Positions 1-64,000 of a stretch of DNA of 64,000 nt are shown here, piece by piece. The position numbers and the translations under genes were made by a program. The stretch is taken from NCBI GenBank assembly GCA_019749945.1, contig JAIEPF010000019.1:5747-69746 (forward strand). The letters run 5' to 3'. Source of the DNA: Burkholderiales bacterium (GTDB taxonomy: Bacteria > Pseudomonadota > Gammaproteobacteria > Burkholderiales > SG8-41). The notes under the pieces were generated by a model. It worked only from the letters and a program-made list of their open reading frames with translations. It had not been told where the DNA came from and ran no database searches. Position 1 is the first letter of the stretch. The number at the start of each line of letters is the position of its first letter.

Positions 1-236
1 GTGCAGCCGACACCCGCCAGATGCCGGTAGAGCATGAATGCAGCCGCGGTATCCAGTTCCTGCAGGCCGCCGCCTTCCAGCACAAAATGTTTGCAGGCAC
101 TCAATCCGGACGCCTGCAAAGCGCCGGCGATCGCGGCCAGGTTCGACAGGCGCCAGACGCCGCCCAGGCGCAGGACGCTCGTCCCGTCCGCGGACTCCAG
201 CTGCAACAACCCGGATGCCGTGTTCATCATTGCCAT
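1..236 (-). CDS. partial CDS (N-terminus only, runs off left edge): STAS-like N-terminal domain of the kind fused to MlaE-type ABC permeases
   Basis: Minus-strand translation MAMMNTASGLLQLESADGTSVLRLGGVWRLSNLAAIAGALQ...GGLQELDTAAAFMLYRHLAG. Absent from the ORF track because it has no stop inside the window. Confidence 0.35.
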   Translation of the reverse strand, partial: MAMMNTASGLLQLESADGTSVLRLGGVWRLSNLAAIAGALQASGLSACKHFVLEGGGLQELDTAAAFMLYRHLAGVGC

Positions 237-331
237 GATACAGGCCAAAGACCGCGGTTCATGCATCCGCTGCAGCCATTGCGCGGCGTGACGGATACGC
301 GATAAATTGGTTTGAACCCCCGGGGCCGCAC

Positions 332-1474
332 ATGCAGAGAATGGAACAGGACATGCCGAAACACGATCACACCGTACTGGTGCTGCAGGGCGGCGGCGCG
401 CTGGGCGCCTACCAGGCCGGTGTCTACGAAGGCATGACGGAACGCGGCATCGCGCCGGACTGGGTGACCGGGGTGTCGATCGGCGCCATCAACGGCGCGC
501 TGATCGCCGGCAATCCGCCGCAGCGCCGGCTCGAACGCCTGCGCGAATTCTGGGATCGCCTGTCCTCCGGCATCCCCGTGTCAGGCATCCCGCTCGCGGG
601 CGGACTCGAACAATTCGATCCGCTGCGCGTCGGACTGAACCGCTTCAGCGCGCTGGCCGCGGCGACGTTCGGCGTGCCTGGATTTTTTTCGCCGCGCCTG
701 CCGCCGCCCATGTTCGCGCCCGACGGCACGCCCGGCGCGCTCAGCCTCTATGACACCTCGCCGCTGCGCGACACGCTCAACGAACTGGTTGATTTTGATC
801 TGCTGAACCGGCACCAAGGCGTGCGGCTCAGCGTCGGCACGGTGCAGGTGGACAGCGGCAACTCGGTCTATTTCGACAGCCGCGACGGGAAAATCTGCGC
901 GGATCACATCATCGCCAGCGGTTCGCTGCCGCCGGGTTTTCCCGCCGTCACCATCGACGGCCGGCAATACTGGGACGGCGGCATCGTGTCCAACTCGCCG
1001 CTGTGGTACGTGCTCGACGATGCGCCGGACATCAGCGCGCTGATCATCCAGGTCGACCTGTTCAGCGCCCGCGGCGATCTGCCGGAAAACCTCGACCAGG
1101 TGCTGGAACGCGCCAAGGACATCCAGTATTCGAGCAAAACGCGCTTCAACACCCGGCGCGGCCAGGAACTCGAAAACATGCGCCAGGCGCTGGACCGCCT
1201 GCTGAAAAAAATTCCGCCGCAACTGCAGACGGATGCAGACTACAAACTGCTGCAGGAACAAATCGGCAGTAAACGGCAAATCACCATCGCCCACCTGATC
1301 AACCGCCGCTTCGGACACTCGACCCATTCCAAGGATTACGAATTCTCCCGCGCCACGGTGCGCCAGTTGTGGGAGGCCGGGCTTGAGGATGTGCGTCGCA
1401 ACTGCGCCCACACCGACTGGGCCCGGGCGCTGCAGCCCGTCGACGGCATGCGCATTTTCGACCTGACGCGCTGA
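332..1474 (+). CDS. patatin-like phospholipase
   Basis: VLQGGGALGAYQAGV glycine-rich loop, GVSIGAING serine-lipase motif (GxSxG), DGG catalytic Asp region. Confidence 0.85.
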   Translation: MQRMEQDMPKHDHTVLVLQGGGALGAYQAGVYEGMTERGIAPDWVTGVSIGAINGALIAGNPPQRRLERLREFWDRLSSGIPVSGIPLAGGLEQFDPLRVGLNRFSALAAATFGVPGFFSPRLPPPMFAPDGTPGALSLYDTSPLRDTLNELVDFDLLNRHQGVRLSVGTVQVDSGNSVYFDSRDGKICADHIIASGSLPPGFPAVTIDGRQYWDGGIVSNSPLWYVLDDAPDISALIIQVDLFSARGDLPENLDQVLERAKDIQYSSKTRFNTRRGQELENMRQALDRLLKKIPPQLQTDADYKLLQEQIGSKRQITIAHLINRRFGHSTHSKDYEFSRATVRQLWEAGLEDVRRNCAHTDWARALQPVDGMRIFDLTR

Positions 1475-1487
1475 GATCGCCCCGCAC

Positions 1488-1525
1488 TAAAAATAATTCA
1501 ATTAAATCAATAACTTATATAAAAA
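1488..1525 (-). repeat. AT-rich dispersed element, copy A (IHF-consensus core AATCAATAACTTA at 1505-1517)
   Basis: Aligns with copies at 35345, 41875, 56182, 57541, 59988, 63042. Sits between convergent genes. Confidence 0.6.
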
Positions 1526-1545
1526 CAGCCGGGATACCCCGGCTG
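1521..1545 (-). terminator. rho-independent terminator of the Bug gene 1571-2533
   Basis: Stem cagccggg / cccggctg with a 4-nt loop. On the minus strand it is followed by TTTTT. Confidence 0.65.
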
Positions 1546-1570
1546 CTTTCAGCACTGCCCGGCGCTGCAG

Positions 1571-2533
1571 TTACTGCTGCTCGATGCCGACCTGCGCCGC
1601 GACCTTGCGGTAACGCTCCAGTTCACTGCTGATGCGTTTGTTGAATTCGGCGCTGCCCATGGTCGTGGTTTCCGCGCCGCCCACCGACGCGTAACGCTGC
1701 TTCACATCTGGCATGGACAACACGTCGGCCGAAGCCCGGTAGAGTTTGGCGACGATGTCCTTCGGCGTGCCCTTGGGCGCGAACAGCCCGACCCAGATCG
1801 AGGCATCAACGCCGGGAATGCCCGCCTCCTGCGCCGACATGTAATCCGGCACCTGCGGCGAACGTTTCGCCGTGGTCACACCGAGCACCTTCACCCGCTT
1901 CGCCATCAGGTGCGGCAACACGCCGGGCAGTCCGGCAACGGTGAACACCACTTCGTTCGCCGCCACCGCGGACACCGCCGGCGCGCCGCCCTTGTACGGG
2001 ATATGCAACGCCTTGGCGCCGGCCGCGGCCACCAGCCATTCGGTGGCCATGTGGTTCACCGAACCGGTGCCAGGCGAGCCGAAGGTGAGTTGTCCCGGTT
2101 TGGCCTTGGCGCCGGCGATCAGGTCCTTCAGGTTGTTGTACGGCGACTGTGTATTGACCACCACCAGCATCGGCGCGTCGCTGATCATGATGATCGAGGT
2201 GAAATCGCGCTCGAAATCATAAGGCACGCTCTTGAACAGTATCGGGTTCACCGAAAACTCGCCGGTATGCGCGGCGAGCAGCGTGTAACCGTCGGCGGTC
2301 GCGCGCGCGGTGATGCCGACGGCGATGAAGCCGTTGGCCCCCGGCCGGTTGTCGACGACGAACTGCCAGCCCTGCTTTTCCGTGATCTTGTTGGTCAGGA
2401 TGCGGGTGGAAGTATCGACCACCCCGCCCGGTGCGAACGGCACCAGCACGCGGATCGGCTTGCTCGGGTAATCCGCGGCGTGGGCCGTGGTGGCAAGGAC
2501 GGCTGCAGCGAGCAGCGCGGCGAATTTATTCAT
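1571..2533 (-). CDS. Bug/TctC-family tripartite tricarboxylate transporter substrate-binding protein
   Basis: Signal peptide MNKFAALLAAAVLATTAHA, then YPSKPIRVLVPFAPGG, the family-typical N-terminus. Confidence 0.9.
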   Translation of the reverse strand: MNKFAALLAAAVLATTAHAADYPSKPIRVLVPFAPGGVVDTSTRILTNKITEKQGWQFVVDNRPGANGFIAVGITARATADGYTLLAAHTGEFSVNPILFKSVPYDFERDFTSIIMISDAPMLVVVNTQSPYNNLKDLIAGAKAKPGQLTFGSPGTGSVNHMATEWLVAAAGAKALHIPYKGGAPAVSAVAANEVVFTVAGLPGVLPHLMAKRVKVLGVTTAKRSPQVPDYMSAQEAGIPGVDASIWVGLFAPKGTPKDIVAKLYRASADVLSMPDVKQRYASVGGAETTTMGSAEFNKRISSELERYRKVAAQVGIEQQ

Positions 2534-2561
2534 GTTGTTCCTCCGTGAGGCAGCTTGTTGT

Positions 2562-4013
2562 TCAGAACAGGTCTTTCCACTTGGCTTTCACTTTTTCCTG
2601 CAGTTCCTTGCTGGCTTCGGCCACCGCGGGGAATTCGTGCAGGTGGTCGTACGGCCGGCAGGCGTCGATGATGGCCTTGGAGTTGTACGGCGCGTTGTAG
2701 CGGTAGGCGACGAACATCGGATCATTTTTCGAACCCATGCCGCGCTTGATGATATCGATGTCGATCTCGGGATCGCTGCGCGTCGCCACCGCCCACATCA
2801 CTTCCTGCAGGTTCGACGGATCAATGTCCTCATCCACCACCACCGTGTAGCGTGACATGTAGGCGCCGACGCCGCACTGGTTGAGAATGTGCCCCGCCTG
2901 GCGCGCATGGCCGGCATAACGCTGCCTGATCGCCACCACGTTGAACATGCGCGCGCCGCCGATTTCATGCGCCCACACGCTGTGCACATCGGGCACCCCC
3001 GCGGCGAGCAGCGCATCAAACAGCAGCGCCGAGCGCATCACCGCCTTGGAATAGGAGTAATCGTTCGGCGGTTTCGCCGGCGGACTGCCGACGATGATGG
3101 GGTCATTGCGGTAATACACGCGCTCGATGGTCACCACCGGCGCGGTGCCCTCCTTACCCGGGTAATAACCGTGGAATTCGCCGAAGGGTCCTTCGGTTTT
3201 GACGTCCCCCGGATGACAATAACCTTCGAGTACGATTTCCGCAGCCGCCGGTATCGGGAGGCCGGTCAGCTCGCCATGCACCACCGCCACCGGTTCGCCG
3301 AGGATGGCGCCGATGTAGTTGTATTCGCACATGCCGAAGGGCACTTCGATGCCGGAGATCAGGAAACCCAGCGGATCACAGCCGATGACGATGGCCACCG
3401 GGAAAGGTTTGCCCGCCTTCATGTACTTGTCGTACTGGATCGCGCCGTGTTTGCCGGGAATCATGTCGAGGCCGACATGGTTTTTGTCATGCGCCATCAC
3501 GCGGTAGGTGCCGACGTTGACCCAGTCGGAATCAAAGTCTTTGGTCACCACGCAGCAGCCGGTGCCGATGTACGGCCCGCCGTCTTTTTCATGCCACAGC
3601 GGCGAAGGGAAAATATGGATGTCGACGTCCTTGCCGGTCTGGATGTTTTCCAGCACCGGTCCGGTCTCGACGACGACAGGCTCATATTTCGGCGCCGCCG
3701 CCTGCCAGCCCCTGGGTCGCCCGCGCAGTTGCTGCACCAGGTCATGGTGCCTGCGCTCGACCGGCAGACGCAGGATGGACGACAGGCGCGCGGGACTGGC
3801 CGTGGTGCAGGTCACTACGCGAAAACCCTTGGCATAACCCTGGATGTCGTCGAAGAGCAGCGCCGGTGCACCGTCTATCTTGACGTTGAGTTCGCTGATC
3901 GCACCCAGCTCCAGCTTGGCGTCCGCGCCACGCACGTCCTTCAATTCACCGAGGAACCGGGCAGTGTCCAGCCAGGCGCGCAGATCGAGAGGATTGCCGG
4001 CAGGACGTTTCAT
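2562..4013 (-). CDS. UbiD-family (prenyl-FMN dependent) decarboxylase
   Basis: 483 aa with UbiD-like layout (DLRAWLD..., ...GPYIGTG..., EGPFGEFHGYY). Confidence 0.85.
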   Translation of the reverse strand: MKRPAGNPLDLRAWLDTARFLGELKDVRGADAKLELGAISELNVKIDGAPALLFDDIQGYAKGFRVVTCTTASPARLSSILRLPVERRHHDLVQQLRGRPRGWQAAAPKYEPVVVETGPVLENIQTGKDVDIHIFPSPLWHEKDGGPYIGTGCCVVTKDFDSDWVNVGTYRVMAHDKNHVGLDMIPGKHGAIQYDKYMKAGKPFPVAIVIGCDPLGFLISGIEVPFGMCEYNYIGAILGEPVAVVHGELTGLPIPAAAEIVLEGYCHPGDVKTEGPFGEFHGYYPGKEGTAPVVTIERVYYRNDPIIVGSPPAKPPNDYSYSKAVMRSALLFDALLAAGVPDVHSVWAHEIGGARMFNVVAIRQRYAGHARQAGHILNQCGVGAYMSRYTVVVDEDIDPSNLQEVMWAVATRSDPEIDIDIIKRGMGSKNDPMFVAYRYNAPYNSKAIIDACRPYDHLHEFPAVAEASKELQEKVKAKWKDLF

Positions 4014-4015
4014 GA

Positions 4016-4486
4016 TCAGCCCTTGCGTTTTTTCGCCGCGAGCCGCACGGCCTTGATGATTTCAGTATAGGCCGCGCAGCGGCACAAATTGCCCGCCAGA
4101 TAATGGCGGATTTCGTCCTCGGACGGATTCGGATGGGCATCCAGCAGTTGCCGCGCCATCAGAATGAAGCCGGGGGTGCAGAAGCCGCACTGGAAGGCCC
4201 CGGTTTCGATGAAGGCCTGCTGCACGGCATCCAGCTCACCATCGGCACTGTCCTCGATGGTGCGCACATCGGCGCCATCGACCAGCGTCGCCATGGTCAG
4301 GCAACCCGTTACCGCCGTGCCATTGACCAGCACAGTGCAGCAGCCGCACAAACCCTGGCCGCAGCTCTCGCGCGCACCAAACAGGCCCTGCCCCTGCAAC
4401 AGCTCGACCAGGTTCTGATGGTTGCCGGCATGCACCGTGACCGGGCGGCCGTTCAGTTTGAATTCAATCGTGCGATGTGTAGTCAT
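4016..4486 (-). CDS. (2Fe-2S)-binding small subunit of a xanthine dehydrogenase/CO dehydrogenase-family molybdenum hydroxylase (CoxS-like)
   Basis: CGQGLCGCCTV and QCGFCTPG...CRC cysteine clusters. ATG at 4486 preferred over the TTG at 4498. Confidence 0.9.
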   Translation of the reverse strand: MTTHRTIEFKLNGRPVTVHAGNHQNLVELLQGQGLFGARESCGQGLCGCCTVLVNGTAVTGCLTMATLVDGADVRTIEDSADGELDAVQQAFIETGAFQCGFCTPGFILMARQLLDAHPNPSEDEIRHYLAGNLCRCAAYTEIIKAVRLAAKKRKG

Positions 4487-4505
4487 TTTAAAAACCAAGG
4501 TCTTT

Positions 4506-4616
4506 AGCCACAGAGGTCACAGAGTTCACAGAGAAAACCCAAACCGAAACAACGAGAACATTTCGATTCTGTTTCTGCTTTTGCAGTCCTCTGTGTTCTC
4601 TGTGACCTCTGTGGCT
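4506..4616. repeat. inverted-repeat element, family 1 (arms GCCACAGAGGTCACAGAGnnCACAGAGAA)
   Basis: ~30-bp arms in inverted orientation around a ~50-bp core. A second copy with the same arms lies at 10837-10945. Confidence 0.8.
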
Positions 4617-4629
4617 CATGTTTTTGAAG

Positions 4630-6924
4630 TTAGCTCTCTAAAGGCCTGCCAGCATTCGCGCGCAAGCCGCGATAAACCGCTTCCGCCGTCAGCGGCAATG
4701 TTGTCAAGCGCACGCCGACCGCATCATCAATGGCGTTGGCAATCGCCGGCGACACGCCGAAGGTGCCGCTTTCACCAACCCCCTTGGCACCGAAGGGTCC
4801 GGATTTCTGCACCATGTCGACCGCTTCGTTTTCCATGACCGCCGGAATGTCGCGGATGCCGGGAATCTTGTAATCGGCCAGCGAGGCATTGGTCACCTGC
4901 CCGGCGTCGAAATCCATGCGTTCGGACAGCGTGAAGCCCAACTGCATGATGGTCGCGCCGGAAATCTGGGTTTCGACGATGGCCGGATTCACCGGACGGC
5001 CGACGTCGACCAGGTTGACCAGCCGCGTGATTTTGAATTCGCCGGTTTCGGTATCGACTTCGACCTCGGCGCCGGTGGCGCCGATCATCCAGAACGGTGT
5101 TGCATCCGTGGTCAGCCCGGTGCCCGGCTCCGGCGGCGTGTACGGCGGAATGAAACTGCCGATGCCGACGATGTTGCCGGCCTGCATGCCGTATTTTTTG
5201 CGGAATATATCCGGAATCGGTGTGGTTTCCGCCGACAGGCCGACATCGCGCGCAAGGGCCAGCAGCTTGTCGCGCGCATCCTCGGCGGCGAGTTTGACGG
5301 CATGACCCATGTGGTAGGTCGAGCGCGAACCCAGGGTCGCCATGTCGTAGGGCGTGACATCGGTATCGGGATGCACCAGCGTCACCGAAGCCACCGGGAT
5401 GCCCAGCGCTTCGGCGACAATCTGCGCCATGGCGGTATCCGAGCCCTGCCCCATGTCGACCGTACTGCAATGAACCATGCAGCTGCCGTCGGCGCCGACG
5501 TTGACAATGGCCACTGAAGTGGTCGGCGAAATGCTCGCCTTGAAACCGATGGCGATGCCGCGACCACGGCGCACAGTGCCGTTACCCTTGTCGAAGGGTT
5601 TTTCCCAGGCCATGCGCTGCGCCAGCCGCTCCAGCACCGGTTCGATGCCCGCATCGCGCATCAGCGTACCGGTCGCCTGCGGCCGGCCTTCGCGCAGGAT
5701 GTTCTTGCGGCGAATCGCCAGCGGATCAATCTTCAGTTCCCGCGCGATCATGTCGGTATGGCTCTCGTAGGCCCACACCAGTTGCGGAATGCCGAAGCCG
5801 CGCAAGGCGCCGGCCGCCGGCAGATTGGTATACAGCGCGTAGGAATCGATGCTGACATGGTCGATGTCGTACGGCCCCGCCGCGGTAAAGCCGGATTTCT
5901 GCGTGACCCGCGGCCCGATGTCGGCATAGGCGCCGCCGTTCCACCAGACCTCGCATTCGCGGGCGATGATTTTTCCGTCCTTGCTGACACCACTCTTGAT
6001 GCGCAGTGTCGTCGCGTGTTTGGTGATCTGGTAGAACTGCTCTTCCATGCTCAGCGCGATTTTCACCGGCCGGCCGGCAAGCAGCGCCGCCGCCGCGACC
6101 AGCGCTTCGAGCTTGATGTAGAGCTTGGCGCCGAAACCGCCGCCCAGGTACGGCACCTTGACCCGCACCCGGTTCTCCGGCCAACCGAGGAGCCGCGCGA
6201 TTTCGATGCGCACAAACGACGGGCTTTGCGACGCAGTATGGATCACCAGCTGATTGGGCGTGGGATCGGCCACCGTGACAAAAGGTTCCAGCGGCAGGTG
6301 CAGCACCTGCTGGGTGCGGAAGGTATGCTCGAATACATGGTCAGCCCCGGCGAAGGCCTTTTGCGCGTCACCGCGGCGCAGATGAAAATCCAGCGCGATG
6401 TTGGTATCGCGCTTGTCCTTGAGATGCTTCAGGTCGGGAAAAGTCCCCGCCGGCTTCAGCACTTCATGCACCACGGCTTTCGAGGTCATCGCCTCGATTT
6501 CATCGAACACCGCGGGCAATTCTTCATAGTCGGCCACGATCAGCTGCGCCGCCGCCTCGGCGACATGCGGATCAGCCGCCAGCACCAGCGCCACCGGCTC
6601 GCCGACATGACGCACCTTGTCCACCGCGAGGATCGGCTGGTCGTGGAAGGCCGGGCCGTAATAAGGCTCGGCGATCAGTTTAATAATGTCGGCAGCGGTA
6701 TACACGGCATGCACACCGGGCAGCGCGCGTGCCGCGGCAACATCAACACCCAGGAGGCGCGCATGCGCCACGGTGCTGCGATACACCTTGCCGTACAACA
6801 TGCCGGGCAGCCGCAGGTTGTGCACATACTCGGCGCGGCCGGTGACCTTGGCCCTCGCCTCGACGCGCGGGATCGACTGGCCCATGGCGGCGCCGTTGTT
6901 GGTTTTGCCTAATATCGTGGCCAC
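4630..6924 (-). CDS. molybdopterin-binding large subunit of a xanthine dehydrogenase-family hydroxylase (CoxL-like)
   Basis: 764 aa with aldehyde oxidase/xanthine dehydrogenase a/b-hammerhead and Mo-binding regions. GTG start preceded by GAGGA. Confidence 0.9.
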   Translation of the reverse strand: MATILGKTNNGAAMGQSIPRVEARAKVTGRAEYVHNLRLPGMLYGKVYRSTVAHARLLGVDVAAARALPGVHAVYTAADIIKLIAEPYYGPAFHDQPILAVDKVRHVGEPVALVLAADPHVAEAAAQLIVADYEELPAVFDEIEAMTSKAVVHEVLKPAGTFPDLKHLKDKRDTNIALDFHLRRGDAQKAFAGADHVFEHTFRTQQVLHLPLEPFVTVADPTPNQLVIHTASQSPSFVRIEIARLLGWPENRVRVKVPYLGGGFGAKLYIKLEALVAAAALLAGRPVKIALSMEEQFYQITKHATTLRIKSGVSKDGKIIARECEVWWNGGAYADIGPRVTQKSGFTAAGPYDIDHVSIDSYALYTNLPAAGALRGFGIPQLVWAYESHTDMIARELKIDPLAIRRKNILREGRPQATGTLMRDAGIEPVLERLAQRMAWEKPFDKGNGTVRRGRGIAIGFKASISPTTSVAIVNVGADGSCMVHCSTVDMGQGSDTAMAQIVAEALGIPVASVTLVHPDTDVTPYDMATLGSRSTYHMGHAVKLAAEDARDKLLALARDVGLSAETTPIPDIFRKKYGMQAGNIVGIGSFIPPYTPPEPGTGLTTDATPFWMIGATGAEVEVDTETGEFKITRLVNLVDVGRPVNPAIVETQISGATIMQLGFTLSERMDFDAGQVTNASLADYKIPGIRDIPAVMENEAVDMVQKSGPFGAKGVGESGTFGVSPAIANAIDDAVGVRLTTLPLTAEAVYRGLRANAGRPLES

Positions 6925-6945
6925 GATGATTCCTCTGAATTCGGG

Positions 6946-7803
6946 TCAGGCAGCCAGCGCCTTGCGCACGGCACGCCCCGCATACACCCGCAGCAGTTCG
7001 GTTTTGTACGCGGCCGAACCGCGGGCATCACCGACCAGTTCCGTTTCCGCCGCGGCCGCTTCACCCACCTGCGCCAGCAGTGCATCGCTGACGGTCGCGC
7101 CGCGCAGCACCGCTTCGGCCCCGGGCAGCCGCAGCGGTTTTTCAGTGGCGGCGCTGACCACGAAACGCGCATCCTCGATGACCTTGCCGTCGGTTTGCAG
7201 CGACACCGCGATGCCCAGCGTCGGCCAGTCGTCGGCCGCACGCGTGGTGAGTTTGACATAAGCCGAACGTCGCCCGGCCTGGGACGGCACGACGACTTCG
7301 CAGATCAGCTCATTGGGCGCCAGCGCTGTTTCGTAATAACCGGTGTACAAGTCGGCCACCGCCAGCGTACGTGTACCCGCGGTCGCCGCGGTCACCACCC
7401 GCGCATCCAGTGCCATCAGCACCGGCGGCAGGTCCATATGCGGGTCACCATGCGCGAGGTGCCCGCCCAGCGTGGCAACATTGCGCACGCGCACATTGGA
7501 CAGTGTGCGCAGGGCATCGATGATCACCGGCGCGCGTTTTTTCACCGCCGCCGCGCGGCCCAGCGCGCTCAGCGTCACCAGCGCGCCGATGCGCAGTCCG
7601 CCGTCTTCAGCGGATGCCACCCTGGCATAACGCTTTTCGATGCCGCGCAGGCTGATCAGCCGCGTCGGCTGGAACACACCGGCCTTCATCATCAGCATCA
7701 GCGCCGTGCCGCCGCCGAACACCCGTACCGACGGGTCATTGGCATCCAGCAGTTTAAGTGCGGACTTCAGCGACCGCGGCTCGACCAGATCAAAAGGACT
7801 CAT
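6946..7803 (-). CDS. FAD-binding medium subunit of the molybdenum hydroxylase (CoxM-like)
   Basis: 285 aa, ...RVFGGGTALMLMMK... FAD_binding_5-type motif. ATGA overlap with the upstream coxG-like gene. Confidence 0.9.
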   Translation of the reverse strand: MSPFDLVEPRSLKSALKLLDANDPSVRVFGGGTALMLMMKAGVFQPTRLISLRGIEKRYARVASAEDGGLRIGALVTLSALGRAAAVKKRAPVIIDALRTLSNVRVRNVATLGGHLAHGDPHMDLPPVLMALDARVVTAATAGTRTLAVADLYTGYYETALAPNELICEVVVPSQAGRRSAYVKLTTRAADDWPTLGIAVSLQTDGKVIEDARFVVSAATEKPLRLPGAEAVLRGATVSDALLAQVGEAAAAETELVGDARGSAAYKTELLRVYAGRAVRKALAA

Positions 7804-8258
7804 GCCGCCCCCCGCGCCGTCGCAAAGGCCGCGCCCAGATTTTTCGCAAACTGTTTTTCCATGTCGCGGGCCTTGGATTTCAGCACCGGCTGCCCGATGC
7901 TGCCCAGCTTGCCGGTCAACGCGGTGTCGATTTCATACTGGATCGTGGTGTGGCCGCCCGCCGCAATCAGCCTTGTCGAAGAAGTCGCGCTCAGCCGCCC
8001 GACCAGACCCATGGGCGTACCCTCGATTTTTGCGGCGATCAGTTCCGGCGCCACCACCTCGGTCAGTTCCACGGTGACCTTGAACTTGAAACTCATGTAG
8101 GCCACCTTGGTTTCGAGCACGGCATCGAAACGTTTTTCGTCCAGAGGCACCAGGTCGCGCACGCCGTCCATGCACGATGCAAAAAAATGGATGTCCTGCA
8201 ATTTCGCGAATACCGCGTCGCGCGGCGCAGCAACCGCAATCTCCCCGCTGAATTTCAT
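7800..8258 (-). CDS. SRPBCC/CoxG-family protein (carbon monoxide dehydrogenase subunit G-like)
   Basis: MKFSGEIAVAAPRDAVFAKLQD... typical CoxG N-terminus. Internal ATG at 8258 chosen over the longer ORF. Confidence 0.8.
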   Translation of the reverse strand: MKFSGEIAVAAPRDAVFAKLQDIHFFASCMDGVRDLVPLDEKRFDAVLETKVAYMSFKFKVTVELTEVVAPELIAAKIEGTPMGLVGRLSATSSTRLIAAGGHTTIQYEIDTALTGKLGSIGQPVLKSKARDMEKQFAKNLGAAFATARGAA

Positions 8259-8391
8259 TTTTTTATGCTGTCGTGAAAGCGGTCTACTGTAATGGCAGCA
8301 TGGACGGAAATCAATGCGCGCAGACAGGTGATGACGGAAAAAATCCCCCGGCACCTTGCGGCGGCGGGGGATTCAATGTGCGATGCGGCGA

Positions 8392-9360
8392 TCAGTCGGC
8401 GTAGACGCCGGCCTTCTTGATGATCGGGCCCCACTTGTCGATTTCGGCCTTCAGGTGTTTCGCCAGCGACTCCGGCGTCGCACGATCCGGCGTCACCGCC
8501 TCGGCGCCGAGTTTCGCCAGCGACTCCTTGAACTGCGGATCCTTGATCGCGGCCACCAGCGCCGCGTTCAGTTTGTCGAGCACCGGCTTCGGCGTGCCCT
8601 TCGCCGCATAAAGCCCGTGCCAGACGGCAACCTCGAAATCCTTCAGCCCCTGCTCCTGCAGCGTAGGCACGTATTGAAGTGCGGGAACGCGTTTTTTCGT
8701 CGTCACGCCGAATACCTTCACCCGCCCGGACTGGATCGCGCCCGTGGTGTTCGTGGTCTGGTCGCACATCAGGTCGATCTGGTTGCCCATCAAGGCCGAC
8801 ATCGCCGGACCCGTGCCGTTGTACGGGATGGTCTGGATGTTGGCTTCAATGCGCGACATGAACAGCAGGCCGCAGAGATGCGAAGCGGCACCGAGGCCGG
8901 CATTACCGAGATTCAGCTTGTCCTTGTTCGCCTTGACGTAGGCGACAAAGTCCTTGTAATTGTCGGGCGGCAGGCCGGTGCGCGCAATCAGCGTCATCGG
9001 CACGTCGGCCACCTGGCCGATGTACTCGAAATCGGTCAGCGGATTGAACGGCAGCTTGCGGTACAGCGCAGGCGCCGTGGACATGCCGATATGGTGCAGC
9101 AGAATCTGGTAGCCGTCGGGTTTTGACTTGGCGACGATACCCACGCCCAGTGTTCCGCCCGCGCCGGCACGATTGTCGACGATGACCTGCTGCTTCAGTG
9201 TTTTGGACATGTGCTGGGCCAGATTGCGCGCCAGCGTGTCGGTCGGACCACCGGCCGCGAACGGCACAACGATTGACACCGGTCGTGTCGGATAGTCCTG
9301 CGCGACGGCGCCGGTCATGGCTGCCAGTATTGCTACAAACACAGCGATTAAACGTAACAT
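8392..9360 (-). CDS. Bug/TctC-family substrate-binding protein
   Basis: Signal peptide, then QDYPTRPVSIVVPFAAGGPTD. Confidence 0.9.
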   Translation of the reverse strand: MLRLIAVFVAILAAMTGAVAQDYPTRPVSIVVPFAAGGPTDTLARNLAQHMSKTLKQQVIVDNRAGAGGTLGVGIVAKSKPDGYQILLHHIGMSTAPALYRKLPFNPLTDFEYIGQVADVPMTLIARTGLPPDNYKDFVAYVKANKDKLNLGNAGLGAASHLCGLLFMSRIEANIQTIPYNGTGPAMSALMGNQIDLMCDQTTNTTGAIQSGRVKVFGVTTKKRVPALQYVPTLQEQGLKDFEVAVWHGLYAAKGTPKPVLDKLNAALVAAIKDPQFKESLAKLGAEAVTPDRATPESLAKHLKAEIDKWGPIIKKAGVYAD

Positions 9361-9511
9361 ATTGATTCCTCTGGGGAAAAATGAATTATATTAATCGATT
9401 CCCTGTCTGCTCCGCCATTGTAAAACGACGCGCAACAAACCGTCTGTCGCGCGCCGCCGCGGCAGGATAGACACCCCGCCACAATACTACTGATAAGGAC
9501 CGCCGCAGCGT

Positions 9512-10795
9512 TCAGCGCGAACTGCCGGCACTGCGCCGGTTGCTGTCCGAACGGAAGCCGCCGCGACCGCGTGCATCACGCGAGGGCGGCGCGCCGCGGC
9601 GCGGTGCCGGGCGTCCGCCGCGTTTGGCGCCACCGCCGTCGCTGCGGATCGGGTTCTTGGCTTCAAAACCCGGCACGCTCCAGCGTTCGATGGCGCGGCC
9701 GATGTAATGCTCGATCTGTTTCAGCTGGCGCACGTCCTCCGACGACGCAAACGAAATCGCCGTGCCTGAGGCGCCGGCACGGCCGGTGCGGCCGATGCGG
9801 TGCACGTAATCCTCGGCCACTTTCGGCAGGTCGTAGTTGAACACATGCGAAATGCTGGCGACGTCGATGCCGCGCGCGGCGACGTCGGTGGCCACCAGCA
9901 CCTTGACCGCGCCGCTGCGCAGGCGCGCCAGCGTGCGGTTGCGTTGCGACTGGTTCATGTTGCCGTGCAGGGCGGCGGCTTCATGCCCGGCGTGGAACAG
10001 CTTGTCCGCCAGGCGATCCGCGCCGTGTTTGGTCGCGGTGAAAACAATCGACTGCGCCTGGCATTCGTCGGAACGCAGCACGTGGTCGAGCAGGCGGTGT
10101 TTGTGGCTGCCGTCGTCGACATAATGCAGGCGCTGCACGATGTTCTCGTGCTGCGTTTTGGGCGCGGACACCGCGATCAGCTTCGGATCGCGCAGCAGTT
10201 CACGGCCGAGTTTGGCGATGTTGCCGTCGAGGGTTGCCGAAAACAGCATGGTCTGGCGGCTGCCCGGGGTTTTTGAGGCAATGCGCTTGACCGGCTCGAT
10301 GAAGCCCATGTCGAGCATGCGATCGGCCTCGTCGAGGATCAGCAGTTCAAGGCGCGAAAAATCAACCTTGCCCTGGTCGATGAAGTCGATCAGGCGGCCG
10401 GGTGTCGCCACCAGCACGTCGAGCGATTGCTCGAGGAGCCGCCGCTGTTTCGGGTACGGCATGCCGCCGAGGATGGTGCCGGTGCGCATGTGGCGCAGGA
10501 ACTTGCAGTATTTGTCGACGGCATCGGTCACCTGCACCGCGAGTTCGCGGGTCGGCGTCAGCACCAGCACGCGCGGACCGCGGCCGTTTTTGACCGGCGC
10601 CAGCGCCAGGCGCTGCAGCGCGGGCAGCACGAAGGCTGCGGTTTTGCCGGTGCCGGTGGGAGCGGAGACCATCAGGTCAAAGCCGGTCAGCGCGGCCGGG
10701 ATCGCCTGCGCCTGCACGGGTGTGGGTTCGGTATAACCCGCGGCGGCCAGAGCCTGCACGAGGGCGGGATTCAGATTCAATGAAGCAAAAGACAT
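9512..10795 (-). CDS. rhlE: DEAD-box ATP-dependent RNA helicase (RhlE-like) with Arg/Gly-rich tail
   Basis: Q-motif, APTGTGKT, DEAD, SAT, HRIGRTGR. ATG at 10795 chosen because the longer ORF reads through a repeat element. Confidence 0.9.
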   Translation of the reverse strand: MSFASLNLNPALVQALAAAGYTEPTPVQAQAIPAALTGFDLMVSAPTGTGKTAAFVLPALQRLALAPVKNGRGPRVLVLTPTRELAVQVTDAVDKYCKFLRHMRTGTILGGMPYPKQRRLLEQSLDVLVATPGRLIDFIDQGKVDFSRLELLILDEADRMLDMGFIEPVKRIASKTPGSRQTMLFSATLDGNIAKLGRELLRDPKLIAVSAPKTQHENIVQRLHYVDDGSHKHRLLDHVLRSDECQAQSIVFTATKHGADRLADKLFHAGHEAAALHGNMNQSQRNRTLARLRSGAVKVLVATDVAARGIDVASISHVFNYDLPKVAEDYVHRIGRTGRAGASGTAISFASSEDVRQLKQIEHYIGRAIERWSVPGFEAKNPIRSDGGGAKRGGRPAPRRGAPPSRDARGRGGFRSDSNRRSAGSSR

Positions 10796-10836
10796 GAGTG
10801 TACTTTCAAAAAAACACAGCAATTGCAGAAAAGCGT

Positions 10837-10945
10837 AGCCACAGAGGTCACAGAGCACACAGAGAAAGGCACAGGTCAAAGGATCGCTGGCGCGGCCAAG
10901 CCGTCGCTGCGTTCTTCCTCTGTGAACTCTGTGACCTCTGTGGCC
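10837..10945. repeat. inverted-repeat element, family 1, second copy
   Basis: Same arms as 4506-4616 with a different core. Lies 5' of the helicase start. Confidence 0.8.
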
Positions 10946-11317
10946 AACAGCTTTTAAGCAGTAAAAACGCGCAGGAAATGCCACTGCTGCTCAGGCGAGC
11001 CTGCGACTTCAAGTCGCGGCTGCGGCCACCGGCGCACGGGTATCGTCGCTAACCGTGGCGGAAGCAGCTATTCAGAGAAGGGAGCTGAAAACGAAGGGGT
11101 CAGGGACAGATGCATCTTGCAACGCACAACGACTGAAACGTCGCTGCAAGGTGCCGGCACTATACCTGCAAGTATCGGAAATGGCGAGGTTTTTTGCCAT
11201 CCCCCCGAGGAAAAGCCTACATTCCGCCGGCCGCCATCTCGGGGAAAAGCCAAAAAATTCAAGGCAATAGCCGGGTGTGCGTGCTACAATCCGCCCCTTT
11301 TTTCAAGGCTCCATCCC

Positions 11318-13159
<1,842 letters not shown>

Positions 13160-13163
13160 GGCC

Positions 13164-13583
13164 ATGAGCAGTAAGGCGCCGGCAGACGACACGCCGTACC
13201 GCCTGCTCGGCGGCGACGCCGGTGTGCGCCGCCTCGTCGACCGCTTTTACGACCTGATGGACGAGGTGCCGGAATACCACGGCATCCGCAAGCTGCATCC
13301 GCAGGATCTCGCCGGCTCGCGCGAAAAGCTCTACCTCTTCCTCTCGGGCTGGCTCGGCGGCCCGCCGCTGTACGTCGAAAAATACGGCCATCCGATGCTG
13401 CGCGCCAGGCACCTGCCCTACGCCATCGGCGTCACCGAGCGCGATGCCTGGCTTGCCTGCATGCTGCAGGCGATGGAAGATACAAGTGTGGCGGAACCGC
13501 TGCGTGACGCGCTGCTCAAGGCCTTCTTCGGCACCGCCGACTGGATGCGCAACCGCGAGGAATCCCCTACTCCGCCCACCTGA
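13164..13583 (+). CDS. group 2 truncated haemoglobin
   Basis: 139 aa; ...FYDLM...H...LYLFLSGWLGGPPLY...GHPMLRARH... typical trHbO/YjbI pattern. Confidence 0.8.
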   Translation: MSSKAPADDTPYRLLGGDAGVRRLVDRFYDLMDEVPEYHGIRKLHPQDLAGSREKLYLFLSGWLGGPPLYVEKYGHPMLRARHLPYAIGVTERDAWLACMLQAMEDTSVAEPLRDALLKAFFGTADWMRNREESPTPPT

Positions 13584-13680
13584 AATCCGCCGATTGCGGA
13601 GCCCTCCCTCGCCGGATATACAAGCGCCGGCAAGTTCCATAAAATGGGCCACCACATACCAAAATCAATCGGAGGAGATC

Positions 13681-14670
13681 ATGTTGGAGAAAATGGAGAA
13701 GAACCGGAAGTTGCTGGTCTTGGGCCTGGCGGCGGCCACCGTTGCCGCGTTGCCTGGGCTGTCTGCGGCACAGGAAACCTGGCCGACCCGTGCCGTGCGC
13801 ATCATCAATCCCTTCCCCGCCGGCGGCGGCACCGACGCCTTCGCGCGGCCGCTGGCTGCGGTCATGCCCAAAGACCTCGGTCAGCAGGTGTTGATCGAAA
13901 ATCTCGGCGGCGCCGGCGGCACGCTCGGCGCCAACGTGGCGGCGCGCGCACCGGCGAACGGCTACACCTGGTTCATGGGCGCGGTGCACCACACCATCGC
14001 CGAAACGCTGTACACCAAGTTGAACTACAGCCTGGTCAAGGATTTCGTGCCGGTCACCCTTGCCGCCTCGGTACCCAGCGCGGTTGTGGTGCACCCGTCG
14101 GTTCCCGCCAAGACCATCAAGGAACTGATCGCGCTCGACAAACGCACACCCGGCCAGCTCAATTACGGTTCCGCCGGTTACGGCACCACGCATCACATGA
14201 ACGGCGAACTGTTCAACCTGATCACCGGCACCAAGCTGGTCCACGTGCCGTTCAAGGGCGCCGGTCCGCTGACCCCGGCGCTGCTCTCCGGCGAGGTCGC
14301 GATGGCCTTCGACGGCATGGGCACTGCGGCACCGAACATCAAGGTCGGCCGACTGCGTGCGCTGGCGGTCACCACGGCGAAACGTTCGGAACTGCTGCCC
14401 GAAATCCCCACGCTGCAGGAATCCGGCATCAACATGGACGTCACCACCTGGTATGCGCTGTGGGGCATCAGAGGCACGCCGCAGCCGATCGTCGACCGCA
14501 TGTACCAGTCCGTGTCCAAATCGCTGCAACTGCCCGAGGTCAGAAAGGTGTGGGCGAGCCTTGGCGCAACAGCGGGAGGACAGCCGCCGGCCGAGTTTGA
14601 CAAGTTCGTCAAACAGGAAATCGAAACCTGGGGCAAGGTCGTCAAGGCATCCGGTGCCAAAGTCGACTGA
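13681..14670 (+). CDS. Bug/TctC-family substrate-binding protein
   Basis: GGAGGAG RBS. Signal peptide, then WPTRAVRIINPFPAGGGTD. Confidence 0.9.
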   Translation: MLEKMEKNRKLLVLGLAAATVAALPGLSAAQETWPTRAVRIINPFPAGGGTDAFARPLAAVMPKDLGQQVLIENLGGAGGTLGANVAARAPANGYTWFMGAVHHTIAETLYTKLNYSLVKDFVPVTLAASVPSAVVVHPSVPAKTIKELIALDKRTPGQLNYGSAGYGTTHHMNGELFNLITGTKLVHVPFKGAGPLTPALLSGEVAMAFDGMGTAAPNIKVGRLRALAVTTAKRSELLPEIPTLQESGINMDVTTWYALWGIRGTPQPIVDRMYQSVSKSLQLPEVRKVWASLGATAGGQPPAEFDKFVKQEIETWGKVVKASGAKVD

Positions 14671-14698
14671 TATCGCCACCGTTCCGGCGGCGGGCAGC

Positions 14699-16036
14699 AT
14701 GATCGCCCGCCTCTGGCGCGGACTCGCCCAGCGCGGCCGCTCGCTGCGCGAGCGGCGCATCCAGCAATGGCTTGCCCAGGCGGCCGAAACCCTGCGCTCC
14801 GAACTGGGTGAGGCCTCGGGCGCCGCACTGGCGCGGCGCATCCTGGAGCGTTACGCGACGCTGCCACCCCAGGGCAAGCTCGATTTCCTGCTTGAACTCG
14901 CGACGCGGTTTTCAGTCGACGGCGCGCGGCTTGAAGCCGCGATCCGCCATTACACCGCGCATCCCGGCCCGGCGGCCGCCCGGCAATTGCATGCCGCGGC
15001 CGAGTCCCGCCGCCAGGAAGTGCTGCGCCGGCTCAATTTTGCACCCAGCGGCACCGCCGGCCTGCTGCGCATGCGCGAAGACGTGCTCGAACTGCTGCGC
15101 GAATACCCGGTGCTCAGTGAAGTCGATGCCGACTTCGAGCACCTGTTCCATTCCTGGTTCAACCGCGGCTTCCTGCAACTGCGCCCGATCGACTGGCACA
15201 CGCCGGCGGTGGTGCTGGAAAAAATCATCCGCTACGAAGCCGTGCATGAAATCTCCGGCTGGAGCGATCTCAGGCGGCGTCTCGATCCGCCGGACCGCAA
15301 ATGTTTCGCATTTTTCCATCCGACGCTGGCCGATGACCCGCTGATTTTTGTCGAAGTCGCGCTGACCGTGGACATCCCGGATGCGATCGCGCCGCTGCTC
15401 GCCGACGGACGCCCGCCGCTCGACATCAAATCGGCGCGCACCGCGGTTTTTTATTCGATCTCGAACTGCCAGAAGGCGCTGAAGGGCGTGTCCTTCGGCA
15501 ACTTCCTGATCAAGCAGGTCGCCGCCGACCTGAAACGCAACTTCCCGCAGTTGCGCAATTTCGTCACGCTGTCTCCGGTGCCTGGCTTCGTGGCCTGGCT
15601 GAAAAACACGCACCCTGGCGCGTCCGAACTGCAGCAGATTCTGCAGCCCGGATGGCAGGCCGACCCGGCAGCCGCGGCCGAACTGCGTCCACGCCTGCAG
15701 AATCTGCTGGCGACCTACCTGTTCGAAGCCAAAAATGCCGCGGGCCGGCCGGCGGATCCGGTCGCGCGCTTCCACCTCGGCAACGGCGCCTGCATCGAAC
15801 ATGTGCGCTGGCTGGGGGACGTTTCTGAGAAGGGTCTGCGCAACGGCGCCGGCTTCATGGTCAATTACCTCTACGACCTCGACAACATCGAGGCCAACCA
15901 CGAAGCGCACATCAACCACGGCACCATTTTTGCGTCGCGCCAGGTGCGCGCGCTGCGCCCCGAAGGAAGTCACCTTGGGTGGCGCCCTGAAAGAAGTCCC
16001 CTTGGGGGGCGCCCGGAAAAAAATTCCCCCGGCTGA
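14699..16036 (+). CDS. malonyl-CoA decarboxylase
   Basis: FFHPTLADDPLIFVEVAL, FYSISNCQKALKGVSFGNFLIKQV, LSPVPGF motifs of the MCD family. Confidence 0.85.
   Translation: MIARLWRGLAQRGRSLRERRIQQWLAQAAETLRSELGEASGAALARRILERYATLPPQGKLDFLLELATRFSVDGARLEAAIRHYTAHPGPAAARQLHAAAESRRQEVLRRLNFAPSGTAGLLRMREDVLELLREYPVLSEVDADFEHLFHSWFNRGFLQLRPIDWHTPAVVLEKIIRYEAVHEISGWSDLRRRLDPPDRKCFAFFHPTLADDPLIFVEVALTVDIPDAIAPLLADGRPPLDIKSARTAVFYSISNCQKALKGVSFGNFLIKQVAADLKRNFPQLRNFVTLSPVPGFVAWLKNTHPGASELQQILQPGWQADPAAAAELRPRLQNLLATYLFEAKNAAGRPADPVARFHLGNGACIEHVRWLGDVSEKGLRNGAGFMVNYLYDLDNIEANHEAHINHGTIFASRQVRALRPEGSHLGWRPERSPLGGRPEKNSPG
15955..16032. repeat. three degenerate ~27-bp tandem units inside the 3' end of the MCD gene
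   Basis: gcgccccgaaggaagtcaccttgggtg / gcgccctgaaagaagtccccttgggggg / cgcccggaaaaaaattcccccgg. Confidence 0.6.
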
Positions 16037-16053
16037 TCAGCCGCGGTTTCCCG

Positions 16054-16488
16054 TCAGCGTTTATTCCCGAGCAGGGTGTGGCGGCATTTGCGCGCGCCGC
16101 AATGGCAGGGATGTTCGCGTTTCTGTTTCGCCGTGTGCCGCTCTTCCAGCACCAGGTTGTAGTCGTACGACAATTCCTGGCCCGGCTTGATGGAACGAAT
16201 GGCATCGATGAACACCCGGCCGTCTTCCTCGTTGGCTTCGCAGTTCGGCGCGCAAGAATGATTGATCCAGCGCGCCGGCCCGCCGCGTCTGGTGGCGTCG
16301 ATCACCACCTTGTCGTTGGCCGCGAACAACATGGTGCGCGAAGAACCGTCATGCAGATCGCCGTAAAGCCGGTCCGCTTTCGCGTGCGACATGCGCTCGC
16401 CGGTGTATTCGAGGATTCGCGTGCCCTTGGCAATCGCAGACACTGCAAATACGCCGCGGCCGTGGATCGGCGAATTGCGCACGACCAC
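16054..16488 (-). CDS. SET-domain protein (lysine methyltransferase fold)
   Basis: VRNSPIHGRGVFA, WINHSCAPNC, ELSYDY, C-terminal CxC...C post-SET. Only a GTG start is available in this frame (see finding). Confidence 0.8.
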   Translation of the reverse strand: MVVRNSPIHGRGVFAVSAIAKGTRILEYTGERMSHAKADRLYGDLHDGSSRTMLFAANDKVVIDATRRGGPARWINHSCAPNCEANEEDGRVFIDAIRSIKPGQELSYDYNLVLEERHTAKQKREHPCHCGARKCRHTLLGNKR

Positions 16489-16534
16489 CTTCGGCGCGGC
16501 CTTTTTGACCGCCGTTTTTTGGGCGGCGGCTTTC

Positions 16535-16575
16535 TTGATTAACTTATTGTTTTTTAACGTTTTTTACTTTTTTTA
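16535..16575 (+). repeat. possible degenerate copy (I) of the AT-rich element, overlapping a Lys-rich coding tract
   Basis: ttgattaacttattgttttttaacgtttttta resembles the TAAGCTATTGTTTTTATTAT consensus. It could equally be AAA/AAG codon bias. Confidence 0.3.
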
Positions 16576-16609
16576 CGGGTGCTGCTGCGGGTCTTGTTCT
16601 TGGCTGGAG

Positions 16610-18361
16610 TCATCGCTTGCGGGGAACCTGTGTGGTGATTTCGGGTTGCAAAAAGGTGAAGTCGCAGCCCTCGTCGGCCTGCGTGATCTGGTCCATGAAC
16701 AGTTTGCGATAACCGCGGCCGTCGTCCTTGCGCGCCGGCGGCGCCTTCCAGCGTTTGCGCCGCACGGCGAGTTCGGCATCACTGACCAGGAGCTCGAGTC
16801 TGCGTGCCGGCACATCGAGCCGGATGCGGTCGCCGTTCTGCACCAGCCCCAGCGTGCCGCCCAGTGCCGACTCCGGCGTTACATGCAGCACGATGGCGCC
16901 GAACGCGGTGCCGCTCATGCGCGCATCGGAAATCCGCACCATGTCCTTGACGCCCTTCGCCGCGAGTTTTTTCGGTATCGGCAGATAACCCGCCTCCGGC
17001 ATGCCCGGTGCGCCCTTCGGTCCGGCATTTTTCAGCACCAATATGTCATTCGCGTTAACGTCGAGTTTGGGATCATCGACGCGGTTCGCCATGTCTTGCA
17101 GCGATTCGAACACCACCGCGCGGCCTTCATGGCGCGTGAGTTTCGGATCCATCGCCGCCTGCTTGATGATCGCACCGCCCGGCGCCAGATTGCCGCGCAG
17201 CACCGCGATGCTGCCGCCGGCAAACACCGGATCCTTGAATTTGCGCACCACCTTCTGATCCCAGGCCGGCGGTGCTTCGGCCAGATCTTCGCCCAGGGTT
17301 TTGCCGGTGACGGTCAGTGCCTTCAGATTCAGCTGGTGCTTCAGTTCGCGCAGGATCGCGGCCAAACCACCGGCTTTGTATAAATCCTCCATATAACCCT
17401 GGCCGGTCGGCTTCAGATCGACCAGCACCGGCGTCTCCCGCCCCATCCTGTCGAAGGCGTCGAGATCGAGCTTGATACCGAGGCGCCCCGCCATGGCCGT
17501 CAGGTGCACGATGGCATTGGTCGAGCCGCCGACCGCAAACAACACGCGCAGCGCGTTCTCGAAGGCCTCGACCGTCATGATCCTGTCTGGCGTCAGTTTT
17601 TCCCTGGCCATCGCCACGGCACGCGCGCCGCTGGCTTCGGCCTGGCGCAGGCGGTCGGCCATCACCGCCGGCACGCAGGAACCGCCGGGCAGCATCATGC
17701 CCATCGCCTCGGTGCACAATGCCATCGTGCTCGCCGTGCCCATCACCATGCAGGTGCCGGCCGACGGCGCCAGCTTGTTGTTGATCTCGCCGATTTCCTG
17801 CTCGGAAATCTCGGTCGCACGGTATTTGCCCCAGAAGCGGCGGCAATCGGTGCAGGCCCCCAGGCGCTCGCCCTTGTGGTCGCCGGTGATCATCGGGCCG
17901 GTCACCAGCATGATCGACGGCACGTTGGCGCTGGCCGCACCCATCAGCAGCGCTGGTACCGTCTTGTCGCAGCCGCCGATCAGCACCACCGAATCCACCG
18001 GCTGGCCGCGCATCATCTCCTCGGTGTCCACCGACATCAGATTGCGCAGGTACATGCTGGTCGGATAGGCAAACGATTCATGCAACGTGATCACCGGGAA
18101 TTCCACCGGCAGGCCGCCGGCGAGCATCACGCCGCGTTTAACCGCCTCGATCAGATCCGGCACATTGCGGTGGCAGGCGTTGAATCCGCTGAAGGTATTG
18201 GTGATGCCGACGATGGGCCGGTCCAGCGCGTCATCGGTATACCCCATCGCCTTGATGAAGGCCTTGCGCAGGAACAGCGAAAACCCCTCGTCGCCGTAGG
18301 CGGTGAGGCCCTTGCGCATGCCGGTTTTGCGGGGAGCGCTTTTCGGTTTCTTTGCAGCCAT
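16610..18361 (-). CDS. IlvD/Edd-family dehydratase (sugar-acid/dihydroxy-acid dehydratase)
   Basis: 583 aa, ...GITNTFSGFNACH..., CDKTVPALLMG, full-length family similarity. ATG at 18361. Confidence 0.85.
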   Translation of the reverse strand: MAAKKPKSAPRKTGMRKGLTAYGDEGFSLFLRKAFIKAMGYTDDALDRPIVGITNTFSGFNACHRNVPDLIEAVKRGVMLAGGLPVEFPVITLHESFAYPTSMYLRNLMSVDTEEMMRGQPVDSVVLIGGCDKTVPALLMGAASANVPSIMLVTGPMITGDHKGERLGACTDCRRFWGKYRATEISEQEIGEINNKLAPSAGTCMVMGTASTMALCTEAMGMMLPGGSCVPAVMADRLRQAEASGARAVAMAREKLTPDRIMTVEAFENALRVLFAVGGSTNAIVHLTAMAGRLGIKLDLDAFDRMGRETPVLVDLKPTGQGYMEDLYKAGGLAAILRELKHQLNLKALTVTGKTLGEDLAEAPPAWDQKVVRKFKDPVFAGGSIAVLRGNLAPGGAIIKQAAMDPKLTRHEGRAVVFESLQDMANRVDDPKLDVNANDILVLKNAGPKGAPGMPEAGYLPIPKKLAAKGVKDMVRISDARMSGTAFGAIVLHVTPESALGGTLGLVQNGDRIRLDVPARRLELLVSDAELAVRRKRWKAPPARKDDGRGYRKLFMDQITQADEGCDFTFLQPEITTQVPRKR

Positions 18362-18508
18362 GGGAGGTTGGTCAAATCGGGAGTAAAAATCAGGAACGCA
18401 CGATAGCTGAAGGGCCTGACCGAGGCAAGGCACACTGCATTAACCTGTAAGCGAGTCAGGCCTGTGCTAGCATCATTTTCGCTACCGGAGCCGGGATCCC
18501 CATACCGA

Positions 18509-19180
18509 ATGGCAACAACGCCCCTTACAGCGCAGAACCCGTGGCCCCCGGAACGGGTTCAGGAACAGACGCGGCGCTTTTACGAGATCTACACCCGTGA
18601 TGCCGCCGCGATACGCGCCCGGCACGCCGCGCAGACCACGGCGGAGGCCGCAGCATTGCGGCACAAGTACCTGCAGCCGGTGTTCGGCGAAATCCCCACC
18701 TGGTCGCTGTTCGAAATGATGGCGCGGGTGATCGATCCCGCCGACGACCGCCTGTATTGCACCAGCCAGGAAATCCACATGCTGCAGGTCATCGAGGCGA
18801 TGGCGGCGGACGGCATGGCCGGCGAGGAGTTCGTGCTGGCGGCACTGGTGCATGACCTCGGCAAGGTCTGCATGTTGAAAGGCGAACCCGCCGAAAACGT
18901 GACTTACATGAACAGCCTGCTCGCTACCGGCGCACCCGGCGCCGGGCTCGACCAGTGCACGCTGCAATGGAGCTGTGACGACCTCGCCTGGTCTCGGCTC
19001 AAAAACCACCTGCCGCCGGCCATCGCCTGGCTGGTGCGTTACCACGGCATCACGCCCGCGGACTGCGAGCCGTACATGAATGCGCAGGACCGCGATTACA
19101 CCGAACGTTATCTGACACCGTTCCGGGTGTACGACCTGCAGAGCAAATCACCGTTTGCGCGGCCGCGCTGCCGGATCTAG
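18509..19180 (+). CDS. MIOX-like HD-domain di-iron oxygenase (myo-inositol oxygenase superfamily); reading frame continues past an in-frame TAG to 19231
   Basis: LVHDLGK, LPPAIAWLVRYH, YDLQSKS align with MIOX landmarks. The conserved tail IDKYLPPRIVF lies after the TAG at 19178-19180. Confidence 0.65.
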   Translation: MATTPLTAQNPWPPERVQEQTRRFYEIYTRDAAAIRARHAAQTTAEAAALRHKYLQPVFGEIPTWSLFEMMARVIDPADDRLYCTSQEIHMLQVIEAMAADGMAGEEFVLAALVHDLGKVCMLKGEPAENVTYMNSLLATGAPGAGLDQCTLQWSCDDLAWSRLKNHLPPAIAWLVRYHGITPADCEPYMNAQDRDYTERYLTPFRVYDLQSKSPFARPRCRI

Positions 19181-19233
19181 GATTTCCGGCCCATCATCGA
19201 CAAATACCTGCCGCCGCGCATCGTGTTCTGAAA

Positions 19234-20022
19234 TCAGGCTCCGCGAAACACCGGCGGCCGTTTTTCGATGAAGGCGCGCAGCGCTTCTTTTGTGTCCTCG
19301 GTACCGCGCAGTTTGTTGTTCATGTTGTTCTGCATCTCCAGATGCTGCTCCACGCCCTGGTCGAATGCGCGGCGCAATGCCAGCTTGGTCATGCGCACCG
19401 CCAGCGGCGCCTTGCTGTTGATCTTGGCCGCCAGCGCCAGCGCTTCCGCCATCAGTTTTTCGTGCGGCACCACCTTGTTGACCAGCCCCCAGGCCTTGGC
19501 CTGCGCGGCATCAAAGGGTTCGCCCAGCAGGCAAATTTCGGCGGCCGCGGCATGGCCGACCAGCCGCGGCAGATACCAGCTCGAGGTTTCCCCCATCAGC
19601 CCGCGCTCGACAAAATTGACGCCAAAGTTGGCCTGCTCGCTGGCAATGCGGAAATCGGCGGCAAACGCCATGTTGCAGCCGGCGCCGCGGGTCACGCCGT
19701 TGACCGCGGCGATCACCGGCTTGGTGATTTCGCTGAAGGCGATGGCGTAGTAATACCGGGGCTCGAACAGCGGCTGCGGCGCAGTGCCACCGCCGCCGGC
19801 TTTCTCGGCCTCCGCGCGCGCCTTCAAGTCCGCACCGGAACAGAAACCGCGGCCGTTGCCGGTGACGATGATGGTCCACACCTCGGGATCGGCTTCCGCG
19901 GCGCGCATGACTTCCTCAAACTCGCGGCGCATCACGTTGTCGATGGCGTTGAGCCGTTCCGGACGGTTGAGCGTCAATATGCCGGTATGGTCGCGGATTT
20001 CCCACTGGATGGTCTGGTACAT
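19234..20022 (-). CDS. enoyl-CoA hydratase/isomerase (crotonase) family protein
   Basis: [40 protein letters not shown]. Confidence 0.9.
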
Positions 20023-20141
20023 GGCGGCGCCTTTCTGTATCGTGGAGTGCCGGCACCATACCGGTGGCAAGCCGGGTGCGCAACCCGGCACGGCGTATAC
20101 TGATCGACCACCGATCCAATTCGCAGCATGAAAGGGCAGCA

Positions 20142-23100
20142 ATGAACGAAGCAGTGACCGGCGCCGCATTGAGCGCGCCCGCCGAACAGGAAATCAGCCG
20201 CGACACGCTGATCGAGAAATACGCCAAGGGCAAGGAAACCAGCATCACCGAGGTACGCCGCCGCGTGGCGCGGGCACTGGCCCAGGCCGAAGCCGAGGAT
20301 CAGCGCAGCGTCTGGGAAAAACGCTTTTTGCAGGCGCAGGAAGACGGCTTCATCCCGGCCGGCCGCATCAACTCCGCCGCCGGTGTGCAGCTCGCGGCAA
20401 CACTGATCAACTGTTTTGTGCAGCCGGTCGGCGATTCGATCTCGGAAACCGTCGACGGCCGCCCCGGCATCTATATCGCACTGCAGGAAGCCGCTGAAAC
20501 CATGCGTCGCGGCGGCGGTGTCGGTTATGACTTTTCGGCTATCCGCCCAAAAGGCGCTGCGGTCAAGGGCACGCAGTCCAATGCCAGCGGCCCGGTGTCG
20601 TACATGCGCGTGTTCGACCGCTCCTGCGAAACCGTGGAATCCGCCGGCTCGCGCCGCGGCGCACAGATGGGTGTGCTGCGCTGTGACCATCCGGACATCG
20701 AGGATTTCATCCATGCCAAGGACAAGGGCGACCTCAGCAACTTCAATATCTCGGTTGGCGTCACCGACGTATTCATGGAAGCCGTCGAGCAAAACAAGGA
20801 TGTCGAACTCGTCCACCGCGCCAAACCCAATGCCAAGCAGGTGGCCGCGGGCTCGTACCAGCGCGAGGACGGGTTGTGGGTCTACCGCAAGGTACCGGCG
20901 CGTGATCTGTGGGAACAGATCATGCATTCGACTTATGACCACGCCGAACCGGGCATCCTGTTCATCGACCGCATGAACCGCGACAACAACCTCAATTATT
21001 GCGAAACCATCGAGGCCACCAACCCCTGCGTGACCGCCGACACCTGGGTCATGACCAGCGAGGGCGCGCGCCAGGTACATCAACTGATCGATACCCCATT
21101 CGACGCCATCGTTGATGGCAAGCCCTATCAGACCGAATCAAACGGATTTTTCGCCACCGGCACCAAACCCGTGCTCAAACTGCGCACCCGTGAAGGCCAT
21201 GCGCTGCGGCTGACTGCGGATCACCCCGTCCTCTCGGTCTCCGCACTGACCCGCTATCGCCGTGAAACGGAATGGCGCAAGGCCGGAGACCTGCGGCCGG
21301 GCGACGAGATCGTGCTGCACAACCATCACGACATCGCCGAGTGGGCAGGCCCGCATTCCGAAGCCGAGGGTTATCTGATCGGCCTGCTGCTGGGCGACGG
21401 CACGCTCAAGACCGACAAAGCGATACTTGGCGCCTGGGATCCGCTGGCCGTCAAAACCGCCAATGGCGAAACGCTGCAATCGCAGGGCGTCAGCGCGATG
21501 ATGAAAGCCGCCCATGAGGCCGCGCTGACGCTGCCGCACCGCACGGACTTCACGGGATGGCTGACGGTTGCCGGACAGCCGGGGCATTACCGGCTGGCGC
21601 TGGGCGCACTGAAATCCCTCGCCCATGAACTGGGCATGGCTCCCGGCCACAAAACGCTGACGCCGGAAATCGAGCGCTGCTCGTCGGCCTTCTATCGCGG
21701 CTTCCTGCGCGGCCTCTTCGATGCCGACGGTTCGGTGCAGGGCGCGCAGGCCAAGGGTGTTTCCGTCCGGCTCACACAGGTCAGCCTCACCGTGCTCGAA
21801 GGCGCCCAACGCATGCTGGCGCGGCTGGGTATCAACTCGACCATTTATCGTAATCGCAGAACCGGCGGCCCGCGTTCGCTGCCCGACGGCAAAGGCGGCA
21901 GCAAAGACTATCCGACCCAGCCTTTGCATGAGCTGATCATCAGCGGCGTCAACCTCGCGACTTTTGCAGCACGCATCGGTTTTGCCGATGCCGACAAGGC
22001 AGACCGCCTGAAGCGGTCGCTCGGTGCTTACCAGCGCACCCTCAACAGGGATCGCTTTGTCGCAACCGTCGACAGCATCGATGCAGACGGCATTGAAGCG
22101 GTCTACGACGTGACCGTATCCGCAGTCCATGCCTTTGATGCCAACGGCCTGTATGTGCACAACTGCGCCGAACAACCCCTTCCCCCCTACGGCTGCTGCT
22201 GTCTGGGTTCGATCGACCTGACCAAATTCGTCAAACAGCCATTTGCTGAAAACGCCAGCTTCGATTATGAACACTTCGGCCGCGTGGTGGCTGTCGCCAC
22301 CCGCATGCTCGACAACGTGCTCGATGTCACGGCCTGGCCGCTGAAACAGCAGCATGAAGAGGCCATGAACAAACGCCGTGTCGGCCTGGGCTTCACCGGG
22401 CTGGGGGACGCGCTGATCATGCTGCGCCTGCGTTACGACACGCCTGAAGCGCGGCAGATGGCGGCCAAAATTTCCGAAGCCATGCGTGACCACGCCTATC
22501 GCGCATCCAGTGAACTCGCCCGCGAAAAAGGTGCGTTCCCGCTGTTCAACGCAGACTTGTATTTGAGCGGCAGCAGTTTCGCCGCGCGCCTGCCGGAAGA
22601 CATCAAGCAGCTGATCCGCAAACAGGGCATCCGCAACAGCCACCTGCTGTCGATCGCGCCCACCGGCACCATCAGCCTGTCCTTTGCCGACAATGCCTCG
22701 AACGGCATCGAACCGCCCTTCTCCTGGACCTACACCCGCAAAAAACGCATGCCTGACAACACCATGCGCGAATTCGCGGTGGAGGATCACGCCTGGCGGC
22801 GTTACAAGGCGCTGGGCGGCAACACCGACAATCTGCCGCCGTGGTTTGTCACCGCGCTGGAAATCTCGGCGCGCTCGCATGAGGAAATGGTCGCCGCAGT
22901 CGCACCCTTCGTCGACACCAGCATTTCCAAGACCGTGAACGTGCCGGAAGATTATCCCTACGCTGATTTTCAGGATCTGTATTTCCGTGCCTGGAAATCA
23001 GGACTGAAAGGGCTCGCCACCTACCGTCCGAACAACATCCTGGGTTCGGTGCTGTCCGTGGAGCCCTCCGAAAAAGACAAGGCGCCGCAGGATTTCCGCA

Positions 23101-24173
23101 ACGATGACGTCAACCGCCGCATCCTGATGCAGAACCTGCCCGCACCGGTACTGTCCAGCCTGCGCTGGCCGGGCCGCCCGGCGATGAGCGCGGGCAATCC
23201 GGCCTGGACCTACATGATCGAACATCCGCACGGCGCCTTCGCGGTGTTCGTCGGCCACGTCGAAAGCAGCGTTGAAAGCGGCAACAAACGGGCCTTCGAA
23301 GTCTGGGTCAACGGCAGCGAGCAACCGCGCGGCCTCGGCGCCGTCGCCAAGACGCTGTCGATGGACATGCGCGCCTGCGATCCGGGCTGGCTGCAACTGA
23401 AACTCGACACCCTCGCCAAGGCCGGCGGCGATGAACCCTTCGACATGGCCTTCCCGCCGCTGGGCGAGATCAAACGCATGCCCTCGGTGGTGGCCGCCTT
23501 CGCGCAGGTGGTGCGTTGGCGCGTCGATCAACTTGGCGGCCTGACGCCGCCCGGCGCACCGCTGTTCGGCCAGTCGCTGACCCCGGTATTCGACGCCATG
23601 TTCTCGCTGAAGGAACCGAAGACCGGCACCGACGGCACGATGTCGTGGACGGTCGACGTGCTGAACCCGCGCACCGGCGATGATTTCGTACTGGGTCTCA
23701 AGGAAATCACGCTGCCCGGCGACGGCAAAAACCCCGGCGTCACACGGCCGTATTCGATGTGGCTGTCGGGTGAATACCCGCGCGCCCTCGACGGCCTGTG
23801 CAAAATCCTGTCGCTGGATATGCGGGTCATGGATCCGGCGTGGATCGGAATGAAATTAAAAAAATTACTCGACTTCCCGGAGCCGCTGGGCGACTTCATG
23901 GCCTTCGTGCCGGGCCAACGCAAACAGGCCACCTTCCCGTCGACCGTTGCCTACGTCGCGCGCCTGATCCTGCATCGTTACACCATGCTCGGCATCCTCG
24001 ACGCCAGCGGCGCACCGCTGACGCAGATGGGCATCCTCGAAACACCGGAGCGCAGCACAGCGCCCCAGGTGATGAAAGGCCGACGCTGTGATGAATGCGG
24101 CAACCACACGCTGATCCGCAAGGACGGTTGTGACTACTGCACGGCCTGCGGATTTACCGGGGCCTGCGGCTGA
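20142..24173 (+). CDS. nrdJ: adenosylcobalamin-dependent (class II) ribonucleotide reductase, intein-containing precursor
   Basis: Class II RNR N-terminal region, NPC...AEQPL finger loop split by an intein, C-terminal CDECG...CDYCTACG zinc ribbon. Confidence 0.9.
21027..22163 (+). mobile_element. intein (379 aa) with LAGLIDADG homing-endonuclease domain
   Basis: Starts CVTADTWV (block A); LTADHPV (block B); [12 protein letters not shown] and [12 protein letters not shown] (LAGLIDADG pair); ends LYVHN followed by the +1 Cys of CAEQPL. Confidence 0.9.
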
Positions 24174-24291
24174 CGTTCCAGTCTGACGTTTCCAATAACT
24201 CTTCCGCAGTTTTCCGGCAGTCCACATGATTGGGTCACTACGCGCCGCCGCCACGGCGCGTAGTAATATTCCCCGCTTACCCGGAGGAAAC

Positions 24292-25020
24292 ATGCCCAAA
24301 ACCACCCTCGGCAAACTGCCGCGCGATGCCATCCGCATGCTGGAGTTGCCGCGCGTCGCACCCGAAATCCTCGAAGGATTCCGCAATCTGGTCGACTTGA
24401 CCGGCACCTTGTCCGATGCCTGCGATGAACTGGGCATCGTCGCGGTGATCCCCGGCTACATACTGCCGCCGGTCAACACCGGCAAACGCATCGTCGGCCC
24501 GGCGCTGACGGTGCGCAACATCGCCCACGCCACGCAGATCCACAAGGCGGCAACCGACAAAACCAGCGGCCAGGGCGAAACCGAAGCGCACAACCTCGCC
24601 GAACCCGGTGACGTGCTGGTGATCGAAGGCGTGATGGGCTGCTCGAACATGGGCGGCCAGTCCGCGACCATCGCCAAACGCCAGGGTTTCATCGGCGCCA
24701 TCGTCGATGCCACGGTGCGCGATCCTGAACAGTACCGCGGCATGGACTGGCCGGTGTGGTGCAGGGGTTTCACGCCGATCACCGGCAAATGGCGCATGCA
24801 GACCGTCGAGGTCAACGGCACGGTGCAGATCTGCGGCATCCAGGTCAGGCCCGGCGACATCGCCTGCGCCGACGAAGCGGGCGTTGCCTTCATCCCGCGC
24901 GAAAAAGCCGCGCAGGTGCTGGAAGCCGCGCGCAAAATCGATGCCGGCGACAACAAACGCAAGTCCGACATCGACGCCGGCGCCAGCGTGGCCGATCTGA
25001 TCACCAAAAAATACAAATAA
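24292..25020 (+). CDS. RraA-family protein (RraA/HMG-CHA aldolase-like)
   Basis: GGAGGA RBS. ...PGDVLVIEG...NMGGQSATIAKRQGFIGAIVDATVRD... family pattern. Confidence 0.8.
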   Translation: MPKTTLGKLPRDAIRMLELPRVAPEILEGFRNLVDLTGTLSDACDELGIVAVIPGYILPPVNTGKRIVGPALTVRNIAHATQIHKAATDKTSGQGETEAHNLAEPGDVLVIEGVMGCSNMGGQSATIAKRQGFIGAIVDATVRDPEQYRGMDWPVWCRGFTPITGKWRMQTVEVNGTVQICGIQVRPGDIACADEAGVAFIPREKAAQVLEAARKIDAGDNKRKSDIDAGASVADLITKKYK

Positions 25021-25048
25021 TCATCTGTTGCGAGGAGCACGAAACACC

Positions 25049-26506
25049 ATGAGCGAAGCCACCAACCTGATTTTCATCACGTCCGACGAGCACAACAAAC
25101 GCGTGCTCGGCTGTGCCGGACATCCGATGATCAAAACCCCCAACCTCGATGCGCTGGCTGCCCGCGGCACGCGTTTTACTTCGGCCTATACCAACTGCCC
25201 GATTTGCGTGCCGGCGCGCGCCGCCTTCGCCACCGGGCGTTATGTGCACGACATCCGTTACTGGGACAACGCCATCGCCTACGACGGCAAGATCCCGACC
25301 TGGGGCCACCGTCTGATGGCGCAGGGGCACCATGTCACCTCCATTGGCAAGCTGCATTACCTCGATTCGGACGCGAAACGCAACGGCTTCGACGAGGAAA
25401 TCCTGCCGCTGCACATCGTCAACGGCGTGGGTGACCTGCTGGGGCTGATCCGCGAAGAACTGCCGCGGCGCCCGGGTTCGGCCAATCTCGGTCCCGAGGC
25501 CGGCAAGGGCGAATCCGAATACACCCAGTACGACCGCAGCATCGCCGCTGAAACCATTAAATGGCTGAAACAAAAAGCGCCGGCGTTTAAAGCCAAACCC
25601 TGGGCGCTGTATGTTGGTTTTGTATCGCCGCATTTCCCGCTGATCGCGCCGCCGCAGTTCTACGACCTGTATCCGGAGGACGCGGTGCCCTGGCCCGACA
25701 TGTACGAAAAAGACCAGCGGCCGCAGCATCCCTTCACCGATGCCATGCGCAAATGCCTTTGTTACGATGATGCCTTCGATGCACCGATGGTACGCCGTGC
25801 GATCGCCGCTTACTTTGGCCTGACCTCCTTCCTTGACGACAACATCGGCCAGATCCTGCGCACGCTGGAGGAAACCGGGCTGATGAACAACACCCGCGTC
25901 GTGTATTCGTCGGACCACGGTGACAACCTCGGCACCCGCGGCATGTGGGGCAAATCGACCATGTACGAAGAATCTGCCGGGATTCCGATGATCATGGCCG
26001 GCCCCGGCGTGCCGAAAGGCAGTGTCTGCGACACCCCGGTGACGCTGGCGGATGGTTTCCCGACCTTCATCCATGCGCTGGGCGCGCAGGCGCATCCCGA
26101 TGACGCCAAACTCCCGGGCAATTCGCTGATCGACATTGCGCAGGGCCTGGTGCCGGCGCGCACCATCCTCTCCGAGTACCACGCTGCCGGCGCGGTATGC
26201 GGCGCGTCGATGATCCGCCACGGCCAGTGGAAATACATCCATTACGCGACACTGCCGCCGATGCTGTTCGACCTGAAAAATGATCCCTACGAACGCCGCG
26301 ACCTCAGCCGCGATCCGGCGCATGCGGCGGTGATCGCCGAATGCGAACAGGCGCTGCGCAAGGTGGTCAACCCCGAAGCCGCCGACCGGCTGGCGAAGGC
26401 CGACCAGAAAGCGATGATCGAAAAATTCGGCGGCGAAGAAGCGATCCTCAAGCGCGGCACCTTCCGTTATTCGCCGCCGCCGGGAGCCAAGGCCTCATAC
26501 TATTGA
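25049..26506 (+). CDS. Cys-type sulfatase, no signal peptide
   Basis: LIFITSDEHN and CVPAR (CxPxR formylglycine motif), SDHGD. Confidence 0.85.
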   Translation: MSEATNLIFITSDEHNKRVLGCAGHPMIKTPNLDALAARGTRFTSAYTNCPICVPARAAFATGRYVHDIRYWDNAIAYDGKIPTWGHRLMAQGHHVTSIGKLHYLDSDAKRNGFDEEILPLHIVNGVGDLLGLIREELPRRPGSANLGPEAGKGESEYTQYDRSIAAETIKWLKQKAPAFKAKPWALYVGFVSPHFPLIAPPQFYDLYPEDAVPWPDMYEKDQRPQHPFTDAMRKCLCYDDAFDAPMVRRAIAAYFGLTSFLDDNIGQILRTLEETGLMNNTRVVYSSDHGDNLGTRGMWGKSTMYEESAGIPMIMAGPGVPKGSVCDTPVTLADGFPTFIHALGAQAHPDDAKLPGNSLIDIAQGLVPARTILSEYHAAGAVCGASMIRHGQWKYIHYATLPPMLFDLKNDPYERRDLSRDPAHAAVIAECEQALRKVVNPEAADRLAKADQKAMIEKFGGEEAILKRGTFRYSPPPGAKASYY

Positions 26507-26538
26507 ATACAAAAAAACAAAACGACAAGGAGGAGATC

Positions 26539-27507
26539 ATGCATCACGTCCTGCGTCACCTCATCACCGGCATCGCGCTGCTGCTCGCAACGAGTCTCGG
26601 CTTCGCCCAGGCTTATCCGTCAAAACCGATCCGCTTCCTGGTGCCGAGTCCGGCCGGCGGCTCTCCGGACATCCTCGCGCGCATCGTCGGCGCCCGCCTG
26701 TCGGAGCAGATGAAGCAGCAGGTGATCATCGACAACCGCTCCGGCGCGAGCGGCATCATCGGCGTCGAAATCGTCAAAAACGCGGCACCCGACGGCTATA
26801 CGCTGCTGCTGGCCACCTCAACCATATTTGCCTCGCTGCCGGCACTGAAAAACAATCTGCCCTACGACGTCGAGCGTGATTTCGCACACCTGTCGCGCAT
26901 CGCATGGGTGGCGAATGTCGCCACGGTCAACGCCAACCTCGGTGTCAATTCCGTCGCCGACCTGGTGAAACTGGCCAAAGACAAGCCGGGCGGCCTCAAC
27001 TACGGCTCTGCCGGCAACGGCTCACCGGCGCATCTCGCCGGCGCCATGTTCAACGTGCTGGCCGGTGTAAAAACCACGCATATCCCGTACAAAGGCGCCG
27101 CTCCGGCGATGTCCGACATGATGGGCGGCCAGATCCAGTTTCTGATCACCTCCCCGCTGGTCGCGATGCCGCTCGGCCGCACCGGCCGCATCAAGGTGCT
27201 GGCGACCACCGGCGCGCAGCGCGATCCGCTGCTGCCCGAACTGCCGACGATGGCCGAAACCGTGCCCGGCTACGAAATCGTGCAGTGGTGGGGCGTCTCC
27301 GTGGCCAAAGGCACTCCTGCGGCAATAACCCAGCGGCTGCACAAGGAATTGATGACTGCGCTCAATGCACCCGAGGTCAGGGCCCTGATGAGCAAAAACG
27401 GCGCGACCTCCAACCCGGAGAGTCCCGCCGAATTCATCGCTTTCATGAAAGCCGAACGCGGCCGCATCGCCAACGTCGGCAAACAGGCCGGCATCGTGCT
27501 TGACTGA
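26539..27507 (+). CDS. Bug/TctC-family substrate-binding protein
   Basis: AGGAG RBS. Signal peptide, then AYPSKPIRFLVPSPAGGSPD. Confidence 0.9.
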   Translation: MHHVLRHLITGIALLLATSLGFAQAYPSKPIRFLVPSPAGGSPDILARIVGARLSEQMKQQVIIDNRSGASGIIGVEIVKNAAPDGYTLLLATSTIFASLPALKNNLPYDVERDFAHLSRIAWVANVATVNANLGVNSVADLVKLAKDKPGGLNYGSAGNGSPAHLAGAMFNVLAGVKTTHIPYKGAAPAMSDMMGGQIQFLITSPLVAMPLGRTGRIKVLATTGAQRDPLLPELPTMAETVPGYEIVQWWGVSVAKGTPAAITQRLHKELMTALNAPEVRALMSKNGATSNPESPAEFIAFMKAERGRIANVGKQAGIVLD

Positions 27508-27540
27508 AAAATTTGACCAAGAGTGCATAACAAAACGACC

Positions 27541-27615
27541 TTACCGAGGCCCCTCACCCCAACCCTGCTTTGCTTCAAGTGTTCCCTTGTCTCCCCGCAT
27601 GCGGGGAGAGGGAGA
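27541..27615. repeat. REP-like element with perfect 20-nt palindrome tctccccgcatgcggggaga (27590-27609)
   Basis: ccctcaccccaaccc ... ctccccgcatgcggggagaggg. Related in style to 54100-54222. Confidence 0.6.
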
Positions 27616-27646
27616 CTCTTATTTTGATACGTGCTCTAAAAATGCC

Positions 27647-29134
27647 ATGACCGAGCCCGCCAATCTGATCCTGTTCCAGTCCGACAACCACAACGGCCAT
27701 CTCGCCGGCTGCTACGGCCATCCCCTGGTCAAAACCCCGACCATGGACCGCATCGCCGCGGGTGGCGTGCGTTTTGCCAGCGCCTATTGCAGCAGCCCGC
27801 TGTGCTGCCCGTCGCGCTCCAGCCTCGCCACCGGCCGTTATCCGCACCAGACCGGTTACTGGGACAACGCGCTGACCTACGACGGACGGATGCCGACTTG
27901 GCACCACCGCCTGCGTGAACAGGGCCACAAGGTGACGGCGGTGGGCAAACTGCATTACCGTTCCAGCGAGGACGACAACGGTTTCACCGAGGAAATCGTG
28001 CCCATGCACTTGCATGAGGGCAAGGGTGCGATCAAGAACCTGCTGCGCGGCTACGGCACCGAACCGGCCAAGGACGACGGCAGTTTCTGGAAACTCTATA
28101 TCGAGCGTTCCGGCGTCGGCGCCACGCATTACCAGGACTACGACCGCGACATCACCGCCAAGGCCGTGACCTGGCTGAAGCAGCATGCCCATGCCGGCGG
28201 CAAACCCTGGGTGCTCTATGTGTCCTACATCAGCGCGCATCCGCCGTTCACGGTGCCGCAGCGTTTCTGGGACCTGTATCCGGAGGCGAAGATGCCGCTG
28301 CCGCCCGCGTTCCGCCCGGGGGAACGCCCCGAACATCCCGCCGTCGAGTTCCTGCGTTTCATGGACGGCATGCGCGCGATGACCGATGAAGCCGCGCTGC
28401 GGCGCATCGCCGCCGGCTACTTCGGCCTGATCACCCATCTCGACGAACAGATCGGCGAAGTCCTGAAGTCCGCGGAAGAACTGGGGCTGCTGGGCAATAC
28501 GCGCATTGCCTACACCAGCGACCACGGCGAACTGTTCGGCGCGCAGGGTGTGTTCGGCAAAAAAAACCTCTACGAAGGCGCCATCCGCGTGCCGCTGCTG
28601 ATCGCCGGTCCGGGCGTGCCGCGGGGCCGCGTGGTGCGGCAGCCTGCGTCCCACGTTGACCTGTTCCCGACCCTGGTCGCCGGCGCCGGCGCCCGACTCG
28701 ACGCTGCGGATCACGACCTGCCGGGGATCGACCTGTGGCCGGCGATCGGCGGCACGGAAATCCGGCGCACCGCATTCGCCGAATACCATGCGCAGGGCTC
28801 CAAGGCCGGCGCTTTTGTGCTACGCGACGGCGCAATGAAACTCATCTACCACGTCGGCATGCCGGCACAACTGTTTGATCTCGAAAAAGATCCGGATGAA
28901 ATCAGCGACTTGTCTGCGAACAATCCGGCTGTCGTTCGGGCACTGGAACAAAAACTTCGTGCCATTTGCGATCCGGAAGCCGTCGATGCACGCGCCAAGG
29001 CCGATCAGCGCAAAGCGGCGGATCGTTGGGGAGGTGCTGCAAAACTGCTGGGCGAAACCCAGATCCTGTTCACTCCACCGCCCGGTGTGTCCAAGGAAGA
29101 AGCCTGGAAAATTCCCTCTGGGCAAGGCAGCTAA
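27647..29134 (+). CDS. Cys-type sulfatase, no signal peptide (paralogue of 25049-26506)
   Basis: LILFQSDNHN, CCPSR (CxPxR), SDHGE. Confidence 0.85.
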   Translation: MTEPANLILFQSDNHNGHLAGCYGHPLVKTPTMDRIAAGGVRFASAYCSSPLCCPSRSSLATGRYPHQTGYWDNALTYDGRMPTWHHRLREQGHKVTAVGKLHYRSSEDDNGFTEEIVPMHLHEGKGAIKNLLRGYGTEPAKDDGSFWKLYIERSGVGATHYQDYDRDITAKAVTWLKQHAHAGGKPWVLYVSYISAHPPFTVPQRFWDLYPEAKMPLPPAFRPGERPEHPAVEFLRFMDGMRAMTDEAALRRIAAGYFGLITHLDEQIGEVLKSAEELGLLGNTRIAYTSDHGELFGAQGVFGKKNLYEGAIRVPLLIAGPGVPRGRVVRQPASHVDLFPTLVAGAGARLDAADHDLPGIDLWPAIGGTEIRRTAFAEYHAQGSKAGAFVLRDGAMKLIYHVGMPAQLFDLEKDPDEISDLSANNPAVVRALEQKLRAICDPEAVDARAKADQRKAADRWGGAAKLLGETQILFTPPPGVSKEEAWKIPSGQGS

Positions 29135-29142
29135 GGCCCCGC

Positions 29143-29172
29143 CAAAAAAATGGGCGCCGGGGAAGCGCCCAT
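29143..29172 (-). terminator. minus-strand rho-independent terminator with no upstream minus-strand CDS
   Basis: Stem atgggcgc / gcgcccat with a 7-nt loop. On the minus strand it is followed by T7 (A7 at 29144-29150 on plus). No T-run on the plus-strand side. Confidence 0.6.
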
Positions 29173-29301
29173 GAGGATCCTGCATGCGTTTGTGCGCGTT
29201 TTACACAGGCCATTGATTTTGCGGGGATTTCAAAACCAAACGCGGCCCGGCACGACGCTCACCATAACTAGACTCGGGGTTTCCGGTAAAGTTCCGCCGC
29301 C

Positions 29302-30234
29302 ATGACCCTCACTGAACTGCGCTACATCGTCGCCGTTGCCCGCGAAAGGCATTTCGGCCGCGCGGCGGAAACCTGTTTCGTCAGCCAGCCCACCCTGTCC
29401 GTGGCCGTCAAAAAACTCGAGGAAGAACTCGGCGTGCAACTCTTCGAGCGCGGCCCGGCCGAGGTCACGGTGACCCCTGCCGGCGGCCGGGTCGTTGAGC
29501 AGGCGCAGCGCGCGCTGGAGGAGGCCGAAAAAATCCGCAACATCGCCAAGTCCACCGGCGATCCACTGGAAGGCACGCTCAGGCTGGGCGCCATTTTCAC
29601 CATCGCACCCTACCTGCTGCCGCAGCTGATTCCGCTGCTGCGCCGGCGCGCACCGAAGATGCCCTTGATGCTTGAGGAAAATTACACCGCGACCCTGTCC
29701 GAGCGGCTGAAACGCGGCGACATCGACGCCGCCATCGTGGCACTGCCGTTCAGCGAAGCCGGCATCACCGTGACGCCGCTGTATGACGAACCCTTCGTCG
29801 TCGCGCTGGCCAAGACCCATCCCTGGGCCGCGCGCAAAACCGTTGCCGCCGATGAACTCGCGCGTGAAAACCTGCTGCTGCTCGGCAGCGGCCACTGTTT
29901 CCGCGACCAGGTGCTGAATGCCTGCCCGGCGCTGAACCGCTCCAGCGCCACGCCGGGCTCGCTGCAAAAAACCGTCGAGGGCTCCTCGCTGGAAACCATC
30001 CGCCTGATGGTGGCCTCGGGCATGGGACTCACCGTGCTGCCGGCATCCGCCGTGCCGGTGAAACGCGCCGCGTCCGACCTGCTGACCTACGTCCCCTTCT
30101 CGCGCCCGGTCCCCGACCGCCGGGTGGTGCTGGCTTCGCGTTCGAGTTTCCCGCGCAGCGCCGCGCTGGACGCCATCCGCGATGCAGTGGCGTCCTGCGA
30201 ATTACACGGCGCCACCCCGATCAAGAAAAAATAA
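29302..30234 (+). CDS. oxyR: LysR-family peroxide-sensing regulator OxyR
   Basis: MTLTELRYIVAVARERHFGRAAETCFVSQPTLS; GSGHCFRDQ redox-Cys region. Confidence 0.85.
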   Translation: MTLTELRYIVAVARERHFGRAAETCFVSQPTLSVAVKKLEEELGVQLFERGPAEVTVTPAGGRVVEQAQRALEEAEKIRNIAKSTGDPLEGTLRLGAIFTIAPYLLPQLIPLLRRRAPKMPLMLEENYTATLSERLKRGDIDAAIVALPFSEAGITVTPLYDEPFVVALAKTHPWAARKTVAADELARENLLLLGSGHCFRDQVLNACPALNRSSATPGSLQKTVEGSSLETIRLMVASGMGLTVLPASAVPVKRAASDLLTYVPFSRPVPDRRVVLASRSSFPRSAALDAIRDAVASCELHGATPIKKK

Positions 30235-30236
30235 CG

Positions 30237-30318
30237 TTTAAAAACAATTATTTATGGTTATTTCTCATTTATAGCTAATTACTATCAATTTAGTTAAAAC
30301 AATCAATTAGATTAATCA
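30237..30318 (+). promoter_or_regulatory. 82-bp strongly AT-rich intergenic region upstream of the rubrerythrin operon
   Basis: Sharp composition drop between the oxyR stop and the rbr start. Contains AAACAATnnnTTA-type motifs. Confidence 0.4.
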
Positions 30319-30387
30319 TTGGCCGGCGGCCAGAATGCACTCCATGCGTTGCGAGACGCAGCCTTTTATCAACCACAGGAGATGCAG

Positions 30388-30858
30388 ATGAAAGCCGAAT
30401 CAGTGACCATCAAGAACATCGAAGCCGCGTTCGCCGGCGAATCCATGGCGCATATCAAGTACATGTACTTCGCCAAAATCAGCCGCGAGCAGGGCGATAT
30501 TGAAACCGCCAAGGTGTTCGAGGAAACCGCCGCGCAGGAAGTGCAGCACGCCTTCGGCCACCTCGACCTGCTTTACCCGAAAACCGAGCTGACCCCGGCC
30601 AAGGCGCTGGACATGGCGATTGCCGGCGAAACCTACGAGTACAGCGAAATGTATCCGCAGTTCCGCCATCTCGCCGAACAGGAAGGCAACGCCGCGGCAG
30701 TGAAGGAAATGGACGAGCAGATCGAGGAGTCCAAGGAACACGCCGCACGTTTCCGGCAAACCCTCGCCAAGGCGGCCAAACGTTTCGCCGCACTGGCCAA
30801 GGTCGAGGAACGCCACGCCAACCACTACCGTTCGGTGCGCGCCAAAGTCGCGGCCTGA
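30388..30858 (+). CDS. rubrerythrin-family di-iron protein lacking the rubredoxin domain
   Basis: NIEAAFAGESMAHIKY, EVQHAFGH, ETYEYSEMY, ExxH ferritin-like ligands. Confidence 0.8.
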   Translation: MKAESVTIKNIEAAFAGESMAHIKYMYFAKISREQGDIETAKVFEETAAQEVQHAFGHLDLLYPKTELTPAKALDMAIAGETYEYSEMYPQFRHLAEQEGNAAAVKEMDEQIEESKEHAARFRQTLAKAAKRFAALAKVEERHANHYRSVRAKVAA

Positions 30859-30887
30859 GCTGACACCCACATCAAGGAGACAAGAAC

Positions 30888-31070
30888 ATGACCACCGAAC
30901 TGCGCATCTGGGAATGCATCGTCTGCGGCTACGTTTACAACGAAGCCGAAGGCGATCCGGAACACGGCATCAAGGCAGGCACGCGCTGGGAAGACATCCC
31001 GGCAGACTGGACCTGCCCGGAGTGCGGCGTGGCCAAGGCCGACTTCGAAATGGTGCTGAAGGCGGCATAA
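30888..31070 (+). CDS. rubredoxin
   Basis: WECIVCGYVY ... WTCPECG, two CxxCG knuckles, 60 aa. Confidence 0.9.
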   Translation: MTTELRIWECIVCGYVYNEAEGDPEHGIKAGTRWEDIPADWTCPECGVAKADFEMVLKAA

Positions 31071-31082
31071 TCAACGTGACAT

Positions 31083-31107
31083 CCCGTCCCGCCGCAGGCG
31101 GGACGGG
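31083..31107 (+). other. perfect 11-bp GC stem-loop between the rubredoxin and reductase genes
   Basis: cccgtcccgcc-gca-ggcgggacggg with no T-run. Intra-operon hairpin, possibly an attenuator or mRNA-stability element. Confidence 0.5.
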
Positions 31108-31184
31108 CGCCATACCCTGCAACACAGCACAGCAGATCAGGGCGCCGTTTGATACCATCCGCGCTGATTTTCAACGGGAACACC

Positions 31185-32330
31185 ATGAATCCGATCATCA
31201 TCATCGGCAGCGGCCTCGCGGGTTACAACACCGCCAAGGAGCTGCGCAAACTCGACACCGCCACTCCGCTGCTCATCATCGCCAACGACAGCAGCCCGTT
31301 TTATTCCAAACCCATGCTGTCCAATGCGCTGACCTCTAAAAAAACCCCGGAAGCCATTGCGCTCAATACACCGGAGCAGATGGCGACACAACTGAACGCC
31401 ACGGTGCGCGCGCACACCCGCGTCGATGCCATCGACACCGCCGCGCATACGCTGCGCATCGGGGACGAAACCCTGGCGTATTCAAAACTGGTGCTGGCGC
31501 TGGGCGCCGACCAGATCCGCCTGCAGATCAACGGCAGCGGCGCCGACAACATCCTGACCGTCAACGACCTCGACGACTACGCGCGTTTCCGCAGCACCAT
31601 CGCCGGCAAAAAACGCATCGCCATCATCGGCGCCGGCCTGATCGGCTGTGAATTCGCCAACGACCTCGCCACCGGCGGCTACGGCGTGGATATCATCGAC
31701 ATCGCGCCGCAGGCGCTGGGCCGGCTGCTGCCGCCCGAAGGCGGCGCGCTGCTGCAGGCCAGACTCGCGGCACTCGGCGTGCAGTGGCATCTCGGCACCA
31801 GCGTGCAGACCGTGGATCGTGCGGAAAATGGTTATGCCGTCAAGCTGGCCAACGGCAACGTGCTGCGCGTCGATGTCGTGCTCTCCGCGGTCGGCCTCAA
31901 GCCGCGCACTGCACTCGCGGCAGCCGCCGGCATCCAGGTCAAGCGCGGCATCGTCGCCAACCGCCACCTCGAAACCAGCGCGCCCGACGTCTACACGCTG
32001 GGCGACTGCGCCGAAATCGAAGGCCTGGTGATGCCCTATGTGATGCCGATCATGCACGCCACGCGCGCGCTGGCGCAGACGCTGGCGGGCAAACGCACCG
32101 CCGTCACTTTTCCGGCGATGCCGGTGATGGTCAAGACCCCCGCCTGCCCGACCATCGTCTCGCCGCCCGCAACTGGTGCCGCAGGTACCTGGCAAGTCGA
32201 AGCCACAGCCGACGGCGTCAAATCATTATTCATCGCCGCCGACGGCAAACTGCTCGGCTTCGCGCTGAATGGTACAGCCACCGCGGAACGCGCCAAACTC
32301 GCAGCGCAATTGCCACCCGTACTGGCCTGA
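31185..32330 (+). CDS. rubredoxin-NAD(+) reductase-type FAD-dependent oxidoreductase
   Basis: IIIIGSGLAGYN and IAIIGAGLIGCEFA dinucleotide folds, TLGDCAEI. Confidence 0.85.
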   Translation: MNPIIIIGSGLAGYNTAKELRKLDTATPLLIIANDSSPFYSKPMLSNALTSKKTPEAIALNTPEQMATQLNATVRAHTRVDAIDTAAHTLRIGDETLAYSKLVLALGADQIRLQINGSGADNILTVNDLDDYARFRSTIAGKKRIAIIGAGLIGCEFANDLATGGYGVDIIDIAPQALGRLLPPEGGALLQARLAALGVQWHLGTSVQTVDRAENGYAVKLANGNVLRVDVVLSAVGLKPRTALAAAAGIQVKRGIVANRHLETSAPDVYTLGDCAEIEGLVMPYVMPIMHATRALAQTLAGKRTAVTFPAMPVMVKTPACPTIVSPPATGAAGTWQVEATADGVKSLFIAADGKLLGFALNGTATAERAKLAAQLPPVLA

Positions 32331-32409
32331 GTCAACACAGGCAACATCAGCAAGCACGGCAACTGCGCGGTTGCTGATACCATTGTTGAATCTCACCGAA
32401 TACAAGACA

Positions 32410-32468
32410 CCGTTCGGGCTGAGCCTGTCGAAGCCCAGCCGCCCTTCGACAGGCTCAGGGCGAACGGA
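32410..32468. repeat. REP-like palindrome (cgttcgggctgagcctgtcgaag / cttcgacaggctcagggcgaacg)
   Basis: 23-bp arms complementary except for the central triplet. Confidence 0.7.
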
Positions 32469-32504
32469 GTTGATGTTTTCATATTTTAAAAGTTCGTTAT
32501 TTCC

Positions 32505-33098
32505 ATGTTCCTGCCGCCCATCACCCGCCTGCTGCTGATCACCAATGTCGCGGTCTACCTGCTGCAGCAGGCGTTTGGCGACCCGCTGATCATCTGGTTT
32601 GCGTTGTGGCCGTTCCACACGCCGTCATCGTTCGTCTCCAGTTTCATGCCGTGGCAGGTCTTCACCTACAGTTTCCTGCACGGCGGGCTGCTGCATATCG
32701 CTTTCAACATGCTGGGGCTGTACATGTTCGGCGGCCAGATCGAACAGGTGTTCGGATCCCGGCGTTTCCTGATCTATTACCTGGGCTGCGTGTTCGCTGC
32801 GGCGCTGGTGCAACTGGCGATGTCGGCCTTCAGCGGCGGCCCGGCGATGCCTACAGTGGGCGCCTCGGGTGGCGTGTTCGGACTGCTGCTGGCCTACGGC
32901 CTCATTTTTCCGAAACGCACGGTACTACTGATTTTTCCGCCGATCCCGATGTCGGCATGGCTGTTCGTCACGCTCTACGGCCTGGTCGAACTCTATCTCG
33001 GCGTCACCGGCACCCAGGCCGGCGTCGCACATTTTGCGCACCTCGGCGGCATGCTTGGCGGGTATATTTTGATCCGGCAGTGGCGTTCGACGCGGTGA
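32505..33098 (+). CDS. rhomboid-family intramembrane serine protease
   Basis: HIAFNMLGLYMFG and GASGGVFGLL catalytic motifs, six predicted TM segments. Confidence 0.85.
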   Translation: MFLPPITRLLLITNVAVYLLQQAFGDPLIIWFALWPFHTPSSFVSSFMPWQVFTYSFLHGGLLHIAFNMLGLYMFGGQIEQVFGSRRFLIYYLGCVFAAALVQLAMSAFSGGPAMPTVGASGGVFGLLLAYGLIFPKRTVLLIFPPIPMSAWLFVTLYGLVELYLGVTGTQAGVAHFAHLGGMLGGYILIRQWRSTR

Positions 33099-33200
33099 TT
33101 AAGGGCGTGATTAGGTAACTAGGTGATTAAGTGATTGAGGCTCCAATCACCTAATTACTTAATCACTTAGTCACTTAGTCACCCGCACTTAATCACCAGC
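33095..33200. repeat. long imperfect palindrome built from GTGATTA/TAATCAC-type units, spanning both convergent stop codons
   Basis: gtgattaagggcgtgattaggtaactaggtgattaagtgattg ... caatcacctaattacttaatcacttagtcacttagtcac...cttaatcac. Confidence 0.7.
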
Positions 33201-34035
33201 ATTTCAAAAGCAGATCACGAATCCACGCGCAATCCGCATCCAGCGTCGAATATTCCAGTGTATCGGTCGCGGCAAGTTCGCTGCGCAAACGGTGCAAACG
33301 CGCCGCACGCACATTGGCGTCACGCACCGTGTAGCCGTAACGCGCGTAACGGTCGATTTCGATCGCATTGTCCGCAGCCGGCGCCGCACGCAGCCAGAAC
33401 CATTCCGCGACAAAATCCTGTGCCAGCTGCTCCAGCTCCGCATACAACGCCGGATCCACGGGCTGCGCCAGTGCCGCCGGCTGCGGCGTGTCATGGATTC
33501 CGCTCAAGCGCCAGGCATGAGCCCATTCCGCAGCGCCTTCAGTGGCGCGCAGCTCGATTGCATCATCGTTGCGCGTGACGAGGAAAACCGCATCGCGTTC
33601 GTGATTCAGCGCATACCCCGCCCATTCCCCGCGGTCGCGCCGCAGCAGCGCAAACGCCAGTTGCAGCGTGGCGTCGGGCGCGGCCAGCAGATAACGGTTG
33701 CGGGTTTCGGCGCCGCCGGCGGCAATGGCTTCCTCGACATGCTCCGCGATGGCGCCGTTGGTGAGCAAAGCGCGGCCCTTGCGGCCGGCGGCGACATTGA
33801 CCCATTCCGCGGCAATCTTCAGCTCCGGGAATTCCATCGAAGCCGCGGCGAAAGCCGGGAAAGGAATGCCGCCGCGGACCTTGAAGTCATAGGACAGGGC
33901 GTCGTCGCCGTGATGCTCCTCGAATTCGCCGGCAAAGATTTCCTCGACCAGCAGCGCCTTGATGCGCGCGTCGGCCGCCGGCAGCTGCTCACGCGCGCCG
34001 GTGACGGTCAATGTGGCATGGATCAGCAGGTCCAT
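33193..34035 (-). CDS. hypothetical protein (280 aa), 3 nt downstream of the FNT gene
   Basis: Long ORF with coding-like composition. No family recognised by eye. Confidence 0.55.
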   Translation of the reverse strand: MDLLIHATLTVTGAREQLPAADARIKALLVEEIFAGEFEEHHGDDALSYDFKVRGGIPFPAFAAASMEFPELKIAAEWVNVAAGRKGRALLTNGAIAEHVEEAIAAGGAETRNRYLLAAPDATLQLAFALLRRDRGEWAGYALNHERDAVFLVTRNDDAIELRATEGAAEWAHAWRLSGIHDTPQPAALAQPVDPALYAELEQLAQDFVAEWFWLRAAPAADNAIEIDRYARYGYTVRDANVRAARLHRLRSELAATDTLEYSTLDADCAWIRDLLLKCW

Positions 34036-34038
34036 GCC

Positions 34039-34868
34039 CTATTTCCCGGTCTGCGCCGGGCGGAGATAGATGACGTGATAGACCAGCGCCACCAGCACGC
34101 TGCCACCGACGATGTTGCCGAGGATCACCGGCGCCAGATTGCGGAACATCGCATACACGGTGATTGCCTCGGCGCCCGCCGGCAACACCGCGCCGCCCGC
34201 CTTCAGCAGCAGCGCCAGCGGAAAAAAAACATATTGGCGACCGAATGCTCGAAGCCCGCGGCGACAAACGCCGACACCGGCAGCACGATGGCAAAAAACT
34301 TGTCGGTGACGCTCCTGCCGGCGAGCGCCATCCACACTGCCATGCATACCAGCACATTGCACAACACGCCGCGGAAAAACAGCTCTCCGAGCGGCATGGT
34401 GCTTTTTGCCGCCGCGATCGCCAGATAGGCGCGGCCGACCGCGCCGCCATTGGCGCCGGCATGGCCCGACAGGTACACCAGCACCGCGAGCAGAGCGGCG
34501 CCGATGAAGTTGGCCACACACACCACCATCCAGTTGCGCAACAACTCCAGGGTGCTGACCTGGCCGCCGGCCCAGGCCATCGCGAGCAGGTTGTTGCCGG
34601 TAAAGAGTTCTGCACCGGCGACCACGACCAGCAGCAGTCCCAGCGAAAAACACACCGCTGCCAGCACGCGCCCGGTCGCGAAAGACAGCTGCGGGTCGCT
34701 GACCACCAGCGTGTAATAGAGGGCGCCGAGGCCGATGAAGGCGCCCGCCAGCAGTCCCAGCATGGCCATTGACAGCAGCGGCAGCCGCGCCTTGACGATG
34801 CCGATGTTGCGTACCCGCTCGGCGATCTGCTGCGGCGAAAACGCGTCAGATCCGTAAACTTCGGACAT
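34039..34868 (-). pseudogene. formate/nitrite transporter (FNT) family channel, frameshifted in a T8 run
   Basis: GAELFTGNN and GFEHSVANMFFF, then a frame break at 34222-34229. The C-terminus PLALLLK...GNIVGG continues in the adjacent frame. Confidence 0.75.
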
Positions 34869-34941
34869 TTGCAGCCTCCCCCCGCTGTTCTCCAGCCGCC
34901 AGTGTAAGCGCAGCCTGCCGAATCAGGTAATCTTCCGCCCC

Positions 34942-35352
34942 ATGCCCGCACGCAAACCTCATCCCGCGCTGAAACTCGCCGATTACTACATGGGGCGCGA
35001 CAAACTGCATCGCAAGGAACTCACGCGCGAACTGCGCGCCAACGCACGCGAGACGCTGCGCCGCGTGAACCGCCTGCTCAGGCGCGCCGGCATGATGCGT
35101 AAAGTCAGTTCGGGCTGGCGACCGGCGGCGATCAATGACACCGTGCCCGGCGCCGCCCGCGGCAGCAAACATCTGAGCTGCCTCGCGATTGATCTTGAGG
35201 ACCGCAACGGCGCGCTCGACGCCTGGTGCATGGCGCACCTCGACGTGCTGGAGGAATTCGGCCTGTGGCTGGAACACCCCGACGCGACACCCGGCTGGTG
35301 CCATCTGCAGACCCAGCCGCCGCGTTCGGGTAATCGCGTGTTTTATCCGTAA
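34942..35352 (+). CDS. peptidase M15-family cell-wall hydrolase (D-Ala-D-Ala carboxypeptidase/endolysin-like)
   Basis: SGWRP...N...GAARGSKHLSCLAIDL and a C-terminal His (WCHLQ) fit the M15 zinc-ligand pattern. Confidence 0.65.
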   Translation: MPARKPHPALKLADYYMGRDKLHRKELTRELRANARETLRRVNRLLRRAGMMRKVSSGWRPAAINDTVPGAARGSKHLSCLAIDLEDRNGALDAWCMAHLDVLEEFGLWLEHPDATPGWCHLQTQPPRSGNRVFYP

Positions 35353-35377
35353 GCTATTGTTTTTATTATATTTTTAT
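35345..35377 (+). repeat. AT-rich dispersed element, copy C
   Basis: atccgtaagctattgtttttattatatttttat, nearly identical to copy D at 41875. Confidence 0.65.
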
Positions 35378-36069
35378 CAGTCGAGGAAAACCGCGTATTG
35401 GTCGAGCGCAATACGCGACGGCTGGAAGGTATTGACCACCGCGTCAGCGTCGGCATAACCCATCGCCATGCCGCAGATCACCACCCAGTCGCGGCTCAAC
35501 TGCAATTCCCGCCGCACCACATCGGGATAACTCGCAATCGAGGCTTCAGCGCAGGTGTGCAATCCCTTCGCGCGCGCGGCCAGCATCAGCGTCTGCAGGA
35601 ACATGCCGTAATCCAGCCAGCTGCCTTTTTCCAGCCTGCGCTCGATGGTGAATATCAAACCGGCGGGCGCGCCGAAAAATGTGTAGTTGCCCGCGCGATA
35701 CGCTTTTGATTTTTCGTGGTCGCCGCGGGTTATGCCCAGTGTGCCGTAAAGCCCCCAGCCGCACTCGCGGCGCCGCTGGAGATAGGGTTCGAACACCGGA
35801 TCGGTGTAATAGTCATAATCGCGTTTGTGCCCGGGCTCGTCGTTCAAGAATGCCGACTGGATCGCCGTGCCGACGCGCTTCAAAGCCGCGCCTGTCAGCA
35901 CATGCACCCGCCACGGCTGGATGTTCGAACCGCTGGGCGCATGACGCCCGAGTTCCACAATGTCGCGCAGGGTCTGCGGCGGCACCGCATCGGGCTTGTA
36001 GGCGCGGATCGAACGGCGGGTGCGCGCAGCGCTGAATACGTCGGGCGCGGACTGGTTGATGTCGGTCAT
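35377..36069 (-). CDS. nitroreductase-family protein
   Basis: RRSIRAYKPDAVP...APSGSNIQPWRV. Confidence 0.85.
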   Translation of the reverse strand: MTDINQSAPDVFSAARTRRSIRAYKPDAVPPQTLRDIVELGRHAPSGSNIQPWRVHVLTGAALKRVGTAIQSAFLNDEPGHKRDYDYYTDPVFEPYLQRRRECGWGLYGTLGITRGDHEKSKAYRAGNYTFFGAPAGLIFTIERRLEKGSWLDYGMFLQTLMLAARAKGLHTCAEASIASYPDVVRRELQLSRDWVVICGMAMGYADADAVVNTFQPSRIALDQYAVFLD

Positions 36070-36163
36070 GGGTGTTCCTCGCTACATTGATCCCGGCAAT
36101 GATGTTAACAAACCGCCGCTGATTGACCGCCGCGACGCGCTTGGTCAAACTGCCGGCGCCACC

Positions 36164-37348
36164 ATGAACCCGATCACCCGACGCGTCGGCCTTTATTTCG
36201 CCCTGCTGCAGCTTTTTTTCACGCTGGCGTGGACGGTCTATGTCATTTTCCTGCCGCGGCTCGCCGCCGAAGCCGGCATACCCAGGTCCTGGATCCTGTG
36301 GATCCTCATCGCCGACCAGCTGGTGTTCATGATCGCCGACTGGCTGATGGGCGCAAAGGCCGATCACATGGCGCGCATCACCGGCAGGCTCGGCCCGCGG
36401 CTGGCGCTGATCACGCTGTTCTCGGCACTCGCCTTCCTGCTGCTGCCGTTTGTCGCACCACTCGCCAGTCCGCTGCTGTTCCTTGCCCTGACCTTCCTCT
36501 GGACCGTCACCTCGTCGGCGCTGCGCGCGCCGCCCCTGATGCTGATCGGCAAATACGCCGGTGCCGGCGCACAACCGGCCATCGCCGGGCTGTGGCTGTT
36601 CGGTTTCGGCATCGCCGGCGCGATTGCGCCCTACCTCACCGGCGTGTTGCGTGATGCCGATGCCCGGCTGCCCTTCGCGCTGGCCTCGATCGCCGTCGCG
36701 GTTGCGGCATGGGCGCTGGCCTGGGCGGAACGCCATCTCGCCGCGGCTGCTGCGCCGGCAACAGAAACACCCGCGCACAAACCGCTGCCGATGGCCGCCT
36801 TCCTCGCCATCGTCGCGCTCAGCGCGCTGGGCTTCCAGGTGCATTTTTCGCTGAGTTCGGCGCCGCAGTACCTGCGTTTTGTGCCGCCCGCCGACTTGGG
36901 CCAGCTGATGCCCGTGTTCTGGGTCGGTTTCAACCTGGCGATGCTGCCGATCACTTACCTGATCCGCCGCCATGGGGATTTCAAAATACTCGCTGCGGGT
37001 GCCGCGGTCGGCGCGCTCGCCGTGGCTTATGCCACGCAGGCCGGATCCCTGGGACTGCTGATCGCGGCACAACTCGCCGCGGGCGCGGCATGGGCTGCCG
37101 TGATGTTCGGCGCCTTTGGCGCAGCGATCCTGCTCGGCCGCAGCGGCCGCGAAGGTTATGTCACCGGCGGCATGTTCTCGATGTTTGCCTTCGCCGCGAT
37201 GCTGCGCATCCTGATGATCGCGACGCAACTCCACCAGGATGCCGGTGTGCAGCAGACATTGGCATATCTGCCCGCCGCCTGCTGGGGCGCGGCTGCACTG
37301 TTGCTGGTGATGCTGCTAAGTCGCAGCCGTCGTGCGACTGCCGCCTGA
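36164..37348 (+). CDS. MFS-type membrane transporter
   Basis: ~12 hydrophobic segments. ATG at 36164 chosen to avoid overlap with the nitroreductase gene. Confidence 0.6.
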   Translation: MNPITRRVGLYFALLQLFFTLAWTVYVIFLPRLAAEAGIPRSWILWILIADQLVFMIADWLMGAKADHMARITGRLGPRLALITLFSALAFLLLPFVAPLASPLLFLALTFLWTVTSSALRAPPLMLIGKYAGAGAQPAIAGLWLFGFGIAGAIAPYLTGVLRDADARLPFALASIAVAVAAWALAWAERHLAAAAAPATETPAHKPLPMAAFLAIVALSALGFQVHFSLSSAPQYLRFVPPADLGQLMPVFWVGFNLAMLPITYLIRRHGDFKILAAGAAVGALAVAYATQAGSLGLLIAAQLAAGAAWAAVMFGAFGAAILLGRSGREGYVTGGMFSMFAFAAMLRILMIATQLHQDAGVQQTLAYLPAACWGAAALLLVMLLSRSRRATAA

Positions 37349-37597
37349 TTTCAAAATCAGCGCGAGTTTTTCCGTGCGGCTCAGTTGCTTGATCTGGTAC
37401 TCGCGTTTGCTCGCTGAAGAACGATCCTCTGCCGGCTCCTGATACACCAGCACCACCGGACGCCGTGCACGCGTGTAATTCGCGCCAGTGCCTTTATCGG
37501 CATTGTGTTCGGCAATGCGTTTTTCGACATCCCGTGCAATGCCGGTATACAGCGTCCCGTCGACGCAGCGCGCGATGTAAACCTGCCATGAACCCAA
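37316..37597 (-). CDS. GIY-YIG nuclease-family small protein
   Basis: WQVYIARCVDGTLYTGIARDVEKRIAEHN...YTRARRPVVLVYQE...REYQIKQL. TTG start inferred; the long upstream ORF extension is rejected. Confidence 0.7.
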   Translation of the reverse strand: MGSWQVYIARCVDGTLYTGIARDVEKRIAEHNADKGTGANYTRARRPVVLVYQEPAEDRSSASKREYQIKQLSRTEKLALILKSGGSRTTAAT

Positions 37598-37642
37598 ATC
37601 CAACTCCGCTGTCTGAACTGATATCCACGTATCATGACGCCA

Positions 37643-38197
37643 ATGAAAATATTCCGCCATCTGCTCATCATCACGCTGCTGCTGGCTTCCACAGCAATCC
37701 ACGCCGCCGATCCCGCCAAAACCATGTTCGGCATCGAACTCGGCAGCCGTTTCGCGATTCCGGTCTGCGCCCGCGGCGAAGACACCATGGCCAAACGTTA
37801 TTGTTACGCCGAAGCACTCAGCACAAAAACCGCCTGGGGCAGCGAGGAACGCCATGTGTTCTACCCGCGTGCCGAAACCGTGCCCTGGGCGCGCGGCGAA
37901 ATGGTCGTCGACGTCATCAACGGCGTCATCGAGGCCATACACGTCAACACCTGGGGCATCGAAGCGCAGACCCTTGCGCTCGACGAAATGACCAGAAAAT
38001 ACGGCCCGCCCAGCCGCAGCCGCAGCGAAAAAATCAAGGGGCTGCGCTCGCGCTGGCCGACCAAGTACGCCGAATGGGATCTCAGGGACTTTTCGGTCAG
38101 GCTCGACGGCACCACCGGCAGCGTCGACTGGGGACGCGTCACGCTGGCGACGCCGCGTTACCATAAAATACTCAAGGATCACGCCGCCCGGCGCTGA
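37643..38197 (+). CDS. secreted hypothetical protein
   Basis: [21 protein letters not shown] signal peptide. No family recognised. Confidence 0.6.
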
Positions 38198-38265
38198 ACG
38201 GGCATGGGCGCACAGGGCATACGCACGCGGCTATAATGCGGCCTCAATCTGAACAAGGAAGCCCC

Positions 38266-38610
38266 ATGGCATCGACCACCACCGCAAGCGGACTGATCAT
38301 CGAAGACCTCGTCACCGGCGACGGCGCGGAAGCCACCGCCGGCATTGAAGTCACCGTGCATTACACCGGCTGGCTCACCGACGGCAAAAAATTCGATTCG
38401 AGCAAGGACCGCGACGATCCCTTCGTGTTTCCGCTGGGCGGCGGCCGCGTCATCCGCGGCTGGGATGAAGGCGTACAGGGCATGAAAATCGGCGGCAAAC
38501 GCAAGCTGACGATTCCGCCCGCGCTCGGTTACGGCGCACGCGGCGCCGGCGGCGTGATCCCGCCGAACGCAACACTGGTGTTTGAAGTCGAACTGCTCGC
38601 CATCGATTGA
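38266..38610 (+). CDS. FKBP-type peptidyl-prolyl cis-trans isomerase
   Basis: [18 protein letters not shown]...[31 protein letters not shown]. Confidence 0.9.
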
Positions 38611-38618
38611 CCCTGCCC

Positions 38619-39314
38619 ATGGCCGGAAAAACCATCAAGGTCCGCTCGCGCAACAACGGCGAATTCGACTGCTACATCGCCAAGCCGGCCGGCAACAACA
38701 AGGTGCCGGCCATCGTGCTGGCCTCCGCGGTGCACGGCGTCAACGCCGACATCTGCGGCATTGCCGACGAATTCGCAGCAGCGGGTTATATCGCCGCGGC
38801 ACCCGACCTGTTCTGGCGCACCATCCCCGGCCCGCTGCCGCGCAGCGATGAACGCGCCGGACAGCGCTCGCAACCGCGCATGCCGGTGCTCAAATCCGGC
38901 GAAACCGACATGGCTGACACGCTGCTTGCCGTGCGCCAGCTGAAACAGCACAACGGCCGCGCCGTCGCGATGGGCTTCTGCTTCGGCGGACCGTTCGCGA
39001 TCCTCGGCCCGAAACGCCTCGGCTACGATGCAGGCATCGGCTGCCACAGCACACAAATGAAGGATTTCCTGCAGGAATTCGACGGCCTCACCAAACCGGT
39101 CTGCCTGATCTGGGGCGACAAGGACAGCGCAGCCCCGCCGGAGGTGCAAGCCGCATACGTCGAAAAAGCCAAAACCCTGGCCAGCCTGGAAGTGCACATT
39201 TTTCCCGGCATCCTGCACGGCTACATGATGCCGGAGAACCCCCAGGCCTACAGCCCGGAGACGCGCAAATTCTCGATGGACAAGGCCTTGGGATTGCTCA
39301 ACGCACTGAAATGA
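38619..39314 (+). CDS. dienelactone hydrolase-family protein
   Basis: Alpha/beta-hydrolase DLH pattern (...AIVLASAVHGVN..., GFCFGG nucleophile elbow, ...HGY). Confidence 0.8.
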   Translation: MAGKTIKVRSRNNGEFDCYIAKPAGNNKVPAIVLASAVHGVNADICGIADEFAAAGYIAAAPDLFWRTIPGPLPRSDERAGQRSQPRMPVLKSGETDMADTLLAVRQLKQHNGRAVAMGFCFGGPFAILGPKRLGYDAGIGCHSTQMKDFLQEFDGLTKPVCLIWGDKDSAAPPEVQAAYVEKAKTLASLEVHIFPGILHGYMMPENPQAYSPETRKFSMDKALGLLNALK

Positions 39315-39395
39315 CAGTGATGAGCGATGAATGATGAGTGATGAACGAAAAGCGGTTCTGCTTGTGTTCCGCATTCATCACTCCGCACTCATCAC
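39315..39395. repeat. imperfect palindrome built from GTGATGA/TCATCAC units between convergent genes
   Basis: cagtgatgagcgatgaatgatgagtgatgaa ... ttcatcactccgcactcatcactc. Confidence 0.65.
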
Positions 39396-40360
39396 TCCGC
39401 TTTAATTCCCGCCTCCCGGATCACCCTTCCCCACTTCTCCGACTCATTGCGCCAGAACGCGGCGAACTGCGCCGGTGAATTGCCCACCACGTCGGCGCCC
39501 ATGCCGGCGATCCTGTCGCGGATGTCCCTGTCCTGCAGCACCCGGGTGAAATCGCCGTGGATGCGCGTGATCAGCTCTTTTGGTGTCGCCGCCGGCACCA
39601 CCAGTCCGAACCAGTTGGTCAGCTCGTAACCCTTCACACCCTGCTCGGCAATGGTCCGCACGTCCGGCAGCGCCGCGGCGCGTTTGCCGCCCAGCACCCC
39701 CAGCGCCACCAGCTTCTTGTCGCGGATATAGGGCAGGGCCTGCAGCAGGCTGTCGTAGGTCAGTGACACATGACCGCCCAGCAGGTCGGCAAAACTCGGC
39801 CCGCTGCCCTTGTACGGCACATGGGTGATTTTGACGCCGGCGAGGCGGTTAAACAACTCGCCGCCGAGGTGCGGCGCGCCGCCGGCGCCGGAAGACGCAA
39901 AGGTGATGTCACCCGGCCGGGATTTTGCCAGCGCAATCAGTTGCGGCACGGTTTTCGCCGGCAGCGACGGATGCGCCACCATCACAAAATGCACATCCAC
40001 CACCTGCGTCACCGCCGCCAGGTCTTTCAGCGGATCCACCGCCATTTTCGGATACAGGTGCTTGTTCGCCGCGAGATTGCCCAGCGTCGCAATCGCCCAG
40101 GTGTAACCGTCGGGGGCGGCACGCGCGGCAAATTCGGTGCCGATGATGCCCGCCGCGCCGGCGCGGTTCTCGACGATCACCTGCTGGCCGTATTGCACGG
40201 AGAGTTTGGGCCCGACCAAGCGCGCGACGATATCCACACCGCCGCCCGGCGGGAACGGCACCACGATGCGCACCGGCTTCGCCGGAAAATTCTGCGCCGG
40301 CGCGGCGCAGGACGCCACGGCGAATACAACACCCGCCACCGCCCTCAATACAAAACCCAT
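39392..40360 (-). CDS. Bug/TctC-family substrate-binding protein
   Basis: MGFVLRAVAGVVFAVASCAAPAQNFPAKPVRIVVPFPPGGG. GGGGAG RBS before the ATG at 40360. Confidence 0.85.
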   Translation of the reverse strand: MGFVLRAVAGVVFAVASCAAPAQNFPAKPVRIVVPFPPGGGVDIVARLVGPKLSVQYGQQVIVENRAGAAGIIGTEFAARAAPDGYTWAIATLGNLAANKHLYPKMAVDPLKDLAAVTQVVDVHFVMVAHPSLPAKTVPQLIALAKSRPGDITFASSGAGGAPHLGGELFNRLAGVKITHVPYKGSGPSFADLLGGHVSLTYDSLLQALPYIRDKKLVALGVLGGKRAAALPDVRTIAEQGVKGYELTNWFGLVVPAATPKELITRIHGDFTRVLQDRDIRDRIAGMGADVVGNSPAQFAAFWRNESEKWGRVIREAGIKAE

Positions 40361-40383
40361 TGTCACTCCCCCGGTTATTTTGC

Positions 40384-41067
40384 TCATGCCGCAACCGCGG
40401 CTTTTCCCGTCAGCACCCGCTCCGCATGCCAGGCCGTCGCCTTGATCGACGACCACACCGGCCTGCCGAATTCGCGTTCGAGCCGCGGCATGAGGTCGCG
40501 GGTCGGCAATTGCGAACAGGCGATGAACAATGCATCGGCATCCGGCGTCATGGTTTCTCGCGCCAGCGCCGCGATCTGCTCCGCCGTGATCGCCGCAAGC
40601 TCATCGGTGGTTTCCGCCTTGAAGCTCGCCAGCCTCAGCACCGTAATGCCGGATTGTTCCAGGTAAACACGCAGCCGCTCGTTAACGAGGTCGAGATAGG
40701 GCGTCACTACGGCAATACGTTTGGCGCCGATATGACGCAGCGCCTCGATCATCGCACCGGCGGTGGTCACCACCGGTTTGCCGGTGATCGCGGCGAGTTT
40801 CAGCTGGATTTCCGCGTCACGCACCGGGCCGCCGATAAAACCCGCGGCGGTGCAGCCATAGGCCACGATGTCGGTCTGCGCCGGATCGTAATCGCGGGCA
40901 AGCGCCAGCGCCTGTTCCACATAAGCGGGAATTTCCGCAGGCCCGAGCAGTCCCTTGCCGCGCGGAATGCGCAGCGTGCGGCACTGCGAACCGGGCAGCC
41001 AGTCGAGCAGTTCCGGCTCCATGGTCGTGTTGTTGGCGGGCACCATCAGCCCCAGCTTCAGCGTCAT
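40384..41067 (-). CDS. Asp/Glu racemase-superfamily protein (maleate isomerase/arylmalonate decarboxylase-like)
   Basis: LGLMVPANNTTMEPE, AYGCTAAG, FIACSQLPT, the two catalytic-Cys regions of the family. Confidence 0.8.
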   Translation of the reverse strand: MTLKLGLMVPANNTTMEPELLDWLPGSQCRTLRIPRGKGLLGPAEIPAYVEQALALARDYDPAQTDIVAYGCTAAGFIGGPVRDAEIQLKLAAITGKPVVTTAGAMIEALRHIGAKRIAVVTPYLDLVNERLRVYLEQSGITVLRLASFKAETTDELAAITAEQIAALARETMTPDADALFIACSQLPTRDLMPRLEREFGRPVWSSIKATAWHAERVLTGKAAVAA

Positions 41068-41126
41068 GCTCCCTCCTCCGGGAACGGGTGCAGTCAGTGC
41101 ATTCTAACCGGGAACAAACACCGGTT

Positions 41127-41540
41127 TCAGCGCATCCATGGCACGATGTCGAATCGCTTGCCGGCCTTCAATCGAAAAACAGCGAAGTCTTTTTCATCAA
41201 CTGTCAGTATTTCACGCAAGCCCGATTCGAGTGCCAGCCAGACCAGCGCAGCATCCGTGAAATCAATATCGCGATCCGCATACTTGCGGATCAATACCTC
41301 GATTGACGCATAAGCGGCAACGGGGATATCAACAACTGCGATACCGCCACGCTGCACCCATTGCAGCAGATCGCTTTTACCCCGGGGATCCAGAAAAAAA
41401 CACGCCTCGACGATTACTGCAGAAACAGTCATCAGCGGATGCCGGTGCGCAATCAGGTAATCGCGGGCAGCCGCACGCTGGCGGTCGTTGCGGCGAAACA
41501 AAGCCGCCAGAAAACCGGTGTCGACCAGAACCTTCTTCAC
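41127..41540 (-). CDS. vapC: PIN-domain toxin (VapC-like)
   Basis: VLVDTGFLAAL N-terminal Asp, ...DFTDAALV..., 4-nt overlap with the upstream RHH gene. Confidence 0.8.
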   Translation of the reverse strand: MKKVLVDTGFLAALFRRNDRQRAAARDYLIAHRHPLMTVSAVIVEACFFLDPRGKSDLLQWVQRGGIAVVDIPVAAYASIEVLIRKYADRDIDFTDAALVWLALESGLREILTVDEKDFAVFRLKAGKRFDIVPWMR

Positions 41541-41791
41541 TTGCTTTTGCCGCGGAAACGTTCACGCAACAGGCGCTTGGTATTGCGGGCAACGTCCTCG
41601 GTGGGGCGCTCATCCGTATCAGGTGCAATCAAATCCCGGGCCAGTTCGTACGGCGAACGGTCACCTGCCTTGATCGCCAGGAATTCATCCAGCGCCTGCT
41701 TTACCGCATCACTTTTTGAAACCCGATGCTTGACGCAGTATTCGGCAAGCTCTTGCTCTACCGCTTGTGGGATACGTACTGACAGTGGCAT
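41537..41791 (-). CDS. ribbon-helix-helix antitoxin (VapB/CopG-like)
   Basis: MPLSVRIPQAVEQELAEYCVKHRVSKSDAVKQAL RHH pattern. Confidence 0.75.
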   Translation of the reverse strand: MPLSVRIPQAVEQELAEYCVKHRVSKSDAVKQALDEFLAIKAGDRSPYELARDLIAPDTDERPTEDVARNTKRLLRERFRGKSK

Positions 41792-41874
41792 GTAAACACC
41801 TGTGTATGACAAATTGATGTGAAGTGTAACACATCACCTGCGTCAACATGCCGCCATATTCAGACCACGCGCAG

Positions 41875-41908
41875 ATCCGTAACCTATTGTTTTTATTATT
41901 TATTTTAA
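41875..41908 (+). repeat. AT-rich dispersed element, copy D
   Basis: atccgtaacctattgtttttattatttatttta. Overlaps the amidase stop codon. Confidence 0.65.
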
Positions 41909-42654
41909 CCACCCGCCTGCTGCTTGCGGATCAGGCACTGCAGCATCGCGCGCTGCGCCTCGCTCAATCCCTGGCTCGCATCCTCCGACGACCAATGGCG
42001 TTTGAACGCCGCCACCGCCGTCCACGGCACCGACACGTCATAACCCAGCGCGCTCAGCAGCGTTGCATCATCAGCGCCCGTCGGCAAAACGTCGTACGGC
42101 GGCTCGCACCACAGGCCGAAGCCCGCCGCGGCCAGGCGCCGCCATGGAAACAGGGCGCTTGGATCAACCTTGCGCCCCGGCGCGATATCGCCATGCCCCA
42201 GCACGTTCGCCGCCGGGATGGACCAGCGCGCTTTCAGATCACCCAGCAGCGCCATCAGCGCAAGGATCTGCGCCTCGGCAAAGGGCTCACGCCCGTTGTT
42301 GTCGAGCTCGATGCCGATCGACGCGGAATTGAGGTCGCGGTTGCCGCCCCAGTACGAGTCACCGGCGTGCCAGGCACGTTTCAGTTCATCGACGAGGTAA
42401 ATGATCCGGCCATCCCGCGCGATCAGGTAATGCGCGCTGACTTCGCGCGCCGGGCTGGTCAGCGTCTCCAGTGCGCGTTCCACGCTGTCGTTGCTGGTGT
42501 GATGGAGAATCACGTAATTCGGCCGCCGCTCGCCGACATTGGGCGAAGGCCGCAGCTCCACCGGCAGCGTGGTGTAGACCGGCAGCTGCGCGCAACCGGC
42601 CAGCAGAACCATCGCCGCCAGACCTGCCCACCACCGGATCATCCGCCCTGCCAT
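41905..42654 (-). CDS. N-acetylmuramoyl-L-alanine amidase lipoprotein (AmiD-like, Amidase_2 plus PG-binding domain)
   Basis: LLAGC lipobox, ILHHTS, SAHYLI, AWHAG, GHGDIAPGRKVDP. Confidence 0.85.
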   Translation of the reverse strand: MAGRMIRWWAGLAAMVLLAGCAQLPVYTTLPVELRPSPNVGERRPNYVILHHTSNDSVERALETLTSPAREVSAHYLIARDGRIIYLVDELKRAWHAGDSYWGGNRDLNSASIGIELDNNGREPFAEAQILALMALLGDLKARWSIPAANVLGHGDIAPGRKVDPSALFPWRRLAAAGFGLWCEPPYDVLPTGADDATLLSALGYDVSVPWTAVAAFKRHWSSEDASQGLSEAQRAMLQCLIRKQQAGG

Positions 42655-42724
42655 GCCGCTTCCACCCCGTCGCCGCGGATAATCACTGTACCACGCGCCC
42701 GCCACCTGTTACCCTCGAACCCTG

Positions 42725-43333
42725 ATGAATACGCCCGCCCCGCAACCCGGAACCGCACGCGCGATCTCGCGCGATGACCTCAATGTACTGCCGGTGCGCC
42801 GCTACGAAGGCCCGGTGACCTTTGTCGACACACCGGCGCTGCTGTTCAGCGCGCTGACCGACATCCGCGGCGAACATGTGGTCGGCCTCGACACCGAGAC
42901 ACGCCCCGCTTTCCGCAAAGGCGAAAGCTACCTGCCGAGCATCGTACAGGTGGCGACTGCAAGGATGGCCTACATCTTCCCGCTGCGTTATGCCGACACC
43001 CACGCCGTGATCAGCGAGATGCTGCAGGCGCCGGGCACCGCCAAGGCCGGCGTTGCGCTGGCCTACGACCTGCGTACGCTGAAACAGGTGTTCCCGTTCA
43101 CCGAAAAAAACGTCGTCGACCTCGGCATCGTCGCCAAACGCCACGATTACGGACAAAGCGGCGTGCGCAACCTCGCCGGCATATTCCTCGGCTACCGCAT
43201 TCCCAAGGGTGCCAAAACCACCAACTGGTCGGCGCCGCAACTCACACCCGCGCAGATCATTTATGCCGCGACCGATGCCTGGGTCTGCCGCGAGCTGTAT
43301 CTGAAATTCGCAGAAAACGGTCTGGTGCGCTGA
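42725..43333 (+). CDS. 3'-5' exonuclease (DEDDy/RNase D-like domain)
   Basis: VVGLDTETRP, IVQVAT, AATDAWVCRELY. Confidence 0.8.
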   Translation: MNTPAPQPGTARAISRDDLNVLPVRRYEGPVTFVDTPALLFSALTDIRGEHVVGLDTETRPAFRKGESYLPSIVQVATARMAYIFPLRYADTHAVISEMLQAPGTAKAGVALAYDLRTLKQVFPFTEKNVVDLGIVAKRHDYGQSGVRNLAGIFLGYRIPKGAKTTNWSAPQLTPAQIIYAATDAWVCRELYLKFAENGLVR

Positions 43334-43342
43334 GCATCCCGC

Positions 43343-43825
43343 TTACTGCGAATCGGTGCCTCCCCGCTTCGTGACTTGTTGCGTCTCCTGCTCCATCCAG
43401 TACGCGGCCCGCTCCGGAAAAATCCAGCGCACGCCGCCGCGCGGATCGACGGCATCACCGGTATAGCGCGGGATCAGGTGCAGGTGCACATGCATCACCG
43501 TCTGCCCCGCGACTGCGCCGTCATTGAGACCGAGGTTATAGGCGGCGGGCCTGTGTTCGCGCTCGAGCACCGCCTTGGCAGCATCAAGCAATGCCATCAT
43601 TGCCGCGCGCTCTTCCGCCGCGCAATCAAAAAACGACGCCACATGCCGGCGCGGAACCACCAGGCAATGCCCGGGTGACAGCGGGAAGGCATCGCGCACC
43701 ACCACCGCGAGTGGATTCGCGGCAATGAGTTGTCCGGATCCCAGATTGCAAAAGGGGCAGGGTTTTACCGCAGACTCCAAACCCGCCCGGCTCTCGCTGA
43801 CCGGATCATGTCGCTGTGTTTTCAT
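43343..43825 (-). CDS. HIT-family (histidine triad) protein
   Basis: CPFC..., GQTVMHVHLHLIPR histidine triad. Confidence 0.85.
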   Translation of the reverse strand: MKTQRHDPVSESRAGLESAVKPCPFCNLGSGQLIAANPLAVVVRDAFPLSPGHCLVVPRRHVASFFDCAAEERAAMMALLDAAKAVLEREHRPAAYNLGLNDGAVAGQTVMHVHLHLIPRYTGDAVDPRGGVRWIFPERAAYWMEQETQQVTKRGGTDSQ

Positions 43826-43829
43826 GGAT

Positions 43830-44519
43830 TCATTCGCCTTTGCCAGCCGTCTTCGCCACCATCTCCAGGCCCTGGATCATCCGCCGCAACTGATCGCCGG
43901 CGATGAGTTCGATGTCGATGCGGTTTTCCTCGACAAAGCGGCGCGCCTCCTCGGTAAAGGTGCCGGAAGTCACCACAAACACACCCGCCGCGTTTTCGGC
44001 GGCGGCCACACTGCAGATTTCACGCACCACTTTCACGCCCACGCGCTGCACCCGCCAGTGTTTGCATTGCACCAGGTAACGGTCTTCGCCGATGCTCGCC
44101 ACCAGATCGACGCCGCTATCAGGCTCATGGCCGCCGCGCCGCTCGACCCTGAAACCCTTGCGCCGGAAAAATTCGCCGACCAGTTGCTCGAACTCGCGCC
44201 AGGTCAGCAGCTCCAGCGCGACATGTCCGCGCTCACCGGCAACGTCGGCGTAATTTTTATATTGTTTGTAACGCAGCCAGGCCGACAAGGCCGCAATGGC
44301 GAGGAACACCGCGGGCAGCAGATACTGCAGCCCCATCGCCAGGCCGCGCAACACCGGCAGGATCACTACATCCGACGGGAATGAAAAAGGCGGCGGTATA
44401 CGCAGCAACACATGCAAAACACCCCAGGCCGTCAGCGCCGCAGTCACACCGATCCACCACGGCAATCGGGTCGTCAGCTCGACGAGGTCTTCAATCAGAT
44501 TTTTCCTGCGCCCTGCCAT
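43830..44519 (-). CDS. membrane-anchored restriction endonuclease-like protein (Mrr_cat domain)
   Basis: Two or three N-terminal TM helices, then GVDLVA...YLVQCKHW...VTSGTFTEEA, the Mrr catalytic-core pattern. Confidence 0.8.
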   Translation of the reverse strand: MAGRRKNLIEDLVELTTRLPWWIGVTAALTAWGVLHVLLRIPPPFSFPSDVVILPVLRGLAMGLQYLLPAVFLAIAALSAWLRYKQYKNYADVAGERGHVALELLTWREFEQLVGEFFRRKGFRVERRGGHEPDSGVDLVASIGEDRYLVQCKHWRVQRVGVKVVREICSVAAAENAAGVFVVTSGTFTEEARRFVEENRIDIELIAGDQLRRMIQGLEMVAKTAGKGE

Positions 44520-44607
44520 GCCCCCTCCAATGCAGGCATTTTGTCGCTTTCATCGCCTGGACACCAAAGCAATACCGCACACTCCCAGACCCAGACCCAG
44601 TCACCAG

Positions 44608-45186
44608 TTACCCCAGCGGCGCGACCCCGATCAGCCACAGGTGCAGCCCCGACACCAGCGCCGCCCACGCAGCAACCCCGGCAATCACCGTCAGCACCGT
44701 GCGCAACACCTGCCCCGCGGCATGCACCGTGCCGGCCGCGCGATCGCGTTTGCGCGACACCACAAAACCGGCGATCGCCCACAGCAGGAAAGCGCCAAAC
44801 AGAATCACATCGACCAGCCGGCCGTTCGAAATCAGGTGGGCAAAGGCCCAGATCTTGATCCCCGCATACATCGGATGGCCGAGCGCCGCCTTGATGTGAT
44901 TACGCGGCACATACGCCGCGGCCACCAGCACCAGCGACACCAGCATCAGCAGCGCGGCCGCATGACGCATGAACAGCGGCGGGTTGTAGAGCACGGCGGA
45001 GGCATGACGCGACTCGCCATAACCCCAGACCAGCAGCACGAATCCGGCAATCGAGGCCAGTGCATAAGCGCCCTTCCATGGATACTGGCCGATGCGGGAA
45101 ATGGTGCGCGTACGCCAGCCGTCGGCAACGATGCGCAAGGAATGCACCCCGAGAAAAAGCACCAAACCGAGTATGAGATAAATCAT
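44608..45186 (-). CDS. NnrU-family membrane protein
   Basis: MIYLILGLVLFLGVHSLRIV..., multi-pass membrane protein. Confidence 0.75.
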   Translation of the reverse strand: MIYLILGLVLFLGVHSLRIVADGWRTRTISRIGQYPWKGAYALASIAGFVLLVWGYGESRHASAVLYNPPLFMRHAAALLMLVSLVLVAAAYVPRNHIKAALGHPMYAGIKIWAFAHLISNGRLVDVILFGAFLLWAIAGFVVSRKRDRAAGTVHAAGQVLRTVLTVIAGVAAWAALVSGLHLWLIGVAPLG

Positions 45187-45211
45187 GCGCGCTCCTGGAT
45201 CACCCCTGAAA

Positions 45212-46084
45212 TCAGCCCTTGCCCTGCGGCTTTGCCTCCCTGGAAGGAGGGCCCCACACCACCCAGGCCAGCCAGGCGACGATGATCAGCAGACCGATGA
45301 CCAGCACCAGCAAACCATTGTTGAGCAGTGAATCCTGACTTGACGCGCGGCGCGGCGCGGATTCGGCGGGTGCCGCGGCTCTGTCCTGCGCCGCCTGCGC
45401 GGGCGGCGACGCTGGCGCAGCAACCGGTGCCGCTTGGGCTGCGACTGCCTCGAGTGCGGATGGCGCCTCTGCCGCCGCCCGCAGCGCCGCGGGTTTTTCC
45501 CACTGCCGCTGCAGTTGCGCGACCGCCGCCTCCAGCGCCGCAACACGTTCGAGCATGGCCGCCAGCGTTTTGGCATCCGCGTCGGCCAAGGGTTCCCGGC
45601 GCGGCGCCGGCGGCACAGGGGCCCTGCGTTTGTCGGCTGCCGGCCTGCGCACGGCCGCGGACATCGGCACAGGCGCCGCGGCGGGAATCACCGCCGGCAG
45701 ATATTCCGCCGCCCTCGCGCCCGGCGGCGCAGGATAACCGTACGGGTCGATTAATGCGGTATAACCGCGCACCATGCGCGTCGCCTTCGATTCCAGCTCG
45801 ACCAGCAGGTGCACAAAAGGCTCGTTCAGCGGCTGCACGGAGACGAGTTCGATCACCTGACGGCCGTTTGCCGGCGCGCGGATGCTGAGGCGGCTCCCGC
45901 TGAGCGCCGGGTTGTAACGGAAACCCGACAGCGGGTAGAGGTCGGGCGACGCGAGACGCGGCGTCAGGGTGCTGCGTTCGTCCGGATCCTGCAGCAGATC
46001 GATTTCAGCGCGGAAGGGTTCCCCCATCGCCGACAACACGACGAGTTTGCCGAGGCCTGCGGCGTTTGCCGCCGACGCAACCAC
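45212..46084 (-). CDS. FimV N-terminal domain protein with Ala/Pro-rich linker and C-terminal TM segment
   Basis: LGKLVVLSAMGEPFRAEIDL...NEPFVHLLVELES...RGYTALIDP. True start probably a few codons upstream (signal-peptide-like LLLVVASAANA). Confidence 0.7.
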   Translation of the reverse strand: MVASAANAAGLGKLVVLSAMGEPFRAEIDLLQDPDERSTLTPRLASPDLYPLSGFRYNPALSGSRLSIRAPANGRQVIELVSVQPLNEPFVHLLVELESKATRMVRGYTALIDPYGYPAPPGARAAEYLPAVIPAAAPVPMSAAVRRPAADKRRAPVPPAPRREPLADADAKTLAAMLERVAALEAAVAQLQRQWEKPAALRAAAEAPSALEAVAAQAAPVAAPASPPAQAAQDRAAAPAESAPRRASSQDSLLNNGLLVLVIGLLIIVAWLAWVVWGPPSREAKPQGKG

Positions 46085-46403
46085 CAGCAGCAGCGCCGCT
46101 GACCAGTCACGCCATGACAGGATGGATCTAACGATGCCGCCTCCCGATCCACAAATTACGCCGAAAGGTACTCCCTTGACGCCAGAAAGGCAACTAACCC
46201 ATTAAAAATATTGAAGAATTCAGGGGCGCAGCCGCCAGTTGCGCCGCGCCACGGCACCACCCCGGCAGCGCAGCGGGCAAGCATTGCGGACTGAGCCGGG
46301 ATAACATGCCGTGCAACATCGAATCCGATGCACCATCGACCAAAATCGGACATGTGAAAAAACAGGGGCGGGCGCCCCGCGATCACGAATACAAGGTGCG
46401 CCT

Positions 46404-49400
46404 ATGCATTCTCGGAGGGGAGAACCGAAGCGCCGCGCGGCGAAACCCGCCAGTGGCGGTGCTGCGTCTGCCGGTGCTGCCGCCGCAAAAAAAACCGGCG
46501 CCGGGCCGGGGAAGGCAGGCGCCCGCCTGCAGTCCCTGTTCGACCAGATTGCCGTCGGCATCGCCTACACCACCACCGACGGCAGGATCCTCGGCAGCAA
46601 CCGCAAGCTGAGCGAGATGCTGGGTTATTCCGCCGCCGAACTGCTCGGCATGACCACGCGCGACCTGACGCACCCGGAGGATCGCGACCAGCAGGACCAG
46701 ATGCGGCGCGAACTGCTCGACGGCACGCGCAGCCATTTCTCGGGCGAAAAGCGTTATGTGCGCAAGGATGGCAGTGATTTCTGGGTATCCCGGACCGTTG
46801 CACATGCCCAAACCCCCGACGGCGAGCCGTACCTGATCCAGACCATCGACGACATCAACGACCGCAAGCTGGCAGACCAGCGCTCACGGGAAAACGAAAA
46901 ACGCTTCCGTGAAATCTTCGAGCAGGCGGCAGTCGGCATCACCAGGGTCGATCTCGACGGGGTGCTCATCGACTGCAACCAGAAATTCTGCGACCTGCTC
47001 GGTTTTTCCAGGGAAGAACTCCTCGGCAAGCCCATGAGGGGGATCACCCACCCCGATGACTACGGATCCGGCGCGCAGTACCGCACGCAGCTTGCCAGGG
47101 GTGACGGCGGTTCGCGGACCAGCGAAAAACGCTTCATCCGCAAGGACGGCTCGCCTTTATGGGTGCGGCGCACCATGTCCACGGCCTGCGACGCCGCCGG
47201 CAAGCCGCAATACGTCATCAGCATGGTCGAGGACATCACCGACAAAAAGGAACTCGAACAGCATCACAAGGAAACCTTCGATCAGGCCGCCGTAGGCATC
47301 GTGCACACCTCCGCCGACGGCCGCTATCTGCGCGTCAACCGCAAGTTCTGCGAAATGCTCGGCTACAGCGAGGCGGAACTGCTGGGGCGCAAGGCCTCCG
47401 ATTTCAGCCGGCCGGGCGACCGCGAAAACGAAGCCGGCAACCGGCAACGCATGTGGCAAGGACAACTCGGCAATTTTGCCGAAGAAAAACAATACGTCCG
47501 CAAGGACGGCAGCATCGTCTGGACCAACCGCACGGTGTCCCTGGCCCGCGATGCTTCGGGCAAACCGCTTTATTTCATCAGGGTCATCGAAGACATCACC
47601 GCCCGCAAGGAAGCCGACCTGCGTTACCGCGCGACCTTCGACAGCGCTCCGATCGGCATCATGCACACGGCGGTCGATTCTTACCGGATCCTGCACGTCA
47701 ATCCCAAACTGTGCGCGATGCTCGGTTACACCGAAAACGAATTGCTGAACATGAGCAGCACCGACATCGTCCATCCGGATTACCGGTTCACCGACGGTGC
47801 CAAATACCAGAAACCGATGCTGAAGGGCGAAGCCTCCTCCTATTCCTCGGAACGGAAATTCCTGCGCAAGGACGGCTCCGCCTTCTGGGTCAACCGCACG
47901 GTGTCGCTGGCGCGCGATGCGTCTGGCACGCCGCTCTACTACATCCGGATCATCGAAGACATCACCGAGCGCAAGCAGGCCGAAGAAGTCATCGTCCGCG
48001 AACGCGCCCTGCTGCGCACCATCATCGACACCCTTCCCGATCACATTTACGCCAAGGACAAAAACGGGAACTACCTGATCGCCAACAAGAGCTGGCTCGG
48101 CGCCCGGGGCACGCAGGATACCGATGTATCCGGAAAAACCGTCAATGACTTTTTCCCGCCAAAACTGGCCGAAATCCTGGCCAGCCAGGACCGCGAAATC
48201 ATCCAGACCGGGAAACCGTTGCGGAACCCCGAACACAAACTGATGATCGAGCACACGGAAAATCAAAACGAACCGGGCAAAATCCGCTGGGGTTCGACGC
48301 TGAAAGTGCCGTTGCGGACTGCCGACGGGGAAATCATCGGCACCGTGGGCATCAGCCGCGAGATTACCGAAGAGAAGGAAGCCGCAGCCAGGCGCACCAT
48401 GTCGCATGCGGTGACGCAGGTGCTGGCAGAGTCGCTGACGGTCGCCGAAGCCATGCCCCGGATCATCGGCACCATGTGCGAGGCGATGGGATGGGCCTAT
48501 GGCGCGCGATGGGCGCTGGACGACACAGGACAGCGACTCTCGCGCATTGAATACTGGTGTGCATTCGAGCCGGAATTCGACCCGGCTGACCGGGAGCTGT
48601 GGCTGAGCGTCGGCAACACCGGCAGCGGACGCCTGCTGCGGCGTGCCTGGATCGACAAAACCGCCTCCTGGCTGGCCAACCTGCACGACGACAAGCCGTT
48701 TCGGCGCAGGGCCAGCACCATCAGATTCGGCTGGCGCAGCGCCTATGCCTTCCCGATCCTGATCGGCAGTGATGTGGTCGGCATCATGGAATTTTTCGGG
48801 CCCGACAGCCGGGAACCGGATGAAGCGCTGGTGCAGACCACGGTCTCGATCGGCAGCCAGATCGGGCAGTTCATCCAGCGCAAACAGGCCGAGGACAAAC
48901 TGAGTTTTCTGGCGCGTTTCGACACCGTCACCAACCTGCCGAACCGGTATCTGTTCACCGACCGTCTGGGCCAGATGCTGGCACAGGCAAAGCGCAACAA
49001 CTGGTCGACAGGCGTCCTGTTTGTCGATCTCGACCGCTTCAAGGCAGTCAACGACACCTATGGCCATGCCGCCGGCGACCAGTTGCTGCGCGAGGCCGCC
49101 GCGCGCATGCAGGCCTGCGTGCGCAACAGCGACACCGTCGGCCGGCTGAGCGGAGACGAGTTTGCGGTGATGCTGTCGAACCTGGCGAAAACCGAGGACG
49201 CCGGCATGATCGCGCAGAAAATCGTGGAGGCGCTGGCGGCGCCGTTCGACATCAACGGCAACCAGGCCCATATTTCAGCCAGCATCGGCATCGCCCTCTA
49301 TCCGAGCGATGGCAACGAACCCGACACCCTGCTGAAAAACGCCGACACCGCGATGTACCGGGCGAAATCGCAGGGACGCAACGGTTATCAATTCTTTCTG

Positions 49401-50642
49401 CCGCAAATGAACGAGCGGCTGATCCAGCGCCAGCAGCTCGAAGCACAACTGCACGGCGCGCTGGAGCGCAGGGAATTCCTGCTGCATTACCAGCCCAAGG
49501 CCGAGCTCGAGAGCGGCTCGGTCACCGGATTCGAAGCCCTGCTGCGGTGGCAGAACGGCGACACGCTGGTTCCGCCGGTCGAATTCATCGCCGTCCTCGA
49601 AGATACCGGCCTGATCGTGCCTGTCGGCGAATGGATCCTGAACAGCGTATGCGCGCAGCTCAAGCAGTGGGAACAGCAGGGCGTCGCCCTGCGCCCGGTT
49701 GCAGTCAATCTTTCAGCCCGCCAGTTCCAGGTCAAGAACCTGGTGGAGGTGGTGGGACAGGCCCTGCGCAGCCACAACGTCAATCCCGCCCTGCTCAAAC
49801 TGGAACTGACCGAATCGCTGCTGATGAGTGATGCGCAGGAGTCCGTCGAGACCCTGCATCAGCTGAAGGAACTGGGCGTGCAGCTTTCGGTCGACGATTT
49901 CGGCACCGGATATTCGAGCCTCGCCTATCTCAAACGTTTCCCGCTGGACGAACTCAAGATCGACCGTGAATTCATCCGCGATGCGATCAATGACCCCGAT
50001 GACGCCGCGATCACGGTCACCATCATCAACCTCGCCCACAGCCTGAAGCTGCGCGTCGTGGCCGAAGGCGTGGAGAGCGAAGGCCAGCTCAATTTTCTGC
50101 GGTTTCACGGCTGCGACGAAATCCAGGGCTTTTATTTAGCGCCCCCCCTGCCGGCGGATGCCTGCGCGCGCCTGCTTGCGGAAGACAAACGCCTGCCGCA
50201 GCTGCAGCACCCTGTGACCCGCGAACCCTCGCTGCTGCTGGTCGTCGAAAACGAAAACGAACTGCGCTTGCTGATGCAGGCTTTTTCTTCCGGCGGCTTC
50301 CGCGTCCTGAGCGCAAGAAACGCCAGTGACGGCTTTGAAATCCTCGCCGGCAACCGGATCGATATCGTGATCAGCGACAACGACATGACGGGGATGAGCG
50401 GCATCCAGTTCCTGACGCGGGTGCGCAAACTGTATTCCAACACCCTGCGCGTGCTGGCCTCGAGCGGTGACGACACCCCCACCCTGACCCGCGCCACCAA
50501 CATGGCCGGCATCCACCTGTTCCTGCCCAAGAACTGGACCGCGGAACGGCTGCGCATCGAGGTGCGCAACGCCCTGCAAAATTACATGGATGTCACGAAC
50601 ACCAGCGGCCCGCATCCAATACTCAAATCAAAGAAAGATTAG
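46404..50642 (+). CDS. multidomain c-di-GMP signalling protein: multiple PAS, GAF, GGDEF (SGDEF), EAL, C-terminal receiver
   Basis: Repeated PAS/PAC blocks (...EKRY/F.RKDGS..W...), RNSD I-site plus SGDEF, EALLRW/DDFGTGYSSL/EGVE, REC with DIVISDNDMTGMSG. Confidence 0.9.
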   Translation: MHSRRGEPKRRAAKPASGGAASAGAAAAKKTGAGPGKAGARLQSLFDQIAVGIAYTTTDGRILGSNRKLSEMLGYSAAELLGMTTRDLTHPEDRDQQDQMRRELLDGTRSHFSGEKRYVRKDGSDFWVSRTVAHAQTPDGEPYLIQTIDDINDRKLADQRSRENEKRFREIFEQAAVGITRVDLDGVLIDCNQKFCDLLGFSREELLGKPMRGITHPDDYGSGAQYRTQLARGDGGSRTSEKRFIRKDGSPLWVRRTMSTACDAAGKPQYVISMVEDITDKKELEQHHKETFDQAAVGIVHTSADGRYLRVNRKFCEMLGYSEAELLGRKASDFSRPGDRENEAGNRQRMWQGQLGNFAEEKQYVRKDGSIVWTNRTVSLARDASGKPLYFIRVIEDITARKEADLRYRATFDSAPIGIMHTAVDSYRILHVNPKLCAMLGYTENELLNMSSTDIVHPDYRFTDGAKYQKPMLKGEASSYSSERKFLRKDGSAFWVNRTVSLARDASGTPLYYIRIIEDITERKQAEEVIVRERALLRTIIDTLPDHIYAKDKNGNYLIANKSWLGARGTQDTDVSGKTVNDFFPPKLAEILASQDREIIQTGKPLRNPEHKLMIEHTENQNEPGKIRWGSTLKVPLRTADGEIIGTVGISREITEEKEAAARRTMSHAVTQVLAESLTVAEAMPRIIGTMCEAMGWAYGARWALDDTGQRLSRIEYWCAFEPEFDPADRELWLSVGNTGSGRLLRRAWIDKTASWLANLHDDKPFRRRASTIRFGWRSAYAFPILIGSDVVGIMEFFGPDSREPDEALVQTTVSIGSQIGQFIQRKQAEDKLSFLARFDTVTNLPNRYLFTDRLGQMLAQAKRNNWSTGVLFVDLDRFKAVNDTYGHAAGDQLLREAAARMQACVRNSDTVGRLSGDEFAVMLSNLAKTEDAGMIAQKIVEALAAPFDINGNQAHISASIGIALYPSDGNEPDTLLKNADTAMYRAKSQGRNGYQFFLPQMNERLIQRQQLEAQLHGALERREFLLHYQPKAELESGSVTGFEALLRWQNGDTLVPPVEFIAVLEDTGLIVPVGEWILNSVCAQLKQWEQQGVALRPVAVNLSARQFQVKNLVEVVGQALRSHNVNPALLKLELTESLLMSDAQESVETLHQLKELGVQLSVDDFGTGYSSLAYLKRFPLDELKIDREFIRDAINDPDDAAITVTIINLAHSLKLRVVAEGVESEGQLNFLRFHGCDEIQGFYLAPPLPADACARLLAEDKRLPQLQHPVTREPSLLLVVENENELRLLMQAFSSGGFRVLSARNASDGFEILAGNRIDIVISDNDMTGMSGIQFLTRVRKLYSNTLRVLASSGDDTPTLTRATNMAGIHLFLPKNWTAERLRIEVRNALQNYMDVTNTSGPHPILKSKKD

Positions 50643-50664
50643 CCCGGCCCGCCACATTGGGGTT

Positions 50665-50712
50665 TTCGCTTTTCCATCCTCACTCCTCAATCCTCAATCC
50701 TCACTCCTCACT
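50665..50712. repeat. heptad-like array TCACTCC/TCAATCC (single arm) between convergent genes
   Basis: atcctcactcctcaatcctcaatcctcactcctcac. No complementary arm found upstream. Confidence 0.55.
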
Positions 50713-51919
50713 AGCAGTTACCCCCCGCCGCAACCCCCGAAGCCCAGGCCCACTGGAAGTTGTAGCCCCCCAGCCAGCCCGTCACATCGACCACCTCGCC
50801 GATGAAATAAAGCCCCGGCACGCTGCGCGCCTCCAGCGTCTGCTGTGACAGCGCATCGGTGTCCACGCCGCCCAGCGTGACCTCGGCCTTGGCGTAACCC
50901 AGTGTACCCGAGGGCTGGATCGGCCAGCCCTTCAACGTCTGCGCGATGGTGGCGAGCGTTGCGTTCGACAGTTGCGCCAGTGGCTGGGTCCAGCCGTGGA
51001 GTTCGGCAAAGCTGATCGCAAAGCGCCGCGGCAGATGCTCCGCCAGCAGCGCGCCCAGCGCCTGCTGATCCCGGCGATGTTCATTGAGCCACGCGCCCGC
51101 ATCCAGATCGGGCAGCAGATCCATCGCCACCGGCCCGCGTGCACCACCCTGCTGCCAGTACGAAGACACCTGCAATATCGAAGGCCCCGACAGACCGCGA
51201 TGGGTGATCAGTGCCGCCTCGCGAAACGCCGGATAGTCCGCGCCGCGCGGCACTTCGACACAGGACATCACCGCATCGAACGACGAACCGGACAGGGCAC
51301 CGAACTGCGCCAGCCACTCCGGCGGCAGGGCCAGCGGCACCAGCGCGGGTTTGGGCGGTACGATGTTCAAGCCGAATTGTTCGGCAAGACGGTAACCAAA
51401 GGGAGTCGCGCCAATTTTCGGAATCGACAGCCCGCCGGTGGCCACCACCAGCGCATGGCTGCGGTAAGTACCCTGCGTGGTTGCCACTGCAAACCCCGGC
51501 GTATCGCCTGCGATACGCGTCACCTGCGCCACCGTCACCGGCATCGCCCACTGCACACCCGCGGCATCACATTCCGCTTTCAGCATGGCGATGATCTGCT
51601 GCGCGCTGTCATCGCAAAACAGCTGGCCGAGGTTGCGCTCGTGATAGCTGATGTTGTGGCGCTCGACCAGCGCAATAAAATCGCGCGGCGTATACCGCGC
51701 CAGGGCGGAGCGGCAGAAATGCGGATTGCGCGACAGGAAATTGCGCGGCCCGACGTCGCGATTGGTGAAATTGCAGCGACCGCCGCCGGAGATGCGGATT
51801 TTTTCAGCGAGGGTTGTGGCGTGATCGACTAGCAATACGCGCCGCCCGCGCTGCCCGGCCGTGGCGGCGCACATCATGCCGGCGGCGCCGGCACCCAGAA
51901 CGATGACATCAAAATCCAT
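50711..51919 (-). CDS. HI0933/YhiN-family NAD(P)/FAD-dependent oxidoreductase
   Basis: FDVIVLGAGAAGMMCA, ISGGGRCNFTN, GEVVDVTGWLGGYNFQWAW. Confidence 0.85.
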   Translation of the reverse strand: MDFDVIVLGAGAAGMMCAATAGQRGRRVLLVDHATTLAEKIRISGGGRCNFTNRDVGPRNFLSRNPHFCRSALARYTPRDFIALVERHNISYHERNLGQLFCDDSAQQIIAMLKAECDAAGVQWAMPVTVAQVTRIAGDTPGFAVATTQGTYRSHALVVATGGLSIPKIGATPFGYRLAEQFGLNIVPPKPALVPLALPPEWLAQFGALSGSSFDAVMSCVEVPRGADYPAFREAALITHRGLSGPSILQVSSYWQQGGARGPVAMDLLPDLDAGAWLNEHRRDQQALGALLAEHLPRRFAISFAELHGWTQPLAQLSNATLATIAQTLKGWPIQPSGTLGYAKAEVTLGGVDTDALSQQTLEARSVPGLYFIGEVVDVTGWLGGYNFQWAWASGVAAGGNC

Positions 51920-52136
51920 GTGCGGCCTGCGGCTGAGGGGAGCGCATCATACCGCGCCGTGTCGGTCCGGCAAGTTTTGCCCGCACCCTGAGCGGGTGGC
52001 TCCATTGATGTGTCAACACGAACAATTGTTGCAATAATTTCAATTTACTCAAGAGTTTGCGGGCCGGATAATGGCATGCAAATCGCGGGCACAGCCTCAT
52101 CACAAAAGCAGCCGCCGCAAACCCGGAGGAGTTTTG

Positions 52137-53102
52137 ATGAACATCACACGCACGCTGCGGCCCGCACTGATGGCCGCCCTGCTCATCGTGCCGCCCGCCG
52201 CAACCGCCGCGGCTTACCCGGAGCGCCCGGTGCGCATCGTGGTGCCGGTTTCGGCCGGCGGTGGTGTCGACAGTCTGGCGCGGCTGATCGGCCAGCACTT
52301 CAATGCGGTGTGGGGCCAGCCCTTTATTGTCGACAACCGGCCCGGCGCCGGCGGCAGCCTGGGTGCGGAAATCGCCGCGCGCGCAGCCCCCGACGGCTAC
52401 ACGCTGATGGTGAGCAGCAGCAGTTACATCACCAATGCCGCGATCCGCAGCGTGCGTTATGACCCGATCCGCGATTTCCAGCCGATCACCAAACTCACCA
52501 CCAATCCGTACATCATCGTGGTCACGCCCTCGCTGCCGGTGAAATCCGTCAGTGACCTCATCGCGCTGGCCAAGGCCAAACCCGACACGGTGACCTACGC
52601 CTCGTCGGGCACCGGCGGCATCCTGCACATGGGTGCGGAACTGCTCACCGCCCTCACCCATACCAAAATGACCCATGTGCCGTACAAGGGTGTGGCCGAT
52701 GGTTATCCCGCGGTGATCTCCGGCCAGGTCAACTGGATGCTGGGCAGCCCGATCTCCGCGCAGCCGTTGATCAAAGCCGGCCGCATGCGCGGCATCGCCG
52801 TGACCACCGAGAAACGCTTAAAGGCATTACCTGATCTGCCGACCATCGCCGAAACCGTGCCCGGTTATGAAGTCAGTGCCTGGTTCGGCCTGTTTGCGCC
52901 GGCGAAACTCCCGGCCCCTATCGTCGAGCAGCTGTACAAGGAGGCGGCCAAGGCGGTCACCGAGCCGAAGGTGCTGGCGCGCATGGATGCCGAAGGCACC
53001 GAGATTGTCGCCAACCCGCCGCAGGAATTCACGCAGCAGGCGAAAAACGAATTCGACAAATGGCGCGGACTGGTCAAAAAGACCGGACTGAAACTGGAAT
53101 AA
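52137..53102 (+). CDS. Bug/TctC-family substrate-binding protein
   Basis: GGAGGA RBS. Signal peptide, then AYPERPVRIVVPVSAGGGVD. Confidence 0.9.
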   Translation: MNITRTLRPALMAALLIVPPAATAAAYPERPVRIVVPVSAGGGVDSLARLIGQHFNAVWGQPFIVDNRPGAGGSLGAEIAARAAPDGYTLMVSSSSYITNAAIRSVRYDPIRDFQPITKLTTNPYIIVVTPSLPVKSVSDLIALAKAKPDTVTYASSGTGGILHMGAELLTALTHTKMTHVPYKGVADGYPAVISGQVNWMLGSPISAQPLIKAGRMRGIAVTTEKRLKALPDLPTIAETVPGYEVSAWFGLFAPAKLPAPIVEQLYKEAAKAVTEPKVLARMDAEGTEIVANPPQEFTQQAKNEFDKWRGLVKKTGLKLE

Positions 53103-53107
53103 TCACC

Positions 53108-54070
53108 ATGAACAAAACCATCGCCCTGCTCTGCACACTGCTGCTCGCCGCAACGGCAGTCCACGCGCAGACCTTTCCAAGCAAACCCATCCGCTTCATC
53201 GTGCCGTCCTCTGCCGGCGGCGGCAACGATTACCTGGCGCGCCTCTTTGGCGCCAAGATCACCGAGAACTGGGGCCAGCAGGTGCTGGTGGATCTGCGCC
53301 CGGGTGCGGCCGGCATCCTCGGCTCCGAGATCGTCGCCAAGGCGCCGCCCGACGGCCACACCATCCTGATCGTCGCCACCGGTTACGGGTTGAACCCCAG
53401 CCTCTACGCCAAGCTGCCCTACGACACCATCGAGGATTTCGCGCGCGTGAACCTGCTCGCGTTTTCGCCCAATGTGCTGGTGGTGCATCCTTCGCTGCCG
53501 GTGAAATCGGTCAAGGAACTGATCGCGCTCGCCAAGTCGCGCCCCGGCGAACTCAACTACGCGTCCTCCGGCGCCGGCACCGGCGGCCACCTGTCGATCG
53601 AGCTGATGAAGTACATGGCGAAGATCAACATGGTGCATATCCCGTACAAGGGCGCGGGCGACGCCACCATGGCCGTGGTCAGCGGCCAGGTGCACATGCT
53701 GATGACGGCGCCGGGTGCCGCGATTCCATTCATCAAGGCCGGCCGCCTGCGGCCGCTGGCGGTGGGCTCGGCGAAACGCGTCAAGGCGCTGCCCGAGGTG
53801 CCGACCATGGCCGAGGCTGCGCTGCCGGGCTACGAAGTTGACGGCTTCTACGGCATTCTCGCGCCGGGCAAAACACCGCGCACCATCGTCGACAGGCTGT
53901 ATGCCGAATTCGACCGCATCCTGAAGCTGCCGGATGTGATCCAGCAACTGGAAGCTCAGGGCTTTGAACCGGTCAGTTATACGCCGGAGAAATTCACCGA
54001 ATACGTCAAAAAAGAAATGCAGAAATGGCCGCCGGTGTTCAAGGCGGCGGGGATCAAGGTTAATAATTAA
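53108..54070 (+). CDS. Bug/TctC-family substrate-binding protein (tandem with the previous gene)
   Basis: Signal peptide, then QTFPSKPIRFIVPSSAGGGND. Confidence 0.9.
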   Translation: MNKTIALLCTLLLAATAVHAQTFPSKPIRFIVPSSAGGGNDYLARLFGAKITENWGQQVLVDLRPGAAGILGSEIVAKAPPDGHTILIVATGYGLNPSLYAKLPYDTIEDFARVNLLAFSPNVLVVHPSLPVKSVKELIALAKSRPGELNYASSGAGTGGHLSIELMKYMAKINMVHIPYKGAGDATMAVVSGQVHMLMTAPGAAIPFIKAGRLRPLAVGSAKRVKALPEVPTMAEAALPGYEVDGFYGILAPGKTPRTIVDRLYAEFDRILKLPDVIQQLEAQGFEPVSYTPEKFTEYVKKEMQKWPPVFKAAGIKVNN

Positions 54071-54099
54071 GAGCGCGTAACAAAATCGAGGGTAAGCGT

Positions 54100-54222
54100 A
54101 GTTAACCACCCCCATCCCCGCCTTCCCCCTGAAGGGGAAGGAGTATCCATGGAATTCCCTCCCCTTCAGGGGGACAAGGGCACACTTGGAGCGAAGCAGG
54201 GTTAGGGTGGGGGTGGTATGAG
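54100..54222. repeat. REP-like composite palindrome (outer ccacccccatcccc / ggggtgggggtgg; inner ccttcccc-ctgaa-ggggaagg)
   Basis: Nested inverted repeats read directly from the sequence. Confidence 0.65.
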
Positions 54223-54290
54223 CACAAGTCAATCAACGTCATCAAAAGCAATCGTAATAAACTGGCAGCACATTTTCTGAAGGAGCAGTC

Positions 54291-54836
54291 ATGGCCAAGA
54301 TATTCCTGGTGGTACCGGATGCGCCGGTTGAAGCGGCCGCAGAACTCAAATCCAGTCGCACGCTCGGCAACGCCGGCATCCGCCTCGGCGTGCTCGACAA
54401 CAGCAAGGGCAATGCCGACCATCTGCTGAACCTGATCATCGAAGGCGTCAAAAAAGATTTCAAGGTCGATTCGGTGGTGATGACGCGCAAACCCTTTTCC
54501 AGCAAACCCGCGACGGATGCCATCCTCGACCAGCTGGCGAAGGAGGCAGACCTCGTCGTCAGTGCCATGGCCGATTGAGGGTCGTGCACGTCGTGGAGTG
54601 TCCACGACATGGCGCAGTTGACCAAACGCGGCCTCCTGGCCGCCGTGGTGGTTTCGGATTCATTCATGAAACTGGGCAAGGCGCAGGCCAAGGTGTTCGG
54701 CGTGCCTGATCTGCCTTTGCTCGAGATCAAACATCCGCTGGGCGGGCTCAACATGGACCAGGTGCGTGAACGCGCGGCCGTGGCCATGCCGCAGTTGCTG
54801 AAGTTCATCAATACGGCCAAAGAGAAACAAGCATGA
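54291..54836 (+). CDS. candidate selenoprotein with U-G-S-C motif (in-frame UGA at 54576-54578 read as Sec)
   Basis: ORFs 54291-54578 and 54609-54836 share one frame and are separated only by TGA. AAGGAG RBS. SECIS-like hairpin 11 nt after the UGA. Joined sequence ...VVSAMAD-U-GSCTSWSVHDMAQLTKRG... Confidence 0.7.
54590..54608 (+). promoter_or_regulatory. SECIS-like stem-loop
   Basis: gtcgtgga-gtg-tccacgac, a perfect 8-bp stem starting 11 nt after the UGA. Loop G and U fall at +23/+24 counted from the U of UGA. Confidence 0.6.
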
Positions 54837-55948
54837 GCGCCATCACCACCCTGCTGCAAAAACCCGGTGCACTGATCGAATGCGACGACGACCCGGAAGC
54901 AGTGTTCGACCTGCTCTGCGCCAAAGGCTGGAGCGACGGCTTCCCCGTGATCCCGCCGACACCCGAGCGCGTCGAACGCATGCTGGCTTATTGCGATCGC
55001 GACTTCGACGAACCCGTGATCAAGATCCCGCCGCGTTTTGGCGCGGCCACACCAATCCGCATCGCCGCCAATGCAGTGATGGCCGGCTGCAAACCGGAAT
55101 ATTTTCCGCTGGTGCTGCTGGCGCTGGAGACGCTTGCCGAAGATCAATACAACCTCTACGGCACGCAGGCGACGACACACCCCTGCACACCGCTGCTGAT
55201 TTTCAACGGCCCGGTGGCGCGCGAAGTCGGCATCAATGCCGGCCACAACGTGATGGGCAATTATTTCCGCGCCAATGCCACCATCGGCCGCGCGGTGCGC
55301 CTGGCACTGGTCAACATCGGCGCCGCCATCCCCGGCACCGGCGACATGGCCACGGCGGGCACGCCGGCGAAATGGAGCTTCTGCGTCGCCGAGAACGAAG
55401 CCGCCAGCCCCTGGGAACCGCTGCACGTGGAAATGGGCTACGCCAAAGACACCACCACCGTCACCGTGGTTGCCGCCGAAAGCCCACACAACGTCAACGA
55501 CCACGAAAGCCTGACGCCGGAAGGCATCCTGCGCATGGTCTCGGGCACCATGGCCACGACGGGATCGAACAACGCCTATTACGCGGGACAGCCGGTGCTC
55601 GCCTTCGGCCCCGAACACGCCGCCACGGTCGCAAGCCGCGGCATGACCAAGGCCCAGGTCAAACAATGGCTGTACGACGACGCCGTGATCCCGCTGTCGC
55701 GATTCTCCGAAGAAACCATCGCACGGCGCTTCCGCCGCAGAAACGCCGAACAATACGCCAACGCCCCGCTCGACACACCCGTGCACATGTGGCAGAAACC
55801 CGATGACCTGATCATCATCGTCGCGGGCGGCGCCGGCAAACACTCGCAATACATACCGACCTTCGGCATCACGCGTGCCGCGACCCGGCCGCTGAAACGC
55901 GCGGATGGCGAACTGGTGAAATCAATCGAGGAATTGAAGCGCGGATAG
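54833..55948 (+). CDS. conserved hypothetical protein (371 aa), ATGA-coupled to the UGA-containing gene
   Basis: Start ATG overlaps the upstream TGA stop (gcATGAgc). Clear coding composition. No family recognised. Confidence 0.75.
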   Translation: MSAITTLLQKPGALIECDDDPEAVFDLLCAKGWSDGFPVIPPTPERVERMLAYCDRDFDEPVIKIPPRFGAATPIRIAANAVMAGCKPEYFPLVLLALETLAEDQYNLYGTQATTHPCTPLLIFNGPVAREVGINAGHNVMGNYFRANATIGRAVRLALVNIGAAIPGTGDMATAGTPAKWSFCVAENEAASPWEPLHVEMGYAKDTTTVTVVAAESPHNVNDHESLTPEGILRMVSGTMATTGSNNAYYAGQPVLAFGPEHAATVASRGMTKAQVKQWLYDDAVIPLSRFSEETIARRFRRRNAEQYANAPLDTPVHMWQKPDDLIIIVAGGAGKHSQYIPTFGITRAATRPLKRADGELVKSIEELKRG

Positions 55949-56007
55949 CGCGGAAGGCGCGATCCACTACGTTCCCCCCGTCCTGCAAAAATCTGCACTG
56001 CTACCTC

Positions 56008-56126
56008 GTAGGGCGGGTGATTACCCGCCGGTCCGCCGTTGTCATGCACGACGCAGTCGTGCCCTGCTGATTTCTTGCCAACAAACATCCGGCGGATAAC
56101 GCCGCAAGGCGGCTCATCCGCCCTAC
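56008..56126. repeat. REP-like element bounded by gtagggcgg ... ccgccctac
   Basis: Outer 9-bp inverted repeat plus internal hairpins (gcacgacgcagtcgtgc; ggcggataacgccgcaaggcggctcatccgcc). Confidence 0.6.
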
Positions 56127-56146
56127 GCACTCCACGCATCAACAAT

Positions 56147-56216
56147 AAGGGCGGCGCATCACTGTGATGCACCGCCCTCAGATTATTTATAAGTATTTGA
56201 TTTTATTGTATTTTTA
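56147..56216 (+). repeat. GC hairpin (gggcggcgcatcac-t-gtgatgcaccgccc) followed by AT-rich dispersed element copy E (IHF core at 56190-56202, minus orientation)
   Basis: Same hairpin-plus-AT-rich arrangement as copies A and F. Confidence 0.6.
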
Positions 56217-56246
56217 GACAAATACTCTATACCCGGATCCAGCGAC

Positions 56247-56366
56247 TTACTTCCTGATCGGATCCATCGGCTTGGGCTTGAGAAACCCGCCCGCCACCGG
56301 CACGGCTTTTTTGTCCTTCTTGGGTTTTTTCTGTTCCTTGTTGCTGCGTTGCTGACCTTTGGCCAT
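56247..56366 (-). CDS. small basic protein (39 aa)
   Basis: MAKGQQRSNKEQKKPKKDKKAVPVAGGFLKPKPMDPIRK, preceded by AAGGAGA 6 nt upstream. Not in the ORF track (too short). Confidence 0.5.
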   Translation of the reverse strand: MAKGQQRSNKEQKKPKKDKKAVPVAGGFLKPKPMDPIRK

Positions 56367-56438
56367 GGTGTTCTCCTTGTGGTTACTGCATGTTAAGGCA
56401 ATTCACAAAGCGAAAGGAGGAAAACGCAGAAATGGGTT

Positions 56439-56870
56439 TTACAGCGGTTTGAGTTTTTTCAGCGCAGCGGCCACCGCTTTGCTTGCCGCAAGCAAATCCG
56501 CAAGCAGGCGATCATCAATATTCAAATCGCCCTCGTATTCGCCAAGGTTTCTCACCTCGTGGCATTTAGCCAGTACGCGCCAGACCTCAGCGCCCAAACC
56601 CAAGGTATGCGGTAGTACCTGAAACACGATGTAACGATTGGCAGCACGATAACCATGCCACCGGAGTGCGGCCAGGCACAAGGCATGCGCCGCGTTGTAA
56701 GCGAGATCGAAGCGCCCTTCCAAAGAAAGCCCTGTATTGGCAGCGTCATCCAGACGCGCCAGCCCCGAACGCTGCAAGCCTGAAAATTCCTTCGCATCCG
56801 GCGGCTCCAGCCGCAAGGGTTTGCCCGAACCGCTGAGCAACTCAAGCGGCGAGGCCAACCAATTCTCCAA
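56439..56870 (-). CDS. HEPN-domain protein (putative toxin of a HEPN/MNT pair)
   Basis: Rx4-6H motif RVLAKCH followed by EVRN..EYEG. Overlaps the upstream MNT gene. Confidence 0.6.
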   Translation of the reverse strand: MENWLASPLELLSGSGKPLRLEPPDAKEFSGLQRSGLARLDDAANTGLSLEGRFDLAYNAAHALCLAALRWHGYRAANRYIVFQVLPHTLGLGAEVWRVLAKCHEVRNLGEYEGDLNIDDRLLADLLAASKAVAAALKKLKPL

Positions 56871-57504
56871 TCACCGGCAACCGGGGTTGCGACCACACGC
56901 GCCGGACAAAAGCATTGTCCGCGCGCACCCGCTTGTCGAGCTCCTTGCGGGTATACACCGTCGGATTCACCTTGCGCCCGAGCCGGCCCTCCGCTTCCTG
57001 CAGCGCCGCATACAGATCAGCGTGAGACAAGGCATCACTCACCACCATCAGGTCAATATCACTCGCGGCAGTGTCTTCACCCTTGGCCACTGAGCCATAC
57101 ACAAACGCACTCTCAAAGCGCGCTGCCAATGGCTGCAAGGCCGCACGCAGCACATCCACCAGCCCCGAGGTCTTCAATACCAGCCCGCGCAGTTCGGCAT
57201 AAACCGCCGACGCGGCATTGGCCTGATAGTGTTTCTGGTTGCCCACGCGAGTGGCCGTCACCAAGCCGGACGCCTCGAGTCGTGCAAGCTCGCGCTGCAC
57301 CGCGCCGGTACCCGACTCTGCGAGAACGATGATCTCGTTGGCATAAAAACTCCGCCCCGGATTGCCAAACAGCACGGCGAGCACCCGTTGCTGCACCTTG
57401 GTGAACAAGGCATCGGCCACGCCCACAGCGGCTGGGGCCTTGGTCTTGAGTGTTTTCTTAATTCCCATATTGGGTATGATAAACCCCAATATGGGTATCT
57501 TCAA
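56842..57504 (-). CDS. winged-HTH plus minimal nucleotidyltransferase (MNT) protein
   Basis: ArsR-like wHTH (SFYANEIIVLAESGTGAVQRELARLEASGLV), then GSVAKGEDTAASDIDLMVV. Start uncertain (TTG 57504 or ATG 57468). Confidence 0.7.
   Translation of the reverse strand: MKIPILGFIIPNMGIKKTLKTKAPAAVGVADALFTKVQQRVLAVLFGNPGRSFYANEIIVLAESGTGAVQRELARLEASGLVTATRVGNQKHYQANAASAVYAELRGLVLKTSGLVDVLRAALQPLAARFESAFVYGSVAKGEDTAASDIDLMVVSDALSHADLYAALQEAEGRLGRKVNPTVYTRKELDKRVRADNAFVRRVWSQPRLPVIGELVGLAA
57464..57495. promoter_or_regulatory. inverted repeat CCCATATTGGG-N10-CCCAATATGGG at the 5' end of the wHTH-MNT gene (candidate operator)
   Basis: Perfect 11-bp arms read from the sequence. Confidence 0.45.
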
Positions 57505-57540
57505 GTCGCCTGGCGAACCGGGCGCACATTCTGACTGGTT

Positions 57541-57573
57541 ATAAATTTATAAATTAAATCAATAGCTTATAAA
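57541..57573 (-). repeat. AT-rich dispersed element, copy F (IHF core AATCAATAGCTTA at 57557-57569)
   Basis: ataaatttataaattaaatcaatagcttataaa. Confidence 0.65.
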
Positions 57574-57600
57574 CTTGAGGTCGCAATTGGCGACCTCAAG
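57574..57600 (-). terminator. rho-independent terminator of the Bug gene 57615-58580
   Basis: cttgaggtcgc-aattg-gcgacctcaag, an 11-bp stem. On the minus strand it is followed by TTTATAAG... Confidence 0.7.
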
Positions 57601-57614
57601 TCAGACCCTGCCGT

Positions 57615-58580
57615 TCAATCGACCGTAATCCCGGTCGCCTTCACCAGCTTGGTGAAGCGCTCGACCTCGCTCTTGATGTGCGCGGCGAACTGCTCCGGCG
57701 TGCCGCCCACCGCATCGAAACCCATCTTTTTCAAGGCGCCACTCACATCAGGCAACGCCAGGGCTTTCGCGGATTCGGCATTGACGCGGCTGACGATGGC
57801 CGCAGGTGTACCCGCGGGTGCCAGCAGGCCGAACCACGACGTCACCTCAAAACCCGGATAACCGGCCTCGGTCATCGTCGGCAGTTCGGGCATCAGCGGC
57901 GCGCGTTTCGGCGTCGTGACCGCGAGCACCCGCGCCTTGCCCGATTTGGCGTGCGGCTCGATGCCGACCACGGTAAAGAACATCACCGACACCTCGCCGC
58001 TCAAGAGCCCGGTCAGCGCGGGGGTGGTGCCCTTGTACGGCACATGCACCAGCTTGATGCCCGCCATCATGTTCAGCAGCTCGCCGCTCAGGTGATGGGT
58101 GCTGCCGTTGCCGGCGGAACCGTAGTTGAGATCACCCGGCCGCTTCTTGGCCAACGCGACCAGTTCCTTCACGTTCTTCACCGGCAGCGACGGGTGCGCC
58201 GTCAGCACATAGGGTGTGGAGGCGATCAGGATGATCGGCGAGAAATCCTTGATCGCATCGTAGGGCAGCTTTTTATACACCGCGGGGTTGGAGCCGTGCG
58301 TGGAATTGTTGGCCATGAACAGCGTATAGCCGTCGGCCGGCGAGCGCGCCGCCGCTTCAGTGCCGACCGCACCGCCGGCGCCCGGCCGCGCCTCGATCAC
58401 AAACTGCTGGCCCATCTGCCCAGCGAGCTTGGCAGTCAGCACCCGGCTCACGTTGTCCGTTGCGCTGCCCGGCGCCTGCGCAATCAGGATGCGGATCAGT
58501 TTTGTGGGATAAGTCTGAGCCACAGCGGGTTGCGCCATCAGTGCGGCGATGCAGGTGAACATCGGGAATTGAATACGCAT
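57615..58580 (-). CDS. Bug/TctC-family substrate-binding protein
   Basis: AGGAGGAG RBS. Signal peptide, then QTYPTKLIRILIAQAPGSATD. Confidence 0.9.
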   Translation of the reverse strand: MRIQFPMFTCIAALMAQPAVAQTYPTKLIRILIAQAPGSATDNVSRVLTAKLAGQMGQQFVIEARPGAGGAVGTEAAARSPADGYTLFMANNSTHGSNPAVYKKLPYDAIKDFSPIILIASTPYVLTAHPSLPVKNVKELVALAKKRPGDLNYGSAGNGSTHHLSGELLNMMAGIKLVHVPYKGTTPALTGLLSGEVSVMFFTVVGIEPHAKSGKARVLAVTTPKRAPLMPELPTMTEAGYPGFEVTSWFGLLAPAGTPAAIVSRVNAESAKALALPDVSGALKKMGFDAVGGTPEQFAAHIKSEVERFTKLVKATGITVD

Positions 58581-58614
58581 TGCTCCTCCTTTTTTATAGA
58601 AAATTTGCGCCATG

Positions 58615-59328
58615 TTATCCGGAATCCGCGGCAAGCGCCGCGATTGCCTCAATGCGAGCACGAACGCGACGAACCCGATCCCCGTGAATCTCGTCATAGG
58701 TCACCAGGCCCGGCAGCGTATTGGAAAAATCCGCATGCTGCGCAATCTCGCCGAAACGAGCGGACAGGTAATGCATCAGATCAGCTGCGGCAGCAGCCAC
58801 CTCAGCTTCGATACCGGGGCGACCATCCAGCACATGGATGATGTCCTCGAAATCGTGACTCGATAACAGATCGCCCCGGCCGCGCGTTGCAAACGCTTCG
58901 AGCTTGGTTGCCAGAAAAGCGGGCGCCGGGATCAGGCGGATCAGCCGACCACTGGGCAGCGCGACGCGCAAAGCACCCGCGATGGCATGCGGATACCAGC
59001 GATTCGAAAACCCGAGAATTTTTTCCTCGCTCGGCATCAGGTCAACACACAGATCCCGCAAGCGCCAGCGGCAGATCGGCGCATCCTGCGAAACATCGCG
59101 TGTGAAGCCCCGCTGCTCGAACCGCTTTTCCAGCGCGTAATACTCGGCCAGCGCAGCTACCTCGGCCACCACATCCACATCAAAGGTCACGCGCGGCGGC
59201 GCAGCAGCGAGCGACGTACACAACAGCCCTGCAGCACAGCCACCGACCAGCACCACCTCATCACACAAATCGCCCAGCGCCTGCGCGACCACCTCAACCG
59301 ACTGAACATTGGGATCGAGCGGATTCAA
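58615..59328 (-). CDS. nucleotidyltransferase-fold protein, AbiEii-like (putative type IV TA toxin)
   Basis: LVGGCAAGLL...RVTFDVDVV resembles the GGxAL...RxSxDxD NTase signature. 4-nt overlap with the upstream wHTH gene. Confidence 0.5.
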   Translation of the reverse strand: MNPLDPNVQSVEVVAQALGDLCDEVVLVGGCAAGLLCTSLAAAPPRVTFDVDVVAEVAALAEYYALEKRFEQRGFTRDVSQDAPICRWRLRDLCVDLMPSEEKILGFSNRWYPHAIAGALRVALPSGRLIRLIPAPAFLATKLEAFATRGRGDLLSSHDFEDIIHVLDGRPGIEAEVAAAAADLMHYLSARFGEIAQHADFSNTLPGLVTYDEIHGDRVRRVRARIEAIAALAADSG

Positions 59329-59876
59329 AACCGTTGCCCGAACAATTCTTCAGCCAGGCTGCGCTCGCGCGCGTTGCCCATGCGCAAGGCATCAAACAAC
59401 GCGAGATTTTCGTACAAGGCAGGATTGCGCAACGCGGCAGCCGGCGCGCTCGGATACAAGGGCACCAGGGCAAGGCCACGCGCATTGCCTTCGGCATGCG
59501 GCCACACCGGCGGCGGATCGGAGGACGGCGCGATCGATGCGTTAAGCGGCGCAGCCGCATACGCCGTTGGCACGCCACCCACCATCCCGCCACGCGCGGC
59601 CGGAAATGCATAACGCGCGCCATGAAACAGAAACTCCTTGAACGCCGGCTTGATCAGGCCTGGCTTGCCATCGACGAACGACAGCAGTCGCGCCAACTCG
59701 GCGCGCCTTAACGCGCCATGCACTTCAGAGATCGACACCCCCGCAAATGCCGCAAGCTCGGGATAGGTCACCGGCTCATCCCGACGCGTGAGCAAGGCCA
59801 GCAGCAGATACAAATCCTGCGGCTTCAGAGTGGGCTGACGATTGACCGGGCGTCGCATGGGTAATCCCTGCAGCAT
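59325..59876 (-). CDS. winged-HTH protein, AbiEi-like putative antitoxin/regulator
   Basis: DLYLLLALLTRRDEPVTYPELAAFAGVSISEVHGALRRAELARLL wHTH, with an uncharacterised C-terminal domain. Confidence 0.5.
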   Translation of the reverse strand: MLQGLPMRRPVNRQPTLKPQDLYLLLALLTRRDEPVTYPELAAFAGVSISEVHGALRRAELARLLSFVDGKPGLIKPAFKEFLFHGARYAFPAARGGMVGGVPTAYAAAPLNASIAPSSDPPPVWPHAEGNARGLALVPLYPSAPAAALRNPALYENLALFDALRMGNARERSLAEELFGQRF

Positions 59877-59987
59877 TTTCGCAATTCGCGAAAAGAGAAA
59901 TTATCATTAAATACAATGATCTGCAATGATATATGGCCGCCTGCCTCGCCTTCCGCAAACCCGCCAACAGCCATACTGAGAGCGGAG

Positions 59988-60020
59988 TAATTTATTCAAT
60001 AAAAACAATTACTTATAAAA
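59988..60020 (-). repeat. AT-rich dispersed element, copy G (core AAACAATTACTTA, one mismatch to the IHF consensus)
   Basis: taatttattcaataaaaacaattacttataaaa. Abuts the truncated hipA remnant. Confidence 0.6.
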
Positions 60021-60023
60021 CGG

Positions 60024-60377
60024 CACTTCGCGCGCAACCAGGACGACCATGTCAAGAACATCGCCTTCCTGATGGACCCGCAGGGCCGCTGGTCACTGGC
60101 GCCGGCATTCGACATGACCTACAGCTACAACCCCGCCGGCCTGTGGACCGCCACGCACCAGATGACCATGAACGGCTAACGCGACGGATTTACGCTGGCG
60201 GATTTTGAAGCCTGCGCAAAATCAGCGCAGATGAAACGCGGGCGTGCCGCCGTGATCCTTGATGAAGTGCGAGCTGCCGTGGAGACCTGGGCGGCATGTG
60301 CAGAGGCTGCCGGTGTGGATGAAGTGCGGCGGGAACAGATCCGCGGGGCGCATCGGATGGCGTTTGCAGAGAAGTAA
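60024..60377 (+). pseudogene. hipA: hipA (type II TA Ser/Thr kinase toxin) C-terminal remnant with internal TAA
   Basis: Frame reads ...NQDDHVKNIAFLMDPQGRWSLAPAFDMTYSYNP...QMTMNG*RDGFTLADF...EVRAAVETW... The DDHxKN catalytic loop and LAPAYD-like motif are present. N-terminal two-thirds absent; stop at 60177-60179. Confidence 0.7.
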
Positions 60378-60516
60378 GTCGGCGGTTCTTGCCATTGGTT
60401 AAGCGACCGAATCAGGCCCTTTCACGATATTGAAGAAATTAAGTTGCCGAGTGAAAAACTAACCGACCCTCAACTAAACATATCGAAAACGGCATTTCAT
60501 TGACACCGAGATCTTT

Positions 60517-61236
60517 TCAACGCCTGCGCCTGAGATGTGACTCGTATTCTGAGACTAGTTTACTAATGTCATTAACCAGCCCCTCGAATTCGCGCACCTG
60601 CTGCGTCGCACCGCTAAGGTGTGTCTGAATAAAATCCCCGCGAGAAAACGGCATAACATATGCCGATCCATCGGGAACACTTTTAAGAAGCCACCAAAGA
60701 CTAGGCCCTGCTCCAAAATCGAAAAAAACTGGCGCGTTACTACTCCCCCAATCTCTTAGGATTGCGCATTCGCCGGGGAACGTTCTCCGAATCTGTGAAT
60801 TGGAACCAACGCCGATGCTGCGATTCAACGCGCTCTTAAATTGCTGCACATCTCGCTTACGCCTTGTTCCATTCACTACCCAAGCCAGCTTCGGATAAAA
60901 AGTATCGCGTGACCGGCGTTCTTCAGGATTGATATACGAATACTGAAACTCAATGACCCAACCCTGATCAGTCTTTACATCCGCGATATGCTTTTCTCCG
61001 TTCTCGGCCTTATGAACAATCTCTTGCCAGCCTTCCGGAAAATGCCTTTTCCAATCGCGGTGCCATTCGGTTTCATTTTCCCACCAAGGATCACAAGTGC
61101 GATGCCCTTTGTGAGCCCAGTGCCAAATCTTTATCTCGCCACACTTTGCAACCGTAGCCTGATCGCAAACCGGACATTTTCCTGAAAGTTTCGGCTGCGC
61201 CTCTTGGCGTTGCCCATTAATTAGTGAAAATTTCAT
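60517..61236 (-). CDS. CoiA-like nuclease-family protein (competence protein CoiA-like)
   Basis: CPVC...HWAH, ETEWHRDWK, GEKHIADVKT..GWVIEFQYSYI...R: zinc-finger-like N-terminus plus a PD-(D/E)xK-like core. Visibly lower GC than its neighbours. Confidence 0.65.
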   Translation of the reverse strand: MKFSLINGQRQEAQPKLSGKCPVCDQATVAKCGEIKIWHWAHKGHRTCDPWWENETEWHRDWKRHFPEGWQEIVHKAENGEKHIADVKTDQGWVIEFQYSYINPEERRSRDTFYPKLAWVVNGTRRKRDVQQFKSALNRSIGVGSNSQIRRTFPGECAILRDWGSSNAPVFFDFGAGPSLWWLLKSVPDGSAYVMPFSRGDFIQTHLSGATQQVREFEGLVNDISKLVSEYESHLRRRR

Positions 61237-61287
61237 GCTCGAATCTCGCCACTACCCTTCTACATTTAGCCCCAATCCCCCCGCGAA

Positions 61288-61785
61288 CTACAGCCGATCC
61301 AGCTTGAAAGCTGTGCGAACCTCACGCAGCCACGCTTCGGTGAAATGATGTCGAAGATTGGGGCGCGCTCCAGCGGCTCGGGCAATGGCATCCAAGGAAA
61401 CCAGACGACCCTCAAATCCCATGGCTAGTGCCGCATTAACCGCAGCACGATCAGCGCAGCTCACCAACCAGACACCGGGCCGACCAAGCAAGTGGGCCAG
61501 AAGATCACGTTCGCCCGCGTCCAGCGCATCCGCGTTTTCAAGATTGAGTGAGAGCGCAGCACGTTCGACATCCGACACAGTATTTCTGTCGGCCAGACCT
61601 TGCCTCAAAATCCCCGGATCAACAGCAACGTATCCGGGGCGCAGCAGATCCCCGGTCAACGTTTCTTCGTAACATTTTTCGACTGTCGCCACCGAAAAAT
61701 GGACGGTCACGGCATTCCAGCAATTGGTGCGGTAAGCCTCGATGATCACGCTCGTGTCCATCAAAATGACTTGTCCGCGCTGCAT
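61288..61785 (-). CDS. PIN-like domain protein
   Basis: ILMDTSVIIEA N-terminal Asp and LDAGERDLLAHL...SCADRAAVNAALAMG, resembling PIN/DUF3368-type motifs. 9 nt downstream of the XRE-ImmA gene. Confidence 0.55.
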   Translation of the reverse strand: MQRGQVILMDTSVIIEAYRTNCWNAVTVHFSVATVEKCYEETLTGDLLRPGYVAVDPGILRQGLADRNTVSDVERAALSLNLENADALDAGERDLLAHLLGRPGVWLVSCADRAAVNAALAMGFEGRLVSLDAIARAAGARPNLRHHFTEAWLREVRTAFKLDRL

Positions 61786-61794
61786 GCTGTTGGC

Positions 61795-62910
61795 TCACAG
61801 ATCAAACGGAACCGGTAGCTGATAGTCCCGGAACAACTGCGCCAGATCATCAAGCGTCAATTCGAGCAGCACGGCGGCACGTCGCACCGACAATTGGCCC
61901 TTTGCAAGCGCCATGTGCAGACGCCGCACAAACGCCTCGCTGAACAACCGCGGCGTCTGTTGATCTGCTTTGGGCCTGCCATTAGCAGTCAGCTTGGCAT
62001 CATTAATGGAATCCAGTTCAGCCTTGGTAAGCCAGCCCAGATTGATCAGCCGCCATTTCAATGCCATCGCGCTCACGAGAAATTCTGCTGCCGTCCTATT
62101 CAACCAGGCGTGGATATCTCCGCCGTTACGAGCCTGCCACAGTGGCGCAAGTGCGCGTTCCGGCATCAGTAGTGCGGCGGCAAAATTGTCGGCCAGTTGC
62201 TCTATGCGTTTGTAACGGCCTTTGCCACGACGATCGCCGTCGCTCAACTCCCTGTGCTCAGGCGGCATCTGCTCCCAGGTCAGTACATGGAATATCTCGT
62301 GCGCGAGATCGTAGTGGCGGCGACCTTCCGACTCGTTGCGATTGATCAGGATGGTACTCAGGCCGGGCACCTGACAGGCAGCGCCCGAAATACCTTTTGG
62401 CGCATTGACGTACAGGATCAGCGCGCCAAGGCTGGCCTCTGCGGCGCGCTCCAGTGCCAAAGCGGGCTTATCGCCCAGTTTCCATTCGAGACCGACAGCC
62501 TCGCCCGCTGTGACAGCCTCCTCAAAGGTGCTTTGTTCATTCAGCGGCAGATGGCGTTGCAAGACAGCGGTTTTGATGCCCTGGATATCACCGAGGCGGC
62601 GGTACGTGGCAATCCACCGACCAGCGCGCGCCTCAAATGTTTTGAGTAAATCATCACTTGCGCCCTTGTCTGCACGCCAGGAAAACCGGCCCTCTCCATC
62701 CAGACGGAACCCGTCAGTAAAGTAATCCAGGTCCACGCCAAGCACCTGGATCGCCCGCAGCAATTCCTCGGCGCTGATCTTGCGCTGCCCGGCCTCGATC
62801 GCCGCCAGTGTCTGGCGATCTTTGAAACCGAGTTTTTCCGATAGTTGAGCCTGAGTAAGATCGAGCTTCTCACGCGCGGCTTTCAGACGCCGGCTGATCA
62901 GATCATTCAT
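61795..62910 (-). CDS. XRE-family HTH fused to ImmA/IrrE-type zinc metallopeptidase
   Basis: RLKAAREKLDLTQAQLSEKLGF HTH and HEIFHVL (HExxH). ATG 62910 preceded by GGGGGAA. Confidence 0.8.
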   Translation of the reverse strand: MNDLISRRLKAAREKLDLTQAQLSEKLGFKDRQTLAAIEAGQRKISAEELLRAIQVLGVDLDYFTDGFRLDGEGRFSWRADKGASDDLLKTFEARAGRWIATYRRLGDIQGIKTAVLQRHLPLNEQSTFEEAVTAGEAVGLEWKLGDKPALALERAAEASLGALILYVNAPKGISGAACQVPGLSTILINRNESEGRRHYDLAHEIFHVLTWEQMPPEHRELSDGDRRGKGRYKRIEQLADNFAAALLMPERALAPLWQARNGGDIHAWLNRTAAEFLVSAMALKWRLINLGWLTKAELDSINDAKLTANGRPKADQQTPRLFSEAFVRRLHMALAKGQLSVRRAAVLLELTLDDLAQLFRDYQLPVPFDL

Positions 62911-62979
62911 GTGGTTCCCCCGCAGTTGCTGCGCCACACGCCGCGAATGCGGCCTTGTTAAGCGGAATAGAGACTAACA

Positions 62980-62999
62980 TTGCAAATTGCATTTTGCAA
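62980..62999. promoter_or_regulatory. near-perfect 20-bp palindrome TTGCAAATTGCATTTTGCAA upstream of the XRE-ImmA gene (candidate operator)
   Basis: ttgcaaa-t-tgca-t-tttgcaa, ~70 nt upstream of the ATG. Confidence 0.45.
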
Positions 63000-63041
63000 G
63001 AATTACTTGCTTTTGAAATTAATACTTCGTAGCCTTTTCTC

Positions 63042-63073
63042 ATAAAATATTGTTTTAAATCAATATCTTAATT
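63042..63073 (-). repeat. AT-rich dispersed element, copy H (IHF core AATCAATATCTTA at 63058-63070)
   Basis: ataaaatattgttttaaatcaatatcttaatt. Confidence 0.6.
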
Positions 63074-63213
63074 GGGTTGACCAGTCTCGAATTGAGGCCA
63101 TGGCCAGCCTGAGCAAGACTTTTCAGAACTCGAAGTCACAGCGGGATAGATTTCCCGCATCACCGGGCATGTCCACACAAAAGGAATCGACTCCGGTTCA
63201 GATAATTCCCCGC

Positions 63214-64000
63214 CTACCGCCCCAACAATCCCAATATCCCGGAAACAATGCCTTTACTGGCCCCTGGCTTGGCCGCCTGACTGACCTGCTGAATCCGGCT
63301 GACAAAGGGCGACTCCTTGCTGGATGTCAGTATCAATTGGTCCATCGCCCGCGTCATCGCCACATACAGCAGCTTCGCTTCCTCGTGAATGCCGTAATCC
63401 CGGTGCGGCATGTAGCCGAGCCCGGGAATCGCCACCACCGGAAACTCCAGGCCCTTGCTGCTGTGCATCGTGATCACCTTGACGCTGTCCTCTGCAGGAT
63501 CAAAGCGCTTCTTGCCACCGGGGCCGCCCAGCCATTGCACGGGGATCTTGGCCATCTTGAGTTGCTTGGCCATTTCCTCCCCAATAAAAGCCGTGCGATA
63601 AACAATCGCCATATCCCGCCATGGCCGACCTGAATGATTGTGCCGGCGGAAGTGCTCCGCCAGATAAGCGCCTTCCTTGGCCAGCGTCGGAAATTGCCGC
63701 AGTTCCGGCGCTAAGCCGCGGCGGCCGGCGCTTTCGGGCTGGATCAACGGCACACCATCCTCCTCAGCCTGCTCGGGGCGGATGTATTCCCTGGCGAATT
63801 CGTAAGCGGTGCCGAGGATTTCGGCGGTGTTGCGGTAATTCAGCCGCAGAATGGTCGTGCGCCCCTGCGCCTGGACACCCAGGCTGGAAAAACTGAATTT
63901 GCGCCGGGTCTTGCCGCCATAGATCGACTGCGCATCGTCATAGAGCAGCAACAACGAGTTGGTCTCGGGATCCACCATCTGCGTCACCAGCTTGAGCCAC
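63214..64000 (-). CDS. UvrD/Rep-type superfamily 1 helicase, C-terminal part (gene continues beyond the window)
   Basis: LLLYDDAQSIYG, VITMHSSKGLEFPVVAIPGLG, LLYVAMTRAMDQLILT (helicase motifs V/VI region). Confidence 0.75.
   Translation of the reverse strand, partial: WLKLVTQMVDPETNSLLLLYDDAQSIYGGKTRRKFSFSSLGVQAQGRTTILRLNYRNTAEILGTAYEFAREYIRPEQAEEDGVPLIQPESAGRRGLAPELRQFPTLAKEGAYLAEHFRRHNHSGRPWRDMAIVYRTAFIGEEMAKQLKMAKIPVQWLGGPGGKKRFDPAEDSVKVITMHSSKGLEFPVVAIPGLGYMPHRDYGIHEEAKLLYVAMTRAMDQLILTSSKESPFVSRIQQVSQAAKPGASKGIVSGILGLLGR

Follow-up and report, generated by a model that had tools for sequence, protein, structure and literature searches.

In the grd/prd systems, a UxxC selenoprotein subunit works with a subunit that binds the substrate, and a thioredoxin-reductase (TrxR) system from the same operon recycles the selenoprotein. 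In aquatic metagenomes, UGSC proteins rank with the most abundant selenoproteins, and in several non-marine samples no selenoprotein family was more abundant (PMC2398784). The same work of 2008 already described the family, noted that it can be fused to an unknown domain, and suggested a thioredoxin-like fold for UGSC (PMC2398784). A 2026 review placed UGSC among the selenoproteins whose biological functions are largely uncharacterised (PMC13188914). We analysed a candidate UGSC locus in a 64-kb stretch of Burkholderiales DNA, called the window below, and the following features were assigned to it.

52010 to 52072, + strand: two sigma-70-like promoter matches that overlap each other ahead of the first TctC gene, by match to the consensus only.
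52071 to 53102, + strand: first gene for a TctC/Bug-family periplasmic solute-binding protein (PF03401, 214.8 bits).
53060 to 54070, + strand: second gene for a TctC/Bug-family periplasmic solute-binding protein (PF03401, 217.3 bits).
54281 to 54285, + strand: AGGAG Shine-Dalgarno sequence, 5 nt ahead of the UGSC start, read from the sequence.
54291 to 54836, + strand: predicted UGSC-family selenoprotein gene of 181 codons, one of them Sec, with HMM matches on both sides of the TGA.
54576 to 54578, + strand: predicted UGA Sec codon, residue 96 and first of U-G-S-C, in a TGA/Cys column across homologues.
54585 to 54587, + strand: codon of Cys99, the probable resolving Cys of U-x-x-C, at least 90% conserved in two alignments.
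54590 to 54608, + strand: predicted SECIS hairpin within the UGSC coding sequence, with an 8-bp stem and a GUG loop, from folding and covariation.
54833 to 54836, + strand: ATGA in which the stop of UGSC and the start of the partner gene overlap, coupling their translation; read from the sequence and also found in locus L082.
54833 to 55948, + strand: gene for the 371-aa UGSC partner of an unnamed family, recognised by linkage, fusions and conserved residues.

The UGSC frame started with the ATG at 54291, ended with the TGA at 54834-54836, and contained one in-frame TGA at 54576-54578. The first-pass annotation had joined two ORFs split by this TGA into a single 181-aa frame containing A-D-U-G-S-C-T, had started the 371-aa gene within an ATGA, and had placed two tandem TctC genes upstream. 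All of this was found as described: the joined frame was read directly in the sequence, with the product around the Sec codon reading ...SAMAD-U-GSCTSWSVHD..., the ATG at 54833 overlapped the UGSC stop, and both upstream genes matched PF03401 with an E-value of about 1e-63. The true start of the second TctC gene may lie downstream of 53060. The promoter-like matches were the sole ones on the + strand within 51800-56400 and, judged by sequence, probably mark the start of a four-gene unit.

The joined protein passed the curated cut-offs of both family models, scoring 128.2 bits with NCBIfam NF041046 (cut-off 125; profile positions 2-145 of 147) and 152 bits with Pfam PF24696 (cut-off 25; profile positions 9-170 of 172), which confirmed the family name given in the first-pass annotation. 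We collected 88 UGSC homologues, which came from 82 loci, spanned more than 10 phyla, and aligned across the UGA as had been anticipated, the Sec column being TGA in 81, a Cys codon (TGC or TGT) in five, and another codon in two. Each Sec form carried exactly one TGA. Among aligned full-length database homologues, the same column was Cys in at least 90%, and those with the full length of about 181 aa had GDCGSC or GDCGAC at this place. The second Cys (Cys99) was replaced by Ser in some sub-families, which read U-G-S-S or U-G-T-S (HUGSS and DUGTS). Cultured carriers that could be used for genetics include Robertmurraya sp. 2P01SA, Vineibacter terrae, and a Blastococcus sp., as well as Natrialba asiatica, which has a Cys form. 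Neither Sec-decoding genes nor a tRNA-Sec were found in the window by tRNA and Rfam scans and a check of 10 large ORFs, and so we infer the decoding capacity of this genome.

The hairpin GTCGTGGA-GTG-TCCACGAC occupied positions 54590-54608, starting exactly 11 nt past the TGA, and its loop G and U fell at +23 and +24 (U of UGA = 1). The perfect 8-bp stem-loop of the first-pass annotation was therefore present in the sequence, and it was contained in both the MFE and the centroid fold. The folding z-score of its 71-nt context was unremarkable (-1.17), so that single-sequence folding energy was uninformative and the evidence for the hairpin comes from comparative data. In a set of 77 distinct Sec-form homologues, with slid partners and 500 shuffles as controls, the stem was paired in 92% of cells, as against 18-49% with slid partners, and both sides changed in six of the eight stem pairs. 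On four of five measures, no shuffle among the 500 came up to the observed value; on the fifth, four did. The loop GU was found in 71 of the 77 Sec forms and in none of the five Cys forms, and the loop Ser codon was AGT, a codon that this operon seldom uses for Ser (8/60), in 66 of the 77. Unrelated stems occupied the same place in loci L049, L077, L069, and L056. Seven of the eight stem pairs were kept by three of the five sequences that make up the Cys control, and the conservation of the hairpin is partly protein-driven because it lies within the conserved coding sequence T-S-W-S-V-H-D. Rfam gave no match at the gathering threshold over the whole window, and only chance-level matches at E<=10 over 54480-54720. 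Overall, the alignments support a conserved, co-varying, Sec-specific element.

The likeness to an E. coli fdhF-type SECIS proposed at the outset held in part. The hairpin lies directly 3' of the UGA and inside the coding sequence, and both its spacing and its apical G/U agree with that type, whereas the strict mini-helix is not reproduced: the predicted SECIS has a perfect 8-bp stem and a 3-nt loop without a bulged U. The bulged U is required by E. coli SelB, and other SelB proteins need not require it. From the comparative data as a whole, positions 54291-54836 almost certainly represent a real selenoprotein gene with a SECIS.

The AF2 model of UGSC (pLDDT 91.4) had a doubly-wound b-a-b-a-b-a-b-a-b topology forming a parallel b-a-b sandwich, and its closest PDB folds were flavodoxin-like proteins, RpiB, MccF, and FtsZ, all with TM<=0.45; a sequence search of the PDB found no relative. 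By this model, UGSC was shown to belong to the flavodoxin-like alpha/beta fold class, and the thioredoxin fold, with its mixed sheet and b-a-b-a-b-b-a order, was not supported by the model together with the fold search. The Sec column (C94 of P0271) sat between strand 86-92 and helix 95-110, at the junction of strand 3 and helix 3, so that the redox motif was found at a helix N-terminus, as it is in thioredoxin-fold oxidoreductases.

The 371-aa partner adjoined UGSC in 78 of the 82 loci, and two of the four exceptions end at a contig edge, which gives 78 of 80 testable loci. The two genes kept this arrangement in locus L001 despite unrelated flanks, and they were fused in 56 of 150 partner-family representatives, in both orders; the reverse-order fusions ended in ...GD or ...AD directly ahead of the Sec codon. 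The co-occurrence predicted from the window alone was thus found both as adjacency and as fusion. UGSC and its partner are very likely one functional unit and may form a physical complex. The 'Unknown_1' fusion domain of the 2008 UGSC report is likely to be this partner.

At 50% identity, the very large partner family fell into more than 5,000 clusters. Its conserved residues were Asp35, Gly36, Gly85, Cys86, Thr115, Gly126, Asn148, Arg153, Cys184, and Glu187. Among 257 partner domains, Arg153, Glu187, Asn148, Gly85, and Gly126 were near-universal, Cys86 was present in 241 and Cys184 in 225, and one or other Cys was absent in about 6-12% of members. The invariant Arg/Glu/Asn/Thr set suggests that the partner binds a particular small molecule. 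As the first-pass annotation had stated, the ORF fitted no family: no Pfam or NCBIfam model matched the 371-aa protein, and a weak-hit Pfam scan of 36 diverse members gave no family common to even two of them. A PDB profile search found no relative (best E 0.55), and neither did a Foldseek search of the modelled fold against PDB (best E 0.011, TM<=0.24). Class I fumarate hydratase, Toblerone-fold amidohydrolases, IRG1/PrpD, and HypE/SelD were considered as fold candidates and set aside as weak and mutually inconsistent, all at TM<=0.24. The partner model had low confidence at the most conserved loops (residues 113-117, 138-144, and 170-180).

A link to TrxR was provided by fusions of the partner to a TrxR with a CAVCD active site, which formed about 26 clusters and a further, divergent set with 37-40% identity. 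In loci L082 and L083, a Sec-UGSC gene lay directly upstream of such a fusion, and separate TrxR-like genes were found inside the operon in L028, L029, L076, L080, and L039. The recurrent fusion points to a TrxR as the probable electron donor. The window contained no TrxR-like gene, and among 80 scanned loci only six (L028, L029, L039, L044, L076, and L080) had one near the module; most modules would therefore need a reductase encoded elsewhere. The term 'redox module', offered in the first-pass annotation, is an interpretation that the TrxR fusions strengthen. A simple selenenylsulfide/disulfide relay cannot be universal, because of the U-G-S-S and U-G-T-S sub-families and the partners missing a Cys.

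TctC was the commonest neighbour family (23 loci) and also preceded UGSC in L001, and CoA_transf_3, MmgE/PrpD, enoyl-CoA hydratase, ACAD, SDR, and TRAP/TAXI recurred around the module. The TctC/TRAP binding-protein and CoA-transferase neighbours hint at a carboxylate substrate. Such catabolic families are very common in these lineages, which weakens the inference, and a carboxylate or acyl-CoA as the substrate is a tentative assignment whose chance we put clearly short of even.

We propose the following mechanism. The hairpin 11 nt downstream would act as a bacterial SECIS and let the UGA at 54576 be read as Sec. The flavodoxin-like UGSC protein would then bear Sec96-x-x-Cys99 where strand 3 ends and helix 3 begins, and this pair would alternate between the selenol/thiol and the selenenylsulfide. 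A low-Mr TrxR-type flavoprotein would re-reduce the pair with NAD(P)H, and at the partner's active site the pair would either hand on the electrons or itself attack the substrate. The partner would bind the substrate through Arg153, Glu187, Asn148, Thr115, and Asp35 and would usually also contribute two conserved cysteines, Cys86 and Cys184. The substrate would probably be a small carboxylate or its CoA ester, taken up in this organism via the two upstream TctC proteins. Here, we infer the electron flow, the reductase chemistry, and the substrate class. That a genuine UGSC selenoprotein with its SECIS and an obligate partner works by this mechanism is in our judgement reasonably probable; that the chemistry is that of an NAD(P)H/TrxR-driven reductase has a chance only slightly better than even.

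A non-reductase function, either as a Sec-dependent isomerase or lyase or in chalcogen transfer through a persulfide/perselenide relay, with UGSC as a DsrE/TusD-like carrier and the partner as the acceptor enzyme, would agree with the flavodoxin-like alpha/beta rather than thioredoxin fold of UGSC, with the HUGSS and DUGTS sub-families that retain Sec without the resolving Cys, and with the lack of a dedicated reductase gene at most loci. Nevertheless, the partner is repeatedly fused to an NAD(P)H-dependent disulfide reductase with its CxxC intact, and no DsrE/Tus structure appeared among the best 50 fold matches listed, so that we regard this function as unlikely.

An AhpF/AhpC-like antioxidant or detoxification system would use the same electron path, from NAD(P)H through TrxR and UGSC to the partner, with a peroxide or reactive species rather than a carbon-source metabolite as the final acceptor. 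AhpF and the NTRC-type systems have a TrxR-fusion architecture, and that of the partner is like theirs. UxxC bacterial selenoproteins are also mostly thiol oxidoreductases (PMC2398784, PMC13188914). However, the operon context consists of solute-binding proteins and acyl-CoA/carboxylate enzymes rather than stress genes, the invariant Arg/Glu/Asn/Thr of the partner suggests a specific small-molecule ligand, and the partner had no similarity to any peroxidase family in Pfam, PDB, and fold searches; such a detoxifying role is quite improbable.

A TGA acting as a true stop, giving two small proteins (95 aa, and 75 aa from the ATG at 54609) or reflecting a pseudogene or sequencing error, would fit the in-frame ATG after the hairpin in the window and public annotations in which gene callers split the gene likewise (95 aa and 76 aa in L001), but it has next to no chance of being correct and is effectively refuted by the comparative data, since in 81 homologues from different phyla the TGA falls exactly in the column that aligns with Cys, an in-frame ATG follows within 19 codons in only 22 of 77 Sec forms, single HMMs cover both halves, Cys forms and fusions are continuous polypeptides, and the downstream hairpin co-varies.

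Returning to the NAD(P)H-dependent reductase, we consider it possible, with a chance a little short of even, that UGSC, its partner, and a TrxR-type flavoprotein (fused, adjacent, or distant) constitute an unrecognised and very widespread class of NAD(P)H-dependent selenoenzymes acting on imported carboxylates or CoA esters and, just as tentatively, that its catalytic subunit adopts a fold unlike any solved so far. If true, a selenoprotein family that is among the most abundant in the environment would gain its first function. The UGSC gene itself is not new, since the family had been described, as had its fusion with an unknown domain (PMC2398784), and as an ordinary member of a known family it leaves existing knowledge unchanged; the interest lies in the partner. 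UGSC is almost never found without this specific partner of about 350 aa, and the comparative work makes the question of function testable.

Among known systems, the UGSC family as defined by NF041046/PF24696 and by the metagenome surveys of Zhang and Gladyshev (PMC2398784) is the closest, sharing the U-G-S-C motif as well as the model cut-offs, and Sec forms greatly outnumbered Cys forms here as in ocean and freshwater metagenomes. There is no difference in kind, and the window gene, from a Burkholderiales genome of freshwater type, is an ordinary member in the split (two-gene) form. GrdB/PrdB (PF07355), whose motif the UGSC motif may resemble, offer a possible working likeness, with a UxxC subunit, a separate substrate-binding subunit, and recycling by an operon-encoded TrxR. 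Homology to GrdB/PrdB found no support, as UGSC gave no PF07355 match even at E<=10 and had no PDB sequence relative. The partner, which has no Pfam match, is unrelated to the PrdA/GrdE pyruvoyl proproteins, and its reading as a pyruvoyl analogue cut before Cys118 of GTQATTHPCTP was discarded because this Cys was present in only 74 of 257 partner domains, close relatives only. The carriers of grd/prd are Stickland fermenters, whereas the UGSC lineages are aerobic or facultative. With AhpF, NTRC, and TrxR-Trx fusions, the module shares a low-Mr TrxR with a CxxC motif (CAVCD/CAHCD) joined to, or lying beside, the protein that it presumably reduces. In contrast to those systems, the acceptor here is the unnamed partner domain rather than a thioredoxin-fold protein, and the Sec/Cys carrier, UGSC, is separate and flavodoxin-like.

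The two same-frame ORFs that the first-pass annotation had described as split only by the TGA at 54576-54578 read exactly so, and translation of this TGA as selenocysteine (Sec) joined them into one product of 181 residues with the motif ...SAMAD-U-GSC-TSWSVHD..., containing the reported A-D-U-G-S-C-T. The ATGA overlap with the gene of a 371-aa protein (the partner) and the two tandem TctC-type genes upstream were likewise as claimed.

Genes and signals of the UGSC module and the surrounding DNA
52071-53102 and 53060-54070, + strand: two TctC-family genes upstream of UGSC, both matching PF03401
54281-54285, + strand: AGGAG preceding the UGSC start codon
54291 (ATG) to 54834-54836 (TGA stop), + strand: UGSC ORF, with the in-frame internal TGA
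54590-54608, + strand: hairpin GTCGTGGA-GTG-TCCACGAC, 11 nt after the internal TGA, with a perfect 8-bp stem and a 3-nt loop
54833 (ATG), + strand: partner gene, 371 aa, in ATGA overlap with the UGSC stop
56046-56062, + strand: hairpin GCACGAC-GCA-GTCGTGC, then a T-rich tract, about 100 nt past the partner stop
54242-55849, - strand: long antisense ORF, rejected as a shadow ORF (genome 62% G+C)
57615-58697, - strand: third TctC-family gene, downstream of the module
56842-57504, - strand: ORF adjoining the third TctC gene, with nucleotidyltransferase (PF01909, Pol-beta-type) matches and a weak DUF7342 match
46311-50642, + strand: signalling protein of 1,443 aa with several PAS domains, together with GAF, GGDEF, EAL and a C-terminal receiver domain
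25028-26506 and 27500-29134, + strand: neighbouring paralogous choline-sulfatase/arylsulfatase-like genes, both below equivalog cut-offs
2562-4013 and 4630-6924, - strand: UbiD-family decarboxylase gene adjoining a gene for the large subunit of a xanthine-dehydrogenase-family molybdenum hydroxylase (4-hydroxybenzoyl-CoA-reductase-like); the pair looks like an aromatic-acid metabolism cluster

In a promoter scan of the + strand from 51800 to 56400, sigma-70-like matches lay solely ahead of the first TctC gene, consistent with TctC-TctC-UGSC-partner forming one four-gene unit. The hairpin at 56046-56062 could be the operon terminator, although its T-rich tract fell short of the T-run required by the terminator scan.

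With U replaced by C, the window UGSC protein exceeded both family cut-offs: it scored 128.2 bits (cut-off 125) against NCBIfam NF041046, 'UGSC family (seleno)protein', and 152 bits (cut-off 25) against Pfam PF24696, 'UGSC'. Both matches ran across the TGA, and the family is the one named in the first-pass annotation. In the GOS data the family counted 255 forms with Sec and 21 with Cys; it was among the most abundant in metagenome selenoproteome surveys, ranking top in several non-marine samples (PMC2398784), and a 2026 review still counted it with selenoproteins of largely uncharacterised biological function (PMC13188914). The window selenoprotein adds one member to a family that is already known and nameable by NCBI's pipeline, and is ordinary on its own.

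To collect homologues, a UGSC profile was searched against six-frame translations reading through TGA in 80 genomic loci reached via the partner protein, together with L001 (a relative's locus) and the window. The expected alignment across the UGA with Cys or Sec was found: among 88 aligned homologues the Sec column was TGA in 81, TGC or TGT in 5, and another codon in 2 divergent paralogues, and each Sec form had exactly one TGA within the aligned region. Carriers belonged to Beta-, Alpha-, Gamma- and Deltaproteobacteria, Methylomirabilota, Binatia, Chloroflexota, Actinomycetota, Bacillota and archaea, with Natrialba asiatica and a Methanobacteriaceae MAG among those of the Cys form. Among database proteins, the full-length homologues (about 181 aa) had GDCGSC or GDCGAC at the Sec position, and several bore the NCBI name 'UGSC family (seleno)protein'. 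The reading of the TGA as a stop between two ORFs failed because an in-frame ATG within 19 codons past it was present in only 22 of 77 Sec forms, because a single HMM spanned both halves, and because TGA is also the ordinary stop of the UGSC gene itself. Neither tRNA-Sec nor sel genes were detected in the 64-kb window by a tRNA scan, an Rfam scan and examination of 10 large ORFs. A 186-aa database protein (P0275) had Trp in the Sec column (A-D-W-G-S-C), most likely because gene calling had used a genetic code with TGA as Trp; some database 'homologues' thus conceal Sec codons.

The hairpin at 54590-54608 was recovered in MFE and centroid folds alike, and its loop G and U lay at +23/+24 from the U of UGA. 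The proposed likeness to the E. coli fdhF-type SECIS therefore stood in spacing and loop identity and failed in one respect: the fdhF mini-helix has a bulged U, whereas the window stem is perfect. No Rfam model matched the hairpin, either across the whole window at the gathering threshold or in 54480-54720 at E<=10. Covariation was analyzed in an alignment of 77 distinct Sec forms that started at the TGA, with the stem in columns 15-22/26-33. Stem pairing was 92% of cells, compared with 18-49% when the 3' partners were slid, and six of the eight pairs had changes on both sides; in 500 shuffles the observed value was reached by none on four of five measures and by 4 on the fifth. Many stem changes were synonymous doubles (e.g. 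TCG/CAC to TCA/CAT), and others came with amino-acid changes and put a very dissimilar stem at that position, as in these relatives' loci:

L077, same place: CGTGCA-GTG-TGCACG
L069, same place: GTCGGGCA-GTG-TGCTCGAC
L049, shifted one codon: CCATCAGC-GTG-GCTGATGG

The loop G-U occurred in 71/77 Sec forms versus 0/5 Cys forms, and the loop Ser codon was AGT in 66/77 Sec forms, a codon used for only 8 of 60 Ser in the window operon. The hairpin sits inside conserved coding sequence, and 7/8 stem pairs were still kept in 3/5 Cys forms. Divergent UGSC paralogues with U-G-[SA]-C-[TS]-P-A-V (L039:16286-16780, L017:13613-14023 and L029:12223-12510), beside divergent partner paralogues, had a different hairpin 3' of the TGA, which in L039 and L017 was GCCCGC...GCGGGC, had GU in its loop and did not share the register of the main type.

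The anticipated linkage was borne out: in 78 of 82 loci UGSC and the partner were direct neighbours. UGSC mostly came right before the partner in the same orientation; in a few Chloroflexota and Methylomirabilota it lay downstream of it. Of the four exceptions, L018 and L043 were cut off by a contig end, L073 had a frameshifted partner, and L081 truly had no adjacent UGSC. L001 kept the TctC-UGSC-partner order with unrelated flanks. Fusion to UGSC was found in 56 of the best 150 partner representatives: 33 had, at the N-terminus, no more of UGSC than what follows Sec, the mark left when gene callers truncate a Sec-containing fusion; 18 were full-length, with pattern-picked Sec-column motifs that were mostly Cys (GDCGSC, GDCGNC, ADCGSC); 4 were in reverse order, ending ...GD or ...AD exactly ahead of the Sec codon; and 1 was partial. 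These fusions indicated that what is commonly a single-chain protein is split into the ATGA-coupled pair in the window. A fusion of UGSC to a conserved domain 'Unknown_1' had been recorded in 2008 (PMC2398784), and this domain is probably the partner family. Two Chloroflexota contigs each had three UGSC-partner modules in a stretch of about 5-10 kb, all with Sec codons, back-to-back in L025:7323-12717 and over 10 kb in L017:9986-20473; this pattern suggests an expansion by paralogues that perhaps serve different substrates.

The partner could be assigned to no family, as the first-pass annotation had stated: it had no Pfam-A or NCBIfam match even at E<=10, nor had 36 diverse members scanned singly, and the family profile matched no PDB sequence. 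The family held at least 7,970 proteins in a word-indexed search; exhaustive search at E<=1e-3 gave 5,171 cluster representatives (50% identity), 1,265 of them at E<=1e-30. Members were called 'hypothetical' wherever they had a name. The AlphaFold2 model (pLDDT 80.7, pTM 0.84) had no significant Foldseek neighbour among solved structures (best E 0.011, TM<=0.24), and its least confident segments (113-117, 138-144, 170-180) coincided with the motifs of highest conservation. In a set of 257 diverse domains, Asp35, Gly36, Gly85, Thr115, Gly126, Asn148, Arg153 and Glu187 were near-universal, as were Cys86 (241) and Cys184 (225); Cys118 of the locally invariant GTQATTHPCTP motif was conserved in only 74. 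A divergent second paralogue (about 205-285 bits) directly followed the partner in alphaproteobacterial loci (L044:11073-12035, L059:11192-12115, L061:2826-3788, L068, L071, L074, L075, L076 and L080), in most of which the main match was shortened to about 270 aa; these UGSC-partner-partner2 sets may encode a heteromeric enzyme. Two proteins, P0174 (741 aa) and P0210 (717 aa), had two tandem partner-type domains per chain without a UGSC domain.

The UGSC model built from Cys-form homologues (P0271; pLDDT 91.4, pTM 0.87) was a parallel, doubly-wound sandwich (b-a-b-a-b-a-b-a-b) in which the Sec column fell where strand 3 meets helix 3. Its PDB neighbours were generic flavodoxin-like or Rossmann-like folds at TM<=0.45 (azoreductase, flavodoxin-like domains, RpiB, MccF, FtsZ); the predicted model and these neighbours argued against a thioredoxin fold. 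Conserved residues other than D-U-G-x-C (Asn37, Lys39, Lys67, Asp106, Gly114, Phe125, His148-Pro149) lay mostly just after predicted strands. In some sub-families (L054:20667-20957(-), L070:6040-6498, L049:6356-6868, L067:9440-9934) the second Cys of U-x-x-C was Ser, with motifs G-H-U-G-S-S-(A/T)-P-W-T and D-U-G-T-S-A-S-I-S and the Cys form D-C-G-T-S-T-S-M-T; a selenenylsulfide pair is therefore not universal.

The partner representative P0170 was fused to a low-Mr thioredoxin-reductase (TrxR)-type module (PF07992, CAVCD). A chimera was ruled out by about 26 distinct 90% clusters spanning the full 695 aa at 64-100% identity and by a second set at only 37-40% identity and 92-97% coverage, some on Mb-scale contigs. 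In L082 and L083, a Sec-form UGSC (FDUGSCSSWS, GDUGSCTSWS) with the hairpin in register lay immediately upstream of a partner-TrxR fusion, in L082 with the ATGA overlap of the window. Separate TrxR-like genes (CAHCD) were in the operon in L028, L029, L076 and L080, in the order TrxR-UGSC-partner, and in L039. The commonest other neighbour was TctC (23 loci); rarer ones were family-III CoA-transferase, MmgE/PrpD, enoyl-CoA hydratase, SDR, acyl-CoA dehydrogenase, acyl-CoA synthetase, thiolase and TAXI/TRAP transporters. No TrxR-like gene adjoined the window module. The only nearby flavoprotein gene, HI0933-like with FAD (PF03486, PF22780; 50711-51919, - strand), was transcribed divergently from the four-gene unit and is probably unrelated, since it was not conserved beside the module in L001.

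These results confirmed both the initial observation and its interpretation. It is the partner that merits further work: its family is very large, has no name and has no relative among solved structures. Adjacency and fusion link it to UGSC, and recurrent fusion links it to thioredoxin reductase; with these links, 'function unknown' becomes a definite reductase hypothesis that can be tested. The simplest reading would be a two-subunit selenoenzyme (elsewhere one- or three-domain), in which NAD(P)H would reduce the FAD/CxxC of a TrxR-type flavoprotein, which would then reduce the Sec96-Cys99 selenenylsulfide of UGSC. The selenolate would reduce the Cys86/Cys184 pair of the partner or directly attack a substrate held by partner Arg153, Glu187, Asn148, Thr115 and Asp35. 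Our best guess for the substrate is a carboxylate or CoA ester, from the carboxylate solute-binding proteins and acyl-CoA enzymes nearby. The relay is limited by sub-families without the resolving Cys (U-G-S-S, U-G-T-S) and by partners in which either cysteine can be missing, which suggested that Sec is probably the one indispensable residue; non-reductive chemistry by the UGSC-partner pair is a possible alternative. When tested for membership, the pair fell outside the glycine/proline reductase and AhpF-type families; as a selenoenzyme relay, its architecture would by analogy work like theirs.

Follow-up and report, generated by a model that had tools for sequence, protein, structure and literature searches.

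The stretch analysed here, called the window, comprises 64,000 nt of DNA from an uncultured drinking-water Burkholderiales bacterium. Its right end is a real accessory island, in which small toxin-antitoxin and candidate anti-phage cassettes are placed around a probably resident transporter gene, and which is fairly ordinary for its type. All open reading frames listed in an earlier note exist at the places given, and their families were mostly confirmed by profiles or folds. The left edge of the island is marked by a G+C-rich hairpin (56146..56180, 16-bp stem, 9 GC among 16 pairs), which probably terminates the last core operon. Next to it lies copy E of an AT-rich element (56177..56231, minus strand), with a core, AAATCAAATACTTATAAA, that agrees with the consensus for IHF, WATCAANNNNTTR. 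Sequence around this copy is itself polymorphic: X6, X7 and X8 have 125 different letters in place of the 79 nt at 56163-56241, and the flanks on either side are 100% identical. Copies F (57528..57578), G (59985..60022) and H (63034..63075) are on the plus strand; a terminator-like hairpin follows F, behind the Bug gene described below. The four copies were earlier taken to separate the modules. They are present as described, with 4 matches of the core motif against 0.02 expected, but they do not stand between every module, and about 11 copies occur in the 64 kb. The element is a genome-wide intergenic motif and was rejected as an island-specific cassette border. A lysine-rich ORF of 39 aa (56247..56366, minus strand) exists as listed, but searches of Pfam, PADLOC, NCBIfam and PHROGs gave no match, and whether it is a gene is unproven.

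The first cassette consists of two minus-strand genes. The protein encoded by 56439..56870 belongs to PDC-M05B (PADLOC, 6.6e-61) and has a HEPN fold; the top Foldseek match of its AF2 model (pLDDT 87) is PDB 2hsb (TM 0.65/0.73), followed by HepT-MntA complexes. Its homologues form at least 8000 clusters, with R98-x5-H104 and R107/N108 conserved. The gene overlaps by 29 nt with that of a wHTH plus minimal nucleotidyltransferase protein (56842..57504; PDC-M05A, PADLOC 2e-80; NTP_transf_2 2.9e-7; Polbeta 8.9e-7), which carries the motif GSVAKGEDTAASDIDLMV and whose wHTH matches are weak (MarR_2 0.003, MntA 7.7e-7). This is a pair of HepT/MntA type, with the HEPN protein as putative toxin and the wHTH-MNT protein as putative antitoxin/regulator. 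Judging from the family, the nucleotidyltransferase would hold the HEPN RNase inactive and repress the operon. PDC-M05 has been described as an NTase and HEPN pair resembling a toxin-antitoxin module, with an antiviral role as yet unconfirmed (PMC12988326).

The transporter gene encodes a TctC/Bug periplasmic binding protein (57615..58580, minus strand; Pfam TctC 1.7e-74). The ORF is listed as 57615-58697(-), and the start is most likely 58580, where AAGGAGG precedes the ATG. The gene is core-like in GC3 (0.823), has no PADLOC match and is probably resident, not island cargo. On its other side lies an AbiE-like pair, also on the minus strand, in which PDC-M21B (58615..59328, PADLOC 1.6e-64), an AbiEii/AbiGii-like nucleotidyltransferase, would be the toxin and PDC-M21A (59325..59858, PADLOC 2.7e-34) the wHTH antitoxin/regulator. 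The two genes overlap by 4 nt. PDC-M21A, listed as 59325-59876(-), most likely starts at 59858, and the protein called for it in L086 has 177 aa; the wHTH matches of PDC-M21A are weak (MarR_2 0.02, HTH_IclR 0.034). The earlier assignment to an AbiEii-like nucleotidyltransferase with a wHTH partner stands by the PADLOC pair, but not by Pfam, where the AbiEii match of 0.0095 is under the cut-off. The nucleotidyltransferase has the GG...DVDVV motif, homologues of it are found on 113 plasmids with the annotation AbiEii/AbiGii family, and the whole pair is also present on an Aquabacterium plasmid. Upstream of the pair is a 5'-truncated hipA remnant (60030..60377, plus strand; HipA_C 131-213 of 213, 4.1e-16). 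It retains about the last 115 codons, has an in-frame TAA at 60177-60179, and is dead.

The remaining genes are on the minus strand. A solitary CoiA-family gene (60517..61236, CoiA_N 1.2e-7, CoiA_nuc only 0.078) has a GC of 0.489, a GC3 of 0.467 and its own terminator-like site at 60508-60490. In its product, a Zn-finger-like CoiA_N domain at the N-terminus is joined to what is probably a PD-(D/E)xK-type nuclease. Then comes a PIN-fold protein of 165 aa (61288..61785, AF2 pLDDT 93.5), whose top Foldseek match is VapC4 (5h4h, probability 1.0). It belongs to an unannotated family with 454 representatives at E<=1e-10, without match in Pfam, PADLOC, NCBIfam or PHROGs, and no RmrT model matched it. 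D10, E16, E41, E92 and D112 are invariant and D89 is conserved in at least 90%; we regard it as a putative RNase toxin/effector. Nine nt upstream of it, 61795..62910 encodes an XRE-HTH domain, an M78 (ImmA/IrrE) metallopeptidase and a C-terminal domain (HTH_3 4.9e-15, Peptidase_M78 6.1e-12); a protein identical to this product of 371 aa is on record. This XRE-M78 protein matches RmrA (2.8e-22) and capP (2.1e-17) in PADLOC and phrog_2439 (5.3e-35) in PHROGs, at least 95% of 57 homologues share its HExxH and E237, and it is putatively an RmrA-like antitoxin/repressor. An operator-like palindrome, TTGCAAA-N6-TTTGCAA, lies at 62980..62999, 70-89 nt upstream of its ATG. The pattern TTGCA-N6-14-TGCAA is found upstream of 16/57 homologues against 1.06% of control windows, a 27-fold enrichment, which suggests that a protein may bind there.

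At the edge of the window, 63214..64000 encodes the C-terminal 261 codons of a helicase of 634 aa (UvrD_C 8.9e-25; PADLOC C3a187 1.7e-67), as the earlier note had recognized. How far does the island extend beyond this point? Contigs L001-L003 are 100% identical to the window over 60070-64000 and hold the complete NERD plus UvrD (SF1) gene (C3a187, 1.1e-192), which two HNH_2 genes precede; their gene order is helicase, two HNH_2 and a Zn-dehydrogenase with core-like GC3 (0.785). The helicase and the two HNH nucleases may form one module of the island, which continues for about 3.1 kb past the window end. All in all, PADLOC places the modules in candidate or defence families, of which PDC-M05, PDC-M21 and C3a187 are candidate defence families only.

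We consider with good confidence that this is a composite island of about 10.9 kb, which starts at 56180, ends about 3.1 kb to the right of the window and was made by several independent cassette insertions. Its accessory nature is supported by comparison, as the island genes are present in 0/80 related-genome loci around the conserved left-flank gene. The GC3 of the island modules (about 0.47-0.70) is below that of core genes (0.75-0.82), and the AT-rich stretches pointed out earlier are real (GC 0.48-0.50 and 0.447 against 0.62 in the window). No tRNA was found within the window, no integrase or transposase in the window or the contig extension to the right, and no target-site duplications or recombination sites for the island insertions, in line with the earlier picture of a mosaic without mobility genes.

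Could the whole region still have been delivered at once by a mobile element, with the integrase outside the sequence seen? The common strand of all cargo genes except the hipA remnant and the GC of the island (0.572 against 0.628 in the remaining window) would fit. However, GC3 varies from 0.47 to 0.76 among the modules, and the 3.5-kb extension ends in the core-like dehydrogenase gene without any integrase. A treatment of the island as one block also fails at the Bug gene, which looks resident in the middle of it (GC3 0.82). Moreover, two sub-segments vary individually in presence and absence between related populations, the opposite of a syntenic and conserved region. The first is 1242 nt long (56370..57611) and holds the HEPN-MNT cassette and copy F; contigs of X6 (depth 11.8) and X7 (depth 13) join 56369 to 57612, and the 39-aa ORF stretch is kept there at 80% identity or more. 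Since the Bug part of these contigs is only about 83% identical to the window and Bug paralogues are many, their orthology is uncertain and they could come from a paralogous locus. The second, of 3227 nt (59979..63205), runs from copy G through hipA', CoiA, PIN and XRE-M78 to copy H. In X6 and X7, metagenomes of another study, contigs join 59978 to 63206, and depth counted from 80% likeness upwards is 0 over 60335-62686 in X5, X6, X7 and X12, although 48000-60300 is covered in the same four runs from three other studies. In the source study depth is uniform at about 22, and L086/L087, independent contigs from other samples, contain the segment contiguous and 100% identical. Note that this indel evidence comes from Logan contigs of 209-895 nt, 80-95% identical to the window, which are better at showing presence than absence; the joints may reflect insertion or deletion alike, and the junctions are approximate. 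The island is not a single insertion, and delivery of the whole by one element is most improbable. Small self-contained cassettes would have been inserted independently into intergenic DNA to the left and to the right of the Bug gene, without any single integrase-borne element.

Within the second segment, the earlier note singled out XRE-ImmA, PIN-like and CoiA-like genes as a trio. These are co-directional and close (gaps 9 and 51 nt) and lie together in the 3227-nt segment. Nevertheless, XRE-M78 adjoins PIN in 76/76 informative loci with upstream room, and the gap is 6-20 nt in 55/56 full-length loci measured, whereas CoiA-like homologues occur in 0/80 loci carrying the pair. On 44 plasmids such homologues are solitary with varied, unrelated neighbours, and they are on no phage. 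GC3 also differs (CoiA 0.47, the two genes of the pair 0.57 and 0.64). In L093 the homology begins at 63013, skips 63014-63274 and reaches precisely to the stop codon of PIN, where a different module follows; copy H is outside the cassette so conserved. A joining of the same cassette to another module also speaks against delivery in one piece. One three-gene defence system is therefore already contradicted by the comparative data, and we give it hardly any credence. XRE-M78 and PIN form, on sequence grounds, a conserved two-gene module under purifying selection (dN/dS against L093 0.06 and 0.088).

What might this module do? Elsewhere it is often inside ARMADA-type helicase/methylase systems, with YprA/DruE-like helicase, DrmMI-like methylase, SIR2 and AAA-OLD as neighbours; in the window it is an orphan without ARMADA genes, and resembles RosmerTA. 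RmrA proteins are ImmA-protease antitoxins whose partner toxins are diverse, PIN-like ones included (PMC10440598). By this likeness, the XRE domain would use a TTGCA-N10-TGCAA operator to repress the operon, and the XRE-M78 protein would neutralise the PIN RNase; both effects might be lifted by a cue from infection or DNA damage that acts via the M78 protease. Another explanation is that the pair is no toxin-antitoxin system but a sensor/regulator of CapH/CapP or ImmR/ImmA type switching on neighbouring defence genes. The capP match lies in the M78 part, the pair is directly upstream of a YprA/DruE-like helicase-nuclease in 30/75 loci, often overlapping it, and downstream of a DrmMI-like methylase, inside the operon, in 22 loci; pairs that stand alone have an operator-like palindrome. 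But a pure regulator needs no PIN nuclease, and all catalytic acids of PIN are conserved. Strong purifying selection acts in the window and L093 without any ARMADA genes, and CoiA never adjoins the pair elsewhere. We hold this explanation to be rather unlikely. Its targets here would be the downstream CoiA-like gene or NERD-UvrD/HNH, and elsewhere the ARMADA helicase.

There is a further question, whether the putative toxin-antitoxin modules act in phage defence at all. They might be selfish addiction cassettes and decaying debris, kept as their loss is costly; we lean against this, yet it has real weight. HEPN-MNT, AbiE-like and PIN modules are classical toxin-antitoxin architectures, PDC-M05 is without a confirmed antiviral role, the hipA fragment is dead, and XRE-M78/PIN survives where the neighbouring large helicase was deleted (L102, L106, L107), as an addictive module would. 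On the other hand, all modules fall in families found through defence-island association, the neighbours of the PIN pair in other genomes are defence genes, and RosmerTA systems whose antitoxin is of the same type protect against phages (PMC10440598). Addiction and defence, moreover, are not mutually exclusive.

Does the right end of the window, from 56180 to about 3.1 kb past its edge, form a real genomic island? The earlier note had read 56180-64000 as a mosaic of toxin-antitoxin (TA) and defence modules of patchy composition, with no tRNA and no mobility gene. All the genes it named are present at their positions in the ORF list, and the patchiness is seen both in the composition profile and in the per-gene values. 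The GC content is 0.621 for the window and 0.572 for 56180-64000, with 0.48-0.50 over 60350-61250 and 0.447 over 62900-63200. The GC3 is 0.75-0.82 in the flanking core genes, 0.785 in the dehydrogenase gene on the right side and 0.823 in the Bug gene in the middle of the island. For the cassettes, the values are 0.62 for HEPN, 0.70 for MNT, 0.65 for M21B, 0.70 for M21A, 0.47 for the CoiA-like gene, 0.57 for PIN, 0.64 for XRE-M78, 0.59 for the HNH genes and 0.74-0.76 for the helicase. Judged gene by gene from GC3, the Bug gene looks resident, while the cassettes look foreign and of several origins. As for contiguity, the contig depth in the source study is about 22 and flat over core and island. 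Logan contigs from the drinking-water metagenome series match the window at 100% identity over 60070-64000 and then continue for another 3.5 kb. Since two contigs from further samples (L086 and L087) span 58243-62031 at 100% identity, the arrangement is not an assembly chimera.

How did the cassettes arrive? By ARAGORN the whole window is free of tRNA and tmRNA genes. In agreement with the earlier note, no ORF for an integrase or transposase is seen in 56180-64000, nor is there one in the Logan contig L001. Long direct repeats flanking the region were not found, and neither repeats nor recombinase genes turned up that could explain cassette insertion. A single integrase-borne island was rejected on the lack of an integrase, of tRNA/tmRNA and of flanking long direct repeats, together with the independent variation of the cassettes. 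An integron array was also considered and seems unlikely; no integrase is seen, and the AT-rich element that recurs in the island has, judged by reading, no RYYYAAC/GTTRRRY inverted core sites. The Rfam scan of 55900-64000 gives no RNA family, and the promoter and terminator scan gives results at chance level. The closest genomes among species representatives are MAGs of uncultured Burkholderiales/Betaproteobacteria, with a left-flank protein 76-82% identical. The GTDB relatives recovered through the left-flank gene are distant (no more than 82% at the amino acid level) and share nothing beyond the three-gene UGSC cluster, so the junctions are not definable from genomes. No island gene occurs in the 80 loci around the left-flank gene in other genomes, and the Zn-dependent dehydrogenase on the right flank shows no synteny in these GTDB relatives. 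Identical protein records exist for the ATG-start form of XRE-M78 and for M21B; there are none for the GTG-start form, the core 371-aa protein or the Bug protein.

Metagenomes give a view of the island in environmental populations. In runs of three other studies, related strains span 48000-60300 at about 96-99% identity; over 60335-62686 their depth is 0 even when the likeness limit is 80%. It should be noted that depth from contigs is better evidence of presence than of absence. In contigs of two biofilm metagenomes, 59978 is joined to 63206. The missing 3227 nt hold AT copy G, the hipA remnant, CoiA, PIN, XRE-M78 and AT copy H, and the stop codon of the helicase then adjoins the upstream region of M21A. 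The same two runs have a joint of 56369 to 57612, by which 1242 nt comprising HEPN-MNT and AT copy F are missing and the 39-aa ORF adjoins a Bug gene. Both joints rest on short contigs from diverged strains, and the second case is less secure because the Bug copy there has only about 83% identity and might be one of the paralogues that Bug genes have. A further metagenome contig, L093, has the 3' end of the helicase (92% identity in nucleotides), XRE-M78 (95% in amino acids) and PIN (92% in amino acids) in order, and departs from the window exactly at the PIN stop codon, where first a terminator, then an AT-rich element and finally an M05A-like wHTH gene follow. This order with its new continuation indicates that cassettes are shuffled as units. 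The reading as a TA/defence mosaic island holds, with cassettes that vary independently of one another. The island was put together one cassette at a time with no visible mobility gene, and the general picture of defence islands is unchanged by it. Within Bug (58058-58245) and within the hipA remnant (60070-60191), the Logan contigs of the source study break repeatedly. Full-length hipA-like sequence occurs inside long contigs of the two biofilm runs (X6 and X7), and the breaks fit paralogous copies elsewhere in the community.

Is the AT-rich element a border of the modules, as the earlier note had it? The element does exist in the island, at 56177-56231 (inverted), 57528-57578, 59985-60022 and 63034-63075, and its core AAATCAATANCTTATAAA has 4 matches at no more than 3 mismatches against 0.02 expected. 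It consists of an A/T run followed by AAAWCAATWNCTTA, and in four copies the match to the IHF consensus WATCAANNNNTTR is exact. There are about 11 copies in the window, four of them in the 7.8 kb of the island and others at 1484-1529, 16535-16576, 30220-30320, 35348-35384 and 41878-41911. This number of copies marks it as a genome-wide intergenic motif and not as an island-specific border. It is also variable: the region of copy E (56163-56241) is swapped for another 125 nt in three runs with identical flanks, and copy H is missing from L093. Close to copy E, at 56085-56127, lies a 42-nt G+C-rich palindromic REP-like element, CATCCGGCGGATAACGCCGCAAGGCGGCTCATCCGCCCTACG, which is found in many unrelated biofilm-metagenome contigs and has a depth of 15-39 against about 5 in its flanks.

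Which genes of the island belong together? The XRE-ImmA, PIN-like and CoiA-like genes had been put forward as a trio and as the best candidates for a defence system. Patterns from the PIN family alone were used to fetch 80 metagenome loci. A homologue of XRE-M78 (41-95% identity) lies directly upstream of PIN in 76 of the 80, the other 4 having no upstream sequence, and the gap between the two genes is 6-20 nt in 55 of 56 measured full-length loci. The CoiA-like gene is found in 0 of the 80, and the three-gene system was rejected. Thus XRE-M78 (61795-62910, minus strand) and PIN (61288-61785, minus strand) belong together, and CoiA and the hipA debris are just adjacent. Such a separation of linked from adjacent genes tells the experimenter which constructs to clone.

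The XRE-M78 protein matches HTH_3 (4.9e-15) and Peptidase_M78 (6.1e-12), the RmrA profile PDLC03949 (2.8e-22), capP over residues 162-300 (2.1e-17) and, over its full length, the phage family phrog_2439 (5.3e-35). Its H204-E205-x-x-H208 motif and E237, the third zinc ligand, are kept in at least 95% of 57 homologues. A TTGCA-N6-14-TGCAA palindrome lies upstream of XRE-M78 in 16 of 57 loci, compared with 1.06% of control windows; where the pair owns its upstream region the palindrome sits 54-140 nt before the start, and the copy in the window is at 62980-62999. The 165-aa PIN protein, p165, was recognised by its fold and family alignment, and it has no match in any library: nothing in Pfam or NCBIfam even at E<=5, and nothing in PADLOC, RmrT included, at E<=0.01. 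The structural model has a pLDDT of 93.5, and its best Foldseek matches are VapC4 (5h4h/5h4g) and the PIN proteins 1v96 and 1y82, with TM 0.6-0.69. In the alignment D10, E16, E41, E92 and D112 are invariant and D89 is kept in at least 90%. With 454 representatives out of 1.84 billion at E<=1e-10, this is a modest family, and it carries no annotation in any library searched; the source names are "hypothetical protein", save two JGI entries named "predicted nucleic acid-binding protein". Compared with L093, the window genes have dN/dS values of 0.06 (XRE-M78) and 0.088 (PIN).

The pair resembles RosmerTA (RmrT/RmrA), with which it has in common an upstream gene of RmrA architecture and, closely joined to it in a two-gene operon, a second gene for a small putative toxin. 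XRE-M78 has the HTH and the M78 zinc peptidase with HExxH that characterise RmrA. Unlike RosmerTA, p165 has a PIN fold and falls outside the RmrT models and the Pfam PIN families, and the pair is in many genomes embedded in a larger helicase/methylase system. VapBC offers a second comparison: p165 has the PIN fold with conserved acidic residues, whereas its partner is a 371-aa XRE-M78 fusion in place of an antitoxin of about 70-100 aa (RHH, AbrB, Phd or HTH). An HTH repressor and an M78 protease domain are also shared with the CBASS regulators CapH/CapP, with ImmR/ImmA and with DdrO/IrrE, where a protease-controlled repressor would be the expected logic here too; the differences are that the domains in the window are fused in one protein, and that the downstream gene is a PIN nuclease with no CBASS or mobile-element operon. 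Judged by these families, XRE-M78/PIN would work like a RosmerTA system with a putative toxin of an undescribed family. The pairing itself is not new, as NetFlax has already noted that an ImmA-protease antitoxin type (node D25) is paired with PIN-like toxins (PMC10440598). As a whole, the island is typical of defence/TA islands.

The lead of greatest interest comes from outside the window. Sequence downstream of the pair is available in 75 loci; in 30 of them the gene that follows the pair, often overlapping it, encodes a protein of about 1720 aa with DEAD, Helicase_C, MZB (DUF1998) and Vsr/MTES_1575 domains, matched by DruE profiles at 1e-143. A DrmMI/PglX-like methylase is upstream of the pair in 22 loci. 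In the one neighbourhood that is fully resolved (L180-L182) the gene order is SNF2 helicase, Eco57I-type methylase, AAA/OLD ATPase, XRE-M78, PIN, YprA helicase-nuclease and UvrD fragment, which corresponds to that of ARMADA type II (ArmA-D; YprA-family helicase systems; bioRxiv 10.1101/2025.09.15.676423). The pair has the methylase on one side and the YprA-Vsr helicase on the other, a place that in L180-L182 it shares with the AAA/OLD ATPase. Text searches of the ARMADA preprint gave no accessory pair of the XRE-M78/PIN type. ARMADA II-like operons holding the pair were recorded in L180 (1-16677), L181, L182, L097, L100, L134, L135, L144, L145, L159, L162 and L165. In six more loci the helicase of about 1720 aa is internally deleted or present as C-terminal remnants. 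It was seen in reduced form in L102, L106 and L107 (also L096, L098 and L099), either by an internal deletion joining residues 1-54 to about 1463-1720 or as C-terminal fragments. As XRE-M78 and PIN stay intact beside the reduced YprA/DruE-like helicase, the pair outlives the large gene.

Does the pair in the window then belong to such a system? In other genomes the pair has the neighbours known from ARMADA II, namely an SNF2 helicase, a PglX/DrmMI-like methylase, a YprA helicase whose C terminus is a Vsr-type nuclease, and a UvrD fragment. Near the pair in the window, unlike in ARMADA II, the YprA helicase, the methylase and the SNF2 helicase are all absent, and 56180-64000 with its 3.5-kb extension contains no YprA, BrxHII/SNF2 or PglX-like gene. 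A DruE/YprA remnant in the window was considered and rejected, as a tblastn search with the 1727-aa YprA/DruE-like protein found nothing better than E 0.21. The pair in the window is an orphan. A bolder scenario, which we regard as doubtful, sees the pair as a portable and so far undescribed sensor/effector add-on to helicase-nuclease immune systems, inside ARMADA II-like operons in about 40% of loci, outliving the deleted helicase, and here re-deployed beside NERD-UvrD and two HNH nucleases. If true, the pair would give ARMADA-type defence a new, regulated layer of abortive back-up and be more than an ordinary TA pair. In any case, the frequent ARMADA-like placement is a lead on the regulation or back-up of these newly described helicase systems.

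How might the cassettes work? From the protein families we infer that they may have the corresponding activities, act as TA modules and protect against phage. By analogy, each would be an autonomous two-component module, in which a DNA-binding or enzymatic partner silences a nuclease or NTase effector until infection or stress. An XRE-M78 HTH dimer might bind the palindrome to repress its operon, and XRE-M78 might also hold the PIN RNase inactive; a signal via the M78 protease would then lift both constraints, as in ImmA/ImmR, IrrE/DdrO and CapP/CapH. In the HEPN-MNT pair, the NTase might act on the HEPN RNase by modification or by binding, as HepT/MntA systems do.

The HEPN-MNT pair corresponds to PDC-M05, an NTase with a HEPN protein that is TA-like and has an unconfirmed antiviral role (PMC12988326). 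MNT (56842-57504) matches PDC-M05A of PADLOC (2e-80) and NTP_transf_2 (2.9e-7), with weak wHTH matches at the N terminus, and contains the minimal NTase motif GSx(n)DxD as GSVAKGEDTAASDIDLMV. HEPN (56439-56870) matches PDC-M05B of PADLOC (6.6e-61). Its AlphaFold model (pLDDT 87) has 2hsb, a HEPN structure, as the best Foldseek match, followed by HepT-MntA complexes, the list including 7bxo, 6m6u, 8xeh and 5yep; a sequence search of PDB with the protein returned nothing. An Rx4-6H motif is present as R98-x5-H104, where R98 is invariant and H104 kept in at least 90%, and R107/N108 are kept; both are candidate motifs for the catalytic role. The arrangement is that of the HepT/MntA type VII TA systems, with the NTase gene upstream of the HEPN-fold gene and overlapping it, here by 29 nt. 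Unlike HepT/MntA, the MNT of the window has an N-terminal wHTH, is 220 aa long and scores 29 bits against the cut-off of 60 for the NCBIfam MntA equivalog, and the HEPN protein matches no Pfam HEPN model or other Pfam family. The HEPN family is very large, with at least 8000 clusters. For a TA component it is unusually conserved, the best 120 of these clusters being 75-99% identical and coming from Gallionella, Nitrosomonadales, Nitrospirae, Pelomonas and others.

Next to it, beyond the Bug gene (57615-58580; TctC/Bug binding protein, 1.7e-74), are M21B (58615-59328; PDC-M21B 1.6e-64) and M21A (59325-59858; PDC-M21A 2.7e-34). The two resemble AbiE, a type IV TA and abortive infection system, in that a small putative wHTH protein is followed by an NTase in a two-gene operon. 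Unlike AbiE, there is no AbiEi profile match, and neither protein reaches the length that is typical of AbiEi/AbiEii. M21B reaches 16.3 bits with Pfam AbiEii (DUF1814, PF08843), below the gathering value of 22.5 (E 0.0095), and the wHTH matches of M21A are marginal and sub-threshold (MarR_2 0.02, HTH_IclR 0.034). Plasmid homologues of M21B are annotated as AbiEii/AbiGii family, and an Aquabacterium plasmid carries the same M21A/B pair; PDC-M21 is a candidate family only. The hipA remnant (60030-60377) covers the final 83 profile positions of HipA_C (131-213) with an in-frame TAA, and it thus differs from a HipA kinase toxin, which has full-length N- and C-terminal domains and a hipB partner.

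The CoiA-like gene (60517-61236) has the N-terminal CoiA_N domain (1.2e-7, above the cut-off) of competence protein CoiA, a Gram-positive transformation factor. It differs from it in having no competence gene context and a marginal nuclease-domain match (CoiA_nuc 0.078, 13.5 bits, below the cut-off of 20.3). No relative was found by sequence in PDB, and no homologue in phages. Homologues named CoiA family by NCBI occur on 44 Proteobacteria plasmids, where they are solitary and have Tn3 transposases, integrases, an Abi gene or T4SS genes as neighbours. At the other side of the pair, the helicase cut by the window edge is in full a NERD+UvrD protein of 634 aa (PADLOC C3a187, 1.1e-192). Beyond the window, two HNH_2 genes precede it in the same orientation, and then comes the Zn-dependent dehydrogenase gene. 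The full-length C3a187 match and further matches to GajB models liken it to the GajB-like/NERD-UvrD helicases of Gabija; unlike in Gabija, there is no GajA partner and two HNH_2 genes precede it. Accessory regions of Ralstonia megaplasmids and Nostoc plasmids contain homologues of the helicase, one of them beside a type III-B CRISPR module, and no HNH_2 gene was found beside the plasmid homologues.

One more observation concerns the core genes of the left flank. Two small "UGSC" ORFs at 54291-54836 (plus strand) are the two parts of a single gene, which an in-frame TGA at 54576-54578 divides. Read through, it gives ...SAMAD-U-GSC-TSW..., the motif that names the Pfam family UGSC, to which the N half (2.7e-13) and the C half (3.9e-15) both match. 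A SECIS-like hairpin, GTCGTGGA-GTG-TCCACGAC, lies 3' of the TGA, and related MAG loci show the same in-frame split. The product is probably a selenoprotein.
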